Below are positions 1 to 43,293 of a DNA stretch of 43,293 nt, piece by piece. The stretch lies in sequence record PV357169.1. The stretch is one strand, 5' to 3'. The stretch is from a phage. The position numbers were made by a program, and so were the translations under genes. Below the pieces are notes generated by a model, which did no database searches, was not told where the DNA came from, and saw only the letters and a list, made by a program, of their open reading frames with translations. How positions within the stretch are numbered: the stretch's first letter is position 1; every line of letters begins with the position of its first letter.

Positions 1-314
1 CACAGCGTGCTTACTCATTACCTGCTGATATTGGTTCTGGGGTTACTGTTGTAAGCCTTAGTCCTGCCGGAGTATTAGTACACTCTGCCGGTAATGTAGA
101 CTTAGGTGCACTTGCTGTTGCTAGTGGGGCCACTTCAGGAACATTAACTATACCTAATGCAGATACAACTAAGTCGTATAGCGTTCGCCCATGGGTAGAT
201 AATCCAGCTACTGTAAACGATACTGCTTCCTGCGCTGCTGGCGTAATTACAGTAAACAGGCCTGTAGCAGTAGGTGTCCAACTTCCATCTACAGTGGAAT
301 ACTTATTGTTTTAA
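1..314 (+). CDS. 3' part of a gene that starts at 43046 and crosses the contig junction (156 aa in total); hypothetical protein downstream of the tailspike
   Basis: Frame from ATG 43046 continues through the 91-nt end overlap to TAA at 312-314; product is Ser/Thr/Val/Ala/Gly-rich; followed directly by a hairpin terminator. Confidence 0.5.
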   Translation, partial: QRAYSLPADIGSGVTVVSLSPAGVLVHSAGNVDLGALAVASGATSGTLTIPNADTTKSYSVRPWVDNPATVNDTASCAAGVITVNRPVAVGVQLPSTVEYLLF

Positions 315-315
315 A

Positions 316-350
316 CAAAGCCCCCCCCCCCCTGTAGTTGGGGGCTTTTC
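316..350 (+). terminator. Hairpin terminator after the last gene (poly-C tract / GGGGG stem followed by CTTTTCCTTTT)
   Basis: C12 run at 321-332, loop TGTAGTT, GGGGG at 340-344, then T-rich tail. Confidence 0.45.
321..332 (+). repeat. Homopolymer tract C12
   Basis: Seen directly; matched by a G13 tract at 562-574 about 230 bp downstream. Confidence 0.9.
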
Positions 351-531
351 CTTTTGTAGGTTAGTATTTATAAGTACTATTCCAGGTGCATATACGAAGT
401 TATCTGCAAGTGGGTACAAGAGAAGCGCCTGGAACATCACAAGGACTTCTCCCCCTGCGCAGGTGTATATCTGAACTCGAAATTTGTTATACTTACCCGA
501 CAGGGTCCCTCACCCTCAACGCGCCCAATTG

Positions 532-544
532 CCCCCATAGGGGG
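532..544 (+). repeat. Perfect palindrome CCCCCATAGGGGG
   Basis: Seen directly; as I recall the same 13-mer lies in the T7 terminal repeat, which suggests proximity to a genome end. Confidence 0.6.
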
Positions 545-561
545 TGTCCTGGGAGAATTTA

Positions 562-574
562 GGGGGGGGGGGGG
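562..574 (+). repeat. Homopolymer tract G13
   Basis: Seen directly. Confidence 0.9.
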
Positions 575-798
575 TATCTAGGTGGCTGGATGTCTGGACG
601 TCTAGATGGCCGCGGGCAGCCTGGGGCCTGCCAGTGCCTCTATGGCGCTCTCAGCGGCTCTCTGCGCTGCGCTAGGGCTATCGCTAGTGCTACCCTACGG
701 CTATGCCTGTGCGTTCACTAGGGCGCTTCCTGTGCGCTCCCTGTGGGCCATAGGGGTGCGCTCTGCCTTGCTTATTTTGTGCAGCCATAGTGCCACAC

Positions 799-820
799 CT
801 AGTGGGCCGTAGTGGGCCGC
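799..820 (+). repeat. Tandem direct repeat, 2 x TAGTGGGCCG
   Basis: Seen directly in the non-coding left-end region. Confidence 0.7.
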
Positions 821-846
821 CCAGTGCGCCGCTAGTGCGTCTATAT

Positions 847-881
847 GCTATCTCTAGAGCTATCTCTAGGGTTATCTCTAG
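847..881 (+). repeat. Tandem direct repeat, 3 x ~12 bp (GCTATCTCTAG / AGCTATCTCTAG / GGTTATCTCTAG)
   Basis: Seen directly. Confidence 0.8.
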
Positions 882-940
882 TGCTTTACATTGTGCCGAT
901 TATATGCTACGCTGCGCGCTCCCCACTAGGGCGCACATCC

Positions 941-980
941 ACTACCCACCACTACCCACCACTATCCACCACTATCCGCT
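941..980 (+). repeat. Tandem direct repeat, 4 x 10 bp (ACTACCCACC x2, ACTATCCACC, ACTATCCGCT)
   Basis: Seen directly. Confidence 0.8.
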
Positions 981-1056
981 ACACTCTGCCGTACTCTGTC
1001 GCTATCCCCAGAGCTATCCCTTACTCTTACTTTCATTCGAAAGCTATTCTGAAATG

Positions 1057-1073
1057 ATGTTACAGGAGTAGGA
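1057..1073 (+). promoter_or_regulatory. Copy 1 of conserved motif ATGTTACAGGAGTAGGA (candidate phage-RNAP promoter or nick-site element)
   Basis: Identical 17-mer also at 21259-21275 and 33408-33424; a variant at 13115-13134. Confidence 0.4.
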
Positions 1074-1494
1074 GGGTTTTAGGGAACTACATACACACTA
1101 CTTACTACTACTCACTAGTATCCCCTAGTAATGCCCTGTATTACGACCGTAGGGAGTAAGCATTACCTACACAGTCACCGCATCACTACGTGTCCTTTCA
1201 CTACGTACGGACACTACGTGACGCTTTATGTAGTACCGTGTAGTGTTGACTAGTAGTGGCTAGTATCGGCTAGTGCTATCCCTATTATGGTTGTAAGTAT
1301 TTGCCCTGCTTACCCTTTTTTGCCCTTAGGGATAAATATTTGCAAAAACTTTAAAATATTACTTGCTTCTTTTGGTTTGTTAGCGCTATAGTTCAATCAC
1401 CGGGAGGCGCTGAGGCGCTGAACGGGGTAGAGTCGGGAGACTCCACCGGATTAAAGCTAAATAGTGTGAAGGGTTAGATACTCAATAAAAAGAG

Positions 1495-1523
1495 TTGACA
1501 CCGCGAGGGACATAAGTTAGATT
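1495..1523 (+). promoter_or_regulatory. Candidate host sigma70 early promoter (TTGACA - 17 bp - TAGATT)
   Basis: Perfect -35 hexamer at 1495-1500, 17-bp spacer, 4/6 match -10 at 1518-1523; rightward, at the start of an ATG-poor leader before the first early gene. Confidence 0.4.
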
Positions 1524-1949
1524 GAATCCCGAAGTAAGAAGACTTCCCGATAGGTGATTAGCATCACGTTAAAAGGCTTCAACGGGGAGGCATCGGAAGA
1601 TGCAAGGTAGGACGCGCAAGGAGGCGCTAACAGGTAGTAAGAAATAAACGCGTGACAAGTTCTGATTCACCTAGTAACTTAGATAGCGAACAACGTAGTA
1701 AGCTGGTTTGCGGGGAGGCCCAGTACCTTAACTGGTACGTTGACGACCAAGCCTAGATAATCAGTTATAAAGAGTAAACGTGCCGGACGTTATCACCGGG
1801 GTTCTGAGGCAAACCTTACTGCCGAGGCGTGAGCAGCACGCTCCTCTGAATCGAGGGAACAAGGCGCGGAGTGTATCCCGCAAAGAGCATATAACATAGC
1901 GTAGCAGTAACAAGGCTGCGCTAGATTATGTTCTCTGAGAGGTAAGAGT

Positions 1950-2147
1950 ATGCGCAAAGCAAAACGCCTAGTATTGCGGCGGAATATGCAGTTATCACTG
2001 AATCCTACCGACGACGTGCCGCTTACTGTGAAGCCCAGCAAACAAGGACTTAGCAGTGAGCACAAGGTGAGGGGAAAGCAAAAACAAAAGGGCGGCAGTA
2101 AACAGCCTAGTGGGTGGCCTACTGTTAACTCCCAATTTGGGCACTAA
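1950..2147 (+). CDS. Small basic early protein (65 aa), hypothetical
   Basis: ATG preceded by GAGAGG 7 nt upstream; first ORF after the long leader. Confidence 0.45.
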   Translation: MRKAKRLVLRRNMQLSLNPTDDVPLTVKPSKQGLSSEHKVRGKQKQKGGSKQPSGWPTVNSQFGH

Positions 2148-2153
2148 TTACAG

Positions 2154-2183
2154 CCTATAGCATCCTATGTGGTGCTATGTGAA
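2154..2183 (+). promoter_or_regulatory. Conserved stem-loop element A (CCTATAGCATCCT...GCTATGTGAA)
   Basis: Stem TAGCA/TGCTA; same flanks and a co-varying stem at 2937-2966 and 9714-9745; 45 nt upstream of the gene at 2226. Confidence 0.45.
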
Positions 2184-2225
2184 GTAATTCGATAAGTAAA
2201 CAACCAACAATCAAAGAGGTGCGTC

Positions 2226-2801
2226 ATGACTCATTCAACTGGTAAAGTATTTAAGCTCACTGCTGCTGCTGGTATCCGCAAAGCACTGTCTGGCGTAGTG
2301 GAAGCAAAGCGCAACATCACTATCAGCGCGCTCTTTCACGGCCTGATTAGCAGCAACGTTTCCTGGGCTACTGAAATGCAGCGCAGCGACGCCGCTGACT
2401 TCGATATGGTGCTGCGTACGCTGTTGCCCATCAAGTTTAACAAGGAGTCCGGCAAGTACGAATTCAATGCTAAGAAGTGCTATGCGTCTGCTGAGAAGCT
2501 GGGTATCGAACTGGACACTATGCGTCTGGATTATAAACAAGCTGACAAGCAAGGCCGTGAAGAGATTGTGACCAGCTTCTATAGCTCCTGTATGGCCCTG
2601 TACGCTGCTGAAGCAGAGCAAGTGAAGAATGATGCCCTTGATGCCGATGCAGTGCGCCTGCAAGCTCTGGGGCGCGTTAAAAACGCCATCAAGAAGGCTA
2701 AAGAAACTGGGGTGAGCGACTCTGATTTGGTATCTATGCTTATCAGTCAGGGCGTGGATGTACGCGCTGTACTGGATGCAACTTTGAAGGTAGCGGCATG
2801 A
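2226..2801 (+). CDS. Early protein, hypothetical (191 aa)
   Basis: Long ORF with AAGAGG RBS 7 nt upstream. Confidence 0.7.
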   Translation: MTHSTGKVFKLTAAAGIRKALSGVVEAKRNITISALFHGLISSNVSWATEMQRSDAADFDMVLRTLLPIKFNKESGKYEFNAKKCYASAEKLGIELDTMRLDYKQADKQGREEIVTSFYSSCMALYAAEAEQVKNDALDADAVRLQALGRVKNAIKKAKETGVSDSDLVSMLISQGVDVRAVLDATLKVAA

Positions 2802-2929
2802 TTTATAAGATTCAAGCTATCAAGTGGTGGGCATTGATTCCGGCAGCTAACGACTCTGACGCCTTTGATGTGCCAACCCGGGGCCGCCATAACAGGTGGC
2901 ACTATAAGGGATTGGGAGAATACGTATAA
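2798..2929 (+). CDS. Small hypothetical protein (43 aa), translationally coupled (ATGA overlap)
   Basis: ATG overlaps the stop of the upstream gene; below the ORF-track size cutoff. Confidence 0.25.
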   Translation: MIYKIQAIKWWALIPAANDSDAFDVPTRGRHNRWHYKGLGEYV

Positions 2930-2936
2930 TGGTAAG

Positions 2937-2966
2937 CCTATAGCGTCCTGCGGGGCGCTATGTGAA
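2937..2966 (+). promoter_or_regulatory. Conserved stem-loop element B (CCTATAGCGTCCT...GCTATGTGAA)
   Basis: Stem ATAGCG/CGCTAT; compensatory change relative to element A. Confidence 0.45.
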
Positions 2967-2989
2967 TACCGTTAACAACGGGGTTTCAA

Positions 2990-3211
2990 ATGAAAGCAAA
3001 GCTAATCTATCCGGGGCATGTACTCTGGCCCGTATGGTGCAATCAAGTGCATACAGAGTATAACTATACTGTGATGATATTCTCTGACCGCGACACCAAT
3101 CAGGAATCCCCTTTAGATCTCGTAGACACCCATACCGAAGCAGCGGCGCGTACTTTGCTGGATGCCGTGAATCTCGGTATTATTACCGACTGGAGACAAC
3201 TTTATGACTAG
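2990..3211 (+). CDS. Early protein, hypothetical (73 aa)
   Basis: ORF directly downstream of stem-loop B; weak RBS. Confidence 0.5.
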   Translation: MKAKLIYPGHVLWPVWCNQVHTEYNYTVMIFSDRDTNQESPLDLVDTHTEAAARTLLDAVNLGIITDWRQLYD

Positions 3212-3467
3212 TATTGTCAATATCATTGTTACCAGCGCCATGCTGGTGCTAGGCAACGATGTGAATAACCCAGTGCCTTATTGCACTGTACACGTCCAAC
3301 AAGGGCAGCAGCAGGAGCAGCAACCACGCCCTGAGTACGACCTCTTTGAGAATCCAGAGGGCGGTTGCAAGGCGTTAGGTATTCGCCTACTTAAGGCGGT
3401 GCGAGAACAAGTGCCTAACGTCGCGGTAACTCTGACCGTGGACGGTGTAAGCAACAACGGTATCTGA
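3204..3467 (+). CDS. Early protein, hypothetical (87 aa, Gln-rich centre)
   Basis: Start overlaps the stop of the upstream gene. Confidence 0.5.
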   Translation: MTSIVNIIVTSAMLVLGNDVNNPVPYCTVHVQQGQQQEQQPRPEYDLFENPEGGCKALGIRLLKAVREQVPNVAVTLTVDGVSNNGI

Positions 3468-3474
3468 GGTGGGT

Positions 3475-3654
3475 ATGTACGGAAAGAATCCTGAAACGCT
3501 GCTGATGCGTAGGCAGCAACCAACAATCGACGGGCTAGCGCGGGAGTACAGCGCAAAAGCAGCGCTGCGCCAGCACTATGAGAAACAAGCAAAGCGGCTG
3601 GGTATGACCCTGCGCGGTTACTGTCACCGTTTTAATGTGCGAGGTGTAATATGA
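3475..3654 (+). CDS. Early protein, hypothetical (~59 aa; GTG start at 3469 also possible)
   Basis: GAGGTGGGT directly upstream of ATG 3475. Confidence 0.45.
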   Translation: MYGKNPETLLMRRQQPTIDGLAREYSAKAALRQHYEKQAKRLGMTLRGYCHRFNVRGVI

Positions 3655-3854
3655 ATGAATTAGTTGCATATGACTTGTACAAGCGCCCGAACGGGTTACT
3701 GTACCGGGTGCCGCTGTATGGTACGCTGAACGAGCACGCTGAACACTATAACAAACCTCTGCAGCGGTGGTTGCAGTCAAGCCACACAGTTGGCGGTATA
3801 GTATCCAGCGACAAGAGCACACTCGTGGCTCGCAATGTAGTATTCAAGGATTAA
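3651..3854 (+). CDS. Early protein, hypothetical (67 aa)
   Basis: ATGA overlap with the upstream gene. Confidence 0.5.
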   Translation: MNELVAYDLYKRPNGLLYRVPLYGTLNEHAEHYNKPLQRWLQSSHTVGGIVSSDKSTLVARNVVFKD

Positions 3855-3856
3855 GT

Positions 3857-4201
3857 ATGCTTACAGTAGACGAAACAGCGCTACTGTGCTGGCGCTTGCT
3901 AGAAACGCAGGGCAAGTGCGGGTGCCCGTGGGAAATATTCAAAGAGGTTCCAGATGAACTCAAGCAAATCGTGCCAGTCGAGCGCCGATTACTCCGCGTT
4001 AGAAAAGAGGGTATTGGCACTGTTCTCACAACCTATCGAGAGTATACAGAGTCTGCCGCGCGCAGATTGCAAGAGCACATTTCGTTCGATGTGGTTGCAG
4101 CACTCCTACGGTACGGGTATCGTGGAGCCTATACAAGATTTAGGGCGGCTGTGCGCTCGTATTATAAGCAGCGACAACTCTCAGCGTGGTATGCACGCTG
4201 A
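3857..4201 (+). CDS. Early protein, hypothetical (114 aa)
   Basis: Internal ATG of track ORF 3767-4201, with AAGGA RBS 8 nt upstream and no overlap with the preceding gene. Confidence 0.5.
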   Translation: MLTVDETALLCWRLLETQGKCGCPWEIFKEVPDELKQIVPVERRLLRVRKEGIGTVLTTYREYTESAARRLQEHISFDVVAALLRYGYRGAYTRFRAAVRSYYKQRQLSAWYAR

Positions 4202-4247
4202 ACTTTTAATGCATGATGAGATACTACTAACACCGGAGACAAAGAAA

Positions 4248-5948
4248 ATGCAAGGGACTAATAAAGTAACTGTAGACGTAAAAGTACCTGCCCACGAGGG
4301 TTGGACCATCAAATTTCCAGAAGGGGCCAATGCTCTTCCACTGAAGGATAGTATGTACTCTTCCGGGGATTACTGGTGCCAACTTCCCTACCTATCAACT
4401 CAAGGCCGTGCGCGCGTGCAAAGTAACAAAACCCGTGCGCTTTTGAATGGCTTTTATATGTTGTCAAGGGTGCTGCCGGGGTACCATGTAGCACTCGGCA
4501 ACTTTACAGCTGCAGGAGAGGAGTTGAGTGTATATACTGGGCCGCTGGGCACGGTTGATGTTAGTGACACTCTCCTGCATAACCTCTTTGGCTGTGCAGG
4601 TACCTGCGACCAAGCATTCGGTTTATCTAGCAGAAACTTCTATGATGGCCCTGACGTAGTTACAGAACGCGTAGTAGAAGCGGTCCAATACTTTACCGGA
4701 TACAAGGTGCACAAGCAGGCTATAGAGTTATTCGAAGAGATTATGCTAGCACCTACGTACTCCCTCCGGCGCAAATACCTTCGTGGGTACAGTGAAATTG
4801 ATGGGGATTACTGGGCAGCAACCTTGCTTATGCAGTTGCACGGATTTGTAGTATCTAGATTTGCAATCCCACTAGGTTTCGGCTTCCGCAACGGTGAGCC
4901 TGTAGTAATGCTGGGGCAGCCGCGATTACACAAAGACTACGCCGCTGTTACTGAGTATCGCTGTGTAGAGATGCGAGTAGGTAAGTGGCTCGCTAACTAT
5001 TACGGCAGCGGTGTAGACTTCAGGGAATGTATTGAAGACCTCAAAGCTATGAATGTGGAGCCTACTACATATCTTTGTAAGACCGAGCGGGAGTGGTACA
5101 ACGCATACGAGAATGGTCCTCGTAGCTGCATGACCGGATACAACTTCGAAGATAGCCCGGTGCGTGTATACGCTACGACTAGTCACGGCTTGCCGGACAA
5201 TAATCTGCGCCTGTTCATCCAGTATACTGGGGAACTTTTTGGTGACGACTTTGAAGTGCACGCCCGTGCTATCGTTAACATCGAAACCAATGAATATGTC
5301 CGTGCATATGGGGATGCTGCGGATGCCATCCTACGTGCTAACGGATATGAGTGCAATACAGACTGCTTAGATGGCGTACTACTGGCGCGTATTCCGCACC
5401 CTGAAAATGAAGGTGCCGTGCTTATGCCGTACTTGGATGGGAACCAAGACGGGGTGGATGAATTGGGCGGGGATGCATTCGTTATCTGCGACTGCTACGA
5501 CTACGAAGCGAAGGACGCTGCTGGTTACATTTGGATTGATGATGGTCACAGTGCTTGTGCAGAGTGTGGGGGACGTTTCGACGAGGATGACATGTACGTA
5601 GCTTGTGACGGTGGTTATGTATGCCCGCACTGCATCGGTGATACTTACGTACAGGTAGTGGGCCGCAGCATAGTGTACCCATCATGGGATTGCTCATGGT
5701 CTGACTACCACGACTCTTGGGTACTTGACCGGGACGTAGAACATTGTGCTGTAGAGGGTACAGTGCATGATGAAGAGCCAATGGCGTGCGTACAAGGGTA
5801 CAATGTTCTGAGTGTGCATGCCGAAGAGCACCCAGTGCACGGTATGATTCTCACGGAGTATGCTGCGTCCATATTGGATGAGCCCTACCTCGGTAATGAA
5901 GAAGCCGAAGAAGACAAAGAAGCTAAAGCAGAACAGGAGGCAGCTTAA
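4248..5948 (+). CDS. Large early protein of unknown function with a Cys-rich C-terminal region (CDCYDY, CAECGG, CPHC), ~566 aa
   Basis: Start chosen at ATG 4248 with GGAGA RBS (track ORF opens at 3954 but overlaps the previous gene); paired Cys motifs suggest metal binding. Confidence 0.55.
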   Translation: MQGTNKVTVDVKVPAHEGWTIKFPEGANALPLKDSMYSSGDYWCQLPYLSTQGRARVQSNKTRALLNGFYMLSRVLPGYHVALGNFTAAGEELSVYTGPLGTVDVSDTLLHNLFGCAGTCDQAFGLSSRNFYDGPDVVTERVVEAVQYFTGYKVHKQAIELFEEIMLAPTYSLRRKYLRGYSEIDGDYWAATLLMQLHGFVVSRFAIPLGFGFRNGEPVVMLGQPRLHKDYAAVTEYRCVEMRVGKWLANYYGSGVDFRECIEDLKAMNVEPTTYLCKTEREWYNAYENGPRSCMTGYNFEDSPVRVYATTSHGLPDNNLRLFIQYTGELFGDDFEVHARAIVNIETNEYVRAYGDAADAILRANGYECNTDCLDGVLLARIPHPENEGAVLMPYLDGNQDGVDELGGDAFVICDCYDYEAKDAAGYIWIDDGHSACAECGGRFDEDDMYVACDGGYVCPHCIGDTYVQVVGRSIVYPSWDCSWSDYHDSWVLDRDVEHCAVEGTVHDEEPMACVQGYNVLSVHAEEHPVHGMILTEYAASILDEPYLGNEEAEEDKEAKAEQEAA

Positions 5949-6982
5949 TGTACGGTGTTGACCTTAAACTACTGACAAAGATACTAACAACGCACCGACC
6001 TAGCTGGGGTAGTACCAAATGGTTTGAACCTCTACTTAGTAGCGCTCTTGCTGGTGCAGAGCACTACGTTAGGGATGCTCATGGTAACTACTTTGTGCTT
6101 ATTGGTGGCTCTGAACAGAGTGATGTAGCATTTACATCACACCTCGACACAGTGGCCCGGCCTGGTAGTGCTGCGCCAGACATTGCAACCACTAACAAGG
6201 GTGTAATGTTCCTGCGGAATCCACAGGTGGCGGATTGTCTAGGTGCAGACTGTGGTGCTGGTATCTACTTGATGCTGGAGATGATTAAGCGGGGAGTACA
6301 TGGACGTTACTGCTTCTTCGTGGATGAAGAGGTAGGCTGTGAAGGCAGCAGTGCATCCGCCAAGGACGACACTGGCTTCTGGACTGGTGTCAAGGCAATG
6401 ATTAGTTTTGACCGCCGAGGTGATGAGATCATTACGCATCAACGATACCAGCGTTGCTGTTCTGATACGTTCGCAAAGGAGCTGGCGGCCCGACTAGGAC
6501 GAACGGATGCGCACTTACAAAAAGGGGTATACACTGACTCTGCTGAGTTCATGCAGATTATCCCCGAATGCACTAACGTAGGTGTAGGGTACATGCACGA
6601 ACATACACCAGATGAGGTGCTGGACCTTAGCATTCTTGGTAGCGTACTGGAGCGCGTACTTAGTCCGGGTACATTCAAGCACCTGCCGATTGAGCGTGAT
6701 CCTAAAGTAGTGGAACCGGATGCGTGGTTATCTGCCTATACGCATCCCCTAACGATGCCTCTGGATGTTCCCCCTGCGGAAGATCCGCATTTACTAGCAG
6801 CGTTTAAGGAGGTGTCACAACTTTCTAAGCAGCAACTGATTAGCTGGGTGCTAGATAACCCAGCAAGAGCGGCGGAATACATCATGGTGTATTCTGATTA
6901 TGGCTTCAAAGAAGAGCTGATTGAACTAGGCACCCGAGTTGTAGAGGACTGGGGTGGATACGATAATATTGTGGAGGGTTGA
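5948..6982 (+). CDS. Putative M20/M28-like zinc metallopeptidase (344 aa)
   Basis: Ordered motifs SHLDTV, GADCGAG, DEEVGCEGS and a later His (GYMHEHT) resemble the metal-ligand pattern of M20-type peptidases; TAATG coupling to the upstream gene. Confidence 0.45.
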   Translation: MYGVDLKLLTKILTTHRPSWGSTKWFEPLLSSALAGAEHYVRDAHGNYFVLIGGSEQSDVAFTSHLDTVARPGSAAPDIATTNKGVMFLRNPQVADCLGADCGAGIYLMLEMIKRGVHGRYCFFVDEEVGCEGSSASAKDDTGFWTGVKAMISFDRRGDEIITHQRYQRCCSDTFAKELAARLGRTDAHLQKGVYTDSAEFMQIIPECTNVGVGYMHEHTPDEVLDLSILGSVLERVLSPGTFKHLPIERDPKVVEPDAWLSAYTHPLTMPLDVPPAEDPHLLAAFKEVSQLSKQQLISWVLDNPARAAEYIMVYSDYGFKEELIELGTRVVEDWGGYDNIVEG

Positions 6983-6984
6983 TT

Positions 6985-7452
6985 ATGTCTAAGTTTAAAG
7001 TTGGTGATAAAGTAGTACGCAAATCACCCGACGACAGCTCGTCGTTTAAGAAGCGCCAAGGGGATTTTGATTACTACACAGTTACAGCTATATCCTCAGG
7101 CGGTCACTGGTTACGGTTGAACAATTGTACTATCGATGGTGACTGGTACCCGTGGTATGCATCTAACTTTGAGCTGTACCAAGAGCCGGACGACGAGCTG
7201 CCACCGGTTCCAGCTAGTGTGGCTTACATGAACTCCAAGCGCGACCGCGGCAACGACCAGCGGCTAGTCCTAGAAAGATGCAGTTGGACTGATGAGAACC
7301 TACTCTACATCGGAATAGTTCCTAAAAAGAACAGCACCCGGGCAGAGCAGGAGATTGGTATTAATATGAGTCCTGATGCAGCCCTGCAACTAGCACACGA
7401 CCTTCGTCGCATGGCTATGGATATCAAACGTAAGGGGAAAGCAAATGCATAA
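6985..7452 (+). CDS. Hypothetical protein (155 aa)
   Basis: GGAGGG RBS 6 nt upstream of ATG 6985 (track starts at TTG 6979). Confidence 0.6.
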   Translation: MSKFKVGDKVVRKSPDDSSSFKKRQGDFDYYTVTAISSGGHWLRLNNCTIDGDWYPWYASNFELYQEPDDELPPVPASVAYMNSKRDRGNDQRLVLERCSWTDENLLYIGIVPKKNSTRAEQEIGINMSPDAALQLAHDLRRMAMDIKRKGKANA

Positions 7453-7648
7453 AATTATCACGTACAAAATGCCGCCTAAGAGTATTGTGGTTGGCATTCC
7501 GTTCACTTGGGGATCATGCAGCTTTTGGGTTATAAAGGTAGAGGGTGGCTACATATACCGTCTGGACGATGGACGGAAGGTGGATGTACCCGAAAGAGAC
7601 ATTTTATTGTGTGGAATAGTATACGCTAACAGAATCGAGATTAAGTAA
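7445..7648 (+). CDS. Hypothetical protein (67 aa)
   Basis: AAGGGGA RBS; overlapping stop/start with neighbours. Confidence 0.5.
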   Translation: MHKIITYKMPPKSIVVGIPFTWGSCSFWVIKVEGGYIYRLDDGRKVDVPERDILLCGIVYANRIEIK

Positions 7649-8439
7649 TGGACCAGCCCTGGCTTAGAGCGTGCAAGCGCCTGGCCGTGGGGCAGAGGGC
7701 ACGCTTTCGGTGCTGCGGCAGGGACTCCGCCGGGGTGCTCTATAATAACCCGGATGCCTGGGAATACTATTGCCACCGCTGCAAACAGGTAGGCAAGGAG
7801 CGCAAGCAGTACCAGCGCATACAGTTACAGGAAGAGCCGAGGGTGCAGCCCTCTGCACCTGCAGATGCAATTTGCATTAGCCAAGCGCCTGCAGAAACGC
7901 AGAGTTTTATTTACGGATTCCTTGCTTCAAAGGGAATCATGCCTGAAATGGTGGGGGATGCAGAATGGAGCAAAGAGAAACAGCGGATAATCTTCCGTGT
8001 CGGAAGCGCTGCTCTGGGCCGTGCAGTACATGCTCGGCAGCAACCGAAGTGGGTAATGTACGGCCAGCCAATAGCTTTCGCTGTCGCGGAACCTGCCGTA
8101 GCACCGGCTGTAGCTGCGGGCGCTCCTCTAAAGGTCGTGCTCACAGAGGACTTACTCTCAGCCCTGAAGATACAGCACGCAGTTACGAGCTACAGTGCGT
8201 TGAACGTGCAGGCTATAGCTATGCTGGGTACACGCTTGCCCACGCAGCTAAGGGCCTGGCTGATTCAGAATCGCCCGGAAGTGATTCTAATGTTGGACAA
8301 TGACCCGGCAGGACATGCTGGGGTAGCGGCAACACGCCGGGCACTGCGCCCGTTCATGCAGTGCCGAGAACACTACTTCGCTGCGGATCCTAAGGACGCA
8401 GAAATCAAAGAGATACTGGAGGCATTAACTTGGACTTAA
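7648..8439 (+). CDS. DNA primase (zinc-ribbon + TOPRIM)
   Basis: CCGRDSAG...YYCHRCKQ zinc-binding pattern; acidic TOPRIM motifs LTEDLL and MLDNDPAG. Confidence 0.7.
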   Translation: MDQPWLRACKRLAVGQRARFRCCGRDSAGVLYNNPDAWEYYCHRCKQVGKERKQYQRIQLQEEPRVQPSAPADAICISQAPAETQSFIYGFLASKGIMPEMVGDAEWSKEKQRIIFRVGSAALGRAVHARQQPKWVMYGQPIAFAVAEPAVAPAVAAGAPLKVVLTEDLLSALKIQHAVTSYSALNVQAIAMLGTRLPTQLRAWLIQNRPEVILMLDNDPAGHAGVAATRRALRPFMQCREHYFAADPKDAEIKEILEALTWT

Positions 8440-9710
8440 TAGTTGTGCGTGCAATGTGCACGCAGAAGGTCTGGAACCGACTGCGAGAGCAGATACCCAA
8501 GTCTATGCTTGCGCCGGACACCTCGAACCTGCTGGACTGGGTAGGGCTGTACTGGAACACGTACCCAGAGCACCAAGAGGTGCAGTGGGATGCGATGCAG
8601 AGTATGCTCAACCTCCGGGCCGGGCATCTATCCCGTGAAGAGCGGGTGATTATGGATGAGCTTATGCGGGGAGTACAAGCCGTACCACAGGATTCTGTGG
8701 TGGGGATTGTGCAGACCCTGAATGAGTTGGCATACAGCGGAGAGGTTGCAGCGCTCACGCAGCGCTACCAAGACGGTGAGGAGGTTGATTATCTACTGGA
8801 GATGAAGCACCTCCAGCGCAAGTACGGGGATGGTGCTGCTGTTCATGATTCGCTACTAGAGTGGGAGAGCGGAAGTGTTGATGAGATACTTGCCGCGACT
8901 GATGAAAGTGGTGGTCTTAAACTGGGCGTATTTGAGCAACTCTCTAATAGCATCCGCGGGCTTCGCGGTGGTGATTGTATTGCTGTGGCTGCCCCTGTTG
9001 ATTCTGGTAAAACTAGCCTACTCGCTGCTATTGCTGTGGACTTTGCTAAGCAGATGCAGCAGCAACCGGAGGTGTACGGGGATCGTCCGATTCTATGGCT
9101 GGTTAATGAAGGCCCGGCGACGCGCACTGTGCCGAGGGTATACCAAGCGGCGCTGCATTGGACTCTGGCTGAGATTAAGGACAGGCACAGTAAGCAAGAG
9201 TTTGTGCCGGCCTATTTGGAGAAAGTAGGTAGGGCTGACCGCATCCGTATCAAGGCGGCACACTCTCTTACTATGGCTCAAATCTCTACGCTAATGGAGG
9301 AGATGCGCCCGGCGGTAATCATCATAGATATGGTAGCTAACATCCGTGGTGGTACGATGGAGAGCGAACACCAGAACCTAGAGGCGAAGTGGCAGGAGCT
9401 GCGAATCCTGGGGTGTGAGAATGACTGTGCCGTTATTGGTACTATGCAGCTTTCACTCGAAGGTTATAACCTGCTGTTTCCACCGCTCACAGCAATGAAG
9501 CAGAGTAAGATTGGTGTGCAAGGTGCTTTGGATTTAGCAATTATGATGGGGTGCTTGGACAGGAACGAGCAGCCGCATATGCAAAACATTCGTGGTATCA
9601 GTACGCCGAAGAATAAGATGGCGCTATCGGGTAAGGAATCGCTACTGCAATTCGAGGTAGCATTCGACCCAGGTAGATGCCGATTTAACGAAGGGCAGAT
9701 TAACAAGTGA
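8430..9710 (+). CDS. Replicative DNA helicase (DnaB/T7 gp4 C-terminal-like)
   Basis: Walker A AAPVDSGKTSLL; directly follows the primase; probable TTG start with GGAGG RBS. Confidence 0.75.
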   Translation: MDLIVVRAMCTQKVWNRLREQIPKSMLAPDTSNLLDWVGLYWNTYPEHQEVQWDAMQSMLNLRAGHLSREERVIMDELMRGVQAVPQDSVVGIVQTLNELAYSGEVAALTQRYQDGEEVDYLLEMKHLQRKYGDGAAVHDSLLEWESGSVDEILAATDESGGLKLGVFEQLSNSIRGLRGGDCIAVAAPVDSGKTSLLAAIAVDFAKQMQQQPEVYGDRPILWLVNEGPATRTVPRVYQAALHWTLAEIKDRHSKQEFVPAYLEKVGRADRIRIKAAHSLTMAQISTLMEEMRPAVIIIDMVANIRGGTMESEHQNLEAKWQELRILGCENDCAVIGTMQLSLEGYNLLFPPLTAMKQSKIGVQGALDLAIMMGCLDRNEQPHMQNIRGISTPKNKMALSGKESLLQFEVAFDPGRCRFNEGQINK

Positions 9711-9713
9711 CTT

Positions 9714-9745
9714 CCCTAGCGCCTTCCTAGAGGGCGCTATGTAGG
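9714..9745 (+). promoter_or_regulatory. Conserved stem-loop element C (CCCTAGCGCC...GGCGCTATGTAGG)
   Basis: 7-bp stem TAGCGCC/GGCGCTA; related to elements A and B; sits just after the helicase gene. Confidence 0.4.
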
Positions 9746-9772
9746 TACACAGATGATGGATGGAGATATACT

Positions 9773-9871
9773 ATGTTTATACTGACAGACTGGGAGTGCA
9801 AGCACTGCGGGGCAAGGTTGACATTTATAGGTGGTATGTGCATCCAGTGTGGGAGAAGGCAGAATGCTTAA
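9773..9871 (+). CDS. Small zinc-ribbon-like protein (32 aa; CKHC...CIQC)
   Basis: GGAG RBS 8 nt upstream; two CxxC pairs; below the ORF-track cutoff. Confidence 0.35.
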   Translation: MFILTDWECKHCGARLTFIGGMCIQCGRRQNA

Positions 9872-10019
9872 ACCGTCCGACATTAACTATCTCGACGAAG
9901 AGGTAATTAAGGCGTACGCTGCATCTGTGGGTACTTTCAGCATACGGCCCGTGCTAATTAGCAGCCGGCTGATTGTGCACTTGGCTGTCAATAAGGCGCG
10001 GAGGATTAATTGGAGATGA
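9864..10019 (+). CDS. Hypothetical protein (51 aa)
   Basis: Internal ATG of track ORF 9831-10019 with GGAGAAGG RBS. Confidence 0.35.
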   Translation: MLKPSDINYLDEEVIKAYAASVGTFSIRPVLISSRLIVHLAVNKARRINWR

Positions 10020-10465
10020 CAGATTGTATCGACCACGGGCAGAAGGGAAGCACTTGCCGAGGAAAGTGCGCTGGATATGGCCGCTCCAGATTTGATGGAG
10101 AGACAACTGGAAGCCACCGCAAAGCGTATTGTATAGCCCACAACTTGAAGCTGAGTGATATCGCGGGACTTGTAGTCCGGCATTCGTGTGACAATCCTCG
10201 GTGCATAAATCCGGAGCACCTGCTACTAGGGACTTCTAGTGATAATATGCAGGACCGAAATAAAGGTGCGCGTAATTTGCTGGGCAGCCGCAACCCTGCT
10301 GCCAGACTTACCCCAGAAGACGTGCACAGTATACGAGAAGCATATGCTGGCGGTGAGACCCAGGTATCTATAGCGAGACGCTTCGGGATAAGTCAAGGAT
10401 ACATATCTAATATCATAAAGGGGAGGGTATGGAATGAGCAGAAGCATCCTGATAACGGATTATGA
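10010..10465 (+). CDS. HNH homing endonuclease (copy 1)
   Basis: HSCDNPRCINPEHLLLGT HNH core; paralog of 13155-13589; 3' end overlaps the DNA polymerase start by 32 nt. Confidence 0.8.
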   Translation: MEMTDCIDHGQKGSTCRGKCAGYGRSRFDGETTGSHRKAYCIAHNLKLSDIAGLVVRHSCDNPRCINPEHLLLGTSSDNMQDRNKGARNLLGSRNPAARLTPEDVHSIREAYAGGETQVSIARRFGISQGYISNIIKGRVWNEQKHPDNGL

Positions 10466-12773
10466 GACGCAAAATCACCCATATTACGGTAGTGTTGCTT
10501 CCCCGTACTGTCCGGATAATTACATCGTAGAATCAGCGTGGCGTATTGACCGCACGCACGATGACGGTACGGTAGAAGTAGGCCCCGTAGAGAGTGTACG
10601 GTATAACAGTCGCGCGCACTTTGAAGCGGCACCTGTATCAGAATGGCTCCCAATACCAGCTGACTGTTGGCTGATTGTGGCCCACAACGCCGCATATGAG
10701 ATTAGCTGGTTCCTAACCTTTGCGCGCGCCGAGTTTGAGGCCTTCCTAAAGCGGGGAGGTCGCGTATTCTGTACGATGCATTCTGAGTACATCGCCTCGG
10801 ACTTTCAGAGTATGTATCCGTCACTGGACGAGACAGCTCCTAAGTACGGCGGTACGCACAAAGTAGACGGTGTTAAGATTCTATGGGAGCAAGGTGTATT
10901 AACCTCCCAGATCGACCCTATACTATTGCACGACTACCTAGTTAACGGGGATATACCGAACACGGCCCTGTGCTTCTACGGCCAGTGCGGTATCTTTGCA
11001 GAGCGCAACCAAATGCAGTACGTATGGGAGCGCATGGATGCCTTACTGGCCTGGGCCTACTGCGAATGGTTCGGTCTGTTCGTGAATATGCCGATTGCTC
11101 GCAAGAACCAAGAAGAGCAGGAACAGCGTATACTGGAGATTAAGAAGGAGCTGCAGCAGTATATCCCCAAGGACTTGCCGGAGACGCTAGATTTCAACTT
11201 CGGTTCTGACTTTCATATGTCTGCGCTGGTGTATGGCGGCCCTATCAAGTACCGCAAGAAGGTGCCCTACGACCCGCCGCAATACGTCAAGGCGGACTAC
11301 TGGCAAGTAGGCGACACTTGGGTTGCTGTGGATGATATGCCCGCTCCCCCTGGGGCGACTACATACAAGGCCGGGAAGAACAAGGGCTTACCAAAAGTCT
11401 TCCGCATAGATACAGCGGAAGAGAAACTCAAATGGGAAGAGGACCTCTACTTCTGCCCAGGCCTGGTTAACATCCAAGAACTGCCCGAGGTACTCCGAGA
11501 GAAGTATGCTGAGCGTGGAGAGTTCAGGCAAGCCCGGAATCTGCAGGATGGGACACCAATCTACAGCACCAGTACTGATGCTATGGAAGCGCTAGCCCGT
11601 CACGGGTTCGAGTTCTGTCGATTGGTGAACGAGCTAGGTGCTCTGGAGAAGGACACAGGAACCTACTATCTACGAACGGAGTACAACGAAGATGGGTCAG
11701 TTAAAAAGACCTCGGGCATGCTTCAATACGTCATACCTCAGAACCCTGATGGTTCAGGTATTATCCACCACCGTCTTAACACCTGTGCCACCGTCACCGG
11801 GCGACTGTCAGGTTCTAACCCGAATCTCCAGAATCTACCGCGCGATGGGACGAGCCGGGTTAAACAGATGTTCACCTCTCGTTTCGGAGAATCTGGTCGC
11901 ATCACTGAGGTTGACTATTCGGCCCTGGAAGTGGTTATGTCTTGTGTTCACACTGGAGACCTTAAACTACTGGGGCTACTGCAGTCCGGCACGGACATGC
12001 ACTGTTACCGACTAGCATTTAAGGAGAACAAAACCTACGAAGAGATGTACGACCTGTGCCATAACGCTGACGGGCCAGACTACAAGTACTGGAAGCAGCA
12101 GCGTACGGACATTAAGCCCCCTAGTTTTGCTGCGCAGTATGGTGCTACGGCTAAGGGTATCGCCTTTGCTACCGGATGTACCGTAGAGTATGCACAGGCG
12201 TTCCTGGATAACGAGGCTAAGCTGTTCCCAACAACCATAGGATTCCGCGCTGTTGTCAAGGAAGAAGTAGAGCGTACCGGGGCAGCTGGACGCATTTACC
12301 GGGAGCAAGCTGATGATGGTAGTTATCGTATCTACCGAATTGGTACCTGGACCAGCCCAGCAGGTGCCCGCTACAGCTTCCGTCAGAAGGAGCAGTGGAA
12401 GGAAGTAGTCCCTGGCCAGCGCAAGCAGAAGGTGATGGACTACAAGGAAACCGAGATGGCTAACTACTGGTGTCAAGGTGAGGCGTTCTTCTTGATGGCA
12501 GTCGCAGCCGGTATGGTTCTGCGTGCGATGCTGGCACGTGACTGGTTCGACAATCAGGTGTGCTTGATTACGAACGTACACGATGCATTGTATCTTGACA
12601 GTGCCAATCCAGAGGTAGGCAGAGAAGCGAGCCTGTTAGTTAAGCAGTGCATGGAAGACGCACCTAAGCGTATCCACCAGCTATGGCCTAACTACGGTAT
12701 CATTGGGCAGGTCCCGTTCCCAGCGGAAGCTGAAATGGGTACAAGCATGTACAGTAAGGAGAAAGTAGAATGA
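10434..12773 (+). CDS. DNA polymerase, family A (T7 gp5-like)
   Basis: Motif A EVDYSALE, motif B K...FAAQYG, motif C VHDALYLD; N-terminal exonuclease-like region. Confidence 0.9.
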   Translation: MSRSILITDYETQNHPYYGSVASPYCPDNYIVESAWRIDRTHDDGTVEVGPVESVRYNSRAHFEAAPVSEWLPIPADCWLIVAHNAAYEISWFLTFARAEFEAFLKRGGRVFCTMHSEYIASDFQSMYPSLDETAPKYGGTHKVDGVKILWEQGVLTSQIDPILLHDYLVNGDIPNTALCFYGQCGIFAERNQMQYVWERMDALLAWAYCEWFGLFVNMPIARKNQEEQEQRILEIKKELQQYIPKDLPETLDFNFGSDFHMSALVYGGPIKYRKKVPYDPPQYVKADYWQVGDTWVAVDDMPAPPGATTYKAGKNKGLPKVFRIDTAEEKLKWEEDLYFCPGLVNIQELPEVLREKYAERGEFRQARNLQDGTPIYSTSTDAMEALARHGFEFCRLVNELGALEKDTGTYYLRTEYNEDGSVKKTSGMLQYVIPQNPDGSGIIHHRLNTCATVTGRLSGSNPNLQNLPRDGTSRVKQMFTSRFGESGRITEVDYSALEVVMSCVHTGDLKLLGLLQSGTDMHCYRLAFKENKTYEEMYDLCHNADGPDYKYWKQQRTDIKPPSFAAQYGATAKGIAFATGCTVEYAQAFLDNEAKLFPTTIGFRAVVKEEVERTGAAGRIYREQADDGSYRIYRIGTWTSPAGARYSFRQKEQWKEVVPGQRKQKVMDYKETEMANYWCQGEAFFLMAVAAGMVLRAMLARDWFDNQVCLITNVHDALYLDSANPEVGREASLLVKQCMEDAPKRIHQLWPNYGIIGQVPFPAEAEMGTSMYSKEKVE

Positions 12774-12991
12774 CTATTAAACCAGGTAGTATTGTGGAGA
12801 TACTAGGACTTGGGCCGGAACCATTAGAACCTAGACACCGTGATTACTTTGCACCTGGCACTCAGCATCGTGTGATATCTTATGATCCTGAACTCTGGGA
12901 GGTGGAATTAATCAATCCAGATAACAACTCAGAGAAGCCTGGGGATGGTATTACCTTCTTCTCTGGAGAGTACAAACTTATCGTGGAGTGA
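12770..12991 (+). CDS. Hypothetical protein (73 aa)
   Basis: ATGA coupling to the DNA polymerase gene. Confidence 0.5.
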   Translation: MTIKPGSIVEILGLGPEPLEPRHRDYFAPGTQHRVISYDPELWEVELINPDNNSEKPGDGITFFSGEYKLIVE

Positions 12992-13114
12992 TGATATAGG
13001 TGGACCCTTGGGTGGTGTAGGGGGTTAGGGTAGCATGAGAATTAGCTAGGGTCAAGCAGATAATTAATTAAAATTATTTGTTGACTCTGACTTGATTCTG
13101 TGATTTACCGAGAA

Positions 13115-13134
13115 TTAATGTGATACGAGTAGGA
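13115..13134 (+). promoter_or_regulatory. Variant copy of the conserved motif (TTAATGTGATACGAGTAGGA)
   Basis: 16/19 identity to the 21259 copy; 20 nt upstream of the HNH copy 2 start. Confidence 0.3.
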
Positions 13135-13154
13135 ACAACATAAGAGGATACCAA

Positions 13155-13589
13155 ATGTCGATGTGCATTGACCATGGGTATACCAAATGCCTTAATAAGA
13201 ACGGGTACCGCCGGGCATGGTATAAGCCAACTAAACAATTGGAGCTTCTGCACCGGGTGGTGTACGCTGAGCATAACGGGATAGACATAAGGGCAATGGC
13301 CGGGCTGTCTGTTAGACACACCTGCGATAACCCTAGGTGCATTAATCCAGAGCACTTAGTGCTAGGGACGCACTTGGATAATATGAATGACCGTGCGGAA
13401 CGTGGAAGGAACCCAGATGTACGGGGAGAGCGAAACCCAAAAGCACTGCTATCTTGGGACGCCGTGCGGGATATTAGGGCCAACTATGTCCCGTACAAGA
13501 AAGGTATGCGGCAACACTTTGCTAATAAGTATGGTGTGGGTGTACATGTAATCAGTGACGTGATAAGTAACAGGAGCTGGAATGCCTAA
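13155..13589 (+). CDS. HNH homing endonuclease (copy 2)
   Basis: RHTCDNPRCINPEHLVLGT HNH core; AAGAGGA RBS. Confidence 0.8.
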   Translation: MSMCIDHGYTKCLNKNGYRRAWYKPTKQLELLHRVVYAEHNGIDIRAMAGLSVRHTCDNPRCINPEHLVLGTHLDNMNDRAERGRNPDVRGERNPKALLSWDAVRDIRANYVPYKKGMRQHFANKYGVGVHVISDVISNRSWNA

Positions 13590-14562
13590 GTTAAACACAA
13601 TCAAGCTATTCACCAAAGAGCAGCACGTAGATATCCTAAGCAAGCACAGCTCTAACGTGGACGCTGCAGCCGCCTACAACAAGCTGGCAGGACTAGCTGA
13701 GCCGGTGGTGTACCGCCAGATGGTGAAGTACTGGCGCAGCATCTTCCTAGACCACAATGGTAGCAAGGGTAAGGCAGTATCTCACATGAAGGAGGCACTA
13801 AAGCTCATACAGCCTAGCCCCACTGATGACATCGGTAAAACCTTCGTACCGGAAGTATGCCACCGTATTCTCGTTGTCGGTGATCTGCATGCCCCCTATA
13901 CTCACGTAGATGCCATGGACTTCCTAAAAAGTGTGCGGGATGAATACTGTCCTGACATGGTGGTACAGGTTGGTGATGAGACGGACGGCCACGCTATATC
14001 ATTCCACGAAAGTAACCCGAACCTAGACAGTGCCGGGGTGGAACTGGAGAAAGCTAAGCTAGTGCTGGAGGAGCTGCATGAACTATTCCCGAACCTTCTT
14101 GTTTGCGATTCCAATCACGGGAGTCTTGTATATCGCCGCGCCAAGGCTCACGGCTTACCAGTTCAATTTATTAAGCGATACCGGGACATTCTATTCCCCG
14201 AGCATAGTGCTCCAGGTTGGTCGTGGGCCGATGCTTGGGTGCTTAGTACACCTCTCGGGCCCGTCCGGTTTCAACATCAGGTTAGCGGCGACTTCATGCT
14301 TAACGCGAGCCACGAGAGAACGTCGCTCGTTTTGGGGCATGAACATGGGCGCTTCGAAGTACAATATGCGGCTTCTTCTACGGCACTGTATTTTGGCGCA
14401 TATGCAGGGTGCCTGATTGACCGCAAGAGCATGGCCTTTGCTTACGGCAGACTCACCCGTAAGAAACCAATCCTGGGTGTACTGGTAATCACGGAGGGTT
14501 GTCCCCAGTTAATTCCGATGTTACTTGACGACAATGGTCGTTGGGTTGGTCGTTCTAAATAA
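13582..14562 (+). CDS. Calcineurin-like metallophosphoesterase (putative nuclease/phosphatase)
   Basis: Signature order GDLHAP, GDETDGH, DSNHG, GHEHG. Confidence 0.7.
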   Translation: MPKLNTIKLFTKEQHVDILSKHSSNVDAAAAYNKLAGLAEPVVYRQMVKYWRSIFLDHNGSKGKAVSHMKEALKLIQPSPTDDIGKTFVPEVCHRILVVGDLHAPYTHVDAMDFLKSVRDEYCPDMVVQVGDETDGHAISFHESNPNLDSAGVELEKAKLVLEELHELFPNLLVCDSNHGSLVYRRAKAHGLPVQFIKRYRDILFPEHSAPGWSWADAWVLSTPLGPVRFQHQVSGDFMLNASHERTSLVLGHEHGRFEVQYAASSTALYFGAYAGCLIDRKSMAFAYGRLTRKKPILGVLVITEGCPQLIPMLLDDNGRWVGRSK

Positions 14563-14575
14563 TATAGAGGTGATG

Positions 14576-14743
14576 ATGAAAATGGAAATCTGTTCTATAC
14601 TGGGTCTTATCTTTGTAACTCTGAAACTGACCGGCGTTGTCGCCTGGTCTTGGTTGTGGGTGCTGCTCCCGTTCTGGGGGCCTTTAGTGATCTGCCTGTT
14701 AGTAGTGCTCATTCTATTGGGTCTTAAGGCCTTAGCCAGCTAA
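14576..14743 (+). CDS. Small membrane protein, two predicted TM helices (~55 aa)
   Basis: Strongly hydrophobic ORF; several in-frame starts (14570-14582) after a GAGG RBS. Confidence 0.4.
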   Translation: MKMEICSILGLIFVTLKLTGVVAWSWLWVLLPFWGPLVICLLVVLILLGLKALAS

Positions 14744-14794
14744 GCCCTGCATCTGCACGTAAATATTATTTGAACTAAACGAGGACATAATTAT

Positions 14795-15655
14795 ATGACT
14801 ATGAATGCACTGGATACTCTGAACTCCCTGGTTGCTGCCGCGATTGAAACCCAAGAAGTTGATATGACTGAGACTGCCCAGGGTGGTGCGTACGAAGATG
14901 TACTGCTGCCGAAGGGTGAGTACTACGGTTACTTTACTGAGTACGTGGAAATTGGTAAGCGCCTGCCGACTAAAGGTGGTAAGCCTACCGGTAAGCCTGC
15001 CGCGGCGAACGTTCGCATCGGGATTGTGGTGTACGGCCCGAACGGTGAGGTGAAGCGTATCCGTCCGTATCCGATGACTATCAGCAACTTTGAGCGTGCG
15101 GGCTTCAAGAAGTTCTTCGACAAGCTCAACTATGATGGTAGCATTAAGCACGCTGCGCAGCGACTGGGACAGGCGTTTGTGTTCCCGGTGGACGAGCACA
15201 CCAGCGCAGCGGGTAAGAAGTCCAACATCGTAGACCTCGCAGCAATCCGTCCGATTCCTAAGTTCGACCCAAATACCGGCGAGCCAATTAAAATGCCTGA
15301 GCTGGATGCTTCCGAGATTAAGCTGTTCTTGTGGAACAATCCGACCAAAGAAACCTGGGATAGCTTGTATATCGAAGGGACCAAGGATGATGGTAAGAGT
15401 AAAAACTGGATTCAGGAAGACATGTACAAGGCTGTTGACTTCCCAGGCAGTGCGTTGGATATTATGCTGAATGCTGGTTCGGTTCCGAGTCCTCAGTCTA
15501 TGCAGGCCCCGGCTGCTCCTGCAGCCCCCGCAGCCCCCGCAGCCCCAGCCACCCCGGCTGCGCCCACTGCACCAGCGGCACCGAGTGCTCCAGTAGCACC
15601 AGCAGCACCAGTGGCTCCAGCGGCTCCTGTAGCGCCTGCTGCACCGCAAGCCTAA
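14795..15655 (+). CDS. Hypothetical protein with C-terminal (PAAPA)n low-complexity tail
   Basis: GAGGA RBS; residues ~240-286 are almost pure Pro/Ala repeats. Confidence 0.65.
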   Translation: MTMNALDTLNSLVAAAIETQEVDMTETAQGGAYEDVLLPKGEYYGYFTEYVEIGKRLPTKGGKPTGKPAAANVRIGIVVYGPNGEVKRIRPYPMTISNFERAGFKKFFDKLNYDGSIKHAAQRLGQAFVFPVDEHTSAAGKKSNIVDLAAIRPIPKFDPNTGEPIKMPELDASEIKLFLWNNPTKETWDSLYIEGTKDDGKSKNWIQEDMYKAVDFPGSALDIMLNAGSVPSPQSMQAPAAPAAPAAPAAPATPAAPTAPAAPSAPVAPAAPVAPAAPVAPAAPQA

Positions 15656-15707
15656 GCAACCCTATTACTAACTAATACGGCCCCGCCTGGGGCCTTAGAG
15701 GAAGCCT

Positions 15708-15962
15708 ATGAATATCATCAAGATTCTCACCAAACCCCTAAGTGCAGCTTATACAGCAGAAGCTAAACGTGCTGACGCTAAGGCACAAATGAATGAACAG
15801 TTGTCGATTAAGTTTGCAGATGATGCAGTGCGCCTGGCGGCACAATCCGAGGCACGAGTAGAAGACTCCAAACACAGCAAAGCTGAAGCAGCTAAGTGCG
15901 CTGAACAGGCTGATAAACTGCGCGCTAAGCGTGATGAAGTAGTAAACTTTCTGGGGGTATGA
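15708..15962 (+). CDS. Hypothetical protein (84 aa, Ala/Lys-rich)
   Basis: AGAGGA RBS; follows a GC hairpin (GGCCCC-GCCT-GGGGCC) at ~15680-15695. Confidence 0.55.
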   Translation: MNIIKILTKPLSAAYTAEAKRADAKAQMNEQLSIKFADDAVRLAAQSEARVEDSKHSKAEAAKCAEQADKLRAKRDEVVNFLGV

Positions 15963-15965
15963 TTG

Positions 15966-16343
15966 ATGGATAAAGTATTAGACGCATACAAGAATCTGGC
16001 TAAAGCTGTAGCTTCAGTGGTATATGACTCGGCGCATGATTATGTTGTAGATGATGATGAGTTGGGCACACTCTATGATGCGCTGGATAAACTGGCTGCC
16101 CTATACGGCATGGATCTGGAGCTGGCCGCTACCGCCTTCAAGGAACACAACGACCTGGCGGCACATGCCGATAAGTTGAAGGGGGACGATCTGGCAGTTA
16201 TCCGCATCGTAGGTACTCTCAGTATCGGGTTGGCGGAGATTGGTTCCTGTATCTACGACGTGGACCAGAGTCTGCGTACGCCAGAAGTAATCGGGGATAT
16301 GCTTGGTACCGTGTTGGTACTGTCTGAGTTGGAGTCGTGCTGA
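15966..16343 (+). CDS. Hypothetical acidic protein (~125 aa)
   Basis: ATG 15966 overlaps the upstream stop. Confidence 0.55.
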   Translation: MDKVLDAYKNLAKAVASVVYDSAHDYVVDDDELGTLYDALDKLAALYGMDLELAATAFKEHNDLAAHADKLKGDDLAVIRIVGTLSIGLAEIGSCIYDVDQSLRTPEVIGDMLGTVLVLSELESC

Positions 16344-16501
16344 TGCTATACTTACATCGTGCAATTTACGTAGTTTTGATTCTCCCACTAATCCCCTTGG
16401 CGGGACTCTGCTACCTGTGCGACAAGCTCACCAAGGCGAAGTGGGCTGAACGTTGGGTTAACTGGGCCGACAAGAAGGCTCGAGACATCACGGGGCGCTA
16501 A
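16343..16501 (+). CDS. Small hydrophobic protein (52 aa)
   Basis: ATG overlaps the upstream TGA and its stop overlaps the next ATG (TAATG); below the ORF-track cutoff. Confidence 0.35.
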   Translation: MLYLHRAIYVVLILPLIPLAGLCYLCDKLTKAKWAERWVNWADKKARDITGR

Positions 16502-17469
16502 TGATTATCAACGGGGTTGACTTGTCCCAGCTCGGGGAGCAGCTAGCCCCGCAGAACTCTGGGAAGATTCTGCTATATGACGCAGATTTTTGCGTGTACA
16601 AAGCCGCCGCTACAGTGAAACGTTTAGATACGGCGATACGTCGCTTCTATCAGCTAGTGCTTGAGGACATGTTCTTGGTGGGCTGCTCGGAAGCAGTGGC
16701 GTATCTTACTCCTGCTGGTTGTGCTAAGTGTCTGCGTTGGCACCTACCCACAGCTAAGCCGTACCAGGGGCAGCGAGCTAATCGGCAGGAGCTACCACTG
16801 AAGGCACCTTTGAAGCGGCACCTGATTGATAATCCGGACCAGTATTCTGAGCAAGGTATCCAAGTAGTTAGTAGCGACTTCTTCGAGGCGGATGATCTAT
16901 TCATAATGGACTCATACGCTTTCGGTGAGCGCGGTATACTGATGTCACAGGACAAGGACTCCTGGCTCAGCCCTATGGCCCGGTTCGATATCCCGACCGG
17001 AACCGTGTGGCCTGCCTTGAATAACCCCTTCGGCTGGATTAAGTGGGATGATACCCAGGCTATGCCAGTACGGGCGCATGGCACTAAGTTCTTCTGGTGG
17101 CAGATGCTAGCAGGGGATGACGCAGATAACGTCAAAGGCATCACATTGCTTGATGGGAAGCTCTGTGGGAAGCGAACGGCCTTTGATGCTATCTACCCTA
17201 TTACCTCAGAGCAGGACGCCGCAGAATTCGTTGTAGCGGCTTATGCTCGAAACAACCAAGACGTACTCGCAGAGGCTGAATGCCTGTGGCTGAGGCGCTC
17301 CCAGTCAGATTCAGCGTACCTGTATCTGATGTCACTGTTGACTACTCCCAGTCTGCGTGACTGGGTGCACTCGCTGCACGAGTACCATAAACAGCACATA
17401 CAGTGGATACAGGAGCACCCAGACAATGGCGAAGATGACTGCGAAGGAAATGAGCCTGCGGGCGATTGA
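16501..17469 (+). CDS. 5'-3' exonuclease (FEN/PIN-like, T7 gp6-like)
   Basis: Acidic clusters LLYDADFCVYKAA, FEADDLF, GDDADNVKG. Confidence 0.7.
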   Translation: MIINGVDLSQLGEQLAPQNSGKILLYDADFCVYKAAATVKRLDTAIRRFYQLVLEDMFLVGCSEAVAYLTPAGCAKCLRWHLPTAKPYQGQRANRQELPLKAPLKRHLIDNPDQYSEQGIQVVSSDFFEADDLFIMDSYAFGERGILMSQDKDSWLSPMARFDIPTGTVWPALNNPFGWIKWDDTQAMPVRAHGTKFFWWQMLAGDDADNVKGITLLDGKLCGKRTAFDAIYPITSEQDAAEFVVAAYARNNQDVLAEAECLWLRRSQSDSAYLYLMSLLTTPSLRDWVHSLHEYHKQHIQWIQEHPDNGEDDCEGNEPAGD

Positions 17470-17641
17470 GTTATACTACGAGGGGAAGCATGATGAACTT
17501 GAAATTATTTTGGACGCGCTGCGTGAACGAGCACCCAAAACACATCGAAGAACAGTTGAGCATTTGGATTCTCTCATTCACGACAATGCTCTGCTGGATG
17601 TAGTGGGGGAGATTGAGTTATGCGGGATATACTCGGATTAA
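17426..17641 (+). CDS. Hypothetical protein (71 aa)
   Basis: Internal ATG of track ORF 17357-17641 with AGGAG 10 nt upstream; overlaps the exonuclease 3' end. Confidence 0.4.
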   Translation: MAKMTAKEMSLRAIELYYEGKHDELEIILDALRERAPKTHRRTVEHLDSLIHDNALLDVVGEIELCGIYSD

Positions 17642-17700
17642 TTATCTGTATTGTAATAGCCTTATGTGGCGCACTGCTGGCTTATGGGTTAAGTTTATGA
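17620..17700 (+). CDS. Tiny hydrophobic peptide (26 aa)
   Basis: GGGGGAG RBS 8 nt upstream; bridges two genes by overlaps; speculative. Confidence 0.2.
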   Translation: MRDILGLIICIVIALCGALLAYGLSL

Positions 17701-17855
17701 CTCCACTGGATAAGATTAGGGCGCAATTAGAAAGGGAAACTACCGTTAAACCTAAAATTAAAACGGTGCCTGGACACTTAAGAAACACAAAGTGTCCGTG
17801 CGGTAGTGGTAGAAAGGCAAAGAATTGTTTGTGTGAGGACCCTAAATGGCCCTAA
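17697..17855 (+). CDS. Small protein with SEC-C-like metal-binding motif (CPCGSGRKAKNCLC)
   Basis: Internal ATG of track ORF 17613-17855; motif read directly. Confidence 0.4.
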   Translation: MTPLDKIRAQLERETTVKPKIKTVPGHLRNTKCPCGSGRKAKNCLCEDPKWP

Positions 17856-18268
17856 GAAAGATTACACGGGCGCAGATTCGCTCTGTGGCTATTAAGCTCG
17901 CCAAAGACCAGGGAGGCGTATGCCTCCTTTGTGGCAAACCTTTGGACTTTACAATCAAGGGGGTAACGGGTGATTCTGTTGTCGTTGACCACTGTCATAT
18001 TACTGGGCGTATTCGGGGTGCTCTTCATCGCTCGTGCAATGGAGGGGAAGGCAAGGTGGCATCTGCCGCTGGGCGCTGGATTGTTGGTAGCATGCAATCT
18101 CCTGGGGCTATTGCTGAATCTCTGCGTAGGGTTGCCGACTACCTAGACCGAGAGCCAACGGATATGCTATACTATACGCATAAGACGCCGGAAGAACTGG
18201 CACAGGCACAGAAGCTCAAGGCCCGCAAGGCCAGGGCACGACGCAAAGCACGGGAGACTATTAAATGA
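17846..18268 (+). CDS. Endonuclease VII-like Holliday-junction resolvase
   Basis: VVVDHCHITGRIRGALHRSCNGGEG matches the His-Me finger pattern of T4 endonuclease VII. Confidence 0.7.
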   Translation: MALRKITRAQIRSVAIKLAKDQGGVCLLCGKPLDFTIKGVTGDSVVVDHCHITGRIRGALHRSCNGGEGKVASAAGRWIVGSMQSPGAIAESLRRVADYLDREPTDMLYYTHKTPEELAQAQKLKARKARARRKARETIK

Positions 18269-18642
18269 CGGACGTTATTCTAGGTAAATGCGCAGGTTAT
18301 TGTGAGGCTTGCGCTGGGGATATCAGATACCCTCACAGAGACTCTTTAGCTGTTAGGATGCAAAGACTTAAACCAGCAACTACACAGGAACCTACTGCAC
18401 CTGTAACCACTGACGCAGTGAACTCCCCGAAGCACTATCAGTTCTTCCCGGACCTAGAGGCTATCGAAGTTATTGCTCGTAGCATGACTCAGGAGCAGTT
18501 CTACGGTTATTGTTTGGGAAACAGATTAAAATACCGTCTACGCGCCGGTAACAAGGATAAACTGGAGCAGGATATCGCCAAGTCAGATAAGTATCTGGAG
18601 CTGTATGGGAAGCACAAAGGACTCTGTACTGATGCCGAGTGA
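18265..18642 (+). CDS. Hypothetical protein, possibly DUF3310-like
   Basis: NSPKHYQ and downstream YxxR segments recall that phage family; recalled, not searched. Confidence 0.35.
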   Translation: MTDVILGKCAGYCEACAGDIRYPHRDSLAVRMQRLKPATTQEPTAPVTTDAVNSPKHYQFFPDLEAIEVIARSMTQEQFYGYCLGNRLKYRLRAGNKDKLEQDIAKSDKYLELYGKHKGLCTDAE

Positions 18643-18783
18643 GTGGTGTCACCAGATGTGGCAAGCAGCAATAGAGCGGGGTGACGAAAGCTCCGCTAAT
18701 GATTACCTGGAGATGTACAATCTCTGGGTAAGTCGAAACCAGTAGTTAGAAATACCAGACATAACCAAGGAGATTAAGCGCCT

Positions 18784-21252
18784 ATGATTAGCGCCCTGAA
18801 TACGGTTGTAGTACCAGAGGAAGCACTGGTGGAACGCCAGTTGGAGCTTGAAGAGACCTACAAGATTCGCGGCATTGAACGTGCTCGCAAATTGATTACC
18901 GATGCTCTACAAAACGGCGGGATTATGAACCTGCCAATGACTCAGCGTATGCTCACCTCTGCGTATGATGTAGCCTCTGCAGCCATTGAGGAAATGCGTA
19001 ACGTTAAAGCCCCAGGTATTGGTGGAAAGTACCGCCGATTCCTGCGCTTAGTCCCCTTGGATGTCCTAACTACTCTGAGCCTGTGCACAATGTTTGAGGC
19101 GTTCAGTGTAGCCCCTGGTGAGTCCGCCAGTCGCCGCCAGACAGCTCAGGCAGTGATGTCCGCTCTGGGTAGGAATGTACAGTCAGAGCTGCTGGCCCTA
19201 CAACTACGTAATGTTGCCCCAGCGTATATGGACCGGGTATATGAATACCTCACTGAGCGCCGTACTAAGTCGCCTACGCACATTCTACGTACGCTCCGCG
19301 CCAGTGCTGAGAACGTGCACTATGGGCATGAGCCTTGGACCAACGCTCAGAATATTTCTGTGGGACGTCTGCTGTGTTCCGCAGTGTTTGAGACAGGGCT
19401 GTTCCAGTGGAAGACGGGTAGTGGGAACTTGAGTATGCTATATCCCGCAGATAATGTTATGGAAGCATTTCAGCAGTTAGTGGAATCTGCTGACACTGTA
19501 ACTATGAAGCCTCCGATGCTGGTACCGCCGGTGCAACATACTACACTGTGGGATGGTGGATACCTCACCCCAATCGATAACCGTGGGACGTACCACAACT
19601 CACACATTGACCGCGCCAGACTGCGTGAAGTAGCAGAAGCATTTAAGTCTGCGGACGGTATCAAGAAGGCACTTAATAAGGCGCAGGAAACTCCTTATCG
19701 CATTAATAAGCAAATACTGGAACTGGTACAAGAAGCACGGGCCTTAGGTATTGGTGTAGGTATGCCGCGCTCAGTGCCAGAGCCGAAACCTGAGTGGTAC
19801 TTAGATGGTGTACCAAAAGAGAATTACACCGAGGAGGAACTCGACCGCTTCGGAGAGTGGAAGACGCGTATGTCCTTATGGTACAGCGCCGACCGTAAGC
19901 GTGTGTCGCAACTGCGTAGTCTATTGACCACGCTAGAGATGGCAGAGGAATTCAAAGATGAGAAAGCCTTGTACTTCCCGACTTGTGTGGACTGGCGGTA
20001 CCGACTGTACTTCAAGTCCTCACTGCACCCACAAGGTTCTGATTTGCAGAAAGCCCTTCTTGAATTCGGACGAGGTAAACCTCTGGGAGAGAGGGGGCTA
20101 TTCTGGCTTAAAGTGCACGTCGCTACATGCTTTGGTTATGACGAAACCCTATTCGAAGACCGCGCAGCTTGGGTTGATGCAAACTTTGCAGAGATTGAGC
20201 AGCTCGCGGATTCTCCTTTTGATTGCCCTGCTTTTACCTCCGCCGACAGCCCTTGGTGCTTCCTGGCAGCCGCTATCGACTTGGTTAATGCTGTACGTTC
20301 TGGATGCCCAGAAGAGTATATTAGCCGAATCCCAGTTGCTATGGATGCTACAAACTCAGGTGGGCAGCACCTCTCAGCGCTCCTGAGAGACCCTGTAGGC
20401 GGACGCCTGACGAACCTGTACTGGGAGGGTAACGACAAGAAAGCGGATCTGTATATGGACGTGAAGCGCCGTACGGACGAGAAGGTGATACTGGACCTGG
20501 ACAAAGAGGATTTCGTTATCCAGAGCACGTACTGGAGAGAGAACGAAATCACTCGAAGCATGACCAAGCGTCCTAGCATGACCTACTTCTACAGCGCCAC
20601 GGTGCGCAGCTGCAGCGACTACATCTTTGCAGGGGCCTGTGAAGAGGGGTATGAAGGAACAGACACGCACAGTCTCTGGAACTTATCCTGCTACCTTGCC
20701 CCTAGAATGCGTAGCGCTATTGAGGAAGCTAACCCGGCAGCAGCAGCAGCTATGGGGTATCTGCAGAACCTAGCTAGGCGTGTACCTGCTAGTCAGCATC
20801 TGCAGTGGAAGACTCCTCTAGGCGGGTTGGTGATGAACCGGTACTCTCAGCGAGAGGAGGTGCGTGTACGTATTGATTGTATGAACCTATCTGCCGTGCT
20901 GGTGCACAACCGTGACTTTAAGACCTGTAATAAGCGCAAGGCTGCCTCCGGTATTGCTCCGAACTTTGTACATAGTCTGGATAGTACGCACTTGATGATG
21001 GTACTCTGTGCTGCAGAAGGTATAGATATTATACCTATTCACGATTCGATGGCTACTCACGCATCTGACGTTGATGCTCTGCACCGCCATATCCGTGAAC
21101 AGTTTGTGAAGCTGTACGAGGAGCATGATCTTCTGGGGGATATTACCCGGGCAGCTGCCGAAGCAGGGGCAGACCTCACAGATTTAGAGATGCCTGCAAT
21201 AGGTACTTTGGACATCCGACAAGTACTGGAATCACCCTTCTTCTTCTCATAA
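18784..21252 (+). CDS. DNA-directed RNA polymerase, single-subunit T7-like (822 aa)
   Basis: Catalytic motifs PVAMDATNSGGQHLSALL and IPIHDSMATH; AAGGAG RBS; sits at the end of the replication module. Confidence 0.9.
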   Translation: MISALNTVVVPEEALVERQLELEETYKIRGIERARKLITDALQNGGIMNLPMTQRMLTSAYDVASAAIEEMRNVKAPGIGGKYRRFLRLVPLDVLTTLSLCTMFEAFSVAPGESASRRQTAQAVMSALGRNVQSELLALQLRNVAPAYMDRVYEYLTERRTKSPTHILRTLRASAENVHYGHEPWTNAQNISVGRLLCSAVFETGLFQWKTGSGNLSMLYPADNVMEAFQQLVESADTVTMKPPMLVPPVQHTTLWDGGYLTPIDNRGTYHNSHIDRARLREVAEAFKSADGIKKALNKAQETPYRINKQILELVQEARALGIGVGMPRSVPEPKPEWYLDGVPKENYTEEELDRFGEWKTRMSLWYSADRKRVSQLRSLLTTLEMAEEFKDEKALYFPTCVDWRYRLYFKSSLHPQGSDLQKALLEFGRGKPLGERGLFWLKVHVATCFGYDETLFEDRAAWVDANFAEIEQLADSPFDCPAFTSADSPWCFLAAAIDLVNAVRSGCPEEYISRIPVAMDATNSGGQHLSALLRDPVGGRLTNLYWEGNDKKADLYMDVKRRTDEKVILDLDKEDFVIQSTYWRENEITRSMTKRPSMTYFYSATVRSCSDYIFAGACEEGYEGTDTHSLWNLSCYLAPRMRSAIEEANPAAAAAMGYLQNLARRVPASQHLQWKTPLGGLVMNRYSQREEVRVRIDCMNLSAVLVHNRDFKTCNKRKAASGIAPNFVHSLDSTHLMMVLCAAEGIDIIPIHDSMATHASDVDALHRHIREQFVKLYEEHDLLGDITRAAAEAGADLTDLEMPAIGTLDIRQVLESPFFFS

Positions 21253-21258
21253 AATTTA

Positions 21259-21275
21259 ATGTTACAGGAGTAGGA
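21259..21275 (+). promoter_or_regulatory. Copy 2 of conserved motif ATGTTACAGGAGTAGGA, abutting the first post-RNAP gene
   Basis: Exact 17-mer (20-mer TTAATGTTACAGGAGTAGGA shared with copy 3); at the replication/structural module boundary. Confidence 0.45.
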
Positions 21276-21719
21276 ATGAAGTTAAAACACACTAGTAAAA
21301 CACCCAATACTCACTCACTAAAAGTTCTGCATAAGCACGATGATATTAGAGAAGCAGTGAGGGCTCTGCACGAACTTGGTCACGGCATTAGTCGGGGCCT
21401 TACCACAGAGCAACACTATTGGAGAGTACTAAAAAGTATACTGGGTAAACAGTATATACTAGGAGTCTATGACTCCCGGGGCGACTTAGTAGGTGCTGTC
21501 AGTTACTACCCAGAAGCTGTAGAGGACTGCCATTACGTAGAGCCTGTGTTGTACACAGACTTCTTCGTATTGAAACCAGGAAACAGTGAGGCAATGCTTG
21601 TAGTTATGAAGGGTCTGCAAGCAATCGCTAAGTGTATGCGAGCTGGGCGCATCGCCATTAGTCGCAATACATCGGATAATACTTACAAAACAACTTACCA
21701 TTTAGTGAGGTCAGCATGA
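21276..21719 (+). CDS. Hypothetical protein (147 aa)
   Basis: First ORF after the RNA polymerase. Confidence 0.6.
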   Translation: MKLKHTSKTPNTHSLKVLHKHDDIREAVRALHELGHGISRGLTTEQHYWRVLKSILGKQYILGVYDSRGDLVGAVSYYPEAVEDCHYVEPVLYTDFFVLKPGNSEAMLVVMKGLQAIAKCMRAGRIAISRNTSDNTYKTTYHLVRSA

Positions 21720-21979
21720 GCGGTGGATTAGGTAAACTGTTAGGTAAGGCCACGGATATGCTTGGCCTTACTGATAACGAAGGATTAGAACAACAGCAGC
21801 GCATGGCTGAGCAGCAGGCTGAGGCAGCAAAACAGCAGGCAGCCTTAGAGGCAAACAGTGCAGCTGACAATATTGCTGAGGTAAACCCCTCCGGCGCGGC
21901 CTCTGCATCTGCAGATGCAATTACGTCTGAGCAGAAGAAACGGCGACGGGCAGGGCAGAGCAACCCCCTGGGCCTGTAA
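21716..21979 (+). CDS. Small hypothetical protein, possibly virion-associated (87 aa)
   Basis: Gln/Ala-rich; immediately upstream of the portal gene. Confidence 0.5.
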   Translation: MSGGLGKLLGKATDMLGLTDNEGLEQQQRMAEQQAEAAKQQAALEANSAADNIAEVNPSGAASASADAITSEQKKRRRAGQSNPLGL

Positions 21980-21988
21980 GGAGGAAGC

Positions 21989-23584
21989 TTGGACTATAAA
22001 AAGACATTAGCGGAACTGTTCCTGGGGGACCAGGATGCTGGCGTACTGGATGCGTCAGAGAAGTTTGCTGAGTGGACGCTACCTACAATCTTTACCCGAG
22101 AGCTCTATACTGATGGGCGGCGTATGCAGCTTAGTCGAGACTATCAGAGTACAGGTGCTCAGCTGGTCAATACAGCAGCGACTAAAATTGTAGGTGCGTT
22201 ATTCCCGCAAGGTACTAGCTTCTTTCGGTTCTCTAAGAGTGCAGCCCTTGACAACTTTATTAGTAGTCTGGGAAGTTCTAGCACTGCGGAATCCCGTCTA
22301 TCCGAGGTAGAGAACACCGCCTCTCAGAAGGTGTTTGAGAAGGATGGGTATGCTGCTAAGCTTCAAGCTGTGAAGTTGCTGCTTATCACCGGGAACGCAT
22401 TGGAGTATATCGATGAAAGAACCGGGAAATCCATTATCTACTCGGTCCGTAACTTTACCGTTCGAAGGGATGGTAGCGGGAACGTGCTGCGACTCATTAT
22501 CAAGGAGCGCGCCAGCATCCAGGACCTCCCAGAAGACATTCAAAAAGCACACTACAACGGACGGGACCCCTACAGCGACATTGATATCTACACTGCCGCT
22601 TGTCGTAAGATTAAGCACCTTCCAACTGGAGAGGAAGCAGTAAGCTATGAGGTGTATCAAGAAGTTGATGGCCGTCGCCTAGGAGAGAGCAGCACCTACC
22701 CTGAGCTGGAACTTCCGTATAACGTATTGGTGTGGAACCTGGTTAATGGTGAGCACTATGGACGCGGTCTGGTGGAAGACTATGCGGGTGACTTTGCGCG
22801 GCTATCTGTGCTGACCGAAGCGTTGACCAACTACGAGATTGAGGCCTCCCGCCTTATCCCTATGGTTGATGCTAGTTCTGGACTGGATGTGGACGAGTTC
22901 TCTCAAGCCGAGACCGGTGAGGCAGTACAGGTTGGTGGTGGTGGTAGTAATGGTAACACCAAGTCCCCTGTAACAGCTTACGAGGGTGGTGCAGCTCAAA
23001 AGATTCAGTGGATTGCTAGCGACATTCAGATGCTTGAGCAGAAACTGGCTCGTGCGTTTATGTACACAGGCAATGCTCGACAGGGTGAGCGTGTAACTGC
23101 TTATGAGATTCGTCAGAATGCTAAAGAGGCAGAGTACGCTATGGGTGGTGGATTCAGCATCCTCAGTGACTCCTGGCTGCGTAAGCTCGCGTACCTGTAT
23201 ACTATCGTGGCGTATCCTAAGTTCAAGGTGTACCTCACCGAGGGTGTAGTGGATATCAACGTGATGGTAGGTACTGCAGCACTAGCTAAAGCAGCAGCAG
23301 CAGATAAACTGCTAGAAGCTACCCAGGCTATGCAGCTGGCTATTCCTGTGCTCAAACAGCTCACTCCTCGCTTTAATGAGGATGCATGCGTAGATTGGTA
23401 CTTGGATGCATACGGTATTGTAAGTGGACCGTTCATGCTCACAGAAGAGCAACTGCAAGAGAAGCAGCAAGTTCAAGATAATGCAGCGGCGGCATCAGCA
23501 GCACAAGCACAGTCGCAGGTACAAGATCTCCAGGCAGCGGATCCTACCGTAGCAGGACAACAACTAGGCCTGTTACCGGGCTAA
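21989..23584 (+). CDS. Portal (head-tail connector) protein, T7 gp8-like
   Basis: GERVTAYEIR...GGGFSILS and GEHYGRG segments parallel recalled T7 gp8; TTG start with AAGGAGG RBS. Confidence 0.8.
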   Translation: MDYKKTLAELFLGDQDAGVLDASEKFAEWTLPTIFTRELYTDGRRMQLSRDYQSTGAQLVNTAATKIVGALFPQGTSFFRFSKSAALDNFISSLGSSSTAESRLSEVENTASQKVFEKDGYAAKLQAVKLLLITGNALEYIDERTGKSIIYSVRNFTVRRDGSGNVLRLIIKERASIQDLPEDIQKAHYNGRDPYSDIDIYTAACRKIKHLPTGEEAVSYEVYQEVDGRRLGESSTYPELELPYNVLVWNLVNGEHYGRGLVEDYAGDFARLSVLTEALTNYEIEASRLIPMVDASSGLDVDEFSQAETGEAVQVGGGGSNGNTKSPVTAYEGGAAQKIQWIASDIQMLEQKLARAFMYTGNARQGERVTAYEIRQNAKEAEYAMGGGFSILSDSWLRKLAYLYTIVAYPKFKVYLTEGVVDINVMVGTAALAKAAAADKLLEATQAMQLAIPVLKQLTPRFNEDACVDWYLDAYGIVSGPFMLTEEQLQEKQQVQDNAAAASAAQAQSQVQDLQAADPTVAGQQLGLLPG

Positions 23585-23598
23585 CAACAGAGGTATAA

Positions 23599-24471
23599 AT
23601 GGACGGCGTAGAAACCACTCAAACTAACGTAACAACTACCCAGGTAGAGAACCAAGGCGGCCCTAAGATTCCGGGCCTGGGCGCTCCTCTTAACGCCCCA
23701 AATAATCAGGGTGTGCAGGATGCGCAGATCTCTATGCAGCAGCAACAGGGCAAAGATTCCCCTGCACCTGCAGTAGTTCCGGCAGTAGCTCCAGCACAGA
23801 TTCCTCTGGATATCGAAGCCCTAAAAGCGGCCCTTAATGACAAGGGTGGCGAAAGCGCCAAAGAGCAGCCTCAGGAGCTGGCTCAAACAGGCAACCCGAC
23901 GATTGATGCCGGTGTAGCGATGTTGAAGCAAGTCTCTGGGTTAACTGACTCGGACATGGTGCGGGCACTTAGTAAGGCCCTGGAGTATCAGGACCCTAAC
24001 CTAATCGATACGGCCTTCATCAAGGAGCGCTTCGGTGAGCACGCTGCGTATGCAGAGCTGCTGGCTAAGGCGTATCTTGAAGACCAGGTGGGACAAGCCA
24101 CTAAGGCTGTACAGGAAGCGTATGACCTCGTAGGCGGGAAGGAGAATTGGGAGGTAGCAGCGCAGCTGTTTAATTCCAAGGCCCCAGAGCCTCTGCGTAA
24201 GGCTGCACGAGTCCTGGCTGATTCTGGTGAGCTTAAACAGGCAGCAGAGTTAGTGGCAGGTTACTGCCGTGATATGGGTCTTATCAAGACCTCAAATCCA
24301 TTAGTACGTGGTGTCCCTGGCAACAATGCCTTGTCCGCTGCGGACTTCAAAGTAGAGTATGCTAAGCTGCGTCAGGAGGCAGGGAACCGAAGCCTGGAAT
24401 CTCAACAGTTCAGTCAACGTTATCATGATTTACTCGCACGCCGTGAAGCCGGTAAACGCGTAGGTCTTTAA
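23599..24471 (+). CDS. Scaffolding protein (putative)
   Basis: Position between portal and capsid; size and acidic, helical-looking composition. Confidence 0.55.
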   Translation: MDGVETTQTNVTTTQVENQGGPKIPGLGAPLNAPNNQGVQDAQISMQQQQGKDSPAPAVVPAVAPAQIPLDIEALKAALNDKGGESAKEQPQELAQTGNPTIDAGVAMLKQVSGLTDSDMVRALSKALEYQDPNLIDTAFIKERFGEHAAYAELLAKAYLEDQVGQATKAVQEAYDLVGGKENWEVAAQLFNSKAPEPLRKAARVLADSGELKQAAELVAGYCRDMGLIKTSNPLVRGVPGNNALSAADFKVEYAKLRQEAGNRSLESQQFSQRYHDLLARREAGKRVGL

Positions 24472-24495
24472 TATCATTTAAAAGGAAAGTAATAC

Positions 24496-25515
24496 ATGGC
24501 AGATACCATTTATAAAGCTGGTGACACTCGTCCGCATTGGGGTGGAGCGGCGTCCGACGTAGATATTCACCTGGAAGTGTACCAGAATGAAGTGGATACC
24601 CGCTTCCAGTACCAGGCGCTGTTCCTGGGTCTCTCTAGCCAGCGCTCTATCAGCGGCTCTAACACCTACCGTATCGACCGCCTGAATACCTCTGCGGTGA
24701 AGGGTCGTCGTTCTGGTGAAGCGCTGGATAGCACTCCGGTCCGTAACGATAAGATGATTATCGTAGTGGATACGGTGCTGTACATCCGTAACCCAATCGA
24801 CTACCAGGATGACTGGACTGGTCCGGACTTCCTCTCTGAGATGGGTCAGAACAACGGTTCCGAGTTCGCGGAGACCTTCGACCAGGCGCACCTGATTCAG
24901 CTCATCAAAGGCCGTTCCTGGGTTGCACCAGCGCACCTGAAGCCTGCGTTCAACGACGGTATCGAAGTAGGTGCTTCTATCCTCGTAGCGGGCAGTACTC
25001 CGGATAAGCAGCTGACTCAGGCTGAGATGGAAGCCAACGCCATGAACATCAACCTGGCTCACAAGGCTGGTATTGATGAACTCATCAAGCGTAAGACTCC
25101 GCTTATGGATATGATTACTCTGGTGGACGTGGATACCTACTCCCGACTGCTGGAGCATCCAAAGCTGTTAAATCTTGAGTTCGGCGCAACTAACGACGAC
25201 GGTTACAAGAACCGCCGAGTTGTGAAGATGAACGGTGTGCCGGTAGTAGAGTGCACTGAGTTCCCGACCGAAGCTGGTACACACCCGCTGGGTACAGCTT
25301 ACACGGTCACTGAGGATGATGCGAAGTGCCGCATGGTGACTTTCAGTAAGTCCAAGACCTTGGTGACGGTAGAAGCTAAACCGTTCACTTCTCGTATCTG
25401 GGATGACCAGCGCGAGTTCAACAACGTTCTGGACTGCTACGCGATGTACAACATCGGTCTGCGTCGTCCAGATACCGCCGCAGTGACTAAGTTCACCTTC
25501 ACCACCAAAGCCTGA
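24496..25515 (+). CDS. Major capsid protein
   Basis: 339 aa ORF in the T7 gene 10 position; followed closely by a strong terminator. Confidence 0.8.
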   Translation: MADTIYKAGDTRPHWGGAASDVDIHLEVYQNEVDTRFQYQALFLGLSSQRSISGSNTYRIDRLNTSAVKGRRSGEALDSTPVRNDKMIIVVDTVLYIRNPIDYQDDWTGPDFLSEMGQNNGSEFAETFDQAHLIQLIKGRSWVAPAHLKPAFNDGIEVGASILVAGSTPDKQLTQAEMEANAMNINLAHKAGIDELIKRKTPLMDMITLVDVDTYSRLLEHPKLLNLEFGATNDDGYKNRRVVKMNGVPVVECTEFPTEAGTHPLGTAYTVTEDDAKCRMVTFSKSKTLVTVEAKPFTSRIWDDQREFNNVLDCYAMYNIGLRRPDTAAVTKFTFTTKA

Positions 25516-25526
25516 TTGGAGGTTAA

Positions 25527-25724
25527 ATGGCAGTAATCGCCGTGTTCGGTCTGGAGACTCTCAAGGCCAACGCTGCTCAACGTGAGGCGGTAAAAGCCGC
25601 CTCCGAGGTAGCGAAGCACATTCAAGTAGGTTCGGTCGAATCTGGCCGCAAAGCTACTAAGCGTACCCGCAAAGCTGTTGATGCAGTAGCCGACGCAGCA
25701 GCTGGTACAGAAACTAAAGAGTAA
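25527..25724 (+). CDS. Small hypothetical protein between capsid gene and terminator (65 aa)
   Basis: Own GGAGG RBS 12 nt after the capsid stop. Confidence 0.4.
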   Translation: MAVIAVFGLETLKANAAQREAVKAASEVAKHIQVGSVESGRKATKRTRKAVDAVADAAAGTETKE

Positions 25725-25727
25725 TAT

Positions 25728-25770
25728 GCGCCCCTGGTGCCTTCGGGTGCCGGGGGCTTTTTTTTTTTGT
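25728..25770 (+). terminator. Rho-independent terminator after the capsid module
   Basis: GC-rich hairpin with TTCG loop (GCGCCCCTGGTGCC-TTCG-GGTGCCGGGGGC) followed by T11. Confidence 0.8.
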
Positions 25771-25813
25771 CCCTGTCTTAAAGGTCCTAGGGGTCTTTAA
25801 TAGAGGAACAAAT

Positions 25814-26374
25814 ATGAGAGAGTTAGACGCCATTAATTTGACGCTGGAAGCCCTAGGGGAATCTCGCGTTATGGATATCAACACTTCAAACCCTAGTGCG
25901 GGGTTAGCACGTTCTGCGCTCGCGCGTAATCGCAGAGGGTTGCTCAGTACTGGTTACTGGTTCAACGTAGTTGAGCGGGAGGTTACCCCTACAACTGATG
26001 GTTTTATTAAAATTCCATGGAACCATCTAGCTGTGTATGATGCGTGCTCCAACAATAAGTACGGTGTACGTGATGGAAACCTTTATAACCTAATCGAGCA
26101 GGACGAGTACTTCGATTCTCCTGTTAAGATTAAGGTGGTGCTGGACCTCAACTTTGAGGATCTTCCAGAGCATGCCGCCATGTGGATTGCAAACTACACT
26201 GCTGCACAGGTGTACCTGAATGACCTAGGCAGTGACGGCAACTACGCCAACTACGCTGCAGAGGCAGAGCGGTACAAGTCCCTGGTGTTGCGAGAGCATC
26301 TACGGAACCAGAAGTACAGTACCAGCAAGACCAGATTCGCACGTCGTATTCGTCGTGCACGCTTCATGATTTAA
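25814..26374 (+). CDS. Tail tubular protein A (T7 gp11-like)
   Basis: Size and position; some resemblance to recalled T7 gp11. Confidence 0.65.
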   Translation: MRELDAINLTLEALGESRVMDINTSNPSAGLARSALARNRRGLLSTGYWFNVVEREVTPTTDGFIKIPWNHLAVYDACSNNKYGVRDGNLYNLIEQDEYFDSPVKIKVVLDLNFEDLPEHAAMWIANYTAAQVYLNDLGSDGNYANYAAEAERYKSLVLREHLRNQKYSTSKTRFARRIRRARFMI

Positions 26375-26383
26375 GGAGAGGTT

Positions 26384-27478
26384 ATGGCACAATCATTAGA
26401 AGGCACCATTCAGAGTTTGCTCCAGGGTGTGTCCCAGCAGATTCCAAGAGAGCGCCAGCCCGGGCAACTTGGGGCTCAACTGAACATGCTCAGTGACCCG
26501 GTATCCGGAATACGTAGACGACCCCCAGCAGAGATTGTATGGGAGAGTAGTATCGACAATCCGGACCTAGACTCCCTGTATACAGAATACGTTGAGCGTG
26601 GTTCCGACGGTAGGCACCTGCTGATTAACACCAGTAACGGTAATTGGTGGCTATTGTCCAAGGATGGCAAATCCATTGTAAACAGCGGGAACGACCCGTA
26701 CTTCGTAACAACGGTAGGGCAGACCTCTATCCAGACTGCGAGTATTGCTGGGTTGACCTACATCCTGAATACAGAGATGGCTCCGAATGCAACTGTGGAC
26801 AACACTGGTCGAATTGACCCGAGCACCACGGGATTCTTCTACATCAAGACAGTGGCCTTCCAGAAGCGCTGGGAGGTTACTGTATCCTGGACAGGTGGTT
26901 CCGTATCAGGTTATTACAACGCCCCTGATGCAAGTCACGGCGAATCCGCAGAGTGGGTTTCCGCGCCGTATGTAGTTAGGGCCTTAATCGACGGGGATCC
27001 TAATGGTCAGGGTATAGGCTCAGCTATTACGGCGGCTGGTGGAAGTATAAGCCGTTTCGAGGGGTATATGTATATATCCGGACTGCCTAATCTCGTAGTT
27101 AGTACATCTGCTGGAGACACCTACGCCGTGGCATCTGGGCAGAGTAGGGTTCATCAAGAACAGGACCTACCTGCACAGCTACCAGCACAGGCTCACGGTA
27201 CGATGTGCCAAGTGGGTACAGCTTCAGCTGAGACAGCGTGGTATCAGTTCGACTATAATTCCCGCACCTGGTCAGAGGTTGGGGCCTACGGTAGCATCTC
27301 CAAAATTACTAACATGCCCCGGGAACTGGCATCGGATGATAACATCATTGCTCGTGAATGGGAGGGGCGTCTTGCTGGGAACGACGAAAACAACCAGGAC
27401 CCTGGGTTTATTGAGAATGGCTACATTACAGGTATAGCAGCATTCCAGGCCGTCTGGTGCTGCTTAGTGGTAGTGTAG
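26384..27478 (+). CDS. Tail tubular protein B, N-terminal fragment (frameshifted gene)
   Basis: 364-aa ORF that ends in an implausible tail (AVWCCLVVV); continues in the -1 frame from ~27415. Confidence 0.6.
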   Translation: MAQSLEGTIQSLLQGVSQQIPRERQPGQLGAQLNMLSDPVSGIRRRPPAEIVWESSIDNPDLDSLYTEYVERGSDGRHLLINTSNGNWWLLSKDGKSIVNSGNDPYFVTTVGQTSIQTASIAGLTYILNTEMAPNATVDNTGRIDPSTTGFFYIKTVAFQKRWEVTVSWTGGSVSGYYNAPDASHGESAEWVSAPYVVRALIDGDPNGQGIGSAITAAGGSISRFEGYMYISGLPNLVVSTSAGDTYAVASGQSRVHQEQDLPAQLPAQAHGTMCQVGTASAETAWYQFDYNSRTWSEVGAYGSISKITNMPRELASDDNIIAREWEGRLAGNDENNQDPGFIENGYITGIAAFQAVWCCLVVV

Positions 27479-28761
27479 TGGACATGTCAGCATCTGGGCT
27501 GTATCAGCGATTCTATCGCTCTACAGTAACCTCTCTGCTGGATACAGACCGTATCAGCATTAGCTCGGCATCTGCTCAGGATTCCGTGTACCGTACAGCT
27601 ATACAATTCAACCGAGACTTGGTTCTGTTTGCAAATAGCATGCAGGCTGTAGTGCCTGGGTCAGTAGTGCTTACTCCAACTAACGCCAGTATTAGCATCA
27701 CTAGCACCTACGAATGTGACAGCCGAGTAACGCCAGTAATGGCTGGGCAGACTGTGATTTACCCGAACAAGCGCAACAGCAGCTACGCGGGTATTCTGGA
27801 GCTTATCCCATCCCCGTATACTGCCTCACAATATACTACGCAGGATGCGACTGTGCACCTCCCTCGGTATATCCATGGGAGGGTGCTGCAGATGCAAAAC
27901 TCCAGTGTCACTAATATGGCGTTTGTGCGTATGTCCGGACAGCGCAAGAGTCTGCTGGTATATGAGTTCATGTGGGGTGGACAGGATGGTGGTAAGGTGC
28001 AATCAGCCTGGCACCAATGGACGTTCCCGTATAATATTCTGAGCGTGCAGGCACTTGAAGATGAAGTGTTCCTGTACCTGCAAGGGCCAAGCCCGGGCAA
28101 TAAACTTCTGATTTTGTCTATGGACCCACGCGAGGGGTACAACCTCGGCAGTGAGTATACAGATGCGTACTCGGACTTGCAGACGCAAGTTACTGTAAGC
28201 GCCGGAGTGTTAACAGTGCCCGCAGTATTGCGCCCAGCGGGTTGGGCGGATACGTACAAAGAGGACCTAATCCTCACGTACCCAGCCAACAATCCTATGG
28301 GACCTACCGAAGTAGGGTTACAGGATATTGCCGGTACAAATCAGCTCAGAGTCGTACGTGGTGTTCCTGATGGGCAGTATATCCTGGGTCGCAGGTACAA
28401 TAGCGCATTCACTCTGACTACCCCAGTACTTCGGGATCAGAATGATAAGTTAGTTGGTAGCGGGCACGTGCGTTTGTTGCGTCTGGATGTAGCAGTACGT
28501 AACTCCGGGCACTTTGATGTGCATGTAACGGATACGCCCCGGGATGTTGACTGGAGTGGAGAACTCACAGGTATCTTGATGAACTCCAAGGAGCTGACGT
28601 TGGGGCAGACCTTGCGTATGGACTTGGCTACCATCACGGTGCCGTGCCGCACTAACGCGGATACTACGGAAATCACTTTGTATACCAAGGGCTCCCAGGA
28701 GCTGAACGTGCTGGATATCTCTTATATCCTGCGCTACAACCAACGCAGACGGAGGATTTAA
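27457..28761 (+). CDS. Tail tubular protein B, C-terminal fragment
   Basis: 434-aa ORF; the two fragments sum to ~798 aa, about the size of T7 gp12. Confidence 0.6.
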   Translation: MLLSGSVVDMSASGLYQRFYRSTVTSLLDTDRISISSASAQDSVYRTAIQFNRDLVLFANSMQAVVPGSVVLTPTNASISITSTYECDSRVTPVMAGQTVIYPNKRNSSYAGILELIPSPYTASQYTTQDATVHLPRYIHGRVLQMQNSSVTNMAFVRMSGQRKSLLVYEFMWGGQDGGKVQSAWHQWTFPYNILSVQALEDEVFLYLQGPSPGNKLLILSMDPREGYNLGSEYTDAYSDLQTQVTVSAGVLTVPAVLRPAGWADTYKEDLILTYPANNPMGPTEVGLQDIAGTNQLRVVRGVPDGQYILGRRYNSAFTLTTPVLRDQNDKLVGSGHVRLLRLDVAVRNSGHFDVHVTDTPRDVDWSGELTGILMNSKELTLGQTLRMDLATITVPCRTNADTTEITLYTKGSQELNVLDISYILRYNQRRRRI

Positions 28762-28762
28762 T

Positions 28763-29350
28763 ATGGGTATGTGGTGGGCCGCCGCCGCCCTAGCAGGCTC
28801 TAAACTGCTTGGTGCTGGGGCGCAGATTGAGGTTGCCAAAGCACGTAACAAAGCAGTAATTCAGCAGACAGCGAAGCAGCTTAACGATATTGCGCTGCAA
28901 CGTGCCCAGTCCAGGGACCGGACTGAGGTTGCTCTGTTCAACATTCAACAGCAGAAGCTGCAAGCACAGAGTCAGGTAGGCCTGCAAGCTGCTGCGTCCG
29001 GTACTATGGGGGCGTCTGTTAAGGATGCCGTAGCAACCGTGAATACAGTAGCAGATCGTCAGATATCTGGAATCAGGTCCCAGCAGGCCACTCAGGAAGA
29101 GGGCTACCGAATGATGGTGGATAAGGCCGTGGATAGCGGATTAGCCAATATGGACCTGGAGAGCGGATACGATAAGATGTTTAATGCCGCCTTGGGCTTT
29201 GGTGGGCAACTGCTCGGGCAATACATAGGGAATGAACTATCCAAGAGCACTCCCGATAGTACCGACACCGCCCCGGAGCCTGCAGCAGATAATTCGTTCT
29301 TGTATGACCTATGGGGCAGCAAGGGTAATAGCAAAGTACACACCTGGTAA
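28763..29350 (+). CDS. Internal virion protein A (putative)
   Basis: Position after the tail tubular genes; N-terminal hydrophobic segment. Confidence 0.5.
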   Translation: MGMWWAAAALAGSKLLGAGAQIEVAKARNKAVIQQTAKQLNDIALQRAQSRDRTEVALFNIQQQKLQAQSQVGLQAAASGTMGASVKDAVATVNTVADRQISGIRSQQATQEEGYRMMVDKAVDSGLANMDLESGYDKMFNAALGFGGQLLGQYIGNELSKSTPDSTDTAPEPAADNSFLYDLWGSKGNSKVHTW

Positions 29351-29365
29351 ACTAAGGGGAAGTAA

Positions 29366-32050
29366 ATGCCTGTAATTCAACCCAACCGACAGGGTCTAAA
29401 TATCGGCGGCGTGCAATTGCAGGCCAACGAGGTTAACTTGCCCTCTACAGTCGGGGATGTAGTAGTAGACACGTCCAAAGCAAACCGCCTTGCAGCACTC
29501 TCTGGCTTCGTCCAGGACTTCGGTATAGGGTTTGATGCAGCAGTAAAAGAAAATGCAGCAGCAGCCACTGTGCGAGGTGCTATGGATGCCCAGGGTGCAG
29601 TAGATGCAATGGCCTCTAAAGATGAGGCAGTACAGAAGCAGAATCTATTTGTACGAGAAGCCTACCAGGATGGTTATGTATCTGCTGCGGCCTACGATTC
29701 TCTAGCTAAGTGGCGCACGGATAGTATTGCTCGCGCTAAGAAGGCAGCTGAGGCTGGGCTGACCGATGAAGAGTTCCACCAGCAGGAGCAAGAGCATGTC
29801 CAGGCTATGTCTGACAAGCTCGGTATGTATCTTCCGGATATGTCCAAACAGTCCGCTACAGCGGTACTGCAGCAGCTCCGTGCAACCAGCTTAGCGAATT
29901 ATACGGCCTTCCAGAAGGGTCGCGCAGAGTTTGCGGTAGTACAAGCAGATCGTGCGCTGGACCGTGGGCTTAGCTCCTCTGTTGATGAGTTCTATCAGCG
30001 CCTGAATGCTGGGCAGGGTGCAGCAGCACAGATGTCAATTAAGACAGGACTGGATAGCATCCTAGCGGCTGAACACCTGGATAAATCTAAGAAGCTAGAC
30101 CGGGCCAAGCAGTACCTGGTTAGTGTAGCACAGCAGACCCAGGACCCTTTAATCATCAACCAGTTGCAGGAGATGGCAACGAAAGAGCTGGGCGTCAATG
30201 CTGTAGACGTCAATGCTGCCTTGTATCAGGAATTTAAACGTGCCGGTACCCAGGTTGAGACTCAGGCACGTTTTGAAATCTCCGATGCAATCCAGTCTCT
30301 TGAGGGGCAATCCCCGGAAGAGCAAGAGCAGACGATGCAGCATATCCGCAACCGTGTGATTGAGTTATCTGTTACGGATGTGTTAAGCCCTGGTACCAGT
30401 ATGGAATTCTGGAACAAGGCCCAGACTATCCGGGAGAAGACTGCGGATACACAGGCTTTACGTATCGCCATCACAGGGAACCTCCCTACATCCACCTTAG
30501 CTGGGATGTTCAAAGGGGATTTGGATAAGGCCCGGTCACAGGTACTCAAAAACTTCCCAGACACTCCAGAGGGGAACTTGCAGCTACTGGCTTATGGTAG
30601 CAACAGTAAGGATGCGTGGGCCGTTAATGAGGCGCACAAGCGCATGTCCTCGGATATGGCGCGTACCCTCACTACACTGGACCAGTTAGGTGAGGATGGG
30701 CAGGTGTCCAAGGAGAATGTCAATAGCATCAACCTGTGGGCCCAAGCATATAGTACCAGTACCGACTTAGGTAAGATGGCTCTGCTGTCTGAAGTCCCAT
30801 CTGAGTGGCAGGGGGTGGTTCAGAAGGCCATTGCACAGAACCCCAATAACGCCAGCAACACCATTCTGGACGACCTGCGTCGCCAGGCCCGTAACAAGGC
30901 TAGCGGGCGCTACAACAACATCAGTAGCAACCCCACAGACAAAATGGTGGATCCGAGTCACACTGCTAATTGGTTCAGCTTCTTCGGCACAGCGGACGCA
31001 CAGCGCCAAGAGGCGCGCGCCGCTATGGAGGAAGAATATCGGTACGTATATAATCACAACCCAGAGGCGTTAGTTGGTAAGGATCCTGATGATATCAACA
31101 CGATGCTCAAAGGTAACATCCAAGCCCGTAAGCTGGAGTTAGATATCTCTGGAGCCCCTCGGCACGTGTATCTGCCAGCTGGGACTTCTATTCAATCCCT
31201 AATGGGGGATTATCGAGGAGACCAGGAGCAGTTCAAGTCGTCTCTGCAGCAGCAGATTCAGAGCCAGGTCAACGCCTTAACTAACCCTAGCAACCTTGAA
31301 CGAGTAGTAGTGCAGGCTGCCACAGCGGGTAACTCAGCGCAGAACATGACTGTTACTATATTCGACAAGAAGGGAACCTTCCAGACTATGTCGGTGAATC
31401 TGCGTGACGTTCAAACCACTGCGCAAGATGCGTACAACAAGGCGCTAGCTGGTGAGATGAAGATTGGCAGCGAGCAAGTAGGTGTCCGTCCAGCTACCTT
31501 CTACGACCATGACAACGGCAGAGTTGTAAGTACGCAGGTCAATGGACGTAATGGGGTAGGTGTAGAGCCATCGCTATTCAGTGAGATTCTTGCCAACACC
31601 ATGCAGTTCGAGGGATTCCGAGAAGGCAAAGGTAATGGTAGCGTAGGCTTCGGTTTGCACAACAACTCCGGTATGCCTGTTCCGAAGAAAGTTACTATTG
31701 ACGACGGTATTAGTATTCTGAAATCCTCCCTGGAGAAGCAGTACATCCCGAATGTGAACAAACAGTTGCGCGGACAGGGCTTGAATGCCTCTGCGGATGC
31801 TATGAAGGTTATGGTTGACTTGAACTATCACGGTGGTAACGGTAGTTCTGGCCCGGTAGCAGAGGCAGTGGCACAGGTACGTAAAGCTTCCAAGTCTCCG
31901 GTAGGGGCGTACCAGTACCCTGTATCTGAGGCTCAGGGTAAGGCTTGGCAAGCACTCCGTAATACTCCAGCTTACAAACAGGCACAGCCTAAACGTAAGA
32001 AATATCTGGAGCAAGGACTACGTAACTGGATGTTTGAGGTAACACACTAA
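29366..32050 (+). CDS. Internal virion protein B (T7 gp15-like, putative)
   Basis: 894-aa ORF in the conserved position. Confidence 0.55.
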   Translation: MPVIQPNRQGLNIGGVQLQANEVNLPSTVGDVVVDTSKANRLAALSGFVQDFGIGFDAAVKENAAAATVRGAMDAQGAVDAMASKDEAVQKQNLFVREAYQDGYVSAAAYDSLAKWRTDSIARAKKAAEAGLTDEEFHQQEQEHVQAMSDKLGMYLPDMSKQSATAVLQQLRATSLANYTAFQKGRAEFAVVQADRALDRGLSSSVDEFYQRLNAGQGAAAQMSIKTGLDSILAAEHLDKSKKLDRAKQYLVSVAQQTQDPLIINQLQEMATKELGVNAVDVNAALYQEFKRAGTQVETQARFEISDAIQSLEGQSPEEQEQTMQHIRNRVIELSVTDVLSPGTSMEFWNKAQTIREKTADTQALRIAITGNLPTSTLAGMFKGDLDKARSQVLKNFPDTPEGNLQLLAYGSNSKDAWAVNEAHKRMSSDMARTLTTLDQLGEDGQVSKENVNSINLWAQAYSTSTDLGKMALLSEVPSEWQGVVQKAIAQNPNNASNTILDDLRRQARNKASGRYNNISSNPTDKMVDPSHTANWFSFFGTADAQRQEARAAMEEEYRYVYNHNPEALVGKDPDDINTMLKGNIQARKLELDISGAPRHVYLPAGTSIQSLMGDYRGDQEQFKSSLQQQIQSQVNALTNPSNLERVVVQAATAGNSAQNMTVTIFDKKGTFQTMSVNLRDVQTTAQDAYNKALAGEMKIGSEQVGVRPATFYDHDNGRVVSTQVNGRNGVGVEPSLFSEILANTMQFEGFREGKGNGSVGFGLHNNSGMPVPKKVTIDDGISILKSSLEKQYIPNVNKQLRGQGLNASADAMKVMVDLNYHGGNGSSGPVAEAVAQVRKASKSPVGAYQYPVSEAQGKAWQALRNTPAYKQAQPKRKKYLEQGLRNWMFEVTH

Positions 32051-32053
32051 CAG

Positions 32054-32071
32054 AGGCCCTTCGGGGCCTCC
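32054..32071 (+). terminator. GC hairpin with TTCG loop (GAGGCCC-TTCG-GGGCCTC); terminator or processing site
   Basis: Perfect 7-bp stem directly after the stop; not followed by a clean T-run. Confidence 0.4.
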
Positions 32072-32099
32072 CCTTATCAAAATTCTTTCAGGAGATATT

Positions 32100-35000
32100 A
32101 TGGCTCAGTTTCTGAACCAAGAACCGAATCCACAGGAAAAGGATTCTGCTAAGGGCGCAACACTTAAACCTGCGCCTGCGCGTATAGATTGGAACGATGC
32201 GGGTGATGACGGCTTGAATGCACTGGAGCGTGCCTCCTTACTAGCACAGGCCAAGACTCCTGCTACTACAGCTGCAGAGAGCTTTGCGTCTGGTATGGGT
32301 AATAGCATCATAGCTGCAGCTATCCGTAAAGCCTCCGCCCCGGCATTTGTCCCAGAGCAGGGTTTTGATGCTAAGAAGCAATTAAGCACTGATTCACGGG
32401 CTAAACTCTATACCCCTAATCAAGAAGAAATTGATTACTTACATGGAGCAGTGTCTCTGGAGGACTATAACTACCGCATACAGCAGATGCTTGATCAGCG
32501 TCATCGCGATCGCTTAATGGCTGACAACACAATAGCTGGGTTCGCTGGGGCTATAGCAGGTGACTCTCCATTTCTCCTAGCTCCGATGTCTGCGGCAGGT
32601 ATCGCTGGTCGGGCTGGCTTAGCAGTGCGCACTGCTATCCGCGCAGCGGATGTAGGTACGGCTGTTTATGCACAGGACCAACTGGGTCAGTCTGCGGCAG
32701 TTACTGCTCTTGTAGCAGGTGTAGCTGGTCTAGACCAACTCTGGGATATCCGTAGGGCTGTACGCGCATCTACGGCAGCTGCGTCAACTACAAGAGCTGC
32801 TGAGACCACCCCTAATGCTGCTACGGCAACTTCCCGCACTGCTCCGGAAGAAGTAGCAACAAGTCGCAATGTGGTAGATTCCCCTGCTGGCCCGTCTAAT
32901 GCGCAAGCTGATAGTGCTGCGGTTGCTAAAACCACTGACGGTTTACCAGAAGGTTTAAGCTTGAACGTGCTGGATGATGTAGAGCACCACGCTTACTCTG
33001 GTGTACGCGTACCTGGTATAGAGGTAGAAGTAAATCGCGGAGATAAGTTGGTTGGTGTTGTGCAGGCTTATCGTGTAGGTGATGATTTACAAGTAGCACA
33101 TGCCTGGGTTGATAAATCCCTGCGTGGCAAGGGAGTAGGTGCGAGCATGTACAAAGCACTAGTTAAGCGCGCTACTGATGCAGGATATGGTAACTTGTTG
33201 TCTGATAACTCAGTAACTGCGTCTGCTCAGCAGATGTGGCGCAAACTTGGTGCTACCAAAACCAAAGATTTTAAAGAACTAACGGACGGTATTGAAGGGC
33301 AGCGTTATGCAGTCTCTGCGGATGAAAAGTCCCCACTCTTTACTCTAGACTTGAAACGTCCTGTGTTTGACCCAGATGCGCCTACAACTCGTACAGCGAG
33401 GGATGTTAATGTTACAGGAGTAGGAGAGGGGGAAGAAATCCTCACCAAAGCACTGGATGAACCGATAAAAGTCCTTAGAAACAACACTACTACTGTTAAC
33501 ATTAAAGCGCAGGACGTAGTTCGATTCCTAAAGACCTCTGAGCATTTATCTAAGGGTCAGAAGGCTATCCTGGACACCCTGGGCGATGCAGTACAGGACA
33601 TTGATTTTAAGTTGGTGGCAGGCTCTTCTAACCGTAGCCACTACAGCTTTCCACTGGTATCAAGAACTGATAGGGGTTTTGTATCTTTACGTGCCCCTAA
33701 GAAAGCTAATGGAAGTACTTGGACAACTGTAGGCGACGCCCTACGTGCCATGGACGCCGATACTAGTCGAGTAGCAGTGCACGAGCTGATTCACGCTGCC
33801 ACTACTAGGGCCCTTAAGCGGAATCCTGAAATTGCTAGTAAGCTGGAAGAGGTGCGCGCTGCAATAGCAGCTGATTCAACCCTCAGTGATAAGCTTAAGT
33901 ACTACGCAAGCGATGTGCACGAGATGCTAGCTGGACTAGGTGATAGCCCTGAGTGGGTGGAGTATCTCTCTAAAACTCAATCTCCTACTGGTAGGAGTAT
34001 GCTCCGCCAGATTGGTGAGTACATCATGAATGCCCTGGGGATTCGCACCAAGGGGTCCGCTCTGGAGGATGTTCTGGACGCGTACGAGGATGCTGTCAAG
34101 TGGACAGCAAAGGACTACGCAGAACAAGTTCAGAGCTTCCGCAGCGAATCTTTCCAGGACCTAGCGGATACATCGGTTAAGAATGAGGCCCTGAAAGCTC
34201 AGACTATGATGGACACGGCCAAGCGTAAGTTAGCCACTATGTTCTCCCTGTATGATAACATCGCAGAGGGTAGCGAGGACCTGGCACGCTTACTGGTATC
34301 TGATGCTACTGCTGTAGGCGGTCGTAAACCGTCTGTGGTGGACTTCAAGCGTAACCTTACGTTGGAGATGGATGCTAGTGCCAGTGTAGTTGAGGACGCT
34401 ATACTTGGTGCCCTCAAGGCCAAAGGTGTAGGTTTCATAGACCGCTTCTTCCACCGTAGCAACTTCCGAGCAGCTCGTGCTGACTTAGAAGATCGCTTGG
34501 GCCGTTACCTGGACTCTGCGTACAGCGCTGAGGTTAATGGACGCCCTGTACCTCTGCCGGACTCTGACTTGGTTCCGCTAGTAGAGGCGTACCGCAACTC
34601 CGGCTGGGCCAGTAAGTGGCACGATCACATGACTGCTGCCGGACTGGTGGATGACGGTACTCTGATTAAATCGGACTATTACTTCCCTCGCCAGTACAGC
34701 TACGATAAGATGCGCCAAGGTATTGCAAATGGTCGCTCCCTGGATAATTATCGGGATCTGTTCCGTCAGGCATTGCGTGACGTGTACCCGTCTATGGAAC
34801 CCGAAGTTGTCCAGCGCGTTGCTAAGGAGATGGTTGACGGTATCTATAACGGACGCTCCTCGGCTTCTGGTCCTATGTGGAAGCAACTCATCAATGGTAT
34901 GGGTAATGATGAAGTAGTTATGGCCATGCGTAATGCTGGCGTAGACGAGAGTGCAATCCAGAGTTTCTTGGCAGGTAATGTCCGAGAATCTGGCGCTACC

Positions 35001-36362
35001 TCGCCTGCTAAGAACCTCCGTCAACGTACCCGCTTCAACATGGACAAAGAGTACATCGTAGACGGTCAGGTTATGCGCATGCAGGATCTGATGGATACTG
35101 ATGTAGCCAAGGTAATGCACGGTTACACCAACCGCATGTCAGGTCGTGTAGGTATGGCTTACGCCGGAGTCTCTGACCTAAAAACACTAGAGACGATGAT
35201 TAACGAGTCCAAACACGCTCTGGCTGATTCCGGTAAGTGGGAGAAGACCGTTAATGACACCATCGACTTTATCTTAGGTGGGGCACCAGCCGACGCCGGT
35301 CAAATGCCGGACCTGCTCCGTGCAGCCGGTAACATGGCCAACGCTACCATGCTTAAGAACTCTGGGTTGTACCAGCTTACTGACACCGCTCTAGCGCTGA
35401 AAGAGTTTGGTATGTCCCGAGTACTCCGCAGTATGCGTGAGCAGCCCTGGTTTAAAGAGGGTGCCGTAGCTATTCGCACTCCGGATATGGCTAGTCGTCT
35501 GGATGCAATCCTACGTGGTAGTATCCAGAAGGAGATGCGCTTCCGCTGGTTGAATACCTACGCAGACGATAACTTGGACCTGACCCGTCAGGCTTCCTGG
35601 TTTAATGTCACCCAGAACGTTGGACAGGCTGCGCGTCACGTCAACGGTATGAGTATGGTACATCGACTGCAGGTTAACCTTAACTCAGGTATTGTAGCGG
35701 ATGAGCTCCAGCAGATGTTCAAGGGCGACGCTGAGGCGTTTAAGCGTCTGGAGCGTTTCGGGCTTACCCGCGACGTTGCAGACCGTGCCATTGCTGCTAA
35801 CAAGGCTAATCCTGGTGCTATGTTCCAGCCGGACCTGCAAATGCAGATTGAGGTGGTAGGTACCAGAATGATGGACTACCTGGTGCAGCAAGTACGTACC
35901 GGTGAGACCTCGCACTTCGCACAGTTTAACCCTATTGGCAAGATAATTGTAGGTTACCAGAGCTTCGCCCTGGCTGCCACCAACAAGATTCTACGTAGGG
36001 AGCTGAGCGACGCTGGATGGATTGGCGTAGCCCATATTATGGCGTACCAGTTCCCGTTAATGCTACTGGCTACTATGGCTAAGCATGGTATGGATGGGAA
36101 GGACGTAGACACCCAGAAGCTAATCAGTGAATCTGTGATGGGTATGAGCGCCATTGGTGGGATCTCGCTTCTGCAGGATATCTTCACTGGGGACTCACCG
36201 CGTCACTCCTTGGCGTCTATGGGTTACGTTACAGGGCTGTTGGGTGCGCTGCAGGATCTGGCTACTGGGGATATGGATATCCAGACCTTCACTAAGCAGG
36301 TCCCGTTAATCCAGGAATTCGCTCCTACGCGAGCTATAATCAATAACTTCGGAGACGATTAA
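32100..36362 (+). CDS. Internal virion protein C (T7 gp16-like ejection protein, 1420 aa) with GNAT-like and HExxH segments
   Basis: Largest ORF, in the conserved position; Ala-rich N-terminus; RGKGVG segment (~aa 345) and HELIH (~aa 561). Confidence 0.6.
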   Translation: MAQFLNQEPNPQEKDSAKGATLKPAPARIDWNDAGDDGLNALERASLLAQAKTPATTAAESFASGMGNSIIAAAIRKASAPAFVPEQGFDAKKQLSTDSRAKLYTPNQEEIDYLHGAVSLEDYNYRIQQMLDQRHRDRLMADNTIAGFAGAIAGDSPFLLAPMSAAGIAGRAGLAVRTAIRAADVGTAVYAQDQLGQSAAVTALVAGVAGLDQLWDIRRAVRASTAAASTTRAAETTPNAATATSRTAPEEVATSRNVVDSPAGPSNAQADSAAVAKTTDGLPEGLSLNVLDDVEHHAYSGVRVPGIEVEVNRGDKLVGVVQAYRVGDDLQVAHAWVDKSLRGKGVGASMYKALVKRATDAGYGNLLSDNSVTASAQQMWRKLGATKTKDFKELTDGIEGQRYAVSADEKSPLFTLDLKRPVFDPDAPTTRTARDVNVTGVGEGEEILTKALDEPIKVLRNNTTTVNIKAQDVVRFLKTSEHLSKGQKAILDTLGDAVQDIDFKLVAGSSNRSHYSFPLVSRTDRGFVSLRAPKKANGSTWTTVGDALRAMDADTSRVAVHELIHAATTRALKRNPEIASKLEEVRAAIAADSTLSDKLKYYASDVHEMLAGLGDSPEWVEYLSKTQSPTGRSMLRQIGEYIMNALGIRTKGSALEDVLDAYEDAVKWTAKDYAEQVQSFRSESFQDLADTSVKNEALKAQTMMDTAKRKLATMFSLYDNIAEGSEDLARLLVSDATAVGGRKPSVVDFKRNLTLEMDASASVVEDAILGALKAKGVGFIDRFFHRSNFRAARADLEDRLGRYLDSAYSAEVNGRPVPLPDSDLVPLVEAYRNSGWASKWHDHMTAAGLVDDGTLIKSDYYFPRQYSYDKMRQGIANGRSLDNYRDLFRQALRDVYPSMEPEVVQRVAKEMVDGIYNGRSSASGPMWKQLINGMGNDEVVMAMRNAGVDESAIQSFLAGNVRESGATSPAKNLRQRTRFNMDKEYIVDGQVMRMQDLMDTDVAKVMHGYTNRMSGRVGMAYAGVSDLKTLETMINESKHALADSGKWEKTVNDTIDFILGGAPADAGQMPDLLRAAGNMANATMLKNSGLYQLTDTALALKEFGMSRVLRSMREQPWFKEGAVAIRTPDMASRLDAILRGSIQKEMRFRWLNTYADDNLDLTRQASWFNVTQNVGQAARHVNGMSMVHRLQVNLNSGIVADELQQMFKGDAEAFKRLERFGLTRDVADRAIAANKANPGAMFQPDLQMQIEVVGTRMMDYLVQQVRTGETSHFAQFNPIGKIIVGYQSFALAATNKILRRELSDAGWIGVAHIMAYQFPLMLLATMAKHGMDGKDVDTQKLISESVMGMSAIGGISLLQDIFTGDSPRHSLASMGYVTGLLGALQDLATGDMDIQTFTKQVPLIQEFAPTRAIINNFGDD
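33408..33424 (+). promoter_or_regulatory. Copy 3 of conserved motif ATGTTACAGGAGTAGGA, inside the internal virion protein C gene
   Basis: Exact 17-mer; encodes NVTGVG in frame. Confidence 0.35.
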
Positions 36363-36363
36363 T

Positions 36364-37353
36364 ATGGCATTCAGCTGGCAAGAACAAATCAAGCCAGCTG
36401 GTACCCAGGATATCCAGTGCGATATTGAGTATTTGGACAAGTCCTATATTCATGTATACCTAGACGGTGCGGAAACCACTGGGTACACCTGGACCAGCGC
36501 TACTAATATAAGATTAAATTCGGCCCTAACTGCGAACACTACAGTGCTTCTCATTCGTAAGACTGAGCGCGAGTATCTGTATATTGAGTTTGCTAGCGGC
36601 TCTCCGTTCATCGAGGTGAACGTAGATTCTCAAAATACACAGTTCTTGCACTTGGCGCAAGAGCTTGTGGAAGGCAGGGCTATCCCCGGATTCTACGGGG
36701 ATATAAGCATGAACGGGTACCGCATCACGAATGTATCAGACCCGGTGGACTTGCAAGATGCTGCTACCAAGCACTACGTAGACTCTCGTATTGATGCAGA
36801 GCACGCCGCTTGGGTATCCGCTGATGCCACCATCAAATCCTACGTTGTTTCTGAGGACGCCAGGCTAGACACCCGCATCGACACAGAACGCGCCGCTAGG
36901 AAGGCTGCGGACGATGCCTTGAGTATGCGTACCTCTGCTCTGGAAAACACCTTTATAAGTGGTGTAGAAACAGTAAGCTACCCGTGGAGCACGGTGCTTA
37001 CAGAGGATACAGACGAGGTAACTCCAGGGCTAAAGTTTACTAAGGCTATAGTAGAACTTAATGGTGTTGGGCAGATTCGTGGCTACAGTTTTGAGATTGT
37101 AGATAACACCATAATGTTTGCCGAGACTCTCCCTGCAGGAACGATCGTAGCTGCTCGATTAGGTGCTGATGTAACTGCAGGGGACGGTTTCGCTACACAA
37201 GCATCCGTAGACCACTTAGCCAACTCCTTAGGGGCTTTGGCGTACCTAGGCAAAGCAGAGGCTGTGGAGGATGCAACCGGTGCTGAGGACGTGGTGAATC
37301 AACTAAATGCATTACTAGCAGCACTACGTGCCAGCGGAGTAGTAACATCCTAA
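36364..37353 (+). CDS. Tail fibre protein with T7 gp17-like N-terminal adaptor domain
   Basis: N-terminus loosely resembles the recalled T7 gp17 N-terminus; position before the terminase genes. Confidence 0.6.
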   Translation: MAFSWQEQIKPAGTQDIQCDIEYLDKSYIHVYLDGAETTGYTWTSATNIRLNSALTANTTVLLIRKTEREYLYIEFASGSPFIEVNVDSQNTQFLHLAQELVEGRAIPGFYGDISMNGYRITNVSDPVDLQDAATKHYVDSRIDAEHAAWVSADATIKSYVVSEDARLDTRIDTERAARKAADDALSMRTSALENTFISGVETVSYPWSTVLTEDTDEVTPGLKFTKAIVELNGVGQIRGYSFEIVDNTIMFAETLPAGTIVAARLGADVTAGDGFATQASVDHLANSLGALAYLGKAEAVEDATGAEDVVNQLNALLAALRASGVVTS

Positions 37354-37365
37354 CAGGAGGATCAT

Positions 37366-37668
37366 ATGGCAGGGGCGGCTAAACGCAGCCGTCTCTCGGA
37401 GCTGCATCGCATGTTCACAGAGGCTTTGATTGAAGAGATCAAACAGTCTAAAGAAGATGAGGTGCCGCTCCCGGCCGCAGATAAGTCAGTCATCGCTAAA
37501 TTCTTGAAGGATAATGATATCACTGCGGATGCAGATTCCGAGGAGATGCAGGACCTTCGTGATGAATTTGATGATGAACTAGCGGCACGCAGAGAGGCGC
37601 GTAAACAAGAAATTTTAGGTAAGATTAGTGGGTCTGACTCTGAGGATTTACTAGAAGGAATTGTCTAA
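37366..37668 (+). CDS. Terminase small subunit (putative)
   Basis: 100-aa acidic protein immediately upstream of the large terminase. Confidence 0.5.
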   Translation: MAGAAKRSRLSELHRMFTEALIEEIKQSKEDEVPLPAADKSVIAKFLKDNDITADADSEEMQDLRDEFDDELAARREARKQEILGKISGSDSEDLLEGIV

Positions 37669-39524
37669 TGGTATCGGCGAAGACTGCGCGAAGACTGCGC
37701 ATGCTCAACCAGAAACTTGCCGGCTATAGTGCGAATCCGCGCAGTATTCCCAAAGAGGAGCGCGAGGATATCGCCATGATGATGGCGGCTACCCTCGGCA
37801 ATTTTAGGGAGTTCGCATATATAGGTATGCGCTTCCTGGGCTTTACGCTCACGGAGATGCAAGCCGATATTGCAGAGTACATGCAGAAAGGTCCTAGGAA
37901 GCGCATGGTGGCTGCACAGCGTGGTGAGGCTAAATCTACACTAGCTGCGCTGTATGCTGTCTGGCGGCTCATCCAGGACCAATCCTGCCGTATACTGATT
38001 GTATCCGGTGCGGAGAAGCAGGCGTCCGACGTTGCGAACTTAATCATTCGTATGCTGGAAACCTGGCCTCTGTTGTGTTACCTGAAGGCCGACCCTACTC
38101 GTGGGGACCGTACTTCATTTGAAGGCTATGACGTCAACTGCGACTTGAAACCGCTGGATAAGTCTGCCAGCGTAGCTTGTGTCGGTATCACTGCATCCCT
38201 GCAAGGGAAGCGTGCTGACCTGTTGATTCCAGATGATATTGAGACCACCAAGAACGGTTTGACACAAACCCAGCGTGAGCAGTTGCTGATGATTTCGAAA
38301 GACTTCGCGGCTATCTGTACGCACGGGGATACGCTGTACCTGGGTACACCACAGACCAAGGACAGTATTTATAAAACCCTGCCGGGGCGTGGTTTCGAGG
38401 TCCGAGTGTGGCCTGGACGCATCCCGTCAGTTGAAATGGAAGAACGATATGGAAGTACACTTGCTCCTTATATACTGCAGCTCATTGAGCGGGGTTATAA
38501 ACGAACCGGGTTCGGAGTAGATGGGACGTTAGGTGAGAGCACTGACACCGGTCGATACGACGAGGATGCGCTGATTGAGAAGGAGCTGGACTTCGGCCCA
38601 GAGGGTTTCCAGCTGCAATACATGCTTGACACAACCTTGTCTGATCAGATGCGCACCCGTATCAAGTTGTCGGATATGCTCGTGTACTCTGGTAGCCTAG
38701 ATTCCTCTCCTGAGACCTTCTCCTACATTGCGGACCGTCGGTACTTGTACCAGCATGAGCATGAGGGGATTATGGGGCAGCAGATGTACTCCCCGGCATT
38801 CTATGGAGATATGCATCTACCATATCAGCATAAGGTGCTAGTGGTGGACCCAGCGGGTTGTGGTGGGGATGAAGTGTCCTACGCTGCAGGCGGTGCTGCT
38901 AACTCGTACATTCACTTATTCTCCGTTGGGGGTTTCCAAGGAGGTGTAAGCACTGAGAATATTGATAAGCTCATTGATTTGTGCGTAGAGTTGGACATCT
39001 CAGACATGGTGGTGGAGAGTAACATGGGGCACGGTACTGTGTCTATGCTGATCCTGAACCGCCTAAGAGAGCGTCGCCTTGCTGGTATTGGTGTGCGCGA
39101 CATCAACAACACCACGCAGAAAGAGCGCCGTATTATCGACACAATCAGCCCTGTAACTCGACGCCATCGCCTGGTGGTGCATGAGCGTGCTATTCAAGAT
39201 GATATTGGGACTTGTATGCTCTACTCCCGAGACCGTCGGTGGTTGTACTCTGCGTTCGCACAGCTCGCAGGTATTACGTACGACCGAGGGAGTTTAGCGA
39301 AGGATGACCGAGCAGACGCCATCGCTATGATGGTGGCAGTACTGAATGGACACCTGGTAGAAGACGAGAAAGTAGTAGCTGAGCGTGAGTCCGAGAAGAT
39401 GGCCCTGGCCTTCATTGAGAACCCACTGGATTGGGCACAGAGTAAATTGTCTAAGGGACTTCGCGGTGTAGCGGCTCGGTTGCAGAACCGTGGCAGAGGT
39501 AAACAACATAGAGGAAGAAGATAA
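37668..39524 (+). CDS. Terminase large subunit (T7 gp19-like)
   Basis: ACVGITASLQGKRADLLIPDDIE and RILIVSGAEKQASDV closely parallel recalled T7 gp19 segments. Confidence 0.9.
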   Translation: MVSAKTARRLRMLNQKLAGYSANPRSIPKEEREDIAMMMAATLGNFREFAYIGMRFLGFTLTEMQADIAEYMQKGPRKRMVAAQRGEAKSTLAALYAVWRLIQDQSCRILIVSGAEKQASDVANLIIRMLETWPLLCYLKADPTRGDRTSFEGYDVNCDLKPLDKSASVACVGITASLQGKRADLLIPDDIETTKNGLTQTQREQLLMISKDFAAICTHGDTLYLGTPQTKDSIYKTLPGRGFEVRVWPGRIPSVEMEERYGSTLAPYILQLIERGYKRTGFGVDGTLGESTDTGRYDEDALIEKELDFGPEGFQLQYMLDTTLSDQMRTRIKLSDMLVYSGSLDSSPETFSYIADRRYLYQHEHEGIMGQQMYSPAFYGDMHLPYQHKVLVVDPAGCGGDEVSYAAGGAANSYIHLFSVGGFQGGVSTENIDKLIDLCVELDISDMVVESNMGHGTVSMLILNRLRERRLAGIGVRDINNTTQKERRIIDTISPVTRRHRLVVHERAIQDDIGTCMLYSRDRRWLYSAFAQLAGITYDRGSLAKDDRADAIAMMVAVLNGHLVEDEKVVAERESEKMALAFIENPLDWAQSKLSKGLRGVAARLQNRGRGKQHRGRR

Positions 39525-39901
39525 TGGCATCAATCATCGCGGCTAAAGCTGCGGACGTCCAGTACGCTATTGTAGGTAAGAGCCAGAACCTCGAGAAAGA
39601 GGTGGCCCCGGATTATAATGCCGGGTTTATTGGTACGGGTGCACTGGATAAACTCAACGCTTTCTTTACCTACATGGAGTCCCAGGGATACTCGGCTACA
39701 GCTACTGGTGAGTCTTTTAAGGCTGACGGCACCTTGCAGGCTCGTCTATTTTCTATGCTATTCCAACTTAGCAAGACAGGTTATGTAGCACTCACTGGTA
39801 CCGGTATGCCCTTAGGTGAGGACTCTGGTACTGACTTCGACAATTCATTCAAGGCCCTACAGGCGGCTTTCGTTGCAGCTACTAATGCTGCTGCGGGATA
39901 A
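39524..39901 (+). CDS. Hypothetical protein (125 aa)
   Basis: ORF starting one base after the terminase stop. Confidence 0.5.
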   Translation: MASIIAAKAADVQYAIVGKSQNLEKEVAPDYNAGFIGTGALDKLNAFFTYMESQGYSATATGESFKADGTLQARLFSMLFQLSKTGYVALTGTGMPLGEDSGTDFDNSFKALQAAFVAATNAAAG

Positions 39902-39914
39902 TAGGAGAATCTAT

Positions 39915-40097
39915 ATGGCAATTGCAAAAGCGACCCAAGTGCAACAGCAGGAGCTGCTGCGTCAGCTGAACATTCTCGGTAAGGATCTGTATGCTATCCT
40001 TACCCAGCCACAGGATGTAGTCCAGACCGGCGCAGCGTTCGACGCTAAGATTGCTGCCCTAGAAACAGCTATTACCGCTGTGAAGTCGGCTAGCTAA
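39915..40097 (+). CDS. Hypothetical protein (~60 aa)
   Basis: AGGAGA RBS upstream of ATG 39915. Confidence 0.45.
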   Translation: MAIAKATQVQQQELLRQLNILGKDLYAILTQPQDVVQTGAAFDAKIAALETAITAVKSAS

Positions 40098-40501
40098 TGT
40101 ATAAACTGGTCGCTGGGTTACTGCTCGCGGTTACTCTGACTGGTTGCTCAGCGACCTCTGCACTAACCGGCTTAGTTGGCTCTAAGCCGGAAGTATCTGC
40201 ACAGGTTGGTGCTGAGAATACTAAGCAGGTACTCGGGCTGAATAATAAGGTGGACTCCAGCACCACCAACAAAACTGATGTACAGGATTCTAACGTAGGT
40301 ACACTGGATACTTCTAGCAAGAAGCAAGTGCAGACTATTAGTACTGGCACAATCCAGGCAGAGCGCCTACAGGTAGTTAACAATGATAGTTACAGCCTTA
40401 TCCTCGCCGGATTAGCAGGGGCCAGCATTCCTTTGGTCTTCCTAGTAACCATTCTGGTGATTCGTAAGCTGTTCAGGAAGAAGGGTCAGCAGGATGATTA
40501 A
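40097..40501 (+). CDS. Unimolecular-spanin-like protein (N-terminal lipoprotein signal + C-terminal TM helix)
   Basis: Lipobox LTGC at residues 14-17; C-terminal hydrophobic helix followed by RKLFRKKG. Confidence 0.5.
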   Translation: MYKLVAGLLLAVTLTGCSATSALTGLVGSKPEVSAQVGAENTKQVLGLNNKVDSSTTNKTDVQDSNVGTLDTSSKKQVQTISTGTIQAERLQVVNNDSYSLILAGLAGASIPLVFLVTILVIRKLFRKKGQQDD

Positions 40502-40745
40502 AGTAGGGGATGTAGTTGGGGCAGACCTCGCTACCCGGGCAGGGGCAGCTGTTACTGGTGCTACAGTCTCAGGAGGCTGGTTGGCGGAGTTAATGAGTTG
40601 GAACTGGAGTGTGATCAGCTTCATTACTGCGACGGTATGTGCAGTGCTAACCCTGGCGTGGAATGCGTACTATAAACGACGCACATACAAGCTCCTAGAA
40701 GAGCACGCACGTAAGGGGGCGATTAAATATGAGTTTAAGGACTAG
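40494..40745 (+). CDS. Putative holin / pinholin (83 aa)
   Basis: One strongly hydrophobic TM segment, charged C-terminus; directly upstream of the endolysin. Confidence 0.45.
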   Translation: MIKVGDVVGADLATRAGAAVTGATVSGGWLAELMSWNWSVISFITATVCAVLTLAWNAYYKRRTYKLLEEHARKGAIKYEFKD

Positions 40746-41340
40746 GGTTATAGCAGCACTCGCCGGGGCGACCATGCTCGGCGGAGCTATTACTGAGGTA
40801 GTCCAACACAACGAGGGCTTGAGCCTTACAGCATACAAAGACAGTGCAGGCATCCCTACAATCTGCTACGGGGAGACAAAGGGCGTCAAAATGGGCCAGA
40901 GAGCCACACTGAGCGATTGTCAGAAGCAACTGATAGAATCAGCAGGGGAGCATGCAAAGGCTCTTGACGGGCTTCCTATGCAGCTCTCTGACGTAGCCTT
41001 AGTTGGGTCCATAGACTTCATTTATAACGTAGGCGTAGCTAGCTTCAATGGCAGCGCCGTGAAACGGCATCTCAAAAACCTTGATTATGCAGCGGCTGGA
41101 AAGGCTGTGCTGGACTGGCGTTACATTAGTAAGTACCAGCAGAAGTCCCCAGGAACTGGTTGGGTTTATAAGGGTAGCAACCGCTGGATTTTCGACTGCT
41201 CCCAGTATATTAACGGGCAGCGCAATAAGGTATGCTGGGGCCTATGGGAACGTAGGCAGTGGCAAGCAAAGGCTATTGGTAATCGGTATGACTCATTGGA
41301 GTCTGCTGTTAATGCACTCATGAAAGGACAGGGGATATAA
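40729..41340 (+). CDS. Endolysin, T4-lysozyme-like muramidase with N-terminal SAR-type hydrophobic segment
   Basis: Catalytic pattern E-x8-D-x5-T (NEGLSLTAYKDSAGIPTICYGET); N-terminal VIAALAGATMLGGAI. Confidence 0.7.
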   Translation: MSLRTRVIAALAGATMLGGAITEVVQHNEGLSLTAYKDSAGIPTICYGETKGVKMGQRATLSDCQKQLIESAGEHAKALDGLPMQLSDVALVGSIDFIYNVGVASFNGSAVKRHLKNLDYAAAGKAVLDWRYISKYQQKSPGTGWVYKGSNRWIFDCSQYINGQRNKVCWGLWERRQWQAKAIGNRYDSLESAVNALMKGQGI

Positions 41341-42995
41341 TGGCACTTACAAATTTAATTTACAATGCGAGCAAGAATAATGACCGTGAACAGTGGCGTC
41401 GTAGTCTTGTAGAGGCAGGGTTAACACTTGTTGATGGTAGCTTTGAAGAGGGTGCTACTGCAAACAGTAAAACTGATGCTGTTTGGCATATTGCCGGTGG
41501 TCAGTGTTATACGTGGGATGCCACATTCCCTAAAACCGTTCCTGCTGCCTCAACCCCAGAAACTTCTGGCGGTGTTGGTTCAGGCGCATGGGTGAGTGTT
41601 GGCGATGCAAGTTTGAGATCGGACCTCTCAAGCACAGACGTCGGCAGAGGTGCCTCTTTAATTGGGACAACTGACGGTAGTAATGTGCAAGAGGCTTTGG
41701 ATGATATTAATAACTCAATATACCAGGACCCTCTTACCAAATGGCATCTTGGTGGTACGCTAAAAATAAAGCAGGGAGTGTATGATGTATCCTCAGCACT
41801 TACCCTCGATTATGGCAATTATGATGCTTCGTTTATAGGCTCTCCTGGTGTTCGCGCTCATTACGAAGGCGAGAACATGGCAGAAACCATCTTTAATTGT
41901 CAGGTTGCTGATTTTAACTTGAAGATGCTAGGAGATACCGTTGGGGCGACACAACGTGTACACGCATATGATTATCTGGGGAACATTACGCTTAAAGGTT
42001 CGGGATCGTCTTATGGTCTTGTTGTATCCAGTAAAGCATATACTAAGTTAGAGAACATAGTATCTTACGGACATACCAACGGGGAAGGTTTACGAACAGA
42101 TGGCGTTTTAACGTCGGAACTGGATAATGTGTACCTGCAGGCGAATCGTATTGGGTGGCGAGCGGTTAATTATGATGATGTGTCAGAACTTAATGCAATT
42201 ACGGTCAACAGATTAACGGCAAGCCAGAATACACAATGGGGTATTCTTGGCGACAGATGGGGTGCAGGGACTACCATCAACAGCCTTACCTGTGAGGGTA
42301 ACGGCACGCAAGGTAATGCTGGAACTGGCGGTATGCAGATTGCCGTGAACGGTCTTAATGGATCATGTGCTTTGGTGCTTAACAACCCATATTTCGAGGG
42401 TAATGCCGGTGGTTCTGACCTTGCCATTGATAACACGGGAACGCGCCCAGTAACCGTAATTATTAACGGCGGCGGCTTCCATCGTGTTAGTAATACGGCT
42501 TACACCATAAACAACTTAAATATTACAAGTTCTGGCGGGGGTAAAGTAACCGTAATTCTCAATGGTACGACATTCCAGAGCGCGGGTTCTTATGCCCCAA
42601 GCAGCACGCGACCGTTCTGGGTTACTGGCGCTAATTGTGAAGTAATCGACATTGGCTGCACATTCACGGAGCAAACCAGCAAGAATACTTCTGTCTCTGC
42701 TGGAAGTATTCCTCGTTCTGGAAGGATTAGTGCCGCGGGTGGCATAGGAATTGCGCCTGGTGTTTCATCAGTAAACGTAGTAGCTACGGGGGTATATGAT
42801 GTAGTTTTTTCTCATGAATTATCTACATATCTTGATGGGTATGTGGTACAGATAACGCCAATATCGGCGGGTGACTCCGTGGCTTGTGATGTTGAATATT
42901 TCAGCACAACCCGATTCAGGGTTACATTGAGGAACACTGTCAGCGGCGCTGGCATAGCGAGTGCATTCGCTTATAGTGTCACAAGGCTTGTATAA
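41340..42995 (+). CDS. Tailspike protein, probable polysaccharide depolymerase (beta-helix-like)
   Basis: 551 aa, Gly/Asn/Thr-rich repetitive segments typical of parallel beta-helices; right-end position. Confidence 0.6.
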   Translation: MALTNLIYNASKNNDREQWRRSLVEAGLTLVDGSFEEGATANSKTDAVWHIAGGQCYTWDATFPKTVPAASTPETSGGVGSGAWVSVGDASLRSDLSSTDVGRGASLIGTTDGSNVQEALDDINNSIYQDPLTKWHLGGTLKIKQGVYDVSSALTLDYGNYDASFIGSPGVRAHYEGENMAETIFNCQVADFNLKMLGDTVGATQRVHAYDYLGNITLKGSGSSYGLVVSSKAYTKLENIVSYGHTNGEGLRTDGVLTSELDNVYLQANRIGWRAVNYDDVSELNAITVNRLTASQNTQWGILGDRWGAGTTINSLTCEGNGTQGNAGTGGMQIAVNGLNGSCALVLNNPYFEGNAGGSDLAIDNTGTRPVTVIINGGGFHRVSNTAYTINNLNITSSGGGKVTVILNGTTFQSAGSYAPSSTRPFWVTGANCEVIDIGCTFTEQTSKNTSVSAGSIPRSGRISAAGGIGIAPGVSSVNVVATGVYDVVFSHELSTYLDGYVVQITPISAGDSVACDVEYFSTTRFRVTLRNTVSGAGIASAFAYSVTRLV

Positions 42996-43002
42996 TAGCA
43001 AA

Positions 43003-43024
43003 GCCCCGCTTCGGCGGGGTTTCC
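43003..43024 (+). terminator. Hairpin with TTCG loop (CCCCGC-TTCG-GCGGGG) followed by TTTCC
   Basis: Directly after the tailspike stop. Confidence 0.5.
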
Positions 43025-43045
43025 TAGAAAAACAATGAGGTTTAT

Positions 43046-43293
43046 ATGAACGAAATGTTCTCACAAGATGGTAAAGGTTCAACGGGAATCTTAACTAATA
43101 AACAAGCAGTGGCTCGACACTTCGGAGTTAAGCAATCAGAGGTTGTTTACTTCTCAGTGGGTGCTCTGCTTGCTGGTTACAAAGTCATCTATGACAAAGT
43201 GACACAGCGTGCTTACTCATTACCTGCTGATATTGGTTCTGGGGTTACTGTTGTAAGCCTTAGTCCTGCCGGAGTATTAGTACACTCTGCCGG
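43046..43293 (+). CDS. 5' part of the junction-spanning gene (continues at 1-314 after removing the 91-nt overlap)
   Basis: ATG with GAGG RBS; the ORF runs off the end of the window. Confidence 0.5.
   Translation, partial: MNEMFSQDGKGSTGILTNKQAVARHFGVKQSEVVYFSVGALLAGYKVIYDKVTQRAYSLPADIGSGVTVVSLSPAGVLVHSA
43203..43293 (+). repeat. 91-nt exact duplicate of window positions 1-91 (circular-assembly overlap)
   Basis: Seen directly; identical base for base. Confidence 0.95.

Follow-up and report, generated by a model that had tools for sequence, protein, structure and literature searches.

Termini of T7-type phages and the genome analysed

Phages of the T7 type replicate as head-to-tail concatemers in which a single copy of the terminal repeat lies between adjoining genomes, and their terminase acts at fixed positions (PMC5557969, PMC10438801). 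The second copy of the repeat arises by extension synthesis at staggered nicks (PMC5557969). In virion DNA the repeat stands at either end, and assembly from short reads merges its two copies into one and returns the genome as a circle (PMC5557969, PMC10438801). In the genus Drulisvirus the termini of phage fHe-Kpn01 have been established by PhageTerm, restriction analysis, fragment ligation and Sanger sequencing; they are blunt and carry a 222-bp direct repeat (PMC7291057). The fHe-Kpn01 record opens with CCTCACCCTGAACGACGCCTATTGCCCCCATAGGGGG (CCTCACCCTGAACG...CCCCCATAGGGGG) and its repeat closes with ...GGTGGGCGCTC (GGGCGCTC). A third PhageTerm peak in that phage, at position 7873, was ascribed to a site-specific nick (PMC7291057), and a homologous nick site may be present in the genome described here. 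The record of T7 itself holds the 13-mer CCCCCATAGGGGG at bases 26–38 of its 160-bp repeat, that is, 25 nt inside the end, and a class II RNA polymerase (RNAP) pause motif, ATCTGTT, at 161–167, directly to the right of the repeat.

The window analysed in this work is a stretch of phage DNA of 43,293 nt (record PV357169.1). Its first 91 nt are identical to its last 91 nt (1–91 versus 43203–43293). This identity is the closure overlap of the assembler, which makes the record a circularised assembly with some 43,202 unique bases, as the sequence-only reading of this DNA had supposed. The repeat at the junction is present as one collapsed copy and closure is by the 91-nt overlap, which is what phages with direct terminal repeats (DTRs) give. 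The break of the window falls within the last ORF, and this gene is consequently missing from ORF listings.

In BLAST searches a 24-kb query proved 96% identical to Klebsiella phage KPV811 and approximately 91–93% identical to Escherichia phages Minorna and AV102 and to Shigella phage SFN6B, its best matches all being members of Drulisvirus (Autographiviridae, Slopekvirinae). By sequence, then, the window is assigned to Drulisvirus as a T7-like Klebsiella/E. coli podovirus of the KP34 group. PHROG matches indicate that it encodes a single-subunit RNAP together with T7-type small and large terminase subunits (TerS & TerL). The corresponding genes lie on the plus strand at 37366–37668 (TerS; phrog_891, 2.5e-31) and 37668–39524 (TerL; phrog_38, 9e-115), and the junction is the expected substrate of the enzymes that this segment (37366–39524) encodes.

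Attention had been drawn to a run of twelve C residues (C12, 321–332), a run of thirteen G residues (G13, 562–574) and a palindrome, CCCCCATAGGGGG, at 532–544, all three of which are found at exactly these coordinates. We regard it as very likely that this region is the concatemer junction of a circularly closed Drulisvirus assembly and that both homopolymers are genuine.

Edges of the predicted terminal repeat

The collapsed direct terminal repeat is predicted to occupy about 508–763 (256 bp, each edge ±1–2 nt), with the genome end at 507/508, because the relatives begin at CCTCACCCT, which starts at window position 508, and their repeats close with ...GGGGTGCGCTC, which ends at 763. The ends of the window phage are thus placed by homology, at roughly 75–85% identity to these relatives. 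CCTCACCCT is base 1 of the fHe-Kpn01, AttikonH1, KpV71, SAA231 and KPPK108.1 records and base 2 of KP34, and GGGGTGCGCTC constitutes the last bases of the repeats annotated in the relatives. Annotated repeats with both edges in common are those of KP34 (216 bp), AttikonH1 (247 bp), KpV71 (246 bp) and SAA231 (268 bp), while the records of KpV74, NTUH-K2044-K1-1, KPPK108.1/.2, AttikonH4 and FK1979 start or end at the equivalent of window position 508/509. The annotated edges vary by 1–2 nt: KP34 begins one C earlier and SAA231 closes two bases later. Membership in the T7-type DTR class is supported by the alignment of both edges with mapped repeats of the same genus. A genome terminus does therefore lie within the interval that was flagged, at 507/508 by homology to relatives with mapped ends. 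The runs themselves, which had been proposed as the boundaries of the repeat, do not coincide with its edges: G13 is inside, C12 is 176 nt outside, and the repeat extends about 190 nt past G13, half of it lying beyond the flagged interval.

An alignment of 15 junctions, drawn from GenBank relatives and IMG/VR contigs, shows conservation concentrated exactly at the two edges of the repeat. The conserved blocks are an element of about 47 nt at 461–507, the terminal CCTCACCCTsArCG, the palindrome with its 3' flank, the G-rich tract, and at the right edge CTGTGGGCCATAGGGGTGCGCTC followed by TGCCTTGCTTATTTTG. A T-rich motif, TGCCTTGCTTATTTTGTGC, on the plus strand at 764–782 adjoins the repeat on the right and is kept in 14 of the 15 junctions. 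It stands at the position of the T7 class II pause signal, whose sequence it does not match. The class II pause sequence (H)ATCTGTT has six matches in the window, against 3.7 expected by chance, and none of them is within 10 kb of the junction. A scan of 1–2300 for sigma-70 promoters gave one match (1495–1523), fewer than in shuffled sequence, and is uninformative on the junction.

The DTR of the window agrees with those of other Drulisvirus phages in its left edge (CCTCACCCTsAACG), in having the palindrome at +24/25 and a G-rich stretch near +54, and in its right edge (GGGCCATAGGGGTGCGCTC, with TGCCTTGCTTATTTTG following). Its location, with the last tail gene on one side and the early region on the other, is shared as well. 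In the ORF map it is a non-coding block between the last late gene, whose ORF ends at 314, and the early genes. It differs from the others in being predicted rather than mapped and in having an extra insert of about 35 nt, TCTAGGTGGCTGGATGTCTGGACGTCTAGATGG, after the G tract, which is partly common to SFN6B. This extra segment (575–612, TATCTAGGTGGCTGGATGTCTGGACGTCTAGATGG) contains repeated GTCTAGA/GTCTGGA units and is absent from most Klebsiella relatives; a shorter version, GTCTAGACGTCTAGATGG, occurs in SFN6B, AV102 and the IMG/VR contigs L066 and L069.

The non-coding region to the right of the G tract (575–1300) is dense with short direct repeats, among them TAGTGGGCCG twice at 800–819, GCTATCTCTAG three times at 847–882, ACTAyCCACC four times at about 940–980, and CTAGT-rich units at 1094–1139 and 1249–1289, which recall the arrays flanking the T7 terminal repeat. 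The ORF called at 790–1071 is probably spurious.

The annotation of the genus is not unanimous. In SU552A and KP-Rio/2015 a "left direct repeat" is annotated directly after the G tract (1–149 of our SU552A locus, L011; 248–279 and 316–461 of the KP-Rio/2015 locus, L001), a start some 68 nt further in than that of the repeat which was mapped for fHe-Kpn01 and which version 2 of the KP34 record annotates. The ends of SU552A were assigned by homology only (PMC4411677). Since it conflicts with the mapped ends of fHe-Kpn01 and the ends of SU552A were set by homology, we rejected this feature as the true repeat; both annotations are probably cut off at the G tract.

If the T7 scheme applies, replicating concatemers would contain the block at about 508–763 once, as the assembly does, and virion DNA would have it at either end. 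A terminase cut of the T7 type would make virion DNA begin with CCTCACCCT (508) and close with ...GCGCTC (763), the repeat being duplicated through extension synthesis at staggered nicks. The order of virion DNA would then be 508...763, the whole of the genome through to 507, and a second copy of 508–763.

One might alternatively suppose that this phage has no fixed ends at 508 and 763, packages its DNA unlike its relatives, and retains here a mere remnant of a repeat. Its pre-terminus element is indeed of a minority type (TTATACTTACCCGACAGGGTC), and its right-end region is rearranged, with remnants of tailspike and HNH endonuclease genes. The same variant is, however, also found in KP-Rio/2015 and in contigs L075 and L133, and the edge blocks, the palindrome and the terminase genes are all intact. 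We consider this proposal very improbable.

The homopolymers and the segment between them

Runs of seven or more identical bases are rare in the 43,293 bases of the window. Besides C12 and G13 there is only T11 (25758–25768), the tail of a strong hairpin terminator at 25730–25768 (GCCCCTGGTGCCTTCGGGTGCCGGGGGC-T11) located behind a small ORF downstream of the capsid gene. From base composition approximately 1e-3 runs of C12 and 2e-3 runs of G13 would be expected in 43 kb. With expectations of only some 0.001–0.002, the presence of these two is non-random.

On sequence evidence C12 is the expanded 5' arm of an ordinary rho-independent terminator which travels with the 3' end of the tailspike gene, and is unrelated to packaging. 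The terminator of the last ORF occupies 317–355 on the plus strand and reads AAAG-C12-TGTAGTT-GGGGGC-TTTTCCTTTT. It consists of a G+C stem-loop followed by a run of T residues, stands directly behind the stop codon and is conserved together with the upstream gene. A terminator scan matched 329–344 plus the T tail, and the RNA folds at -15.8 kcal/mol (z-score -1.4 against shuffles in which the C and G runs were retained). Rfam searches of 1–2000 returned only a chance, sub-threshold ctRNA match on this hairpin (18.7 bits where the gathering score is 50, E = 1).

The homologous terminator of Schitoviridae phage Moonfish is AAAGCCCCC-GTAGTT-GGGGGCTTTTTT, with C5 as its 5' arm, and that of SFN6B has C11/G6. 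These two Shigella phages share with the window the 3' end of the gene (88–89% identity), the loop (G)TAGTT, the GGGGGC arm and the T tail; the 5' arm is what differs, being C5 in Moonfish, C11 in SFN6B and C12 in the window. Since any five of the twelve C residues can pair with GGGGG, expansion of the arm alters only the size of the loop. Among some thirty Drulisvirus-like loci the C-run is found only in the window and SFN6B, at -187/-186 from the terminus; in the window it starts 187 nt upstream of the genome end. The SFN6B record (L003/L134) was itself opened inside the C-run.

The gene upstream is a tailspike remnant. The last ORF (plus strand, 43047–43293 joined to 92–314, with its 3' part at 1–314 and TAA at 312–314) specifies 156 amino acids, of which residues 1–94 match tailspike N-termini and 90–156 a tailspike C-terminus in PHROG. 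Residues 92–156 are 88% identical to residues 534–598 of the SFN6B tailspike. As judged from these matches, the ORF is an N-terminal anchor fused in frame to the C-terminal 65 amino acids of an SFN6B-type tailspike, and it is with the 3' end of this module that C12 would have arrived. The product is a mini-tailspike that lacks the entire catalytic body. It is preceded by a complete tailspike of 551 amino acids (41340–42995), of which only the first 100 are common to the SFN6B spike. The mini-tailspike looks like the scar of a swap of receptor-binding modules.

Between the terminator and the genome end lies the 3' remnant of an HNH homing-endonuclease gene (393–474, plus strand), identified by BLAST to annotated HNH genes with up to 97% identity. 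Its translation, YEVICKWVQEKRLEHHKDFSP, may be compared with the C-terminus of the KpV71 HNH protein, YEIICKWVLENRQEQHKAFTP. In KpV71, SAA231, BUCT86 and others the HNH gene is located between the tailspike and the right terminal repeat; the window retains only its last 27 or so codons. The intact gene occupies 1060–1614 in the loci of both KpV71 (L005) and SAA231 (L004), where a diverged copy of the pre-terminus element stands on either side of it (GTCTATACCTGGACCTGAAATTTATTAGACTCAC... upstream and GTGTATACCTGAAACCAAAAATTATTATACTCAC... downstream). It appears that the endonuclease cassette inserted into, and re-supplied, the conserved element beside the genome end. The stretch between the two runs (333–561), which had been treated as one unit, is in fact a composite of the rest of the terminator (333–355), the HNH remnant (393–474), the pre-terminus element (461–507) and the first 54 nt of the repeat (508–561).

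G13 (562–574, plus strand) belongs to a different module. It lies within the terminal repeat, 54 nt from its left end, and comparison with related genomes indicates that it is genuine sequence, conserved in position and variable in length. An uninterrupted tract of at least eight G residues is present at +53 to +56 in 17 related genomes, and clean assemblies range from G9 to G15 (AV102, 9; KpV71, SAA231 and SFN6B, 11; KP-Rio, 13; AttikonH1, 14). The G13 of the window is uninterrupted, whereas the tract is interrupted in KP34 and fHe-Kpn01, as it is in several IMG/VR contigs (for example GGGGGCGGGG or GGGGTGGGGTGGG). The conserved unit therefore appears to be a G-rich segment at that offset rather than an exact homopolymer, and the variation in length fits replication slippage on a G-rich element.

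The sequence-only reading had also offered the runs as poly-C and poly-G artefacts, produced where reads run off physical ends and bounding a collapsed repeat at 333–561. That segment is 229 bp, a plausible length for a repeat, and homopolymers at this place do disturb assemblies, as shown by the opening of the SFN6B record in the C-run and by two IMG/VR contigs, L046 (IMGVR_UViG_3300029531_000009) and L051 (IMGVR_UViG_3300045988_019900), which derail into long poly-G/poly-C garbage directly after the G tract. In addition, L051 stops precisely at CCTCACCCT, where the physical terminus lies. A long G homopolymer near the end of the DNA molecule and the derailed metagenomic contigs are both reminiscent of the poly-G run-off of two-colour Illumina chemistry. 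The tract of the window differs in being internal, 54 nt in, with conserved flanks, and in recurring in independent isolates.

Five observations make an artefact extremely unlikely. The G tract recurs, with its offset unchanged, in many isolates that were sequenced independently; sequence homologous to the relatives carries on at both sides of both runs; the mapped and annotated ends of the relatives correspond to window positions 508 and 763, not to 333 or 561; the segment 333–507, in which the terminator arm and the HNH remnant lie, is unique right-end sequence in the relatives; and the C-run, shared with SFN6B, is an expanded terminator arm which is C5 in a phage of another family.

The junction alignment shows the sequence past G13 to be colinear with SFN6B and others, and the assembly thus crosses the run correctly. 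A milder doubt, fully compatible with the region being a concatemer junction, is that the tracts are genuine and their recorded lengths of 12 and 13 wrong through slippage in sequencing or assembly. Phage assemblies are known to suffer from errors in homopolymers (PMC10438801). The relatives vary from G9 to G15, interrupted forms included, and assemblies break or derail at both runs, which are assembly breakpoints in this phage group; the lengths given in the window could thus be off by a few bases. The colinearity of the flanks with the relatives would confine any such error to length. Nothing in the window speaks against such an error, and we consider it a reasonable possibility, though less likely than not.

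The two runs are perfectly complementary, and a functional long-range inverted repeat might be envisaged, with a 12-bp G:C stem closing a 229-nt loop in single-stranded DNA or RNA and, for example, aiding duplication of the repeat or controlling read-through. The predicted minimum-energy fold of the single-stranded DNA does pair the arms (z = -2.4). Any C12/G13 pair would fold in this way, however, and the fold is uninformative. Of the thirty-odd junctions only those of the window and SFN6B have the C-run, the G tract of the others being unpartnered; one run sits in the tailspike terminator and the other in the terminal repeat, two separate modules that are exchanged independently; and the copy of G13 at the left end of virion DNA would have no C12 upstream. 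The long stem was rejected because its pairing is not conserved, and a role for it seems to us scarcely credible. Because the runs belong to different modules, co-occur in two genomes only, and would fold like any such pair, their complementarity is a coincidence of two modules.

The palindrome, the pre-terminus element and packaging

The palindrome CCCCCATAGGGGG (532–544) occupies bases 25–37 of the predicted repeat, 24 nt inside its left end, and its identification in the sequence-only reading with that of the T7 terminal repeat is borne out by the T7 record (bases 26–38). It was present in all eight GenBank Drulisvirus junctions that were read, these relatives having been chosen by BLAST, independently of the motif. 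A scan of IMG/VR for CCCCCATAGGGGGT yielded more than 120 stretches.

Immediately to the left of the repeat, on the plus strand at 461–507, is the pre-terminus element GTsTATAyCTGrA...AAATTTrTTAkACTyAC..., which adjoins the left edge and is kept in 15 of 15 aligned junctions. No second copy was found in the window at up to three mismatches. We rejected the element as a promoter for the phage RNAP since it is single-copy and unlike the MEME promoter annotated in KP-Rio/2015. It is a candidate for part of the recognition signal of the terminase.

Outside Drulisvirus, a box of the form AAAWTTSTG is situated at a fixed distance of 41–44 nt upstream of the palindrome in 21 distinct contigs which are not Drulisvirus-like, T7 included; they lie among IMG/VR loci L022–L132, T7 being L054. 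The box is typically CAYAAATTTCTGAAG, in T7 CATAAAAATCTGAG, and it is often preceded by AAAATTTTGG. In all but one of the 21 contigs a T7-type TerL (26–36% identical to that of the window) or a single-subunit RNAP is encoded nearby. The Drulisvirus counterpart, AAATTTGT, precedes the palindrome by 52 nt, an extra distance of about one helical turn. The positions of palindrome and box are thus conserved far beyond Drulisvirus, and these comparisons suggest that the two together are an ancient, conserved component of the T7-type concatemer junction.

With T7 the window has in common a short, exact DTR and a T7-type terminase, an identical 13-nt palindrome about 25 nt from the left end, and an A/T-rich ...AAAWTTSTG box just outside the left edge. 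It differs in having no other sequence similarity there, in the position of its box, about 10 nt further from the end, in its G tract, which T7 lacks, and in the replacement of the CCTAAAG repeat arrays that flank the T7 repeat by other short repeats.

We infer that the palindrome and the element at 461–507 are most likely cis-recognition features for the terminase. Our best guess at a candidate role for the G tract is that of a pause site or structural element within the packaging signal. A bolder proposal is that the palindrome and the A/T-rich box at its fixed distance are a universal cis-signal of T7-type terminases, to which Drulisvirus has added the G tract at +54 as a functional element. 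It is prompted by the retention of palindrome and box beside TerL proteins only 26–36% identical, and we think it on the whole unlikely. The added element would serve, for example, as a pause or structural mark during duplication of the repeat or cutting of the ends.

The palindrome string had no match in the searchable literature, where neither the palindrome and its box nor a G tract at +54 was found described; the literature on pacB, the T7 concatemer hairpin and poly-G in DTRs held nothing specific to these elements. The junction itself is an ordinary example of a well-known type of feature. Only two points are mildly novel: a G tract conserved at +54 in the repeats of Drulisvirus, and the depth to which the palindrome-plus-box architecture is conserved.

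For annotation, the virion genome should begin at 508 and end with a second copy of 508–763, for a length of roughly 43,458 bp, and both homopolymers belong in the record rather than being trimmed as artefacts. For those who study packaging, a palindrome and box of fixed spacing beside very divergent T7-type terminases offer a defined cis-element to mutate.

Follow-up and report, generated by a model that had tools for sequence, protein, structure and literature searches.

A Klebsiella phage of the genus Drulisvirus (KP34-like, T7-type) carries short tandem repeats beside its terminal repeat, and these are best explained, at a probability of roughly 0.4, as arrays of binding sites that may be used in concatemer-end processing and packaging. 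With high confidence, the arrays listed in an initial annotation of this DNA are just the most regular stretches of a broader non-coding zone, about 700 bp in length (~590-1290), in which direct repeats of 10-12 bp recur in degenerate form from within the direct terminal repeat (DTR) to the early promoters. With the same confidence, the three arrays of that annotation correspond in position to those found past the terminal repeat in T7 and T3. All coordinates refer to the window, that is, the whole stretch of DNA analysed (43,293 nucleotides, sequence record PV357169.1), which is a circularised assembly; features with an orientation are on the + strand.

Tandem Repeats Finder and direct reading recovered all four of the previously described arrays. 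The two-copy array is 2.0 x TAGTGGGCCG at 800-819 (100% match), the array with a unit of about 12 bp is 3.2 x GCTATCTCTAGA at 847-885 (period 12, 85% match), and the four copies of ACTAYCCRCC span 941-980 by direct reading, where Tandem Repeats Finder reports 3.6 x CCACTACCCA (939-974, 96% match). The nearby triple, CACTACGT, starts at 1184, 1199 and 1212 (span 1184-1220). Chance occurrence was controlled by running Tandem Repeats Finder on 300 dinucleotide-preserving shuffles. Arrays with periods of 8-14 cover 95 bases of 799-980 (shuffles: mean 0.8, maximum 45) and 236 bases of 508-1300 (shuffles: mean 2.4, maximum 51), values reached by 0 of the 300 shuffles in either case, and 9 of the 35 tandem-repeat rows of the 43 kb window fall inside 508-1300. 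Self-similarity of 508-1298 is highest at lags of 10 (0.376) and 12 (0.344), compared with about 0.245 at lag 10 for coding DNA, where the highest of 51 chunks reached 0.285. The tetranucleotide CTAG, which is rare in enterobacterial DNA, has a density in the zone about seven times that of the coding genome of this phage. Near the terminal repeats of przondoviruses, artefactual repeats of some 79 bp have been described (PMC10438801). Such an assembly artefact is unlikely here: the arrays measure 20-40 bp, and dozens of genomes and contigs from separate deposits, some of them with annotated ends, show the arrays as well.

The location of the zone was defined by mapping the genome ends. Pfam matches identify a T7 gp18-type small terminase (DNA_Packaging_2, 37366-37668), a large terminase of T7 type (T7 terminase RNaseH-like domain, 37668-39524) and a single-subunit RNA polymerase (RNA_pol, 18784-21252), and the two ends of the window share a 91-bp overlap. 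The DTR, collapsed to a single copy, was placed at 508-763 by homology to the annotated DTRs of KpV41 (1-214), AttikonH2 (1-214), SAA231 (1-267) and KP34 (1-216), together with a three-way alignment that included both ends of KpV41. The physical left end would accordingly lie at about 508 (CCTCACCCTCAAC...), and the inner boundary of the DTR reads ...CCATAGGGGTGCGCTC on the DTR side and TGCC beyond it. For fHe-Kpn01, a Drulisvirus, the genome ends have been determined by experiment. The arrays had been assigned to a non-coding left-end region; the region is indeed non-coding and beside the DTR, but in the circularly permuted window the left end falls at an internal position, and the zone begins inside the DTR rather than next to it.

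Several landmarks surround these boundaries. Directly before the DTR, at the right end of the virion genome, is a unique conserved element (452-507, ending ...GTGTATATCTGAACTCGAAATTTGTTATACTTACCCGACAGGGT) that is kept in every relative with upstream flank and at the right end of KpV41, and its position suggests a putative packaging signal. A terminator lies upstream of the DTR at 317-348, and the sole Rfam match, ctRNA_p42d, falls on it with 18.7 bits, below the gathering score of 50. The palindrome CCCCCATAGGGGG, read directly at 532-544, is 25-37 nt from the left end; the same 13-mer is found at T7 positions 26-38, and related motifs occur at +22 to +43 in T3, SP6 and phiKMV. The physical left end thus has both YCTCAC... 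and CCCCCATAGGGGG at +25 in common with T7. At the inner DTR boundary the conserved element TGCCTTGCTTATTTTGTGC (764-782) serves as a landmark that was detected in 48 of the 55 left ends scanned, the misses being mostly loci truncated at that end, and its core, CTTGCTTATTTTGTG, occurs twice in some relatives (L003, L017 and L022 among them). Within the DTR itself, degenerate 10-12 bp repeats occupy 647-745 (tandem-repeat rows 647-666, 670-704 and 706-745), with the cores CTATC at 678 and AGTG at 633 and 686. DTR lengths among relatives range from 192 to 338 bp in quantised steps (best period 10.4 bp), differences that are due to these internal repeats.

Two types of core, GCTATCC(CT) and TAGTG/CACTA, recur across the zone. 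The first units beyond the DTR start 23 bp inward of its inner boundary (23-37 bp for the listed arrays) and form a block of five xAGTG units, each a TAGTG core with a G/C-rich tail, at a spacing of 10-12 bp (786-845, Tandem Repeats Finder and direct reading; units at 789, 801, 811, 823 and 834), to which the two copies of TAGTGGGCCG belong. These are followed at 847-885 by 3.2 copies of the 12-bp unit GCTATCTCTAGN, a lineage variant of the genus-wide GCTATCCCTAG, and then by a non-repetitive block, GCTTTACATTGTGCCGATTATATGCTACGCTGCGCGCTCCCCACTAGGGCGCAC (886-936), that is conserved among relatives: it serves as a landmark in most of the left ends scanned, and its 26-mer at 911-936 is found exactly in 50 IMG/VR contigs. 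The run of four ACTAYCCRCC copies, a lineage-specific expansion, leads into degenerate CACTC/GCTATCC units (941-1020 in all, with GCTATCC at 1001 and 1013); the segment containing it measures 28-89 bp among relatives, in 10-bp steps, and is longest in the window. The arrays of 786-1020 thus sit between the end of the DTR and a strong phage RNA-polymerase promoter, TGATGTTACAGGAGTA (1055-1070), the counterpart of T7 phiOL, which is identical to KP34 promoter S2 (KP34 nt 475-490), validated in vitro (Lu et al. 2019, PMC6834552). The same promoter sequence occurs directly after the RNA polymerase gene (21257-21272) and at 33407-33422.

Repeats continue beyond the promoter with ACTAC/CACTA-type units at 1086-1139 (repeat family D1), the three copies of CACTACGT(G/A) at 1184-1220 (spacing 15 and 13 bp; families D17 and D18), for which KpV41, SAA231 and AttikonH2 carry the related triple CACTNCGT, and TAGTA/TAGTG units (GGCTAGTAGTGGCTAGTATCGGCTAGTG) followed by GCTATCCCTA at 1230-1285 (tandem-repeat row 1250-1274). 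Five of the six genomic copies of TATCYCTA fall within 849-1334. A consensus scan for host sigma-70 promoters found none in 764-1300; its sole match is TTGACA-17-TAGATT at 1495-1523, the first consensus-like host promoter, which is 988 bp from the left end and homologous to annotated promoters of KP34 (931-959) and KpV74 (939-968).

Comparison of left ends had been proposed as a check on repeat conservation, and absence from relatives is refuted: the same unit types occur in the same places in 36 of 36 non-redundant relatives. It is unit type and placement that are conserved; the arrays as such are not, copy number being hypervariable and changing in steps of 10-11 bp. The orientation of TAGTG/CACTA units, as a genus average per segment, is fixed by block rather than globally. 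The 786-845 segment has a mean of 4.8 TAGTG versus 0.64 CACTA in relatives, CACTA/ACTA prevail to the right of the conserved block and past the promoter (mean 6.0 ACTA versus 2.2 TAGT in the 1086-1139 region, the first half of its segment), and TAGT prevails again thereafter (mean 4.3 TAGT versus 0.9 ACTA in the 1230-1285 region, the second half of its segment). GCTATC has a pronounced strand bias, with 279 occurrences on the + strand and 16 on the - strand. Cores are spaced 10-13 bp apart, and a logo of 152 distinct GCTATCCCTAG-type instances reads G-CTATC-C-C-T with variable flanks. The unforced positions beside CTATC (G-1, C+5, C+6, T+7) are conserved, with an information content of 0.75-1.27 versus 0.1-0.4 for spacers, and unit-to-unit length differences are located in the spacers. 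This unit structure points to constraint acting on the cores.

Other features of the comparison bear on how strictly the arrays are maintained. Many relatives carry the core on both sides of the DTR, in right-end arrays of GTATCTCTA and GCTGCTTGGG. In the window the right-end side of the DTR (349-507) has no array, and the right-end arrays, at least, are thus dispensable. Genome identity within the genus is about 75-80% (PMC4411677), and conservation of unit type within one genus could reflect plain shared ancestry. The four-copy ACTAYCCRCC run and the T-variant GCTATCTCTAG resemble recent expansion and homogenisation, that is, slippage-driven turnover. For co-variation of the unit variant (TCTCTAG versus TCCCTAG) with small-terminase sequence, about eight loci extend to the terminase gene, two of them with the variant, a sample in which relatedness would be a confounder. 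Segment lengths do not compensate for each other, since the variance of the summed length (2913) exceeds the sum of the variances (2224), and the TACTTGCTTCTTTTGGTT element, a conserved promoter-like landmark that precedes the first consensus promoter, lies anywhere between 759 and 959 bp from the left end.

A number of structural explanations were considered and set aside. Hairpins or cruciforms formed by the inverted TAGTG/CACTA blocks were rejected, as single-stranded DNA folds no better than shuffles (z-scores of -0.09 for 780-985, -0.58 for 1080-1290 and +0.11 for 508-800). Constraint on helical phase between landmarks was rejected because the lengths, strongly quantised as they are, have best periods that follow the local unit size (10.4, 11.1, 10.0 and 11.0 bp, and 13 bp in T7) and no single helical value, and constraint on total leader length was rejected for want of compensation between segments. 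Chi sites, sought at the entering end, are absent within 12 kb of the left end. By eye, there are too few G-runs for a G-quadruplex, with two GGG runs in 800-819.

In the explanation that we favour, the GCTATCC(CT) and TAGTG/CACTA cores would act as low-specificity binding sites, present in many copies and with an orientation fixed in each block, onto which a phage end-processing factor would load. The leading candidate for this factor is the gp18-type small terminase, acting with the large terminase. The loaded factor would mark the concatemer junction, and upon the arrival of packaging (which runs right to left in T7) the junction would be cut and the single terminal repeat duplicated. Because such a function would need an array of sites and not an exact number of them, copy number would be free to drift, and replication slippage or unequal recombination could then generate the 10-11 bp length steps seen among relatives. 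We count in favour of this model the T7-type ends, the terminases and the shared layout, as well as the signs of constraint on the cores, the presence of the unit types in every relative with a genus-average orientation per segment, the occurrence of the core on both sides of the DTR in many relatives, the clustering of TATCYCTA and the wide distribution of such arrays in the family. Counting against it are the hypervariable copy number and spacers with their marks of recent expansion, the lack of right-end arrays in this phage, cores that differ in sequence from those of T7, T3, SP6 and phiKMV, and the prospect that shared ancestry explains the common unit types. A more specific proposal, which we regard as rather improbable, is that the blocks jointly constitute a T7-type terminase recognition architecture, a pac/cos-like nucleoprotein assembly site beside the DTR. 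The blocks (in order TAGTG, GCTATCC, the conserved unique block and CACTA, with GCTATCC again ahead of the phage promoter) would work together, and the gp18-type small terminase, or else a complex of polymerase and terminase, would be loaded by numerous sites, each of them weak and oriented. Such loading would set the cut site of the concatemer junction and the duplication of the terminal repeat, and the presence of the arrays, not a fixed copy number, would be what counts for function.

A serious rival to binding-site arrays, although on balance an unlikely one, is that the repeats are neutral by-products: mutational debris in a little-constrained, non-transcribed spacer especially prone to slippage and unequal exchange, perhaps as a consequence of additional DNA synthesis and strand exchange during duplication of the terminal repeat. 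The unit-sized quanta in which the copy number of every segment shifts, the lineage-specific expansions with homogenised variants, the uncompensated segment lengths and the loose distance to the TACTTGCTTCTTTTGGTT landmark are all as expected for such a spacer. Neutral drift does not readily account for conserved core positions flanked by unconserved spacers, however, nor for a unit family and per-segment orientation that are on average stable genus-wide, for a single core that serves both sides of the DTR in relatives, or for analogous arrays in the same place in four subfamilies, with a CTAAAG core in both T7 and T3. That the region encodes protein is a negligible prospect. Open reading frames of 93 and 70 aa (790-1071 and 845-1057) overlap the arrays, the homologous part of AttikonH2 has been given small 'hypothetical protein' calls, and some relatives have been auto-annotated in the same manner. 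But the 10-11 bp indel steps are not multiples of three and leave no reading frame intact, the zone lacks the period-3 signal of the coding genome, and nothing is annotated there in KpV41, SAA231 or KP34.

Three further functions were weighed, each with a small chance of being correct. The arrays may help DNA to enter the cell or regulate early events, either as a spacer of suitable length or by binding a host or virion protein that guards the leading end or holds it until transcription begins; we consider this improbable. In T7, host RNA polymerase pulls in the remainder of the genome after the leading end has entered, and in the window the zone coincides exactly with the untranscribed leader and would be the first 0.8-1 kb to enter; 988 bp separate the left end from the first sigma-70 promoter of consensus-like sequence, and CTAG is enriched sevenfold over coding sequence. 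Against a role in entry, leader length is only loosely kept and uncompensated, arrays are found inside the DTR and, in relatives, at the right end that enters last, and no known host-factor site was recognised. Still less probable is a role in replication, with the zone containing a secondary origin associated with the left-end promoter, or primase sites that place the last lagging-strand primer by the DTR. T7 phiOL is associated with a secondary origin, a validated phage promoter lies in the middle of the zone, and the strand polarity of GCTATC would suit a strand-specific enzyme such as primase, but no AT-rich unwinding element is found directly past the promoter and the TAGTG/CACTA family is used in both orientations. 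Marginally lower again we place tandem pause sites for the phage RNA polymerase, in which GCTATC(C/T)CT would be the KP34-type equivalent of the T7 class II signal, ATCTGTT, a signal linked to concatemer processing. The sequence CTATCTGTT is exactly at the inner terminal-repeat boundary in T7, T3 and SP6; the class II signal is orientation-dependent and acts on the non-template strand, and GCTATC is on the + strand (non-template for rightward transcription) and has the CTATC pentamer in common with it. Yet the class II signal is a single site and not an array, and it admits no base changes for T7 RNA polymerase; ATCTGTT is absent near the DTR, its seven copies in the window all lying outside 1-11,000; the T7 CCTAAAG arrays are separate from the T7 pause site, so that by analogy the arrays here would not be the pause element; and a terminator (317-348) is positioned upstream of the DTR.

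The left-end map has practical value. Phages of this genus are commonly isolated with Klebsiella phage therapy in view and are more and more often rebuilt by synthesis, and a map of the DTR, conserved unique signal, validated promoter and variable repeats can guide annotators and engineers on what to touch. No other part of the genome varies as much in length as the repeat zone, which is a natural strain marker and probably gives rise to errors in assembly and annotation; spurious small ORFs are present there in several records. Recognition of the concatemer junction by T7-type terminases is poorly defined, and the genus-wide unit types and orientations provide concrete candidate sites; if the arrays are neutral, they mark a mutational hotspot tied to duplication of the terminal repeat.

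The analogy with T7 drawn in the initial annotation holds in position, with arrays between the terminal repeat and a phiOL-like promoter as in T7 and T3. The order of terminal repeat, arrays, phage promoter and host promoters is common to all three. In T7 the arrays occupy 174-340 (174-245 and 282-340, period 13), past a terminal repeat that we take to be 1-160 and ahead of phiOL at 405 and A1 at 498, and in T3 the terminal repeat is 1-231, phiOL is at 366-388 and the array period is 12-13. The short-repeat arrays flanking the T7 terminal repetition were reportedly named SRL and SRR by Dunn and Studier in 1983. Their link to concatemer processing and packaging rests on position only, and the literature searched contained no experimental proof that they act in it. 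The window resembles T7 and T3 in having one orientation of a short core with variable spacers (TAGTG/CACTA being oriented by block only) and in the recurrence of the core inside the terminal repeat, and the left ends of T7, T3 and KP34 are clearly periodic at 10-13 bp, the peaks of SP6 and phiKMV being weaker. The cores themselves are unrelated: T7 has CCTAAAG, with CTAAAG common to T7 and T3, whereas the window has GCTATCC and TAGTG/CACTA, its arrays contain no CCTAAAG-type units, and its cores have no sequence in common with the units of T7, T3, SP6 or phiKMV. Unlike T7 and T3, the window has two core families, one of them in both orientations in separate blocks, a period of 10-12 bp, and arrays that run beyond the phage promoter to about 1290. 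T7 carries CCTAAAG and related heptamers on both sides of the terminal repeat, much as many relatives of this phage do with their own core, in contrast to the array-free right-end side of the DTR in this phage. Kinship with the T7 arrays is positional and architectural, and not one of sequence homology.

A close parallel is found in the T3-like Yersinia phages fPS-7 to fPS-89, which have copy-number-variable 10- and 12-bp repeats in or beside their terminal repeats (PMC5923468, Table 4). As in Drulisvirus, these repeats alter the length of the terminal repeat, homopolymer tracts lie inside it and variability is greatest near the repeats, and how far the first phage promoter lies from the terminal repeat is determined by 11-34 repeats (PMC5923468). 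The fPS phages belong to another subfamily (Studiervirinae) and have other unit sequences, and their repeats were presented as microevolution, without a proposed function (PMC5923468). Arrays of such kind are widespread across the family.

Among better-defined systems, the window can be set beside the iterons at the replication origins of plasmids and phages, which are likewise direct repeats in a single orientation at roughly helical spacing. Iterons are about 17-22 bp long compared with 10-12 bp for the units here, and the window differs from them in having no adjoining initiator gene or AT-rich unwinding element and in its unconserved copy number. Recognition arrays for small terminases include the R-sites of lambda cosB and the pacL and pacR boxes of SPP1. 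The likeness to these lies in multiple short sites near a terminase cut site and on both sides of a unique conserved segment; in the window, however, the array-flanked conserved block (886-936) lies not at the cut but 120-170 bp away from the closest genome end, and the putative sites are many more and far more variable. Arrays beside T7-type terminal repeats have long been known, and the KP34-like arrays extend this known kind.

The short tandem repeats that the initial annotation had picked out at 799-980 and around 1170-1220 were recovered by Tandem Repeats Finder and by direct reading, and they are a real, non-random feature conserved across Drulisvirus. The program reported 2.0 copies of TAGTGGGCCG at 800-819 (100% match), 3.2 copies of GCTATCTCTAGA at 847-885 (85%) and 3.6 copies of CCACTACCCA at 939-974 (96%), the last of which reads directly as four ACTAYCCRCC units at 941-980; CACTACGT lies at 1184, 1199 and 1212. 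When 799-980 and 508-1300 were each shuffled 300 times with dinucleotides preserved, no shuffle (0/300 for both) had as many bases under arrays of period 8-14 as the native sequence, with 95 bases in 799-980 against a shuffle maximum of 45, and 236 in 508-1300 against 51. The arrays are only part of a larger repeat zone. Self-similarity within 508-1298 peaks at lags 10 and 12, and across 30 non-redundant Drulisvirus left ends it averages 0.34 at lag 10 and 0.32 at both lag 11 and lag 12, compared with ~0.245 at lags 10-11 and 0.27 at lag 12 in coding sequence, where there is only a period-3 signal. The tetranucleotide CTAG is enriched 7-fold in the zone.

Left-end DNA of the window matches 244 phage records, nearly all of them Klebsiella phages that belong to the KP34-like genus Drulisvirus (Autographiviridae). 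Encoded in the genome are two T7-type terminase subunits, a gp18-type small one (37366-37668) and a large one (37668-39524), as well as a single-subunit RNA polymerase (18784-21252). Bases 1-91 are identical to 43203-43293, which makes the window a circularised assembly. Terminal repeats annotated in four relatives (KpV41 and AttikonH2, both 1-214; SAA231, 1-267; KP34, 1-216) start with CCTCACCCT and end with CCATAGGGGTGCGCTC, and alignment with both KpV41 ends identifies 508-763 as the terminal repeat. Judged by this homology, the true genome ends are internal to the window, at about 508 and 763, with the terminal repeat collapsed to one copy; the initial annotation thus had the left-end region right, but the physical end lies inside the window. 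Experiments on a further Drulisvirus, fHe-Kpn01, established its ends and a repeat of 222 bp (PMC7291057). The last gene's terminator (317-348) is followed by unique right-end DNA (349-507) and the terminal repeat, which has degenerate internal repeats at 647-745. Beyond it lie a conserved boundary element (764-782), five xAGTG units (786-845), three GCTATCTCTAG units (847-885), a conserved non-repetitive block (886-936), ACTAYCC and GCTATCC units (941-1020), the phage promoter TGATGTTACAGGAGTA (1055-1070), and further ACTAC, CACTACGT, TAGTAGTGG and GCTATCC units (1086-1285).

Repeat-unit cores fall into two families, GCTATCC and TAGTG. The GCTATCC family has the logo G-CTATC-C-C-T (152 distinct instances), with an information content of 0.75-1.27 at unforced flanking positions and 0.1-0.4 in the 3-5 nt spacers. 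The spacing between its CTATC cores is chiefly 10-12 bp, with extra peaks at 21 and 23 bp, and nearly all cores lie on the + strand (279 CTATC vs 16 GATAG in 30 phages). TAGTG cores are spaced 10-13 bp apart and occur in both orientations, the preferred one depending on the block: genus-wide means per phage are 4.8 TAGTG vs 0.64 CACTA between the terminal repeat and the conserved block, 6.0 ACTA vs 2.2 TAGT in the first half of the post-promoter segment, and 4.3 TAGT vs 0.9 ACTA in the second half.

Relatives were compared by mapping conserved landmarks in four annotated phages and in 50 IMG/VR contigs retrieved through an exact match to the 26-mer at 911-936 of the conserved block. The repeats are conserved in these left ends, as the same kinds of unit occupy the same places in 36/36 distinct versions while copy number varies. 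Among distinct versions the terminal repeat measures 192-338 bp (as much as 341 when all loci are counted); the other segments span 74-177 bp from there to the conserved block, 28-89 bp from the block to the promoter, and 191-284 bp from the promoter to the landmark that follows. All four lengths show strong quantisation (Rayleigh R 0.66-0.81 vs a 95% null of ~0.4), with best periods of 10.4, 11.1, 10.0 and 11.0 bp in the four segments. Because the best period follows local unit size, and T7 units repeat every 13 bp, the steps reflect gain or loss of whole units, and helical phasing was rejected as their cause; no compensation between segment lengths was found among the relatives. No relative has a longer version of the segment that holds the four-copy ACTAYCCRCC run, and only the window and three relatives (loci L012, L013 and L027) have the GCTATCTCTAG variant in all copies, which looks like the mark of recent expansion and homogenisation. 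Mechanically called ORFs at 790-1071 and 845-1057 were ruled out by indels that are not multiples of three.

Other signals flank the arrays. The palindrome CCCCCATAGGGGG at 532-544, 25-37 nt from the inferred left end, is the same 13-mer found at T7 26-38, and related CCCCATAG-type motifs lie at a similar distance in T3, SP6 and phiKMV; it may be an end-processing signal common to these phages. A shorter copy, CCATAGGGGTG, lies at 748-758, 16 nt before the inner terminal-repeat boundary. Immediately after the terminal repeat, nearly all left ends long enough to include this position have the element TGCCTTGCTTATTTTGTGC (764-782), and its core CTTGCTTATTTTGTG occurs a second time in some relatives (L003, L017, L022, L054 and, in slightly diverged form, L041). 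In T7, T3 and SP6 the equivalent place is taken by ATCTGTT, the class II pause signal, and by this analogy the element may be its functional counterpart. The C12 run of the last-gene terminator and the G13 run of the terminal repeat (321-333/561-573) form a perfect 13-nt inverted repeat across the left end. The G-run varies among relatives (GGAGGGGGTGGGG in KpV41, G14 in AttikonH2), with run lengths open to sequencing error, and T3-like Yersinia phages have likewise been reported to carry homopolymer tracts within their terminal repeats.

On the right-end side, the last ~55 nt before the terminal repeat (452-507, ending GTGTATATCTGAACTCGAAATTTGTTATACTTACCCGACAGGGT) are kept in every relative with upstream flank and are a candidate right-end packaging signal, whereas DNA further upstream is variable. 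Just before this element, up to 170 nt ahead of the terminal repeat, many Drulisvirus genomes (L005, L007, L022, L030, L035, L037, L042 and others) carry arrays of 2-4 GTATCTCTAA and 2-4 GCTGCTTGGG units; the TATCTCTA core recurs at window 847-885. The stretch at about 393-470 is homologous to near-right-end DNA of some relatives (L011, L016, L025, L028), where an HNH endonuclease gene is annotated in BUCT86, BUCT631 and AttikonH4. The window stretch may correspond to the 3′ end of this gene, and its survival as only a remnant after the tail-spike terminator suggests a deletion in the window phage; other relatives have short repeat arrays in its place. In the 150-kb Phapecoctavirus Escherichia phage ukendt (NC_052661; L056), a 37-nt segment at 1501-1537, downstream of a tail-spike gene, matches the start of the Drulisvirus terminal repeat at 94.6% identity. 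About 400 nt beyond it, 1890-1960 contains a gene start resembling window 43018-43080, and the copy looks like the scar of a tail-spike cassette exchange that brought along a Drulisvirus genome end.

The 16-mer at 1055-1070 is identical to the KP34 strong promoter S2, which Lu et al. 2019 (PMC6834552) mapped to KP34 nt 475-490 and found to be active with the purified RNA polymerase of KP34. Three copies of this strong promoter, T(A/G)ATGTTACAGGAGTA, occur in the window at positions matching those in KP34: 1055-1070, 21257-21272 directly after the RNA polymerase gene, and 33407-33422, which is within a 1420-aa ORF (32100-36362). The first consensus-like sigma-70 promoter (1495-1523) is homologous to annotated KP34 and KpV74 promoters. 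It lies within 1400-1950, a stretch of ~550 bp downstream of the first promoters that has no + strand ORF of at least 40 aa and that may serve as a structured early leader. This stretch holds GC-rich inverted repeats and several promoter-like pairs of hexamers (1495-1523; about 1651-1680, homologous to KpV74's second annotated promoter), and a conserved 65-aa ORF (1950-2147) follows.

The arrays adjoin the terminal repeat, their cores are more conserved than their spacers, the unit type is present in every relative with an orientation preference per block, and copy number turns over unit by unit. Tentatively, with a probability of about 0.42, we infer that an end-processing factor binds the cores as weak, repeated sites that mark the concatemer junction. 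The leading candidate binder would be the gp18-type small terminase together with the large terminase, and binding to the cores would mark the junction for cutting and terminal-repeat duplication. T7 packages its DNA from right to left, so the motor would reach the arrays shortly before the terminal cut. If the arrays prove to be terminase recognition sites, their significance increases.

Less probable, though a serious contender, is that the arrays are a neutral spacer of slippage-prone DNA, possibly a hotspot made by terminal-repeat duplication itself. An entry or leader function is improbable, and a role in replication or priming slightly more so. Least probable of all are polymerase pause arrays: CTATC is common to the units and to the boundary signal CTATCTGTT of T7, T3 and SP6, but ATCTGTT is absent here and T7's own arrays are distinct from its pause site. 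Single-strand structure (folding z-scores -0.09, -0.58 and +0.11) and known RNA families were excluded.

The arrays have their architecture in common with T7 and T3. T7 starts with TCTCAC and the window sequence with CCTCAC. The T7 terminal repeat is 160 bp, with ATCTGTT at 161-167, CCTAAAG arrays of period 13 at 174-245 and 282-340, and annotated promoters phiOL at 405 and A1 at 498; in T3 the annotated terminal repeat spans 1-231 and phiOL 366-388. In T3, SP6, phiKMV and KP34 alike, a pyrimidine-rich start is followed by an CCCCATAGGG-like motif (+22 to +43) and by repeat units, and the 10-13 bp self-similarity peak is clear in T7, T3 and KP34 but less marked in SP6 and phiKMV. Ahead of the right terminal repeat of T7 lie weaker CCTAAGG/CCTAAAG units, as many Drulisvirus relatives have arrays there (GTATCTCTA, GCTGCTTGGG), unlike the window phage, from which they are absent. 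The terminal repeats of T3-like Yersinia phages differ internally by repeats of 10 bp and 12 bp (Table 4, PMC5923468); the same table gives 11-34 repeats from the terminal repeat to the first phage promoter, and poly-C tracts, and the authors see most variability near both terminal repeats (PMC5923468). A phenomenon of this kind is therefore already known. No description of such arrays in Drulisvirus was found in the KP34, Kp34likevirus and fHe-Kpn01 papers. The arrays are the Drulisvirus counterpart of the T7-type arrays that flank the terminal repeat.

Follow-up and report, generated by a model that had tools for sequence, protein, structure and literature searches.

In phage T7, a promoter for the phage RNA polymerase (RNAP), phiOL, lies at 405 and is followed by three tandem host promoters (A1 at 498, A2 at 626 and A3 at 750), a gene-free leader, and a hairpin, R0.3, before the first small early gene, 0.3, at 925. 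RNase III cleavage is proven in this system. In LUZ19, a phiKMV-like phage of Pseudomonas, five early promoters, P002-P006, were mapped at the left end by ONT-cappable-seq (PMC10914365). The pL-nutL-N region of phage lambda combines an early promoter, a long structured leader with boxA, boxB and small stable-loop hairpins and a large RNase III hairpin before a ribosome-binding site, and its first gene product, the arginine-rich-motif protein N, is small, basic and largely disordered, with an N-terminal basic helix. In the ompA 5' UTR and the T4 gene 32 leader, single hairpins of proven function stand near the 5' ends of primary transcripts, directly 5' of the ribosome-binding site.

Phage therapy and phage engineering directed at Klebsiella pneumoniae draw heavily on Drulisviruses, which are among the phages used most. 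What is known of their early transcription comes only from in silico promoter predictions, and we found no Drulisvirus transcriptome in the literature. The sequence analyzed here, PV357169.1 (43,293 nt in full, hereafter the window), is the genome of a Drulisvirus (KP34-like) podophage of Klebsiella, in which all genes lie on the plus strand. Its early control region is at the left end of the genome, within ~1.4 kb of the end. The region from 1300 to 1950 is probably an untranslated early control region, the counterpart of the T7 phiOL/A1-A2-A3/R0.3 left end, and would work as a cis-acting leader. The map obtained here contains a phage promoter and three host promoters, along with four folded RNA domains whose base pairs are given by coordinate. 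Each of the host promoters, P1, P2 and P3, is already known, having been predicted in earlier papers or GenBank records; the structure of the leader RNA appears to be new and undescribed.

The likeness to T7 is one of order and orientation: a phage-RNAP promoter, three tandem host promoters ~125-160 nt apart, a gene-free leader, and a hairpin before the first small early gene. Purine content is also similar (58% in the T7 leader, 61% here). The two leaders share no sequence similarity, and the present one is longer and mosaic, and its six-hairpin element is kept across genera. With 8 ATGs in 427 nt and a C/G of 0.98, the T7 leader shows no depletion of ATG or of C, so the analogy leaves these two properties of the Drulisvirus leader unexplained. 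The position of the phage RNAP gene differs as well: 2 kb downstream in T7, as compared to ~17 kb in this phage group. Both LUZ19 and this phage are built on the phiKMV-type genome plan, within Autographiviridae; in both, several strong host promoters stand 5' of the first gene, at the far left of the genome, and phage-specific promoters are found in the structural region and after the RNAP gene. No sequence relationship between the two can be detected, and the starts, mapped experimentally in LUZ19, are deduced from sequence here; no covariation-supported leader structure is described for LUZ19 (PMC10914365). In contrast to the single hairpins of ompA and T4 gene 32, the present leader has multi-helix domains with conserved unpaired sequence, and their role is inferred. 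If these domains are only stabilizers, the region is a well-documented but ordinary T7-style leader.

Promoters

The elements of the region follow one another rightward in this order:

1055-1070, plus strand: strong phage-RNAP promoter TGATGTTACAGGAGTA (KP34 'S2' type), an exact match to T(A/G)ATGTTACAGGAGTA, start G1071
1363-1392, plus strand: P1, sigma70-type, TTGCTT-18-TATAGT, 8/12 consensus matches, A/T-rich stretch 1330-1362 just 5', start ~1399 as judged from the hexamers
1495-1523, plus strand: P2, sigma70-type, TTGACA-17-TAGATT, 10/12 matches, A-tract AATAAAAAGAG just 5', start ~1530 as judged from the hexamers
1652-1680, plus strand: P3, sigma70-type, GTGACA-17-TAACTT (TTGACA in relatives), start ~1687 as judged from the hexamers
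1950, plus strand: start of gp01

The phage-RNAP promoter is identical to a validated one: T(A/G)ATGTTACAGGAGTA at nt 475-490 of KP34 is active in vitro with KP34 RNAP (PMC6834552). Three copies are present in the window (1055, 21257 and 33407), with none expected by chance. Transcripts from G1071 would read rightward through the whole leader.

The original prediction had a single sigma70 promoter, TTGACA-17-TAGATT at 1495-1523, driving the leader. This promoter, P2, is where it was said to be: the coordinates are exact, it is the only match in 1-5000, and its hexamers are identical in 35 of 40 related sequences. The consensus match alone is not above chance (one found, 5.0 expected in shuffles). 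Pantoea phage LIMElight has the same P2 hexamers around an unrelated spacer, P2 was predicted in all five 'Kp34likevirus' phages (Eriksson 2015; PMC4411677 Table 3), and the early promoters of Kuraviruses carry the P2 downstream sequence, GAATCCCG(A/T)AGTAAG, too. What did not stand is the notion of one promoter: P2 is the middle one of three tandem host promoters, ~130-160 nt apart, all rightward and all 3' of the phage-RNAP promoter. The P1 hexamers are identical in 38 of 39 relatives, while the 3' half of the spacer varies; the KpV48 record lists P1 as a promoter (778-807), and a positional homologue is annotated in LIMElight (805-849). P3 was predicted by Eriksson 2015 (PMC4411677), is annotated in KP-Rio/2015 and LIMElight, and is conserved across genera. 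It reads TTGACA/TAACTT in 29 of 31 relatives and GTGACA in this phage only, where the T-to-G change at 1652 is predicted to weaken it. In all three promoters the hexamers are near-invariant and the spacers drift, with position and hexamers kept across genera; the published P1-P3 assignments are themselves in silico predictions.

The segment 1900-21400 has no excess of sigma70-like sites and no strong terminators. The early and middle genes span ~19 kb, and P1-P3 appear to be the only cluster of host-type promoters in front of them. Host RNAP would start at P1-P3 upon infection and produce nested transcripts; later, the phage RNAP would read through the same region from 1071. The prediction of a long structured 5' leader or an early non-coding RNA, placed between the repeat arrays and the first open reading frame, holds as to place: the arrays span ~840-1275, and the first conserved frame starts at 1950. 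It also holds for the leader, which is non-coding, has conserved promoters and forms hairpin domains with compensatory changes. A free-standing RNA fits less well because no intrinsic terminator-like site, which would release a separate small RNA, was found on the plus strand in 1300-3600. An attenuator or a riboswitch with a terminator platform was rejected, there being no terminator-like site at the 3' end of the leader in the same interval.

Coding potential and composition

The region had been described as a ~650-bp stretch almost devoid of ATG codons, and the counts agree. Two ATGs, at 1600 and 1928, precede the gp01 start at 1950, fewer than in any other 650-nt segment of the plus strand (median 13), and there are none in 1290-1599. 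Dinucleotide shuffles of 1300-1950 yield 6.6 +/- 2.1 ATGs (P(<=2) = 0.019). The whole family shares this depletion, with an average of 5.15 ATG/kb in 26 homologous leaders as compared to 19.75/kb genome-wide. Both remaining ATGs are located in the 3' arms of predicted hairpins (1599-1603 and 1926-1931). The 52 stop triplets within 1300-1950 close every plus-strand frame; homologues tolerate 8-nt, 10-nt and other non-3n indels, blocks A and B included; and the region is a mosaic in which unrelated cassettes of 44-321 nt, the range of the P2-to-P3 interval among relatives, are swapped between P2 and P3. As judged from its closed frames, its non-3n indels and its mosaic build, the region is non-coding.

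That small proteins are nevertheless encoded, e.g., by a 15-codon frame at 1600-1647 or by 50- and 90-codon frames on the minus strand, is hardly credible. GGAGG at 1586-1590 does lie 9 nt 5' of ATG 1600, and some GenBank records annotate small frames here, but this ATG is missing from the homologous Kuravirus cassettes and sits in a covarying stem, while blocks A and B accept non-3n indels and all plus-strand frames are closed. The long stop-free stretches of the minus strand are what a purine-rich plus strand yields; these frames are broken in the related loci L002 and L022, and every gene of the phage is on the plus strand.

The composition of the leader is extreme. At 60.6% purine, 1399-1949 is the top-ranked 551-nt stretch of the plus strand (rank 1 of 1710), and C exceeds G in 1.3% of its 78-nt segments, compared to 21-24% in genes and 69% in 1071-1392. 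All 26 homologous leaders have 57.5-60.5% purine and a C/G of 0.67-0.82, whatever cassettes they carry. The strand composition turns sharply purine-rich at ~1400, i.e., at P1. No usable start codon is left in the 260-550 nt 5' of the first gene, where the two leftover ATGs are buried in stems, and a purine-rich, C-poor, start-free leader may keep ribosomes from starting and Rho from loading on a long untranslated RNA.

Promoter-proximal domains

The leader folds into four domains (A, K, B and L) with compensatory changes. Such changes in several hairpin domains make sense only if the plus strand is transcribed and folded. A conserved fold appears to follow each of the promoters: domain A for P1, K for P2 and B for P3.

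1400-1473, plus strand: domain A (P1-proximal); outer helix 1407-1412/1462-1467, inner helix 1417-1419/1455-1457, hairpin 1426-1434/1439-1447 with a GGGA (GNRA) loop
1532-1629, plus strand: cassette K (P2-proximal); helices 1543-1549/1583-1589, 1554-1558/1563-1567, 1590-1594/1599-1603 and 1614-1617/1624-1627
1701-1766, plus strand: domain B (P3-proximal); closing helix 1702-1708/1759-1765, hairpin 1723-1727/1734-1738

For the hairpin of domain A, RNAalifold on 33 distinct sequences gives the pair types CG:17/UA:15/UG:1 and CG:30/UA:2, with zero broken cells. The domain has a single-sequence z-score of -2.3 and takes an 8-nt insertion at 1415/1416 that swaps one small hairpin for another. Domain B hardly varies among 34 loci, including those with a different upstream flank. 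In its helices, 91.3% of cells are paired (14-48% with slid partners), and double changes occur in 6 of 13 pairs, a level reached by 0 of 500 shuffles. Folded as single sequences, neither 1528-1770 (z = 0.04) nor domain B (z = 0.38) has a better energy than its shuffles, so the support for K and B is comparative and comes from few independent lineages. The core of domain B was also considered as a repeated phage promoter or site and rejected: it is unique in the genome, and a scan there gave no acceptable sigma70 geometry.

Three copies of C(G)GGGAGGC had been noted in the leader, and CG?GGGAGGC indeed starts at 1401, 1583 and 1711 on the plus strand, with a single further match in the window on either strand (minus strand, 20443). 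The three CGGGGAGGC copies sit in three different structured domains. Copy 1 (1401-1409) is at the 5' edge of domain A; copy 2 forms one strand of the K helix 1543-1549/1583-1589, in which CTTCCCG (1543-1549) pairs with CGGGGAG; and copy 3 (1711-1719) lies, together with the near-invariant GTTGACGACCAAGCCTAGA, between the helices of domain B. All three are G-rich portions of their domains and not one repeated protein site. Nor are they taken as true ribosome-binding sites: an ATG stands within range of copy 2 alone, and this ATG is missing from the Kuravirus homologues and is part of a stem.

Cassette K has true homology outside the genus. It is rare in Drulisvirus, and BLAST matches it to SU10, EP335, Paul and other Kuravirus coliphages, in whose early non-coding region (phiEco32/SU10-like) 1532-1629 is ~80% identical over 84-99 nt. 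The P2 start region (GAATCCCG.AGTAAG) is shared, and the hairpins are kept through compensatory changes: one stem is GCATC/GATGC or CGGTA/TACCG, another GCGC/GCGC or GCAC/GTGC. The hairpin 1590-1594/1599-1603 has a GGAA loop and buries ATG 1600. The Kuravirus genome is otherwise unrelated to that of this phage, and its promoter-leader units differ from the present one in that each ends in an rrn-like boxA (CGCTCTTTAA[A/C]AAT), with 3-4 copies per locus; the window has none. We found no literature linking phiEco32-like phages with boxA. In phage EC22.5-2, the cassette is 100% identical despite differing flanks. From these sequence comparisons, cassette K is best described as a mobile module.

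The P2-P3 slot and the slot between domain B and gp01 are hotspots for exchange of unrelated structured cassettes, even across unrelated phage families, as is typical of accessory or counter-defense loci. The domains might then be free-standing small RNAs, cut from the leader, with a trans-acting role as decoys or sponges of a host factor or defense system. Three or four promoters would make such RNAs abundant, and 5'UTR-derived ncRNA candidates are known in other virulent phages, including LUZ19 (PMC10914365). We regard this as quite improbable: no terminators or defined 3' ends are predicted, Rfam has no match, domain L always lies directly beside the gp01 ribosome-binding site, and the lack of similarity in E. 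coli or in the genomes of 185,579 bacterial species argues against mimicry of a host RNA. The preferred reading is that domains A, K and B act as 5' stabilizers of the nested transcripts.

Searches for known RNA classes gave no match to Rfam 15 at the gathering threshold in the whole window, or at E<=5 in 1040-2260, and no tRNA or tmRNA. A host origin of the leader was rejected, with no match in 5,426 E. coli genomes, and the four scattered matches of a 20-nt leader core pattern in 596 Gb of bacterial genomes, in unrelated taxa, are taken as chance.

Domain L and gp01

The strongest-supported of the four domains is L, which would be common to all transcripts:

1783-1931, plus strand: domain L, ~150 nt, six hairpins a-f
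1783-1786/1796-1799, plus strand: hairpin a
1808-1810/1821-1823, plus strand: hairpin b
1826-1831/1837-1842, plus strand: hairpin c
1843-1846/1853-1856, plus strand: hairpin d
1866-1869/1878-1881, plus strand: hairpin e
1889-1894 + 1897-1905 / 1915-1923 + 1926-1931, plus strand: hairpin f, 15 bp with a 2x2 internal loop, burying ATG 1928
1937-1942, plus strand: putative gp01 Shine-Dalgarno sequence GAGAGG, read from sequence, separated by 6 nt from hairpin f and by 7 nt from the ATG
1950-2147, plus strand: gp01, the first gene and 3' boundary of the leader, 65 aa, very basic, annotated gp01 in KpV41

Across 17 distinct sequences, 98.7% of domain L cells are paired, with double changes in 11 of 36 pairs; 0 of 500 shuffles reach the observed level, and slid partners leave 32-46% paired with 0-3 double-change pairs. 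The domain is ~80% identical in phages of Pantoea and Erwinia, LIMElight and Zoomie, in which the gp01 protein is only 39-44% identical. Mean pairwise identity in the same phages is 95.6% for domain L, 81.9% for gp01 and 90.0% for gp02, values that show selection to be apparently stronger on the RNA structure of domain L than on the early proteins. Searching with a covariance model turned up full-length but diverged copies of domain L ahead of the alternative gp01 allele; the type I/type II leader alignment was fitted to the model's structure, which inflates its pair counts. Domain L always immediately adjoins the gp01 ribosome-binding site, both leader types keep the block CT.TGAGAGGT, and no second copy of the leader was found elsewhere in the genome.

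We infer that domain L is a cis-acting gp01 leader that would set the stability, processing and translation of the early mRNA, with antitermination as a further possible function of the domains. The long bulged hairpin f may be an RNase III-type target or a 5' protective hairpin, like R0.3 before T7 gene 0.3, although cleavage, proven in T7, is a guess here. Fifteen of its base pairs are supported by covariation, and the single-sequence fold has 19. This length, 15-19 bp, is shorter than the canonical ~22-bp RNase III substrate. Domain L is conserved at unpaired as well as paired positions, and the strongly conserved unpaired stretches of domains B and L, which a simple stabilizer does not require, suggest a specific binding partner.

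Being common to Klebsiella, Pantoea and Erwinia phages, domain L offers a defined target for mutational tests of early-gene control. For engineering, the naturally variable cassettes are the slots for cargo, and domains A, B and L are to be avoided.

Possible antitermination

In phiKMV-type phages, host RNAP must cross ~19 kb before the phage polymerase is made, and domain L is a candidate answer to how it does so. Processive antitermination would be one route: domain L alone, like the HK022 put RNA, or together with gp01, like lambda N-boxB in nut, would modify host RNAP to cross the ~19 kb to the phage RNAP gene. Domain L is placed as such an element would be, just 3' of the only host promoter cluster and 5' of everything else, and it is kept in unpaired and paired positions and more conserved than the genes. 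GNRA-loop hairpins are present at 1426-1447 and 1590-1603, and in Kuraviruses an rrn-like boxA comes right after the cassette K homologue, evidence that leaders of the antitermination type exist within this sequence family. But boxA (CGCTCTTA / GCTCTTTAA) is absent from 1000-2300 even at 3 mismatches, from the window, and from every Drulisvirus leader, while the Kuravirus loci have 3-4 boxA matches each; and the early region has no predicted strong intrinsic terminators that such a device would need to override.

The properties of gp01 bear on the same question. As the product of the first gene, small and very basic, it resembles lambda N. AF2 predicts an N-terminal helix at residues 2-16, which is basic (MRKAKRLVLRRN), and a disordered remainder, with low confidence (pLDDT 60). 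The substitutions in gp01 show a coding-like pattern. It matches phrog_32970 (function unknown), and it has no detectable similarity to N, no significant Pfam family and no PDB profile match; PHROGs returned only families of unknown function, and a search of 5.8 billion proteins only unnamed close relatives. Leader type and gp01 N-terminal type switch together, with the C-terminal motif VRGKxKxKGxSKxPxGW common to both, but linkage alone would produce the same co-variation. The resemblance to lambda is architectural only: this phage has no boxA, no homology between gp01 and N and no second leader copy. In fHe-Kpn01, gp01 was not reported toxic, which is uninformative either way.

On balance, antitermination through domain L is unlikely, and the full version, in which domain L is a processive antitermination device for host RNAP in phiKMV-type phages, put-like or acting with gp01, perhaps with the repeated stable hairpins at 2152-2183 and 2935-2966 as nut-like sites, is slightly less likely still. 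If true, it would explain how host RNAP crosses ~19 kb to a late-placed phage RNAP gene, and the interchangeable promoter-proximal cassettes, one of which also occurs in the Kuravirus leaders that bear boxA, would be different ways of solving that problem.

RNA or DNA

The conserved features might also act as DNA, either as a replication origin, with an A/T-rich region behind a phage promoter in the manner of T7 phiOL and the primary origin, or as a signal for genome entry or packaging. The phage promoter at 1055-1070 is indeed followed by the lowest-GC stretch of the region (1201-1400, GC 0.39), within ~1.4 kb of the left genome end, and in T7, according to Molineux and colleagues, the leading end reportedly must carry the promoters used to pull in the genome. 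The compensatory changes point the other way: in hairpin f and domain B they keep G-U pairs on the plus strand only (UG/CG, GU/GC), which fits RNA and not duplex DNA. The strand-asymmetric composition, too, begins exactly at P1. We regard a role in DNA as very improbable, and the cis-acting leader remains the preferred reading; for 1300-1395, a DNA-level role could still hold without conflict with the leader model.

Genome position and promoter layout

The evidence best supports reading 1300-1950 as an early control region of the T7 type, whose structured leader comprises several domains. The segment 1000-2300 matches 221 records (BLAST against GenBank phages); almost every one is a Klebsiella phage of the KP34-like genus Drulisvirus (Autographiviridae, Slopekvirinae). 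Position 419 of KpV41 corresponds to window position 1000, and its first annotated gene, gp01 (65 aa), to 1950-2147; the genome left end should thus lie near 580, and the leader region ~720-1370 bp from it, within the gene-free leading part. The + strand carries all of the long ORFs. The comparison set comprised 40 related IMG/VR loci, fetched via the conserved gp02 gene, and GenBank relatives. The features of the region, together with the polymerase gene, are as follows.

1055-1070, + strand: phage-RNAP promoter, identical to the strong promoter of KP34 RNA polymerase, T(A/G)ATGTTACAGGAGTA
1363-1392, + strand: promoter P1, TTGCTT-18-TATAGT, hexamers identical in 38/39
1400-1473, + strand: domain A, after P1, with a GGGA-loop hairpin at 1426-1447 (pair types CG:17/UA:15)
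1495-1523, + strand: promoter P2, TTGACA-17-TAGATT, hexamers identical in 35/40
1532-1629, + strand: cassette K, after P2, helices kept between the window and Kuraviruses by wholesale compensatory change
1652-1680, + strand: promoter P3, TTGACA-17-TAACTT in relatives, hexamers identical in 29/31
1701-1766, + strand: domain B, after P3, closed by a 7-bp helix around an inner hairpin
18784-21252, + strand: phage RNA polymerase gene

The sigma70 promoter originally proposed at 1495-1523 is present, and the alignment reveals it as one of three promoter-like units whose hexamers stay constant while the remaining sequence drifts. The P1-P2-P3 order recurs in Pantoea phage LIMElight and a related metagenomic contig, where P2 has identical hexamers and an unrelated spacer. 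Among 31 relatives, only the window phage has GTGACA at the P3 -35 element (G for T at 1652); EC22.5-2, with an otherwise identical cassette, has TTGACA. As predictions, P1-P3 are already known: P2 and P3 were predicted earlier (Eriksson et al. 2015, Table 3; PMC4411677), the KpV48 record annotates P1, and the LIMElight record annotates all three.

The strong phage promoter, whose positional counterpart in KP34 proved active in vitro (Lu et al. 2019; PMC6834552), has three copies in the window (1055, 21257 and 33407). The resulting order, i.e., one phage promoter, three host promoters ~130-160 nt apart, the leader and the first gene, is that of T7 (phiOL 405, A1 498, A2 626, A3 750, gene 0.3 at 925), and it also matches the phiKMV-like phage LUZ19, whose five left-end promoters were mapped by experiment (PMC10914365). 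Since sigma70-like sites are not in excess in 1900-21400, the P1-P3 cluster is the only evident entry for host RNAP before the phage polymerase gene; a strong terminator was not found in the same interval.

Further left, 840-1275 holds arrays of 10-12-nt repeats (CACCACTA(C/T)CC, GCTATCTCTAG, ACTAGTA...) around the phage promoter; conservation is lower here than elsewhere at the left end (mean identity 72.6% over 1100-1290). In the interval from the terminator of the last gene to these arrays, a C12 tract (321-332) and a G13 tract (562-574) form a perfect inverted pair around ~229 bp, close to where the genome end and the ~214-222-bp terminal repeat of relatives are expected; the pair may be a genuine feature of the terminus or an assembly/tailing artefact.

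Non-coding composition

The ATG poverty noted originally holds: 1300-1950 contains two ATGs (1600 and 1928), the lowest count of any 650-nt window of the genome, against 6.6 +/- 2.1 in dinucleotide shuffles and a genome median of 13 per 650 nt. Both ATGs lie within 3' arms of hairpins. With 52 stop triplets in the same interval, and indels borne by homologues (8 nt and 10 nt within 1300-1535, 1-7 nt around 1690-1765), small ORFs are a less likely account of the region.

Strand composition switches sharply at ~1400, the inferred start of P1 transcripts. The segment 1399-1949 is the most purine-rich 551-nt + strand segment (60.6%, rank 1 of 1710), and C exceeds G in 1.3% of its 78-nt windows, as compared to 21-24% in coding regions. 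The preceding 1071-1392, which would be transcribed solely by the phage polymerase, is pyrimidine-rich (44% purine; C>G in 69% of 78-nt windows). All 26 homologous leaders have 57.5-60.5% purine and a C/G of 0.67-0.82, regardless of the cassettes they carry, and 5.15 ATG/kb versus 19.75 for the genome. Such composition suggests that any RNA residing here is selected to escape translation and to serve Rho poorly as a substrate. In this respect the T7 leader differs, displaying neither ATG depletion nor C poverty.

Folded domains of the leader

The clearest structured element is domain L (1783-1931), six hairpins immediately upstream of gp01, identified by RNAalifold from 17 distinct sequences (13 Drulisvirus, PBKP05, LIMElight, Zoomie and one metagenomic contig). 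Pairing is kept in 98.7% of cells, with both-sided changes in 11 of 36 pairs, support reached by none of 500 shuffles; sliding the partners by 1-3 columns reduces pairing to 32-46% and double-change pairs to 0-3. The gp01 Shine-Dalgarno starts 6 nt past its end. In LIMElight and Zoomie, domain L is ~80% identical while the gp01 protein is merely 39-44% identical, and in one phage set mean pairwise identity is 95.6% for domain L, 81.9% for gp01 and 90.0% for gp02.

Drulisvirus gp01 exists as two alleles (window 1950-2147 versus L004:2307-2522 and similar loci) with unrelated N-terminal halves (MRKAKRLVLRRN... versus MKYRDKLKQQFEGLEK...) and a common C-terminal motif, VRGKxKxKGxSKxPxGW..QFG; each is linked to its own leader version. 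The domain L covariance model finds weak full-length matches directly before the other allele (E ~1e-5 to 1e-2), and 21 of 36 pairs are double-changed in a combined two-allele alignment, which was fitted to the model, a procedure that favours the structure. By eye, leaders of this second type (L004:2119-2309, L020:1959-2228, L003:1771-2206) seem to hold an H-type pseudoknot, formed between the loop of a GGGGC/GCCCC hairpin and a strand farther downstream; the paired strands covary, with three versions seen (GGCGCT/AGCGCC, GACACT/AGTGTC and GATGATT/AATCATC). The gp01 protein has no recognisable family and no solved relative; its low-confidence AF2 model places a basic helix at the N-terminus (residues 2-16) and is disordered beyond it.

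Domain A, cassette K and domain B also have comparative support, and for the latter two the structural case comes from it, since their single-sequence folding energies are unremarkable. In domain B, 91.3% of cells are paired and 6 of 13 pairs are double-changed (0/500 shuffles reach this). In cassette K, GCATC-GGAA-GATGC in the window becomes CGGTA-GGAA-TACCG in Kuraviruses, and a second stem GCGC/GCGC becomes GCAC/GTGC. A DNA-level origin or entry signal is less likely: compensatory changes in hairpin f and domain B preserve G-U pairs for the + strand alone (e.g., UG/CG and GU/GC), as fits RNA rather than duplex DNA, and the strand asymmetry of composition begins exactly at P1. The three-copy motif reported earlier, CG?GGGAGGC, was recovered at 1401, 1583 and 1711, and both strands of the window together hold one further match; copy 2 (CGGGGAG, 1583-1589) pairs with CTTCCCG at 1543-1549, and copy 3 lies with a near-invariant GTTGACGACCAAGCCTAGA between the two helices of domain B.

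Mosaic cassettes and the question of antitermination

Among homologues, 44 to 321 nt separate P2 from the conserved block that follows, because unrelated cassettes are inserted there, typically flanked by (C/T)AGTAAG repeats. These repeats (1533-1538, 1636-1641 and 1697-1702, and equivalent positions in L001-L042) follow each promoter's start region, bracket the insertion points, and are shared by Kuravirus leaders; they may provide micro-homology when cassettes are exchanged, or function as a 5' motif of the RNA. Cassette K, rare within Drulisvirus, recurs at 100% identity in EC22.5-2, with different flanks. The 1.9-kb early non-coding region of the Kuravirus coliphages SU10, EP335, Paul and phiEco32 contains a part ~80% identical to it.

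That ~1.9-kb gene-free region consists of 3-4 tandem units (L043:1400-2260, which is SU10, L044, L045, and L046 on the - strand), each starting with a strong sigma70 promoter and its A-tract, continuing with hairpins and ending in an rrn-like boxA (CGCTCTTTAAAAAT, GCTCTTTAACAAT). This arrangement suggests that antitermination of Kuravirus early transcription depends on Nus factors; no paper tying boxA to phiEco32-like phages was found in the literature, and for the phiEco32-like phage 7-11 the antitermination strategy "remains to be defined" (2022 paper).

Processive antitermination, put-like or N/nut-like with gp01, is the main rival explanation of the Drulisvirus leader, with a minority chance of being correct; if true, it would make the region considerably more interesting. 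Three points make it attractive: host RNAP would have ~17 kb to cross before the phage polymerase gene, conservation in domains B and L is as high in unpaired stretches as in stems, and rrn-type boxA elements follow the cassette K relatives in Kuraviruses. However, of the features that define known antitermination systems, boxA was not found in 1000-2300 even with 3 mismatches, and gp01 shows no homology to N-family proteins; the GNRA-loop hairpins (1426-1447 and 1590-1603) and the predicted basic helix of gp01 are at most candidate counterparts of boxB and its ligand. An intrinsic terminator was not found on the + strand of 1300-3600. Searches of the leader matched no Rfam family and no tRNAs, and neither E. 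coli nor other bacterial genomes yielded a homologue; free-standing decoy RNAs are also less likely than a leader whose domain L adjoins gp01.

The original proposal of a structured 5' leader is supported in refined form, and the region is classed with the structured early leaders of T7-like phages. Soon after DNA entry, host RNAP would use P1-P3, each nested transcript would open with its own folded domain, and all would share domain L before gp01. Functions in 5' protection, processing and translation setting are favoured; hairpin f (1889-1931), the last of domain L, may be an RNase III-type site by analogy to T7 R0.3, the site before gene 0.3. The covariation-supported domains, above all the cross-genus six-hairpin gp01 leader, appear to be undescribed.

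Beyond gp01, a 32-nt element, AGCCTATAGC(A/G)TCC....GG(T/C)GCTATGTGAA, has two intergenic copies, at 2152-2183, beginning 5 nt past the gp01 stop, and at 2935-2966. The second copy folds into a stable hairpin of 9 bp capped by a UGCG (UNCG) loop, and a compensatory A-T/G-C pair distinguishes it from the first. Named a phage promoter (Eriksson 2015; PMC4411677) and inactive with KP34 RNAP in vitro (Lu 2019; PMC6834552), it may stabilise mRNA, or else be a site for processing or for a protein.

Follow-up and report, generated by a model that had tools for sequence, protein, structure and literature searches.

The early regions of KP34-like and PhiM1-like phages have been defined as everything that precedes the primase gene (Eriksson et al. 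2015, PMC4411677; Buttimer et al. 2018, PMC6115819), and host takeover is expected there (PMC6115819). They comprise a few conserved hypothetical ORFs and one peptidase, a sigma-70 promoter and a 32-nt intergenic motif, with the RNA polymerase gene placed at the end of the early/middle region, and both studies list the early genes only as hypothetical proteins. The 43,293-nt stretch of phage DNA analyzed here (the window) shares this organization. By sequence comparison, the owner of the block at 1950-7648 is a KP34-like (Drulisvirus) phage of Klebsiella/E. coli, with 95.9% identity to KPV811 across 86% of the first 25 kb and 92% identity to Minorna. Sequence similarity and a shared gene order also make the block orthologous to g02-g15 of phage fHe-Kpn01 (vB_KpnP_fHeKpn01, Drulisvirus; Spruit et al. 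2020, PMC7291057), which has the same two hairpins. That phage differs by its extra genes gp05 and gp08, by an unrelated 62-aa gene in the p12 slot, by carrying a different allele of the toxic Gp10 family to which our p7 belongs, and by the annotation of the 664-aa ORF as a short form of 556 aa.

We read 1950-7648 as the early-gene block at the left end of a drulisvirus genome (subfamily Slopekvirinae, KP34-like Autographiviridae), in which p7 would have a host-shutoff-type activity and the small products would act as binders, and we assign this reading a probability of roughly 0.65. Its ten small genes are real and conserved, with function still unassigned, and the finding is largely ordinary because none of them resembles a known anti-restriction or host-shutoff protein and one is a member of a family with demonstrated toxicity to E. 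coli.

A coupled gene array ahead of the primase

The features are as follows; brackets give the fHe-Kpn01 counterpart with its amino acid identity.

1495-1523, plus strand: sigma-70-type host promoter TTGACA-N17-TAGATT, in the non-coding leader ~430 nt upstream of p1 and outside 1950-7648
1950-2147, plus strand: p1, 65 aa (gp02, 53% over the C-terminal half, residues 30-65)
2140-2195, plus strand: structured 56-nt element, copy 1, core 2152-2183 (pattern search; model R1, 70.7 bits)
2226-2801, plus strand: p2, 191 aa (gp03, 94%)
2798-2929, plus strand: p3, 43 aa (gp04, 70%)
2923-2978, plus strand: structured 56-nt element, copy 2, core 2935-2966 (pattern search; model R1, 72.4 bits)
2990-3211, plus strand: p4, 73 aa (gp06, 72%)
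3204-3467, plus strand: p5, 87 aa (gp07, 77%)
3475-3654, plus strand: p6, 59 aa, or 61 aa with a GTG start at 3469 (gp09, 88%)
3651-3854, plus strand: p7, 67 aa (gp10, 52%)
3857-4201, plus strand: p8, 114 aa (gp11, 84%)
3954-5948, plus strand: 664-aa ORF, phrog_6980 (gp12, 59%)
5948-6982, plus strand: M28-family metallopeptidase, 344 aa (gp13, 82%)
6985-7452, plus strand: p11, 155 aa (gp14, 67%)
7445-7648, plus strand: p12, 67 aa
7648-8439: Toprim primase, the next gene after p12
8430-9710: DnaB-like helicase
10434-12773: family A DNA polymerase
18784-21252: phage RNA polymerase gene

An earlier note on this DNA had described ten ORFs of 43-191 aa at 1950-4201 and 6985-7648, many of them translationally coupled, ahead of the replication genes, and each of these points stands: the plus-strand ORF list gives eight plus two, overlaps and junctions occur at most boundaries, and the primase, helicase and polymerase genes follow. 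ATGA overlaps join p2/p3 and p6/p7, 8-nt overlaps p4/p5 and p11/p12, and TAATG junctions the 664-aa ORF to the M28 gene and p12 to the primase, while p7/p8 and M28/p11 are separated by 2 nt. Only two gaps exceed 10 nt (78 nt between p1 and p2, 60 nt between p3 and p4), so that the array is almost gap-free, on one strand, translationally coupled, and runs straight into the primase and helicase. The most likely start of p6 is ATG 3475, and for p8 a GTG start at 3767 (144 aa) was rejected for ATG 3857.

Codon alignments and a presence matrix from 60 related loci establish each of the ten small ORFs as a true protein-coding gene that is kept by purifying selection. Diversity at codon positions follows pi3 > pi1 > pi2 in every ORF, the nonsynonymous/synonymous single-step ratio ranges from 0.12 in p2 to 0.71 in p7, and each ORF matches a PHROG family of unknown function with E values of 1e-23 to 1e-103. 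The conservation in related phages whose absence the earlier note would have counted against its interpretation is clear; for p6, p8 and p11, the number of phage records with the gene is 308-326 in each case, from Klebsiella, Escherichia, Shigella, Enterobacter, Pectobacterium and Dickeya phages. The block has three evolutionary layers: core genes found in nearly all relatives (the p1 C-terminal motif, p6, p8, the 664-aa ORF, the M28 peptidase and p11), an optional cassette, and replaceable or hypervariable slots (the p1 N-terminal half, p7 and p12, plus p11 for its hypervariable sequence).

The promoter at 1495-1523 is the sole plus-strand match scoring at least 10/12 within 1-8500, is kept in 49 of the 60 loci, and has the sequence of the listed host promoter of KP34, SU503, SU552A, K2044 and F19 (PMC4411677). 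Together with the position of the block, it fits early expression, for which our literature search found no timing data on the window phage or any drulisvirus. Host RNA polymerase would transcribe the array once the left end enters the cell, because the phage RNA polymerase gene lies 17 kb downstream, and the small products may then bind host or phage components stoichiometrically. One point against this reading is that the array from p6 on is contiguous with the replication genes, and some members may therefore serve replication.

The only block member with experimental backing is p7 (phrog_7916), through its homologue Gp10 (E 9e-24). It occupies a hypervariable slot with 31-93% identity across loci, conserved only at its ends, and its nonsynonymous/synonymous ratio is the highest of the block. 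Arabinose induction of Gp10 gave a CFU ratio of 0.11 and arrested the growth of E. coli (PMC7291057), and by analogy a host-shutoff-type activity is likely for p7, although its identity to Gp10 is only 52%. The growth-inhibition screen that the earlier note had proposed was thus already published for the orthologous block, with a positive result for this homologue and negative results for the other seven of the eight tested, those of p1-p6 and p8, in E. coli DH10B and DH5alpha rather than the natural host (PMC7291057). Among them, Gp6 (p4 homologue), with a CFU ratio of 0.42, was not scored as toxic, and Gp11 (p8 homologue) was non-toxic at 0.49 (PMC7291057). Most members are therefore not general growth inhibitors.

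Conserved basic genes and the p2-p5 segment

Conservation is strongest in p2, p6 and p8, a pattern that suits functions internal to the phage better than genes engaged in an arms race. The core gene p6 encodes a basic protein (pI 10.4) of Pfam family DUF7267 (PF23929; E 1.9e-26, 92.7 bits at a cut-off of 27 bits) and is present in 57/60 loci at 90% identity and in 316 phage records, those of Pectobacterium and Dickeya phages included. Similarly, the core gene p8 (pI 9.6; phrog_6167 at 1e-54) is found in 59/60 loci at 87% identity and in 326 phage records, with the lowest identities (29-41%) in Bucovirus, Phimunavirus and an Erwinia phage. Searches for PDB relatives of p6 and p8 returned none. 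The first gene, p1, encodes a very basic protein (pI 11.5; phrog_32970 at 1e-42) preceded by the Shine-Dalgarno sequence GAGAGG; its N-terminal half is replaceable, and its C-terminal half, which also matches phrog_6352 and occurs in almost all loci, carries the motif RGKxKxKGSSKxPxGWxTVNSQxG, which nearly all relatives have in the product of their first gene.

Constraint within the block is greatest on p2, with 94% amino acid identity among relatives, yet this gene lies within the optional cassette and is dispensable in about a third of them. Its product is predicted to be all-alpha with one beta-hairpin and has no known fold, and the confident structure model had no match in the PDB. Of the next two genes, p3 (phrog_10968 at 9e-29; pi3 0.44, pi1 0.25, pi2 0.20) is found in 29/60 loci, and the variable p4 (pI 4.8; phrog_7657 at 1e-44) in 39/60 at 43-96% identity with a nonsynonymous/synonymous ratio of 0.54. 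The p5 protein (phrog_7036 at 6e-46) has a conserved hydrophobic N-terminal segment, NIIVTSAMLVLG, with a maximum 17-residue hydropathy of 1.91 at residue 1, and invariant C27 and C55, features which suggest that it is probably membrane-anchored or exported. A GenBank note placing the p5 homologue gp07 of fHe-Kpn01 in the DinI superfamily was not reproduced by Pfam and PDB profile searches.

The two 56-nt elements bracket p2-p3 and were found by a pattern search with 0 matches expected by chance; R1 is their covariance model. In each element an outer stem leads through a conserved internal loop (AGCC/UGAA) to a 10-bp inner stem closed by a tetraloop, a shape that the predicted minimum-free-energy fold of copy 1 also takes, and copy 2 has a minimum free energy of -26.5 kcal/mol (z-score -5.1). 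The 32-nt intergenic motif was earlier read as a possible phage promoter or nick site (PMC4411677, PMC6115819); judged from its sequence variation, it behaves as a strand-specific hairpin with compensatory changes. The hairpin motif is present in 45 loci and absent from every locus without p2-p5, so that hairpin, p2, p3, hairpin, p4 and p5 form a single optional cassette. Hybrid element copies occur in L030 and L046, both without p2-p3, and the two elements also act as recombination points for p2-p3 loss.

These data bear on the possibility that p6, p8, the C-terminal tail of p1 and perhaps p2 are phage-directed accessory factors of transcription, RNA processing or replication instead of anti-host weapons. 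Such a role would suit their strong conservation (nonsynonymous/synonymous ratios of 0.12-0.44), the basic charge of p1, p6 and p8, the non-toxicity of their fHe-Kpn01 homologues, and their translational chaining to primase and helicase; in Erwinia phage Loshitsa2, the p8 homologue lies directly before DNA ligase and primase, with neither 664-aa ORF nor peptidase, and in three genera the p2 homologue invariably follows a conserved RNA hairpin. However, Pfam and PDB profile searches detected no DNA- or RNA-binding domain in these proteins, and the unmatched fold and dispensability of p2 also argue against it, so that we regard this explanation as possible but rather unlikely.

The 664-aa ORF, the M28 peptidase and p11

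The 664-aa ORF encodes an acidic, cysteine-rich protein whose long form starts inside p8 at ATG 3954, behind a strong Shine-Dalgarno sequence (AAGAGG). The frame is open from the same start in 56/60 loci, and the last 248 nt of p8, which it reads in another frame, are under selection against stop codons. A conserved domain (~aa 335-570) with invariant S391, C392, R438 and D495 is followed by a CxxC...CxxC zinc ribbon; 363 representative relatives occur in a library clustered at 50% identity, and searches found no Pfam family among 83 members and no PDB relative. The next gene product matches the M28 peptidases (PF04389 at 23.1 bits, cut-off 21.3 bits; phrog_4191 "peptidase" at 3e-143), and the usual metal-ligand motifs can be read in its sequence (H65/D67, D101, E127-E128, D155, H217/H219).

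The p11 gene (phrog_4317) is present in almost all relatives yet hypervariable, with 38-92% identity across loci and 1079 clusters at 90% identity with E <= 0.001. Residues 1-68 are modeled as an SH3/Tudor/KOW-like beta-barrel (AlphaFold2 pLDDT 74-91 for residues 1-68, <50 for 71-125), and the C-terminal end has a conserved helix; against the PDB, Foldseek ranked Tudor and KOW domains best (E 0.2-0.4), and a PDB sequence search gave no match. For its homologue Gp14, an HHpred match to R67 DHFR at 92% was reported (PMC7291057). The neighboring p12 (phrog_10858 at 2e-23) is sporadic in a replaceable slot just before the primase, and has a weak Tudor match (E 0.03) below cut-off.

In purified fHe-Kpn01 particles, LC-MS/MS detected Gp12, Gp13 and Gp14, the homologues of the 664-aa ORF product, peptidase and p11, but not primase, helicase or DNA polymerase (PMC7291057). 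Because the p11 homologue occurs in virions, 6985-7452 may therefore not be a simple early gene, and the virion association of all three homologues is at odds with a simple early-gene model of 3954-7452. The products of this contiguous and coupled segment could thus be virion-carried, either as part of the particle or as proteins ejected along with the DNA, and the variability of p11 inside one genus would then reflect direct contact with variable host factors at entry. However, the virion evidence comes from a single proteomic study that detected 29/56 proteins and whose authors allow for carry-over (PMC7291057), 15 kb separate the three genes from the structural module downstream, and no structural-protein family matches any of them; we consider virion carriage a possible but rather unlikely alternative to classical early expression.

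Search for anti-restriction proteins and comparison with T7 and phiKMV

Host-shutoff and anti-restriction functions had been expected here by analogy with T7. Position and promoter fit early expression, and the toxic p7 homologue agrees with the first of these functions, whereas Pfam and PDB searches revealed no relative of Ocr, Gp0.7 or Gp2 among the ten ORFs and an anti-restriction role for block members stays an expectation by analogy. The earlier observation that the ORFs lack recognizable features held in Pfam, NCBIfam, PADLOC, PHROGs and PDB sequence searches, none of which gave a functional match, with DUF7267 in p6 as the only Pfam family. The PDB contains structures of several anti-restriction and anti-defense proteins, and Ocr is far more acidic than p4 or p5. 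It therefore seems very unlikely that one small ORF is a diverged Ocr-like DNA mimic or another known anti-restriction or anti-defense type, a proposal favored only by the positional analogy with T7 gene 0.3 and the mild acidity of p4 and p5: no PDB chain was matched in single-sequence or profile searches, Pfam, NCBIfam and PADLOC gave no match to an anti-defense type, the most acidic of the small proteins, p4 and p5, have a pI of 4.8 and 8-10 acidic residues each, and two published studies that applied AntiDefenseFinder to drulisviruses had no hits (PMC12629751, PMC13286925). That the smallest ORFs (p3, p1 and p12) are chance ORFs is hardly credible: p3 lacks an annotation in Minorna, and full-length p1 and p12 occur in only 12/60 and 10/60 loci, but all three have PHROG families (E 1e-23 to 1e-42), coding-type codon-position diversity, nonsynonymous/synonymous ratios of 0.26-0.50 (0.26 for p1) and starts that are coupled or carry Shine-Dalgarno sequences, and p3 has an annotated counterpart in fHe-Kpn01.

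The early-gene block resembles the T7 class I early genes (0.3 Ocr, 0.4-0.7) and class II gene 2 in outline, as small genes at the first-entering genome end. T7 early genes are read by host RNA polymerase from strong promoters, with RNase III sites between early cistrons, and structured intergenic RNA elements are common to T7 and our block. The two differ in that the block proteins are not homologous to any T7 early protein in sequence or structure, that the phage RNA polymerase gene lies 17 kb downstream and outside the block, and that none of the small proteins is strongly acidic and mimic-like. The only homology to phages of the phiKMV/LUZ19 type is that p2 weakly resembles, in structure, an uncharacterized protein of LIMElight, a phiKMV-like phage of Pantoea (Foldseek E 7e-3). 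The phiKMV/LUZ19-type Pseudomonas podoviruses share the genome architecture, in which the RNA polymerase gene closes the DNA-metabolism region, and their early regions are likewise packed with small orphan genes, some of them inhibitors of host growth.

Early region of a KP34-like phage

The block of small early genes in the window is a new member of a known gene set that has been repeatedly annotated but functionally unexplored, and at present it holds no surprise for a specialist. Worth following are its RNA hairpins, an overlap between 2 of its genes, and the leads on 2 small proteins described below as p7 and p11. Megablast places the window in the genus Drulisvirus (Autographiviridae, Slopekvirinae), with 95.9% identity to Klebsiella phage KPV811 over 86% of the first 25 kb, approximately 92% identity to Escherichia phage Minorna, and matches of 78% to 90% to hundreds of Klebsiella drulisviruses. 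Essentially all coding of the 43.3-kb window lies on the + strand, and the gene order downstream of the block, from primase to tailspike, places the block at the left end of the coding sequence of a KP34-like phage.

Main features of the window used here
1950-4201, + strand, 8 small ORFs (p1 to p8)
3954-5948, 664-aa ORF
5948-6982, M28 metallopeptidase ORF
6985-7648, + strand, 2 small ORFs (p11 and p12)
7648-8439, Toprim primase
8430-9710, DnaB-like helicase
10010-10465, HNH endonuclease with C-terminal helix-turn-helix, between helicase and DNA polymerase
10434-12773, family A DNA polymerase
18784-21252, T7-type RNA polymerase

Downstream of the RNA polymerase lie the genes for portal, terminase, and tailspike. 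The HNH endonuclease ORF, probably the result of a homing endonuclease insertion, shares 32 nt with the start of the DNA polymerase ORF.

For PhiM1-like and KP34-like phages, the early region has been defined as everything before the primase, with 6 conserved early ORFs of which the peptidase alone could be named and with host takeover as the expected function (Buttimer et al., PMC6115819). The sigma-70 promoter TTGACACCGCGAAGAACATAAGCTAGATT predicted by Eriksson et al. (PMC4411677) is found at 1495-1523 of the window and is common to 49 of the 60 related early regions (loci) compared here. The first 1,950 nt form a noncoding leader of approximately 1.9 kb with a single strong sigma-70 consensus match, and the GC skew of the first 1 kb is opposite to that of the remainder of the genome. 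The window gave no matches to Rfam and none in a tRNA scan. We also considered an intrinsic terminator at a hairpin at 4181-4201 but rejected it, given that it has no T-run and that the number of such matches is not above that in shuffled sequences.

The earlier note had described about 10 ORFs of 43 to 191 aa, many of them translationally coupled, and both observations hold. The ORF list comprises 8 members in 1950-4201 and 2 in 6985-7648, and tight junctions run across the whole block: p2/p3 and p6/p7 overlap in an ATGA, p4/p5 and p11/p12 overlap by 8 nt, 664-aa ORF/M28 and p12/primase meet in a TAATG, and p7/p8 and M28/p11 are separated by 2 nt. The start of p8 is ATG 3857 (114 aa), as in Minorna and every relative, and not GTG 3767, while p6 most likely starts at ATG 3475. 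Each of the 10 ORFs matches a PHROG family (E 1e-23 to 1e-103), all of them labeled “unknown function,” and both their order and their left-end position before the primase are the same in Minorna, Klebsiella Drulisvirus fHe-Kpn01, Shigella phage Buco, and 60 IMG/VR loci. In codon alignments of our comparison set (59 IMG/VR loci anchored on the M28 peptidase, plus Minorna), diversity falls from third to first to second codon positions in every ORF, even in p1 and p12, which are sporadic, and in p3 with its 43 aa. For single-step differences, the nonsynonymous/synonymous ratio is lowest for p2 (0.12) and highest for p7 (0.71). Judged by sequence, the 10 ORFs are genes and not chance ORFs.

The 664-aa ORF opens inside p8, where ATG 3954 with a strong Shine-Dalgarno sequence (AAGAGG) starts a +1 frame that shares 248 nt (3954-4201) with p8. 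This second frame is open with the same start in 56/60 loci, and it remained open in 0.46% of trials when p8 was recoded synonymously with its protein and the phage codon usage kept. Leu-Lys and Leu-Thr junctions are encoded with the rare CTC codon in every sequence, where codon usage predicts a stop in 74%, and GTA, the commonest valine codon (39%), is almost absent where TAG would arise. The same overlap exists in Buco, a phage of a different genus whose p8 is 41% identical (ATG 3003, Shine-Dalgarno AGGAG, P(open) 0.009), while the arrangement is absent from Pectobacterium phage Koot. Given that wobble-site diversity of p8 is not lowered in the overlap (0.31 versus 0.20), what selection acts on seems to be stops, rather than the sequence of the 79 residues by which the overlap extends the 664-aa ORF; constraint on this N-terminal extension at the amino acid level is unsupported, and stop codon avoidance alone is supported. 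Stops inside the extension in 3 loci indicate that it is not indispensable. Many annotations use a shorter start for the 664-aa ORF.

Conservation layers and candidates for host-directed functions

The block is found in more than 300 genomes, with all genes bar the peptidase annotated as “hypothetical.” Sorting them into core, optional, and hypervariable genes narrows down which to test first.

Conservation of early genes across the 60 loci (layer; gene; loci; median amino acid identity)
Core; p6; 57/60; 90%
Core; p8; 59/60; 87%
Core; 664-aa ORF; 59/60; 61%
Core; M28 peptidase; 59/60; 82%
Core; p11; 54/60; 63%
Optional cassette; p2; 41/60; 94%
Optional cassette; p3; 29/60; 67%
Optional cassette; p4; 39/60; 79%
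Optional cassette; p5; 42/60; 75%
Replaceable or sporadic; p1, full length; 12/60; 92%
Replaceable or sporadic; p7; 49/60; 57% (range 31% to 93%)
Replaceable or sporadic; p12; 10/60; 60%

Across these loci, the hypervariable slots are p7, p11, p12, and the N-terminal half of p1. In loci without p2-p5, p6 comes directly after genes for a coiled-coil protein of 65 aa and a p1-like protein of 72 aa, and the only common part of the p1-like proteins is the C-terminal motif RGKxKxKGSSKxPxGWxTVNSQxG. The first early gene (1950-2147 in the window; also seen at loci L015, L021, and L027) comes in at least 2 forms with unrelated N-terminal halves, and this basic motif is kept across them.

Beyond these loci, a tblastn search of 50,697 phage records found p6, p8, and p11 in 308 to 326 records each, among phages of Klebsiella, E. 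coli, Shigella, Pectobacterium, Dickeya, and Enterobacter, with all homologues annotated as hypothetical. A few Vibrio phages carry p8 and p11, and Erwinia phages carry p8. In Erwinia phage Loshitsa2 (L063, 3405-4785), the p8 homologue is located directly before an ATP-dependent DNA ligase and the primase. Both the 664-aa ORF and the M28 peptidase are absent from this locus, showing that p8 is conserved more widely than its neighbors.

Database searches with the small ORFs gave a single Pfam match above threshold, which assigns p6 to DUF7267 (PF23929; E 1.9e-26, 92.7 bits with a threshold of 27, all 64 model positions covered). This family has no assigned function in Pfam, and our literature search found no mention of it. 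Sub-threshold Pfam matches of small ORFs (DUF2161, a dynein domain, and 53BP1-Tudor) were dismissed as noise, NCBIfam produced only noise, and PADLOC returned 0 matches. PDB sequence searches with the concatenated small proteins and with family profiles of p2, p5, p6, p8, and p11 found no credible relative; an ankyrin-like match of p2 was rejected as a single 17-residue motif and a KaiC match of p8 for its E value of 0.2. The GenBank record of fHe-Kpn01 notes the p5 homologue gp07 as a member of the DinI superfamily. Our searches did not reproduce this assignment: 0/37 members of the p5 family match Pfam DinI at E ≤5, and the p5 profile found no DinI chain in the PDB. A conserved hydrophobic N-terminus and 2 invariant cysteines suggest that p5 (3204-3467) is exported or membrane-anchored.

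Host-shutoff and anti-restriction functions, which the earlier note expected here by analogy with Ocr, Gp0.7, and Gp2 of phage T7, are the conventional expectation for such a region, and our analysis bears it out only in part. The anti-restriction part finds no support: besides the lack of PADLOC matches, neither Pfam nor the PDB searches with concatenated small proteins or family profiles revealed any similarity to Ocr, and strong acidity of the DNA-mimic type is absent from all 10 small proteins. The most acidic among them are p4 (pI 4.83; 10 D+E in 73 residues) and p5 (pI 4.79; 8 in 87), while 6/10 are basic with a pI of at least 9.0 (including p1, p6, and p8), and p2 and p11 have pI values of 8.8 and 7.7. 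In the same vein, AntiDefenseFinder detected nothing in drulisviruses in 2 published studies (PMC12629751 and PMC13286925). For the T7 host-takeover proteins, we obtained no PDB sequence match to Gp2 structures or to a kinase-like domain as in Gp0.7 and no Pfam or NCBIfam domain of that kind; the block ORFs may be functional analogues of these proteins.

The host-shutoff part became plausible for one gene. Our search of the literature for drulisvirus transcriptomics or early gene function found only a toxicity screen of fHe-Kpn01, in which Spruit et al. cloned all non-virion hypothetical genes of this phage and scored their toxicity in E. coli (PMC7291057). The fHe-Kpn01 block is orthologous to that of the window, and its only toxic product was Gp10, with a CFU ratio of 0.11 and a growth arrest that was confirmed upon pBAD induction (PMC7291057). 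We found that p7 is homologous to Gp10 (52% identity and 70% positives over 64/67 residues, E 9e-24) and occupies the same slot between the p6 and p8 homologues, which makes a host-shutoff-type activity of p7 plausible and p7 the best candidate for a host-shutoff protein in the block. Gp2, 3, 4, 6, 7, 9, and 11, the homologues of p1, p2, p3, p4, p5, p6, and p8, were not called toxic (PMC7291057). Alleles of p7 differ by up to approximately 65%. Within the block, the strongest candidates for a role in an arms race are p7 and p11. The most conserved proteins p2, p6, and p8 look more like phage-internal factors.

Structured RNA hairpins between early genes

The only 2 intergenic gaps of the block that exceed 10 nt are occupied by 2 copies of a 56-nt hairpin element:
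2140-2195, + strand, hairpin copy 1 (core 2152-2183)
2923-2978, + strand, hairpin copy 2 (core 2935-2966)

Their cores share the motif AGCCTATAGCRTCC....GGGYGCTATGTGAA, of which no occurrence is expected by chance and which Eriksson et al. had listed as possibly a phage promoter or a nick site (PMC4411677). An alignment of 68 copies with their flanks is well described by 2 stems, the inner one nearly invariant with 10 bp and the outer one of 8 bp varying in sequence by copy type but keeping its complementarity, together with a conserved internal loop and a UACG, UAUG, or UGCG tetraloop. Paired cells make up 92.4% of this alignment versus 76% in shuffles and 26% to 46% in slid registers, and minimum-free-energy folds agree with the 2-stem hairpin (z-scores -1.6 to -5.1). 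Changes on both sides occur in 11/18 pairs, and all 8 outer pairs covary, though largely between few paralogous copy types and thus reflecting few independent events. Two G-U pairs are nearly invariant (66/67 and 65/67 sequences), implying sense-strand specificity of the structure. Searched with a covariance model, the 43-kb window has exactly 2 copies, fHe-Kpn01 has 2, and Buco and Koot have one each, the latter both directly upstream of the p2 homologue, and all full-length matches are on the + strand. In terms of genera, a copy precedes the p2 homologue in Bucovirus and Phimunavirus.

In phage T7, RNase III processing signals separate the early cistrons. The 56-nt elements share with these T7 hairpins 2 coaxial helices of approximately 20 bp, an internal loop, and covariation support as well as a location between early cistrons exclusively on the sense strand, and by this analogy they look more like RNase III-type processing or regulatory RNA elements than like promoters. 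Promoters of the T7-type phage RNA polymerase would share a conserved stretch of approximately 23 bp that recurs ahead of middle and late transcription units, and the elements do not fit this pattern: both copies of the window lie in the early block with none before the late genes, and the flank preceding the core varies from copy to copy yet stays complementary to the downstream flank. The CCTATAG in the hairpin core is similar to the initiation region of T7-type promoters, and the core might have a dual role that includes a promoter.

The motif is confined to loci with at least part of the p2-p5 cassette. Two loci without p2-p3, L030 (hairpin at 1252-1307) and L046 (3998-4053), have a single hybrid copy that combines the left flank of copy 1 with the right flank of copy 2, and recombination between the hairpin copies would explain how these loci lost p2-p3.

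Products with virion-associated homologues and a possible injected module

LC-MS/MS of purified fHe-Kpn01 virions detected Gp12, Gp13, and Gp14 but not the primase, helicase, or DNA polymerase (PMC7291057). The detected proteins are the homologues of the 664-aa ORF, the M28 peptidase, and p11, and p11 may be a virion protein. The 664-aa ORF (3954-5948) encodes an acidic protein with 22 cysteines; 363 relatives of it were found when 1.84 billion representative proteins were scanned in full with HMMER. They share a domain at approximately residues 335-570 with invariant S391, C392, R438, and D495, followed C-terminally by a CxxC...CxxC zinc ribbon. A Pfam comparison of 83 diverse members gave no match, and the family profile has no relative in the PDB; on sequence grounds, this is a sizeable uncharacterized phage family. 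Its neighbor (5948-6982) matches Pfam M28 with 23.1 bits versus a cut-off of 21.3, shows weaker matches to M20 and M42, and belongs to phrog_4191 (“peptidase”). Candidate zinc-ligand and catalytic motifs, assigned by inspection only, are SH65LD67, GAD101, DE127E128, FD155, and H217EH219.

The p11 protein (6985-7452) is particularly diverse, forming 1079 clusters at 90% identity versus 75 for p2 and 409 for the 664-aa ORF. Invariant parts of p11 are the motif MSKFKVGDKVV at the N-terminus and the helix at the C-terminus. A structure model that is confident for residues 1-68 only (pLDDT 74-91) predicts an SH3/Tudor/KOW-like barrel in this part, and the best Foldseek matches are to Tudor and KOW domains and ribosomal protein L24, with E values of 0.19-2 (approximately 0.2 to 0.4 for the best) and probability up to 0.97. 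Published HHpred results for a p11 homologue point to R67 DHFR, a protein of SH3-like fold (92%, E 0.31; PMC7291057).

Few phages are isolated and applied against multidrug-resistant Klebsiella as often as drulisviruses. If their early proteins include new inhibitors of host processes or defenses, this would help to predict host range in phage therapy and might reveal new antibacterial targets.

A tentative reading, to which we give a probability of roughly one in four, joins these leads: the block would combine an injected counter-host module with transcribed small genes for new host-takeover effectors, whose expression would depend for its organization on RNase III-like hairpins and not on phage promoters. 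The 664-aa cysteine-rich zinc-ribbon protein, the M28 peptidase, and the hypervariable SH3-like p11 would be packaged in the virion, come in together with the DNA, and act before transcription starts. The transcribed effectors would include the toxic p7/Gp10 family and p2, which has a fold without a counterpart in the PDB. Such an injected module would resemble the Dar proteins of phage P1 and IPI* of phage T4 in function only, without homology to either.

Follow-up and report, generated by a model that had tools for sequence, protein, structure and literature searches.

The question raised by this locus is why a short hairpin stands twice in the early region of a podophage and once more directly behind its helicase gene, and whether it is read as DNA or as RNA. 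The window analysed here is the whole stretch of 43,293 nucleotides (sequence record PV357169.1), whose + strand carries all long open reading frames (ORFs). By its gene layout it is a KP34-like (Drulisvirus) podophage, a type that is among the most used candidates for Klebsiella therapy. Over its initial 12 kb it matches 265 records of KP34-like podophages from Klebsiella and Escherichia, including KPV811 (93%) and Minorna (91%), and it encodes a DnaB-like helicase at 8430–9710 and a single-subunit RNA polymerase at 18784–21252, both on the + strand. Upstream of all elements lies an exact + strand copy of the strong promoter of KP34 RNA polymerase (1055–1070, TGATGTTACAGGAGTA), which was mapped as the 16-mer T(A/G)ATGTTACAGGAGTA (PMC6834552). 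Upstream of elements 1 and 2 follows a sigma-70-like host promoter (1495–1523, + strand; TTGACA, 17 nt, TAGATT) with the sequence listed as ‘host promoter’ for KP34-like phages in Table 3 of PMC4411677. Given these two upstream promoters, the elements are transcribed as parts of the early operon.

The first-pass annotation had recorded three stem-loops, at 2154–2183 (CCTATAGCATCCTATGTGGTGCTATGTGAA), 2937–2966 (CCTATAGCGTCCTGCGGGGCGCTATGTGAA) and 9714–9745 (CCCTAGCGCCTTCCTAGAGGGCGCTATGTAGG). The sequences are found at precisely these places, but the extents had to be revised; the flanking sequences form lower stems that pair and co-vary as well, so that the true structures extend further and occupy 2146–2189 (element 1), 2927–2974 (element 2) and 9707–9750 (element 3) on the + strand. 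Elements 1 and 2 are hairpins of about 45 nt, identified by their fold and by a covariance-model match, while element 3 is identified by its fold, a weak local model match and conservation in relatives, and is treated as a diverged relative with the same architecture. The 5′ base of element 1 overlaps the stop codon of the ORF 1950–2147, that of element 2 coincides with the stop codon of a 43-codon ORF (2798–2929) and that of element 3 contains the helicase stop codon (9708–9710). The next start codons, at 2226, 2990 and 9773, follow at distances of 43, 24 and 28 nt, in agreement with the spacing of 20–45 nt originally given. Directly 3′ of the helicase stop codon, element 3 is kept in five relatives with variation confined to the loop, and the genes 3′ of it vary between relatives.

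Element 1 is composed of a lower stem AAUUAC/GUAAUU, an AG/AA internal loop, a C-G pair, a C·U mismatch and an upper stem UAUAGCAUC/GGUGCUAUG with a loop of 6 nt. Element 2 contains the same core between an 8-bp lower stem UAAUGGUA/UACCGUUA and an upper stem UAUAGCGUCC/GGGGCGCUAUG capped by a UGCG loop, and folds with −29.3 kcal/mol (z −4.12). In element 3, the lower stem GUG.ACUU/AGGU.CAC leads via the C-G pair and the C·U mismatch to an upper stem of 10 bp, UAGCGCCUUC/GAGGGCGCUA (fold z −2.44). Folding of 71-nt pieces on both strands yielded 17–21 pairs for each of the three elements, and an identical core in dot-bracket notation, ‘(.((((((((((...)))))))))).)’. Their shared build is a variable lower stem, a conserved distorted core consisting of the C-G pair, the C·U mismatch, a U·G wobble and AUAGC/GCUAU, and a variable upper stem. 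As a direct repeat of 32 nt, elements 1 and 2 are 84% identical and differ by a compensatory change from A-U to G-C at the top of the conserved part. As to the shared flanks first described, the composite element is indeed far from chance, but the flank words of 8–10 nt alone (GCTATGTRRR and CCTATAGC, one mismatch allowed) are not enriched within the window; the case consequently rests on the whole element.

That this phage carries the motif is not new. In five KP34-like genomes, Eriksson et al. (2015, PMC4411677) reported AGCCTATAGCGTCCTACGGGGCGCTATGTGAA at two positions of the early region and interpreted it as a putative phage promoter or, alternatively, as nick sites; elements 1 and 2 match this consensus at the same two positions. 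Their description comprises neither the lower stem and the covariation nor the third copy after the helicase gene and the occurrence outside the genus. As far as we found, the structural definition, the RNA nature, the cross-group distribution and a candidate function are new. A promoter function with the single-subunit RNA polymerase of the phage, likewise considered in the first-pass annotation, would be in line with the conservation of more than 20 nt ahead of early genes (PMC4411677) and with the CTATAG core, which is faintly similar to T7/SP6 promoters. This interpretation is contradicted by the in vitro experiments of Lu et al. (2019, PMC6834552), in which purified KP34 RNA polymerase made no RNA from a PCR fragment with the motifs, and the failed test has left the motif, the single prominent conserved non-coding sequence of these phages, without a function since 2019. 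The active KP34 promoter is an unrelated 16-mer without similarity to the motif, and its exact copies in the window are the one at 1055–1070 and two further ones at 21257–21272 and 33407–33422. Moreover, co-varying stems are foreign to double-stranded promoters. The motif is also present in lambdoid phages, a group not known to encode a phage-type RNA polymerase. Hardly any credence is thus left for the published promoter annotation. A host promoter was rejected as well, the only sigma-70 promoter-like site between 900 and 3300 being the one at 1495–1523, away from the elements. The transcription attenuator, another of the original candidates, finds no support, since neither a U-tract nor a terminator-like site is present at the elements; intrinsic terminators are absent from 900–3300 and 9300–10100, and the 3′ flanks read GUGAAGUAAUU, GUGAAUACCG and GUAGGUACAC. 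An antitermination hairpin of the lambda boxB type was discarded on account of its unfitting size and loop, and a kink-turn on the grounds that the AG/AA loop is not kept as tandem G·A pairs across groups.

The proposal that the stems co-vary and form a selected structure is borne out by alignments of many copies. Thirty diverse copies were aligned with every lower stem in a single register and described by one structure of 20 pairs. In this alignment 87.6% of the cells are paired, compared with 26–47% in controls with the partners slid by 1–3 columns; double-sided changes are found at 13 of the 20 pairs, and none of 500 shuffles reached the observed covariation score. The core is invariant in this set because the search pattern had fixed it. 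An ascertainment-free set was therefore assembled from 40 Drulisvirus loci fetched via the 191-aa protein encoded downstream of element 1, and the loci examined carry the motif upstream of the 191-aa gene and a second copy downstream of it. With these protein-anchored loci included, 108 copies have 88.5% of the cells paired and 14 pairs double-changed, and 93 distinct copies are paired to 88% over the 20 modelled pairs; overall, shifted controls reach 24–47% against these 88%. Even the core shows a compensatory change in the protein-anchored set, U18-A42 being replaced by C-G in two genomes, with the C·A intermediate in one, and a U·G to U-A change is found at 16-44. A covariance model built from the 30 diverse copies recognizes element 1 (2141–2194; 57.9 bits, E ~1e-15) and element 2 (2924–2977; 64.7 bits, E ~7e-18), and matches element 3 weakly and locally (14.3 bits, E 0.11). 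Dominated by the ascertained core, this model finds exact-core copies and misses diverged ones, which accounts for the score of about 14 bits of element 3. No Rfam 15 family reached its gathering score on 15 motif loci, and none matched elements 1 and 2 within an E limit of 10; the sole overlap is a chance-level miRNA match on element 3 with 20 bits against a gathering score of 82.

The alignments also bear on the nature of the selected structure. The U·G wobble at 16-44 is kept in 92 of 93 distinct copies, and no pair is more common than U·G at 23-37, where it is joined by frequent U·G at 25-35 and 22-38. Read on the opposite strand, these pairs would turn into A·C mismatches and the folds would be correspondingly poorer; the minus strand indeed folds worse than the plus strand for all three elements. 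The wobble pairs thus confer sense-strand specificity, implying that the elements act as RNA. The purine·A and C·U mismatches around the C-G pair, about 10 bp below the loop, occur in all copies, the upper stem of 4–5 bp is variable and mostly capped by a tetraloop, and the loop sequence is variable, too. All copies examined in Drulisvirus, K1-5 and lambdoid phages are intergenic and co-oriented with the genes, and the upstream stop codon is located within the 5′ base of the hairpin. It is strongly supported that the selected structure is an RNA on the sense strand and not a DNA signal. The latter could be a phiKMV-like nick site, a cruciform or operator for a dimeric protein, or a single-strand initiation site, and would accord with the imperfect palindrome of the sequence and with the nick-site alternative raised by Eriksson et al. 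(PMC4411677). However, the phiKMV nick consensus CGACNNNNNCCTACTCCGG is absent from the whole window even when 3 mismatches are allowed. Furthermore, the U·G wobble and the C·U mismatch render the arms non-equivalent and the complement poorly paired, unlike in a symmetric site, and the orientation follows transcription in three phage groups with differing replication modes. A DNA-level function is thus highly improbable.

An IMG/VR scan with the pattern CCTATAGC, 10–18 nt, GCTATGTG retrieved, besides the Drulisvirus copies, unrelated contigs with the same hairpin of three parts. The motif is present in the Vectrevirus phages K1-5, K1E and ACG-C91 in the early region between genes 5 and 6, in the Escherichia phages J8-65, smaasur and Lidtsur near the anti-restriction SAMase gene, and in the Pectobacterium phages Phoria and Gaspode. 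A very abundant class resides within the pL operon of lambdoid prophages and phages of Escherichia and Salmonella. Chance matches dominated a scan of 596 Gb of bacterial genomes with the canonical pattern; usable copies among the matches listed come from Tatumella and Rosenbergiella genomes and one Pseudomonadales MAG. All groups share the 8+8-nt core, and the lower and upper stems are wholly different in sequence and still paired. Some genomes carry tandem copies of the motif. Elements identical to those of the window are present in the relatives Minorna, SFN6B and AV102, which infect E. coli. A BLAST search with one prophage-type group gave no match among deposited phages. The motif is absent from the whole T7 genome and from the partial regions of lambda, HK140, mEpX1 and the K-12 Rac prophage that were searched, and published RNase III maps of K-12 are consequently not applicable.

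With the structure established as RNA, the best explanation, to which we incline with some reserve, is that the elements are intercistronic processing sites of the RNase III type. Among the three candidates of the first-pass annotation, namely RNase III site, attenuator and promoter, it is the one best supported, albeit indirectly, by the architecture, the position and the match to the proximal box. Several traits characteristic of this class are present: a quasi-continuous helix of about 20 bp and two turns, interrupting mismatches, a proximal box and an intercistronic position on the sense strand. RNase III cleavage at the T7 sites is proven, and these sites offer the closest comparison. Ten of them, from R0.3 to R18.5 and including R0.5, R1, R1.1 and R1.3, were compared and folded at the cut coordinates of Dunn and Studier (1983), which are supported here solely by a conserved UAU|GAU sequence at the respective positions. 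Like the present motif, the T7 sites are intercistronic sense-strand hairpins of the early region, with a layout of variable lower stem, internal loop and upper stem of 9–10 bp, and are located at a similar distance of 25–35 nt 5′ of the next start codon; the intercistronic pattern with a short distance to the next start is also the same in K1-5. At the base of the upper stem both families possess a family-wide A/U-rich run followed by G-C. They differ in the conserved core, CCUAUAGC/GCUAUGUG in the motif and CUCAAGGU/GCCUUUAUGAU in T7, and in the distortion, which consists of two 1×1 mismatches flanking a C-G pair in the motif and of an asymmetric internal loop in T7.

According to Pertzev and Nicholson (2006, PMC1540722), an E. 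coli RNase III site is an 11-bp helix with a proximal box (pb4 A-U/U-A, pb3 A-U, pb2 A-U/U-A, pb1 G-C), followed past pb1 by a 2-bp middle box and then, about 5–6 bp above pb1, by U·G and U-A as the distal box; binding is blocked by G-C or C-G at pb2 and catalysis by G-C at pb4. The box register was rebuilt from values in that text (pb2 at C9:G30, middle box at U12:G27 and C13:G26, 5′ product of 6 nt). In this reconstructed register the core pairs A17-U43, U18-A42, A19-U41 and G20-C40 correspond to pb4 to pb1, and three of the four positions are exact. The exception is pb3, which is reversed, with U-A in the core versus A-U in the consensus, and neither of the antideterminant positions pb2 and pb4 is occupied by G-C in the core. 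With the same reconstruction, the distal box (U·G at 25-35, U-A at 26-34) is exact in lambdoid and Erwiniaceae copies. Elements 1 and 2 have their U·G pair at 23-37, with C-G at 25-35 and the U...G of the tetraloop at 26-34; by this register the U·G of the window elements is two base pairs off the canonical distal box.

Natural variation of the core is informative both for RNase III and for its main rival. Compensated core variants were searched in complete IMG/VR scans and the matches filtered for the full architecture. The canonical core shows the full architecture in 96 of the first 121 matches listed. With pb3 changed to A-U it is retained in 9 of 100 matches and with C-G in 3 of 85; for G-C at pb2 (0/65), G-C at pb4 (0/66) and U-A at pb4 (0/76) no such match exists, and U-A at pb2 accounts for two in 47 (one doubtful sequence). 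The A-U variant at pb3 (CCUAAAGC...GCUUUGUGAU, in other viral contigs) is intermediate in sequence to the T7 core AAGG...CCUUUAUGAU. That G-C is missing at pb2 and pb4 and that A-U occurs at pb3 agrees with the RNase III rules. These rules would tolerate U-A at pb2 and pb4, which is nevertheless essentially absent, and the core is thus constrained beyond the known preferences of RNase III. Such a strict 8+8-nt core in unrelated phages could point to a sequence-specific partner. The main rival to RNase III processing is accordingly a sequence-specific RNA site for another host or phage factor (a translational operator, a chaperone or antitermination site, or RNase III binding without cleavage) which would regulate the downstream gene without processing. 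It would explain why the core is conserved far beyond the needs of pairing and why compensated pb2 and pb4 variants are essentially missing from IMG/VR despite fully diverged flanking stems, and the conserved C·U and purine·A mismatches resemble a recognition surface. Against it, Drulisvirus, Vectrevirus and lambdoid phages share no candidate protein, so that the factor would have to originate from the host; the layout and gene position are those of the T7 RNase III sites, and the loop, a frequent contact of RNA-binding proteins, is variable. We regard this possibility as rather unlikely.

The lambdoid copies provide circumstantial support for a processing role, drawn from sequence adjacency. 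In one lambdoid locus a small ORF is followed by the motif, then by AGCAAUGUCGCUCG...GCCCUCCAGUGUGAGGGC with a U-tract and then by cIII, and the stretch 3′ of the motif is the lambda ral-ea10 sequence, identical as far as the terminator stem. In lambda, the ral-ea10 region encodes the Hfq-dependent small RNA (sRNA) PreS/LPR1 of about 88 nt which ends at tL2a (bioRxiv 10.1101/2024.10.31.621285; PMC12197685). The end of the motif coincides exactly with the start of the PreS/LPR1 homolog in lambdoid prophages. In lambda and HK140 this place is taken by an unrelated hairpin (GUGUAUUCA...UGAAUACAC), and in many lambdoid prophages the motif takes the position of this pre-PreS hairpin, directly 5′ of the PreS homolog. 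Counting 88 nt back from the U-tract of lambda leads to the first base past the lambda hairpin; the motif, or its substitute in lambda, therefore sits where the 5′ end of the sRNA must arise from the pL transcript.

The same region is also a mosaic boundary, as 2244 E. coli genomes share the sequence from the 3′ edge of the motif onward versus 55 sharing the upstream part. This split, together with the varied genes 3′ of element 3 and the tandem copies in some genomes, would suit a passive stabilising or pause hairpin whose core mainly serves as a homology patch for recombination between phage modules, which would also explain its spread. Yet a recombination linker needs no co-varying 20-bp helix with conserved mismatches, and a pure stabiliser would not retain an invariant internal sequence. 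Moreover, the mosaic boundary may be a consequence rather than the function, given that regulatory and processing sites are typically such boundaries. We consider a passive hairpin improbable.

Returning to RNase III processing, we propose the following scenario. The hairpins are structured parts of the sense-strand early and middle transcripts, each filling the spacer from the upstream stop codon to the next ribosome-binding site. Within the RNA the lower stem, the distorted region with its purine·A mismatch, C-G pair, C·U mismatch and U·G wobble, the AUAGC/GCUAU helix and the capped stem of 4–5 bp form a quasi-continuous helix of about 20 bp. Host RNase III might bind this helix and cut the distorted region on its 3′ side, as at the T7 early sites. 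The cut is predicted within GCUAUGU^GA^A, around 2180–2183, 2963–2966 and 9740–9743, either as GCUAUGU^G by the box register or as GUGA^A by the 13-nt loop distance of T7 R1.1, and ends produced by RNase III would be expected within GCUAUGUGAA. We infer both RNase III as the factor and the cut position. The mismatches would restrict cutting to one strand and leave a 3′ hairpin, an effect adopted from PMC1540722. The upstream mRNA would thereby keep a protective 3′ hairpin and the downstream mRNA would gain a 5′ end 25–45 nt before its start codon. A literature search yielded no transcript-end study on any phage carrying the motif, nothing relevant on RNase III sites of SP6/K1-5 and no Drulisvirus transcriptome.

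If the elements are processing hairpins, they would account for the way in which separate messages arise from the long early transcript. A core common to very different enterobacterial phages, in combination with its adjacency to an sRNA, suggests a reusable processing cassette, which could be of use for RNA family libraries, for the annotation of phage transcript ends and as an insulator part in phage engineering. More speculatively, and on a decidedly tentative basis, the CCUAUAGC/GCUAUGUG hairpin might represent a horizontally spread RNA module, absent from Rfam and used by unrelated phages of Enterobacterales (Drulisvirus, Phoria-type Pectobacterium phages, J8-65-like phages, Vectrevirus and lambdoid prophages). 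A host factor with a sequence specificity beyond that ascribed to RNase III would recognize the strictly conserved, mismatched core of this module, and one of the module's tasks might be to define the 5′ ends of regulatory RNAs such as the PreS homologs.

A further hairpin of related build, at 1884–1937 on the + strand and 12 nt 5′ of the ATG at 1950, emerged from a hairpin scan. It is composed of a long lower stem, a 2×2 internal loop and a 9-bp upper stem UAGCGUAGC/GCUGCGCUA, and folds with −26.1 kcal/mol (z −4.75), the minus strand folding worse. The covariance model derived from 30 copies gives no match at this site; the hairpin is conserved in relatives with wobble-compatible changes and is, judged by its fold, a possible fourth member of the same functional class.

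A search of the whole window for extended hairpins, defined as a stem of at least 9 bp with a continuing helix, yielded 12 on the plus strand versus 3 on the minus strand. This bias fits selection for transcript structures. An extended hairpin at 1884–1937 (+) precedes the first early open reading frame (ATG at 1950) and is a possible fourth member alongside elements 1, 2 and 3, the sense-strand RNA hairpins which share the core hairpin referred to as the motif (element 3 as a diverged copy). Its lower stem is long and is separated by a 2x2 loop from an upper stem of 9 bp (UAGCGUAGC/GCUGCGCUA), and the sequence UAGCG...CGCUA is common to this upper stem and to elements 2 and 3. Its fold z is −4.75, and the hairpin is kept in relatives, where the changes found are wobble-compatible.

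A further hairpin at 25766–25812 (+) is located directly 3′ of a known rho-independent terminator (25730–25757, +; GCCCCUGGUGCC...GGUGCCGGGGGC followed by a U-run) and immediately precedes the ATG at 25814. Its dot-bracket layout is identical to that of the elements and its upper stem (UUAAAGGUCC/GGGUCUUUAA) is reminiscent of the T7 RNase III core AAGGUC...CUUUA; the fold z is just −1.3. A sister motif, CCUAAAGC...GCUUUGUG, is present in other viral contigs (L374, L378, L397, L399, L408, L429, L436 and L459); it shares an identical architecture of lower and upper stem with the present motif, and in sequence it stands midway from the core described here to that of the T7 RNase III sites.

In some Drulisvirus genomes the hairpin occurs in two copies spaced 88 nt apart (L263, 1335–1476; likewise L250 and L260). 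The intervening segment carries a mini-ORF of 7 codons (MVGYGEG), which is preceded by a separate Shine-Dalgarno sequence and whose stop codon falls within the basal part of the second hairpin. Lambdoid prophages carry the motif directly 5′ of a PreS/LPR1 homolog, PreS/LPR1 being a small RNA of lambda (prophage locus L013, 8449–8575). An unrelated hairpin occupies the place of the motif in lambda itself (L125, 1120–1260, minus strand) and in HK140. Among E. coli genomes, mosaicism changes abruptly at the 3′ edge of the motif: the downstream part is common to 2244 genomes and the upstream part to just 55. A small RNA annotated in RefSeq as KilS is positioned 5′ of kilR in the early-left operon of the Rac prophage of E. 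coli K-12 (L286, 7406–7503), analogous to PreS in lambda in position but unrelated in sequence, and this KilS locus contains no copy of the motif.

The experimentally defined strong promoter of the KP34 RNA polymerase is present in the window in three exact copies (1055–1070, 21257–21272 and 33407–33422), whose placement is equivalent to that in KP34, and in two degenerate matches with three mismatches each (13116–13131 and 16940–16955). Just 5′ of the degenerate promoter-like site at 13116, an intergenic gap contains a highly A/T-rich, near-perfect hairpin (13047–13090, +; fold z −4.35). Clustered 10-nt periodic repeats of the types ACCACTAYCC and ACTAGTA surround the first phage promoter at 948–1274 (+), within the non-coding left end. 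The ends of the window, 1–91 and 43203–43293, constitute a perfect direct repeat of 91 nt, consistent with either a terminal repeat or the assembly of a terminally redundant genome.

Follow-up and report, generated by a model that had tools for sequence, protein, structure and literature searches.

The main result of this analysis is the linkage of two early phage genes, here called B and P, each of which has the other as its direct neighbor in approximately 97% of the informative distant loci, whether these loci were picked via B or via P. The window analyzed (PV357169.1; 43,293 nt) is the whole genome of a KP34-like Drulisvirus, a Klebsiella/E. coli podophage, with approximately 93% identity to phages KPV811 and Minorna. 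On the plus strand, gene B (4248..5948, stop codon included) encodes a 566-aa protein of PHROG 6980 and gene P (5948..6982, stop codon included) encodes a putative 344-aa clan-MH di-zinc hydrolase of PHROG 4191. The KPV811 and Minorna annotations name B a "hypothetical protein" and P a "peptidase"; as public records commonly carry the latter label, the novelty lies in the linkage of the two genes and not in the peptidase annotation.

Both genes are genuine, and they are coupled and inherited together. The full-length PHROG profile matches of B (E=0) and P (E=2.6e-143) and the hundreds of homologues are far beyond chance. Two ORFs with these boundaries, coupled by TAATG, had been described in the first-pass annotation, and this was confirmed by the ORF positions and the junction sequence (5935..5950, plus strand), where AGGAGG (5935-5940) is followed by TAATG, with the TAA of B (5946-5948) overlapping the ATG of P (5948-5950). 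The large ORF is open from position 3954, and its true start is the ATG at 4248-4250, with a Shine-Dalgarno sequence, GGAGA (4235..4239, plus strand), read from the sequence 8 nt 5' of this ATG and kept in 6/6 related genomes. Across seven related genomes, the segment 3954-4198 varies at 61/81 third codon positions of an upstream 114-aa gene; in the frame of the large ORF, variable sites fall at 26/82 first, 61/81 second and 30/80 third positions, which is a non-coding pattern. The 664-aa B product in the Minorna and KPV811 annotations is therefore over-extended, and that reading is ruled out by this codon-position substitution test. Over-extended annotations also account for the first 96 positions of the PHROG 6980 profile, which were left unmatched by B (profile positions 97-655 covered). 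The pair is located upstream of the replication genes, and a match to a sigma-70-like promoter was found 5' of it at 1495-1523, suggesting that the pair is presumably transcribed by the host RNA polymerase.

That the two genes form a coupled module, as proposed in the first-pass annotation, was borne out by the neighborhoods of homologous loci, and more strongly than sequence alone could indicate. Of 91 loci picked via B, 89 have P as the next gene downstream on the same strand, including 36 of the 38 distant ones (25-39% core identity); one of the two distant exceptions is truncated by the end of its contig, and the other has a different peptidase gene. In the reverse direction, B was immediately upstream of P in 36 of 37 informative distant loci picked via P. 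The linkage spans phage contigs of 4-128 kb as well as prophages and is kept by B homologues with long N-terminal extensions. At least 548 IMG/VR contigs carry the pair, which is also present in podophages of Vibrio and Pectobacterium. A narrow-pattern search for the pair in bacterial genome contigs returned no relatives, and its bacterial distribution rests on two alphaproteobacterial prophages with adjacent B and P, reached via the peptidase. The majority of homologous loci have overlapping or near-abutting B-P junctions, stop and start overlapping or lying no more than 15 nt apart in 77 of 92 distinct junctions, and in four rearranged loci (L078, L080, L160 and L180) both genes are still within a few kb of each other. 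No third conserved gene family was found around the pair in the homologous loci; its surroundings vary (integrases, DNA polymerase A, DnaB-type helicases, primases), which argues that selection acts on the pair itself. A 155-aa downstream ORF was considered as a third partner and rejected, as it is not conserved outside Drulisvirus-like genomes. Almost invariable pairing in hundreds of very different phages indicates that B and P are probably a single working unit. In megaphages the peptidase gene is present in several copies, near which there is a weak B-like ORF at best.

From its sequence, P is predicted to be a hydrolase with an intact active site and is the putative catalytic partner of the pair. 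Its PepT-like catalytic domain (aa 1-245, 5948..6682, plus strand) has the clan-MH alpha/beta fold and contains the putative metal ligands H65 (6140-6142), D101 (6248-6250), E128 (6329-6331), D155 (6410-6412) and H219 (6602-6604) and the putative general base E127 (6326-6328). These six residues align with the PepT ligands and are invariant both in a set of 30 and in 121 P homologues. Motifs in the order expected for M20 peptidases had been noticed earlier and are indeed present, namely SHLDTV (H65, D67), GADCGAG (D101), DEEVGCEGS (E127, E128) and the later H219; all of these residues, D67 included, are invariant in the 121 homologues at approximately 35% identity. The M20-like assignment itself held for the metal site, the general base and the clan-MH fold, but not for the lid domain or the Pfam M20 cut-off. 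P scored 17.4 bits against PF01546 (M20), below the gathering cut-off of 24.6, and 23.1 against PF04389 (M28), above the cut-off of 21.3. The M20 lid/dimerization domain, which in M20 enzymes closes the active site and aids substrate binding, was not found between the fourth and fifth metal ligands of P, so that residues ~152-302 of peptidase T, an M20B tripeptidase (PDB 3gb0, 1vix, 3rza; MEROPS clan MH), have no counterpart. P further differs from PepT in a set of additional family invariants (R156, S172, T196, D197, E207, C208, N210, E223 and R250), in its almost constant pairing with B, and in an extra C-terminal helical domain (aa 280-344, 6785..6979, plus strand), where P305, A309, L312 and G319 are near-invariant and identity within Drulisvirus (86%) is on par with that of the catalytic domain. 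M28 aminopeptidases (Aeromonas and Streptomyces enzymes, bacterial glutaminyl cyclases) are, like P, single-domain proteins without an inserted lid and have a metal-ligand spacing resembling that of P, and bacterial relatives of P are named "M28 family peptidase" at NCBI. The nearest structural relatives of P are exopeptidases, which cut at free peptide termini.

B belongs to a new family with a conserved domain, in which a polar site is invariant. No match to B was found in Pfam, NCBIfam or PADLOC, and its matches among PDB sequences were zinc-finger noise only (RNF31, E=0.007; Rubicon; LIM); a Pfam/NCBIfam search with the window B and 30 diverse homologues gave no profile match either, acetyltransferase families included. 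Consistent with the earlier view that neither protein has a recognizable standard T7-type early function, profile searches placed neither B nor P in a well-characterized housekeeping phage family (PHROG 6980, category "unknown function"; PHROG 4191, "peptidase", category "other"). The AF2 model of B (pLDDT 89) retrieved nothing with E below 0.25 in a Foldseek search of the PDB. The N-terminal region (aa 1-230, 4248..4937, plus strand) is lineage-specific and fast-evolving, most of it being aligned by fewer than ~30% of distant homologues. Within Drulisvirus, aa 1-105 are 36% identical and aa 106-230 are 61% identical, compared to 83% for the B core and 82% for P; an N-terminus that changes much faster than the core and P is expected of a target-recognition part.

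The conserved core domain of B (aa 231-400, 4938..5447, plus strand) includes the conserved residues Y287, G290, P291, S293, C294, M295, Y308, R340, Y354, L362, G366, P394, Y395 and D397. It contains the motif GPRSCM (aa 290-295, 5115..5132, plus strand) with the invariant Cys294, and a search with the pattern [VAI]Yx[NHK]GPxSCM yielded 106 viral relatives. Y287, S293, C294, M295, R340, Y354, P394, Y395 and D397 are present in nearly all duplicate or split B copies, those without a zinc ribbon among them; such retention is more in line with an active site or a ligand-binding site than with a scaffold. The core shows a weak likeness to GNAT-fold acyl-CoA N-acyltransferases (e.g., PDB 3i9s, 5f46, 4yfj), whose complete fold runs beta1-alpha1-alpha2-beta2-beta3-beta4-alpha3-beta5-alpha4-beta6. 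GNAT motif A (R/Q-x-x-G-x-G/A), the CoA pyrophosphate loop, has a possible counterpart in R352-A-Y-G355-D-A357, of which R, Y and G are conserved and the last position is not. Downstream of the core, a predicted zinc ribbon (C437-x2-C440 ... C459-x2-C462, 5556..5633, plus strand) has two CxxC pairs about 18 residues apart, with short strands modeled there as expected for beta-hairpins, and the zinc-finger matches among PDB sequences agree with it; it is missing in some B paralogues and tandemly repeated in others. Of the clustered cysteines reported previously, CDC (C414/C416), CAEC (C437/C440) and CPHC (C459/C462) are present, but the later CxxxxC was not found, the later cysteines C482, C500 and C514 being unpaired. 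Among 132 homologues, only the CAEC and CPHC pairs, which supply the four ribbon cysteines, are conserved at 90% or more; CDC is not.

Taken together, we tentatively favor, at a little short of an even chance, a self-contained two-protein enzyme cassette in which B would give substrate specificity to a lid-less P. P would be the catalytic hydrolase, acting through its PepT-like di-zinc domain, and B, made in coupled translation with P, would bind it and provide the substrate recognition that P lacks, by means of its fast-evolving N-terminus and zinc ribbon(s). We infer such a complex, with B as its specificity or lid subunit, and likewise any transferase chemistry of B, the type of substrate and the biological role of the pair. 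A second chemical activity would probably reside at the invariant Cys294/Arg340/Asp397 of the weakly GNAT-like core. Early in infection, B and P would modify and trim the end of a host macromolecule, and the simplest substrate would be the N- or C-terminus of a host protein. M28 and M42 enzymes function without an M20-type lid, and P may therefore need no partner for catalysis. In one locus (L085), the gene that directly follows and overlaps B encodes a RadC-like JAB domain protein (E=3.4e-36) instead of P, which suggests that B needs a peptidase partner as such; a search of IMG/VR for relatives of the RadC-linked B found L085 itself only, so the replacement is a single case. Like P, RadC-like JAB proteins (PF04002) are of a zinc-dependent peptidase type that is widespread in phages and mobile elements, although their fold is unrelated to that of P; to our knowledge, the function of RadC-like proteins has not been established.

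A more far-reaching version, which we regard as improbable, would make B the founder of a novel class of Cys-dependent transferases that distantly resemble GNAT enzymes and could use acyl-CoA or aminoacyl-tRNA; together with P, it would form a phage system for editing protein termini. The termini of host or defense proteins, picked by the B N-terminal domain, would be trimmed and re-tagged, for example with degrons created or erased, as a widespread early strategy of takeover or anti-defense. A role of the pair in host takeover or anti-defense is possible and at present unsupported: B, P and the two flanking ORFs had no match at E up to 1 in PADLOC-DB, which holds defense rather than anti-defense proteins, and the literature on KP34/Drulisvirus early genes, phage M28/M20 peptidases and anti-defense metallopeptidases yielded annotation-level mentions only. 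As the pair is present in Drulisvirus phages under development for Klebsiella therapy, it has a bearing on the safety and host-range assessment of these phages, and this conserved early cassette is a tractable target for a new host-manipulation or counter-defense activity, with C294, R340 and D397 of B and H65 and E127 of P as candidate key residues.

Other explanations of the linkage have to be considered. B and P could act in sequence on a metabolite, a cell-wall precursor or an amino-acid-containing immune signal rather than on a protein, B as a GNAT-like acyl- or aminoacyl-transferase and P as the matching deacylase or amidohydrolase, following the protect-and-deprotect logic of ArgA/ArgE and DapD/DapE. 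We consider such a two-step small-molecule pathway unlikely: the GNAT assignment of B is weak, no enzyme or transporter for an intermediate step was ever linked to the pair, the hypervariable B N-terminus and zinc ribbons are better suited to macromolecule recognition, and the JAB swap for P points to a protein substrate, the JAB fold being known for protein and isopeptide substrates. Independent functions, with adjacency reflecting synteny, would leave P as a stand-alone aminopeptidase (e.g., in amino-acid scavenging or general protein turnover) and B as a zinc-ribbon nucleic-acid-binding replication protein. Zinc ribbons are indeed common in replication proteins, the pair often lies beside primase, helicase and DNA polymerase genes, and more distant P-like hydrolases occur without B (Thermus phage P74-26 and possibly Bacillus phages). 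However, order, strand and tight junction are all kept, the pair stays constant at 25-40% identity, across the 4-128 kb contigs and in prophages, while every other neighbor changes, and even the rearranged loci retain both genes close together, making this explanation very improbable.

A further possibility is that P acts on B, or that B is short-lived by design, so that the pair would be a timing device for an early B function. The acidic helical tail of B (aa 546-566, 5883..5945, plus strand), which ends in ...EQEAA, could be where the exopeptidase P trims B or docks on it, or could serve as an ssrA-like degron for ClpXP. Among 127 B representatives (one per 50%-identity cluster), 73 end in A and 51 (40%) in AA, compared to an AA ending in 26 of 267 neighboring ORFs (Fisher p=8e-12), although this 9.7% background is oddly high and comes from a redundant set. 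Residue -3 is most often E, followed by L, V or I, and the ssrA tag ends in LAA. The free-terminus specificity of the structural relatives of P would also fit, as would the single replacement of P by a JAB protein, given that JAB peptidases of other systems trim carrier proteins at their C-terminal tails. On the other hand, the AA ending is missing from the RadC-linked B, and AA endings are concentrated at overlapping or near-abutting junctions (38/66 overlapping compared to 2/15 with gaps >15 nt, the latter class comprising few independent lineages), so that the AA ending may stem from a nucleotide-level constraint of the coupling region. We judge a timing device quite unlikely. Translation of the P Shine-Dalgarno sequence can account for the Glu at -3 and for a codon starting with G at -2, but it does not account for the final Ala, and the AA ending is also found where the Shine-Dalgarno sequence lies after the B stop codon.

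The genes for the 566-aa protein B (window 4248-5948, plus strand) and the 344-aa peptidase P (5948-6982, plus strand) form an obligate pair, which is the main new finding here. To collect loci through B, a pattern of the B core was used; it retrieved 106 viral relatives, 80 of which were kept, and ORFs were searched with iterated profiles. Of 91 B loci, 89 had P as the next gene downstream in the same orientation, among them 36 of the 38 distant ones, and clustering of all neighbouring ORFs identified B and P as the only families common to the B-selected loci. Sampling through P, which matched at least 548 viral contigs, gave the reciprocal result; among 37 distant loci that were informative, B directly preceded P in 36, and in the other one (L160) B was found on the opposite strand at a distance of 1.5 kb. 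B homologues of 770-793 residues also adjoin P, and chromosomal copies of P in the alphaproteobacteria Bradyrhizobium and Xanthobacter have B directly upstream, in prophage-like regions. Where neighbours of the pair are annotated, most are integrases or genes for replication or recombination. A description of the pair as a conserved cassette was not found in the literature searched. In addition to an integrase, the Xanthobacter element encodes a tail protein and a terminase of T7 type; it therefore looks like a temperate T7-like phage.

Several loci showed variant architectures. In one locus (L080, 4323-8003), P is preceded by two B paralogues in tandem, both lacking zinc ribbons, and two B-core ORFs flank P in another (L078, 4629-7190). 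A 642-kb megaphage has the opposite order, with P first and a weak B-like ORF after it (L180, 4797-7327); this record carries four P-like copies, and a second megaphage record, LR756503, carries five. The B homologue of locus L085 (3853-5729) has four or five zinc ribbons (CxxC...CxxC) in tandem, and the next gene, which overlaps it by approximately 40 nt, encodes a RadC-like JAB domain protein (PF04002, E=3.4e-36) where an MH-clan peptidase would be expected. No close relatives of this locus were found in IMG/VR, and the RadC case is thus a single one. A more distant relative of P, the "metal-dependent hydrolase" encoded by gene P74p54 of Thermus phage P74-26 (36% identity over 58% of the query), has an unrelated helical protein of 164 aa as its coupled partner and no B neighbour; the tight linkage to B therefore characterizes one subfamily of these hydrolases, not all of them.

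Both ORFs were present at the positions reported in the first-pass annotation, and the TAATG coupling it described was read in the window as the junction AGGAGG-N5-TAATG. Several public records annotate a 664-aa product instead of the 566-aa B, as the B frame is open from 3954, ahead of the ATG at 4248, and overlaps an upstream 114-aa gene (3857-4201). Codon-position substitutions were compared among seven related genomes. Between 3954 and 4198, 61 of 81 third-position sites were variable in the frame of the upstream gene; read in the B frame, variable sites at positions 1, 2 and 3 numbered 26/82, 61/81 and 30/80, a non-coding pattern, which rules out the 664-aa reading. From 4248, the numbers (12, 19 and 29 of 51) follow the expected coding pattern, and a conserved GGAGA lies 8 nt upstream of the ATG, so that the 566-aa product is the correct one. 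The B frame is open for 240-378 nt upstream of the true start in all seven genomes, which explains the 664-aa product in Minorna, KPV811 and many metagenomic gene calls. Because this upstream stretch is open but non-coding, PHROG 6980 probably starts with 96 spurious positions.

B did not match any entry in Pfam, NCBIfam, PADLOC or the PDB sequences; its match is PHROG 6980, "unknown function", and no published description of the family was found in our search. An exhaustive HMMER search yielded relatives in 341 clusters at 50% identity, which have only residues ~235-475 in common, and thirty diverse members contained no Pfam domain. Within this core, C294, R340 and D397 are invariant and Y287, G290, S293, M295, Y308, Y354, L362, G366, P394 and Y395 nearly so. 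The core is followed by a four-Cys zinc ribbon, which occurs as several tandem copies in some relatives and is missing from some paralogues. The Cys pairs initially noted in B are present, but only C437, C440, C459 and C462 are conserved and the proposed later CxxxxC could not be found. The order of elements predicted in residues 273-364, with an R-x-x-G-x-A stretch at the appropriate loop, would be compatible with the N-terminal two-thirds of the GNAT fold; this mapping is inferred, as the comparison does not report aligned residues, and "GNAT-like" serves here as a lead rather than as a class. Among Drulisvirus members, identity is only 36% over the first 105 residues of B, against 83% in the core and 82-86% in P.

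P is already annotated as a peptidase in public records and represents a fresh variant of a well-known enzyme clan. It matches PHROG 4191 ("peptidase") at 2.6e-143; Pfam M28 scored just above threshold (E=6.6e-5), and M20 and M42 scored below theirs. A profile of 30 homologues compared with the PDB retrieved PepT (3gb0; 2.8e-10), a tripeptidase (1.8e-8) and the M42 enzyme TET1 (2e-6). All of the peptidase motifs originally claimed are present; across 121 homologues (~35% identity), H65, D67, D101, E127, E128, D155 and H219, among them all five clan-MH metal ligands and the clan's general base, are invariant, as are R156, S172, T196, D197, E207, C208, N210, E223 and R250. Unlike M20 enzymes, P does not possess a lid/dimerisation domain and has a conserved C-terminal helical domain (residues 280-344) in its place. 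The term "M20-like" is therefore right for fold and active site; our own classification of P would be a lid-less, PepT-like catalytic domain of clan MH, scored as M28 by Pfam. According to a paper on PhiM1-like phages, P is the only early gene to which a putative function could be given (PMC6115819); no functional study of P was found in the literature searched.

The strict two-way linkage in changing surroundings, the conserved order, strand and translational coupling, the intact catalytic site of P, the polar site kept in nearly every B paralogue, and the single replacement of P by an unrelated peptidase all argue that B and P act together. We tentatively propose that they form a heteromeric enzyme, in which B would recognise the substrate for the lid-less exopeptidase P and might add a second, transferase-type chemistry; the target would be an end of a host macromolecule. 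Joint action in a two-step small-molecule pathway seems unlikely, and independent functions of B and P are highly improbable.

It is more doubtful than the small-molecule pathway that P acts on the tail of B, or that B is a timed, unstable protein. B ends in an acidic stretch and Ala-Ala (...EQEAA; window 5883-5945, with similar tails in B homologues of loci L012-L173), and an AA ending was found in 40% of B cluster representatives compared to ~10% of neighbouring ORFs (p=8e-12). This tail could be an ssrA-like degron or an exopeptidase-recognised tail. However, the AA ending occurs mostly where the stop codon of B overlaps the start of P or lies very close to it, and it may therefore reflect a constraint of the coupling sequence. 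Some B endings are ssrA-like (LAA, VAA, IAA).

The whole genome of a KP34-like podophage (Autographiviridae, Slopekvirinae, Drulisvirus) makes up the 43.3-kb window, with all genes on the plus strand. Region 4000-7500 matches 246 phage records, with 93-94% identity to the phages KPV811 (Klebsiella) and Minorna (Escherichia). Early transcription towards the pair likely starts at a sigma-70-like site at 1495-1523 (TTGACA-17 nt-TAGATT, 10/12 matches), which resembles host promoters reported in KP34-like phages (PMC4411677). This site is followed by small ORFs, B and P, and then by a Toprim primase (7648-8439), the counterpart of a gene that Minorna records list as a helicase, an HNH endonuclease and a DNA polymerase, the last assigned by synteny with Minorna. 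This gene order bears out the early position suggested for the pair, placing it at the boundary of early and replication genes. A putative role in host takeover or anti-defence would fit this position and the fast-evolving N-terminus of B.

An 8-bp stem (5 G-C pairs) followed by ACTTTTAATG is located at 4181-4210, at the end of the upstream gene and 38 nt before the B start. It scores as terminator-like, in a region where such sites do not exceed the number expected by chance, and could act on the B-P unit as an attenuator or a site of RNA processing; its conservation is inseparable from the constraint that coding places on the upstream gene. The free-standing 151-aa HNH endonuclease (10010-10465; Pfam HNH_3, E=3.3e-7), with a C-terminal helix-turn-helix, is flanked by the genes for the helicase and the DNA polymerase and overlaps the start of the latter. 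As Minorna has two small ORFs in its place, it looks like a homing-endonuclease insertion.
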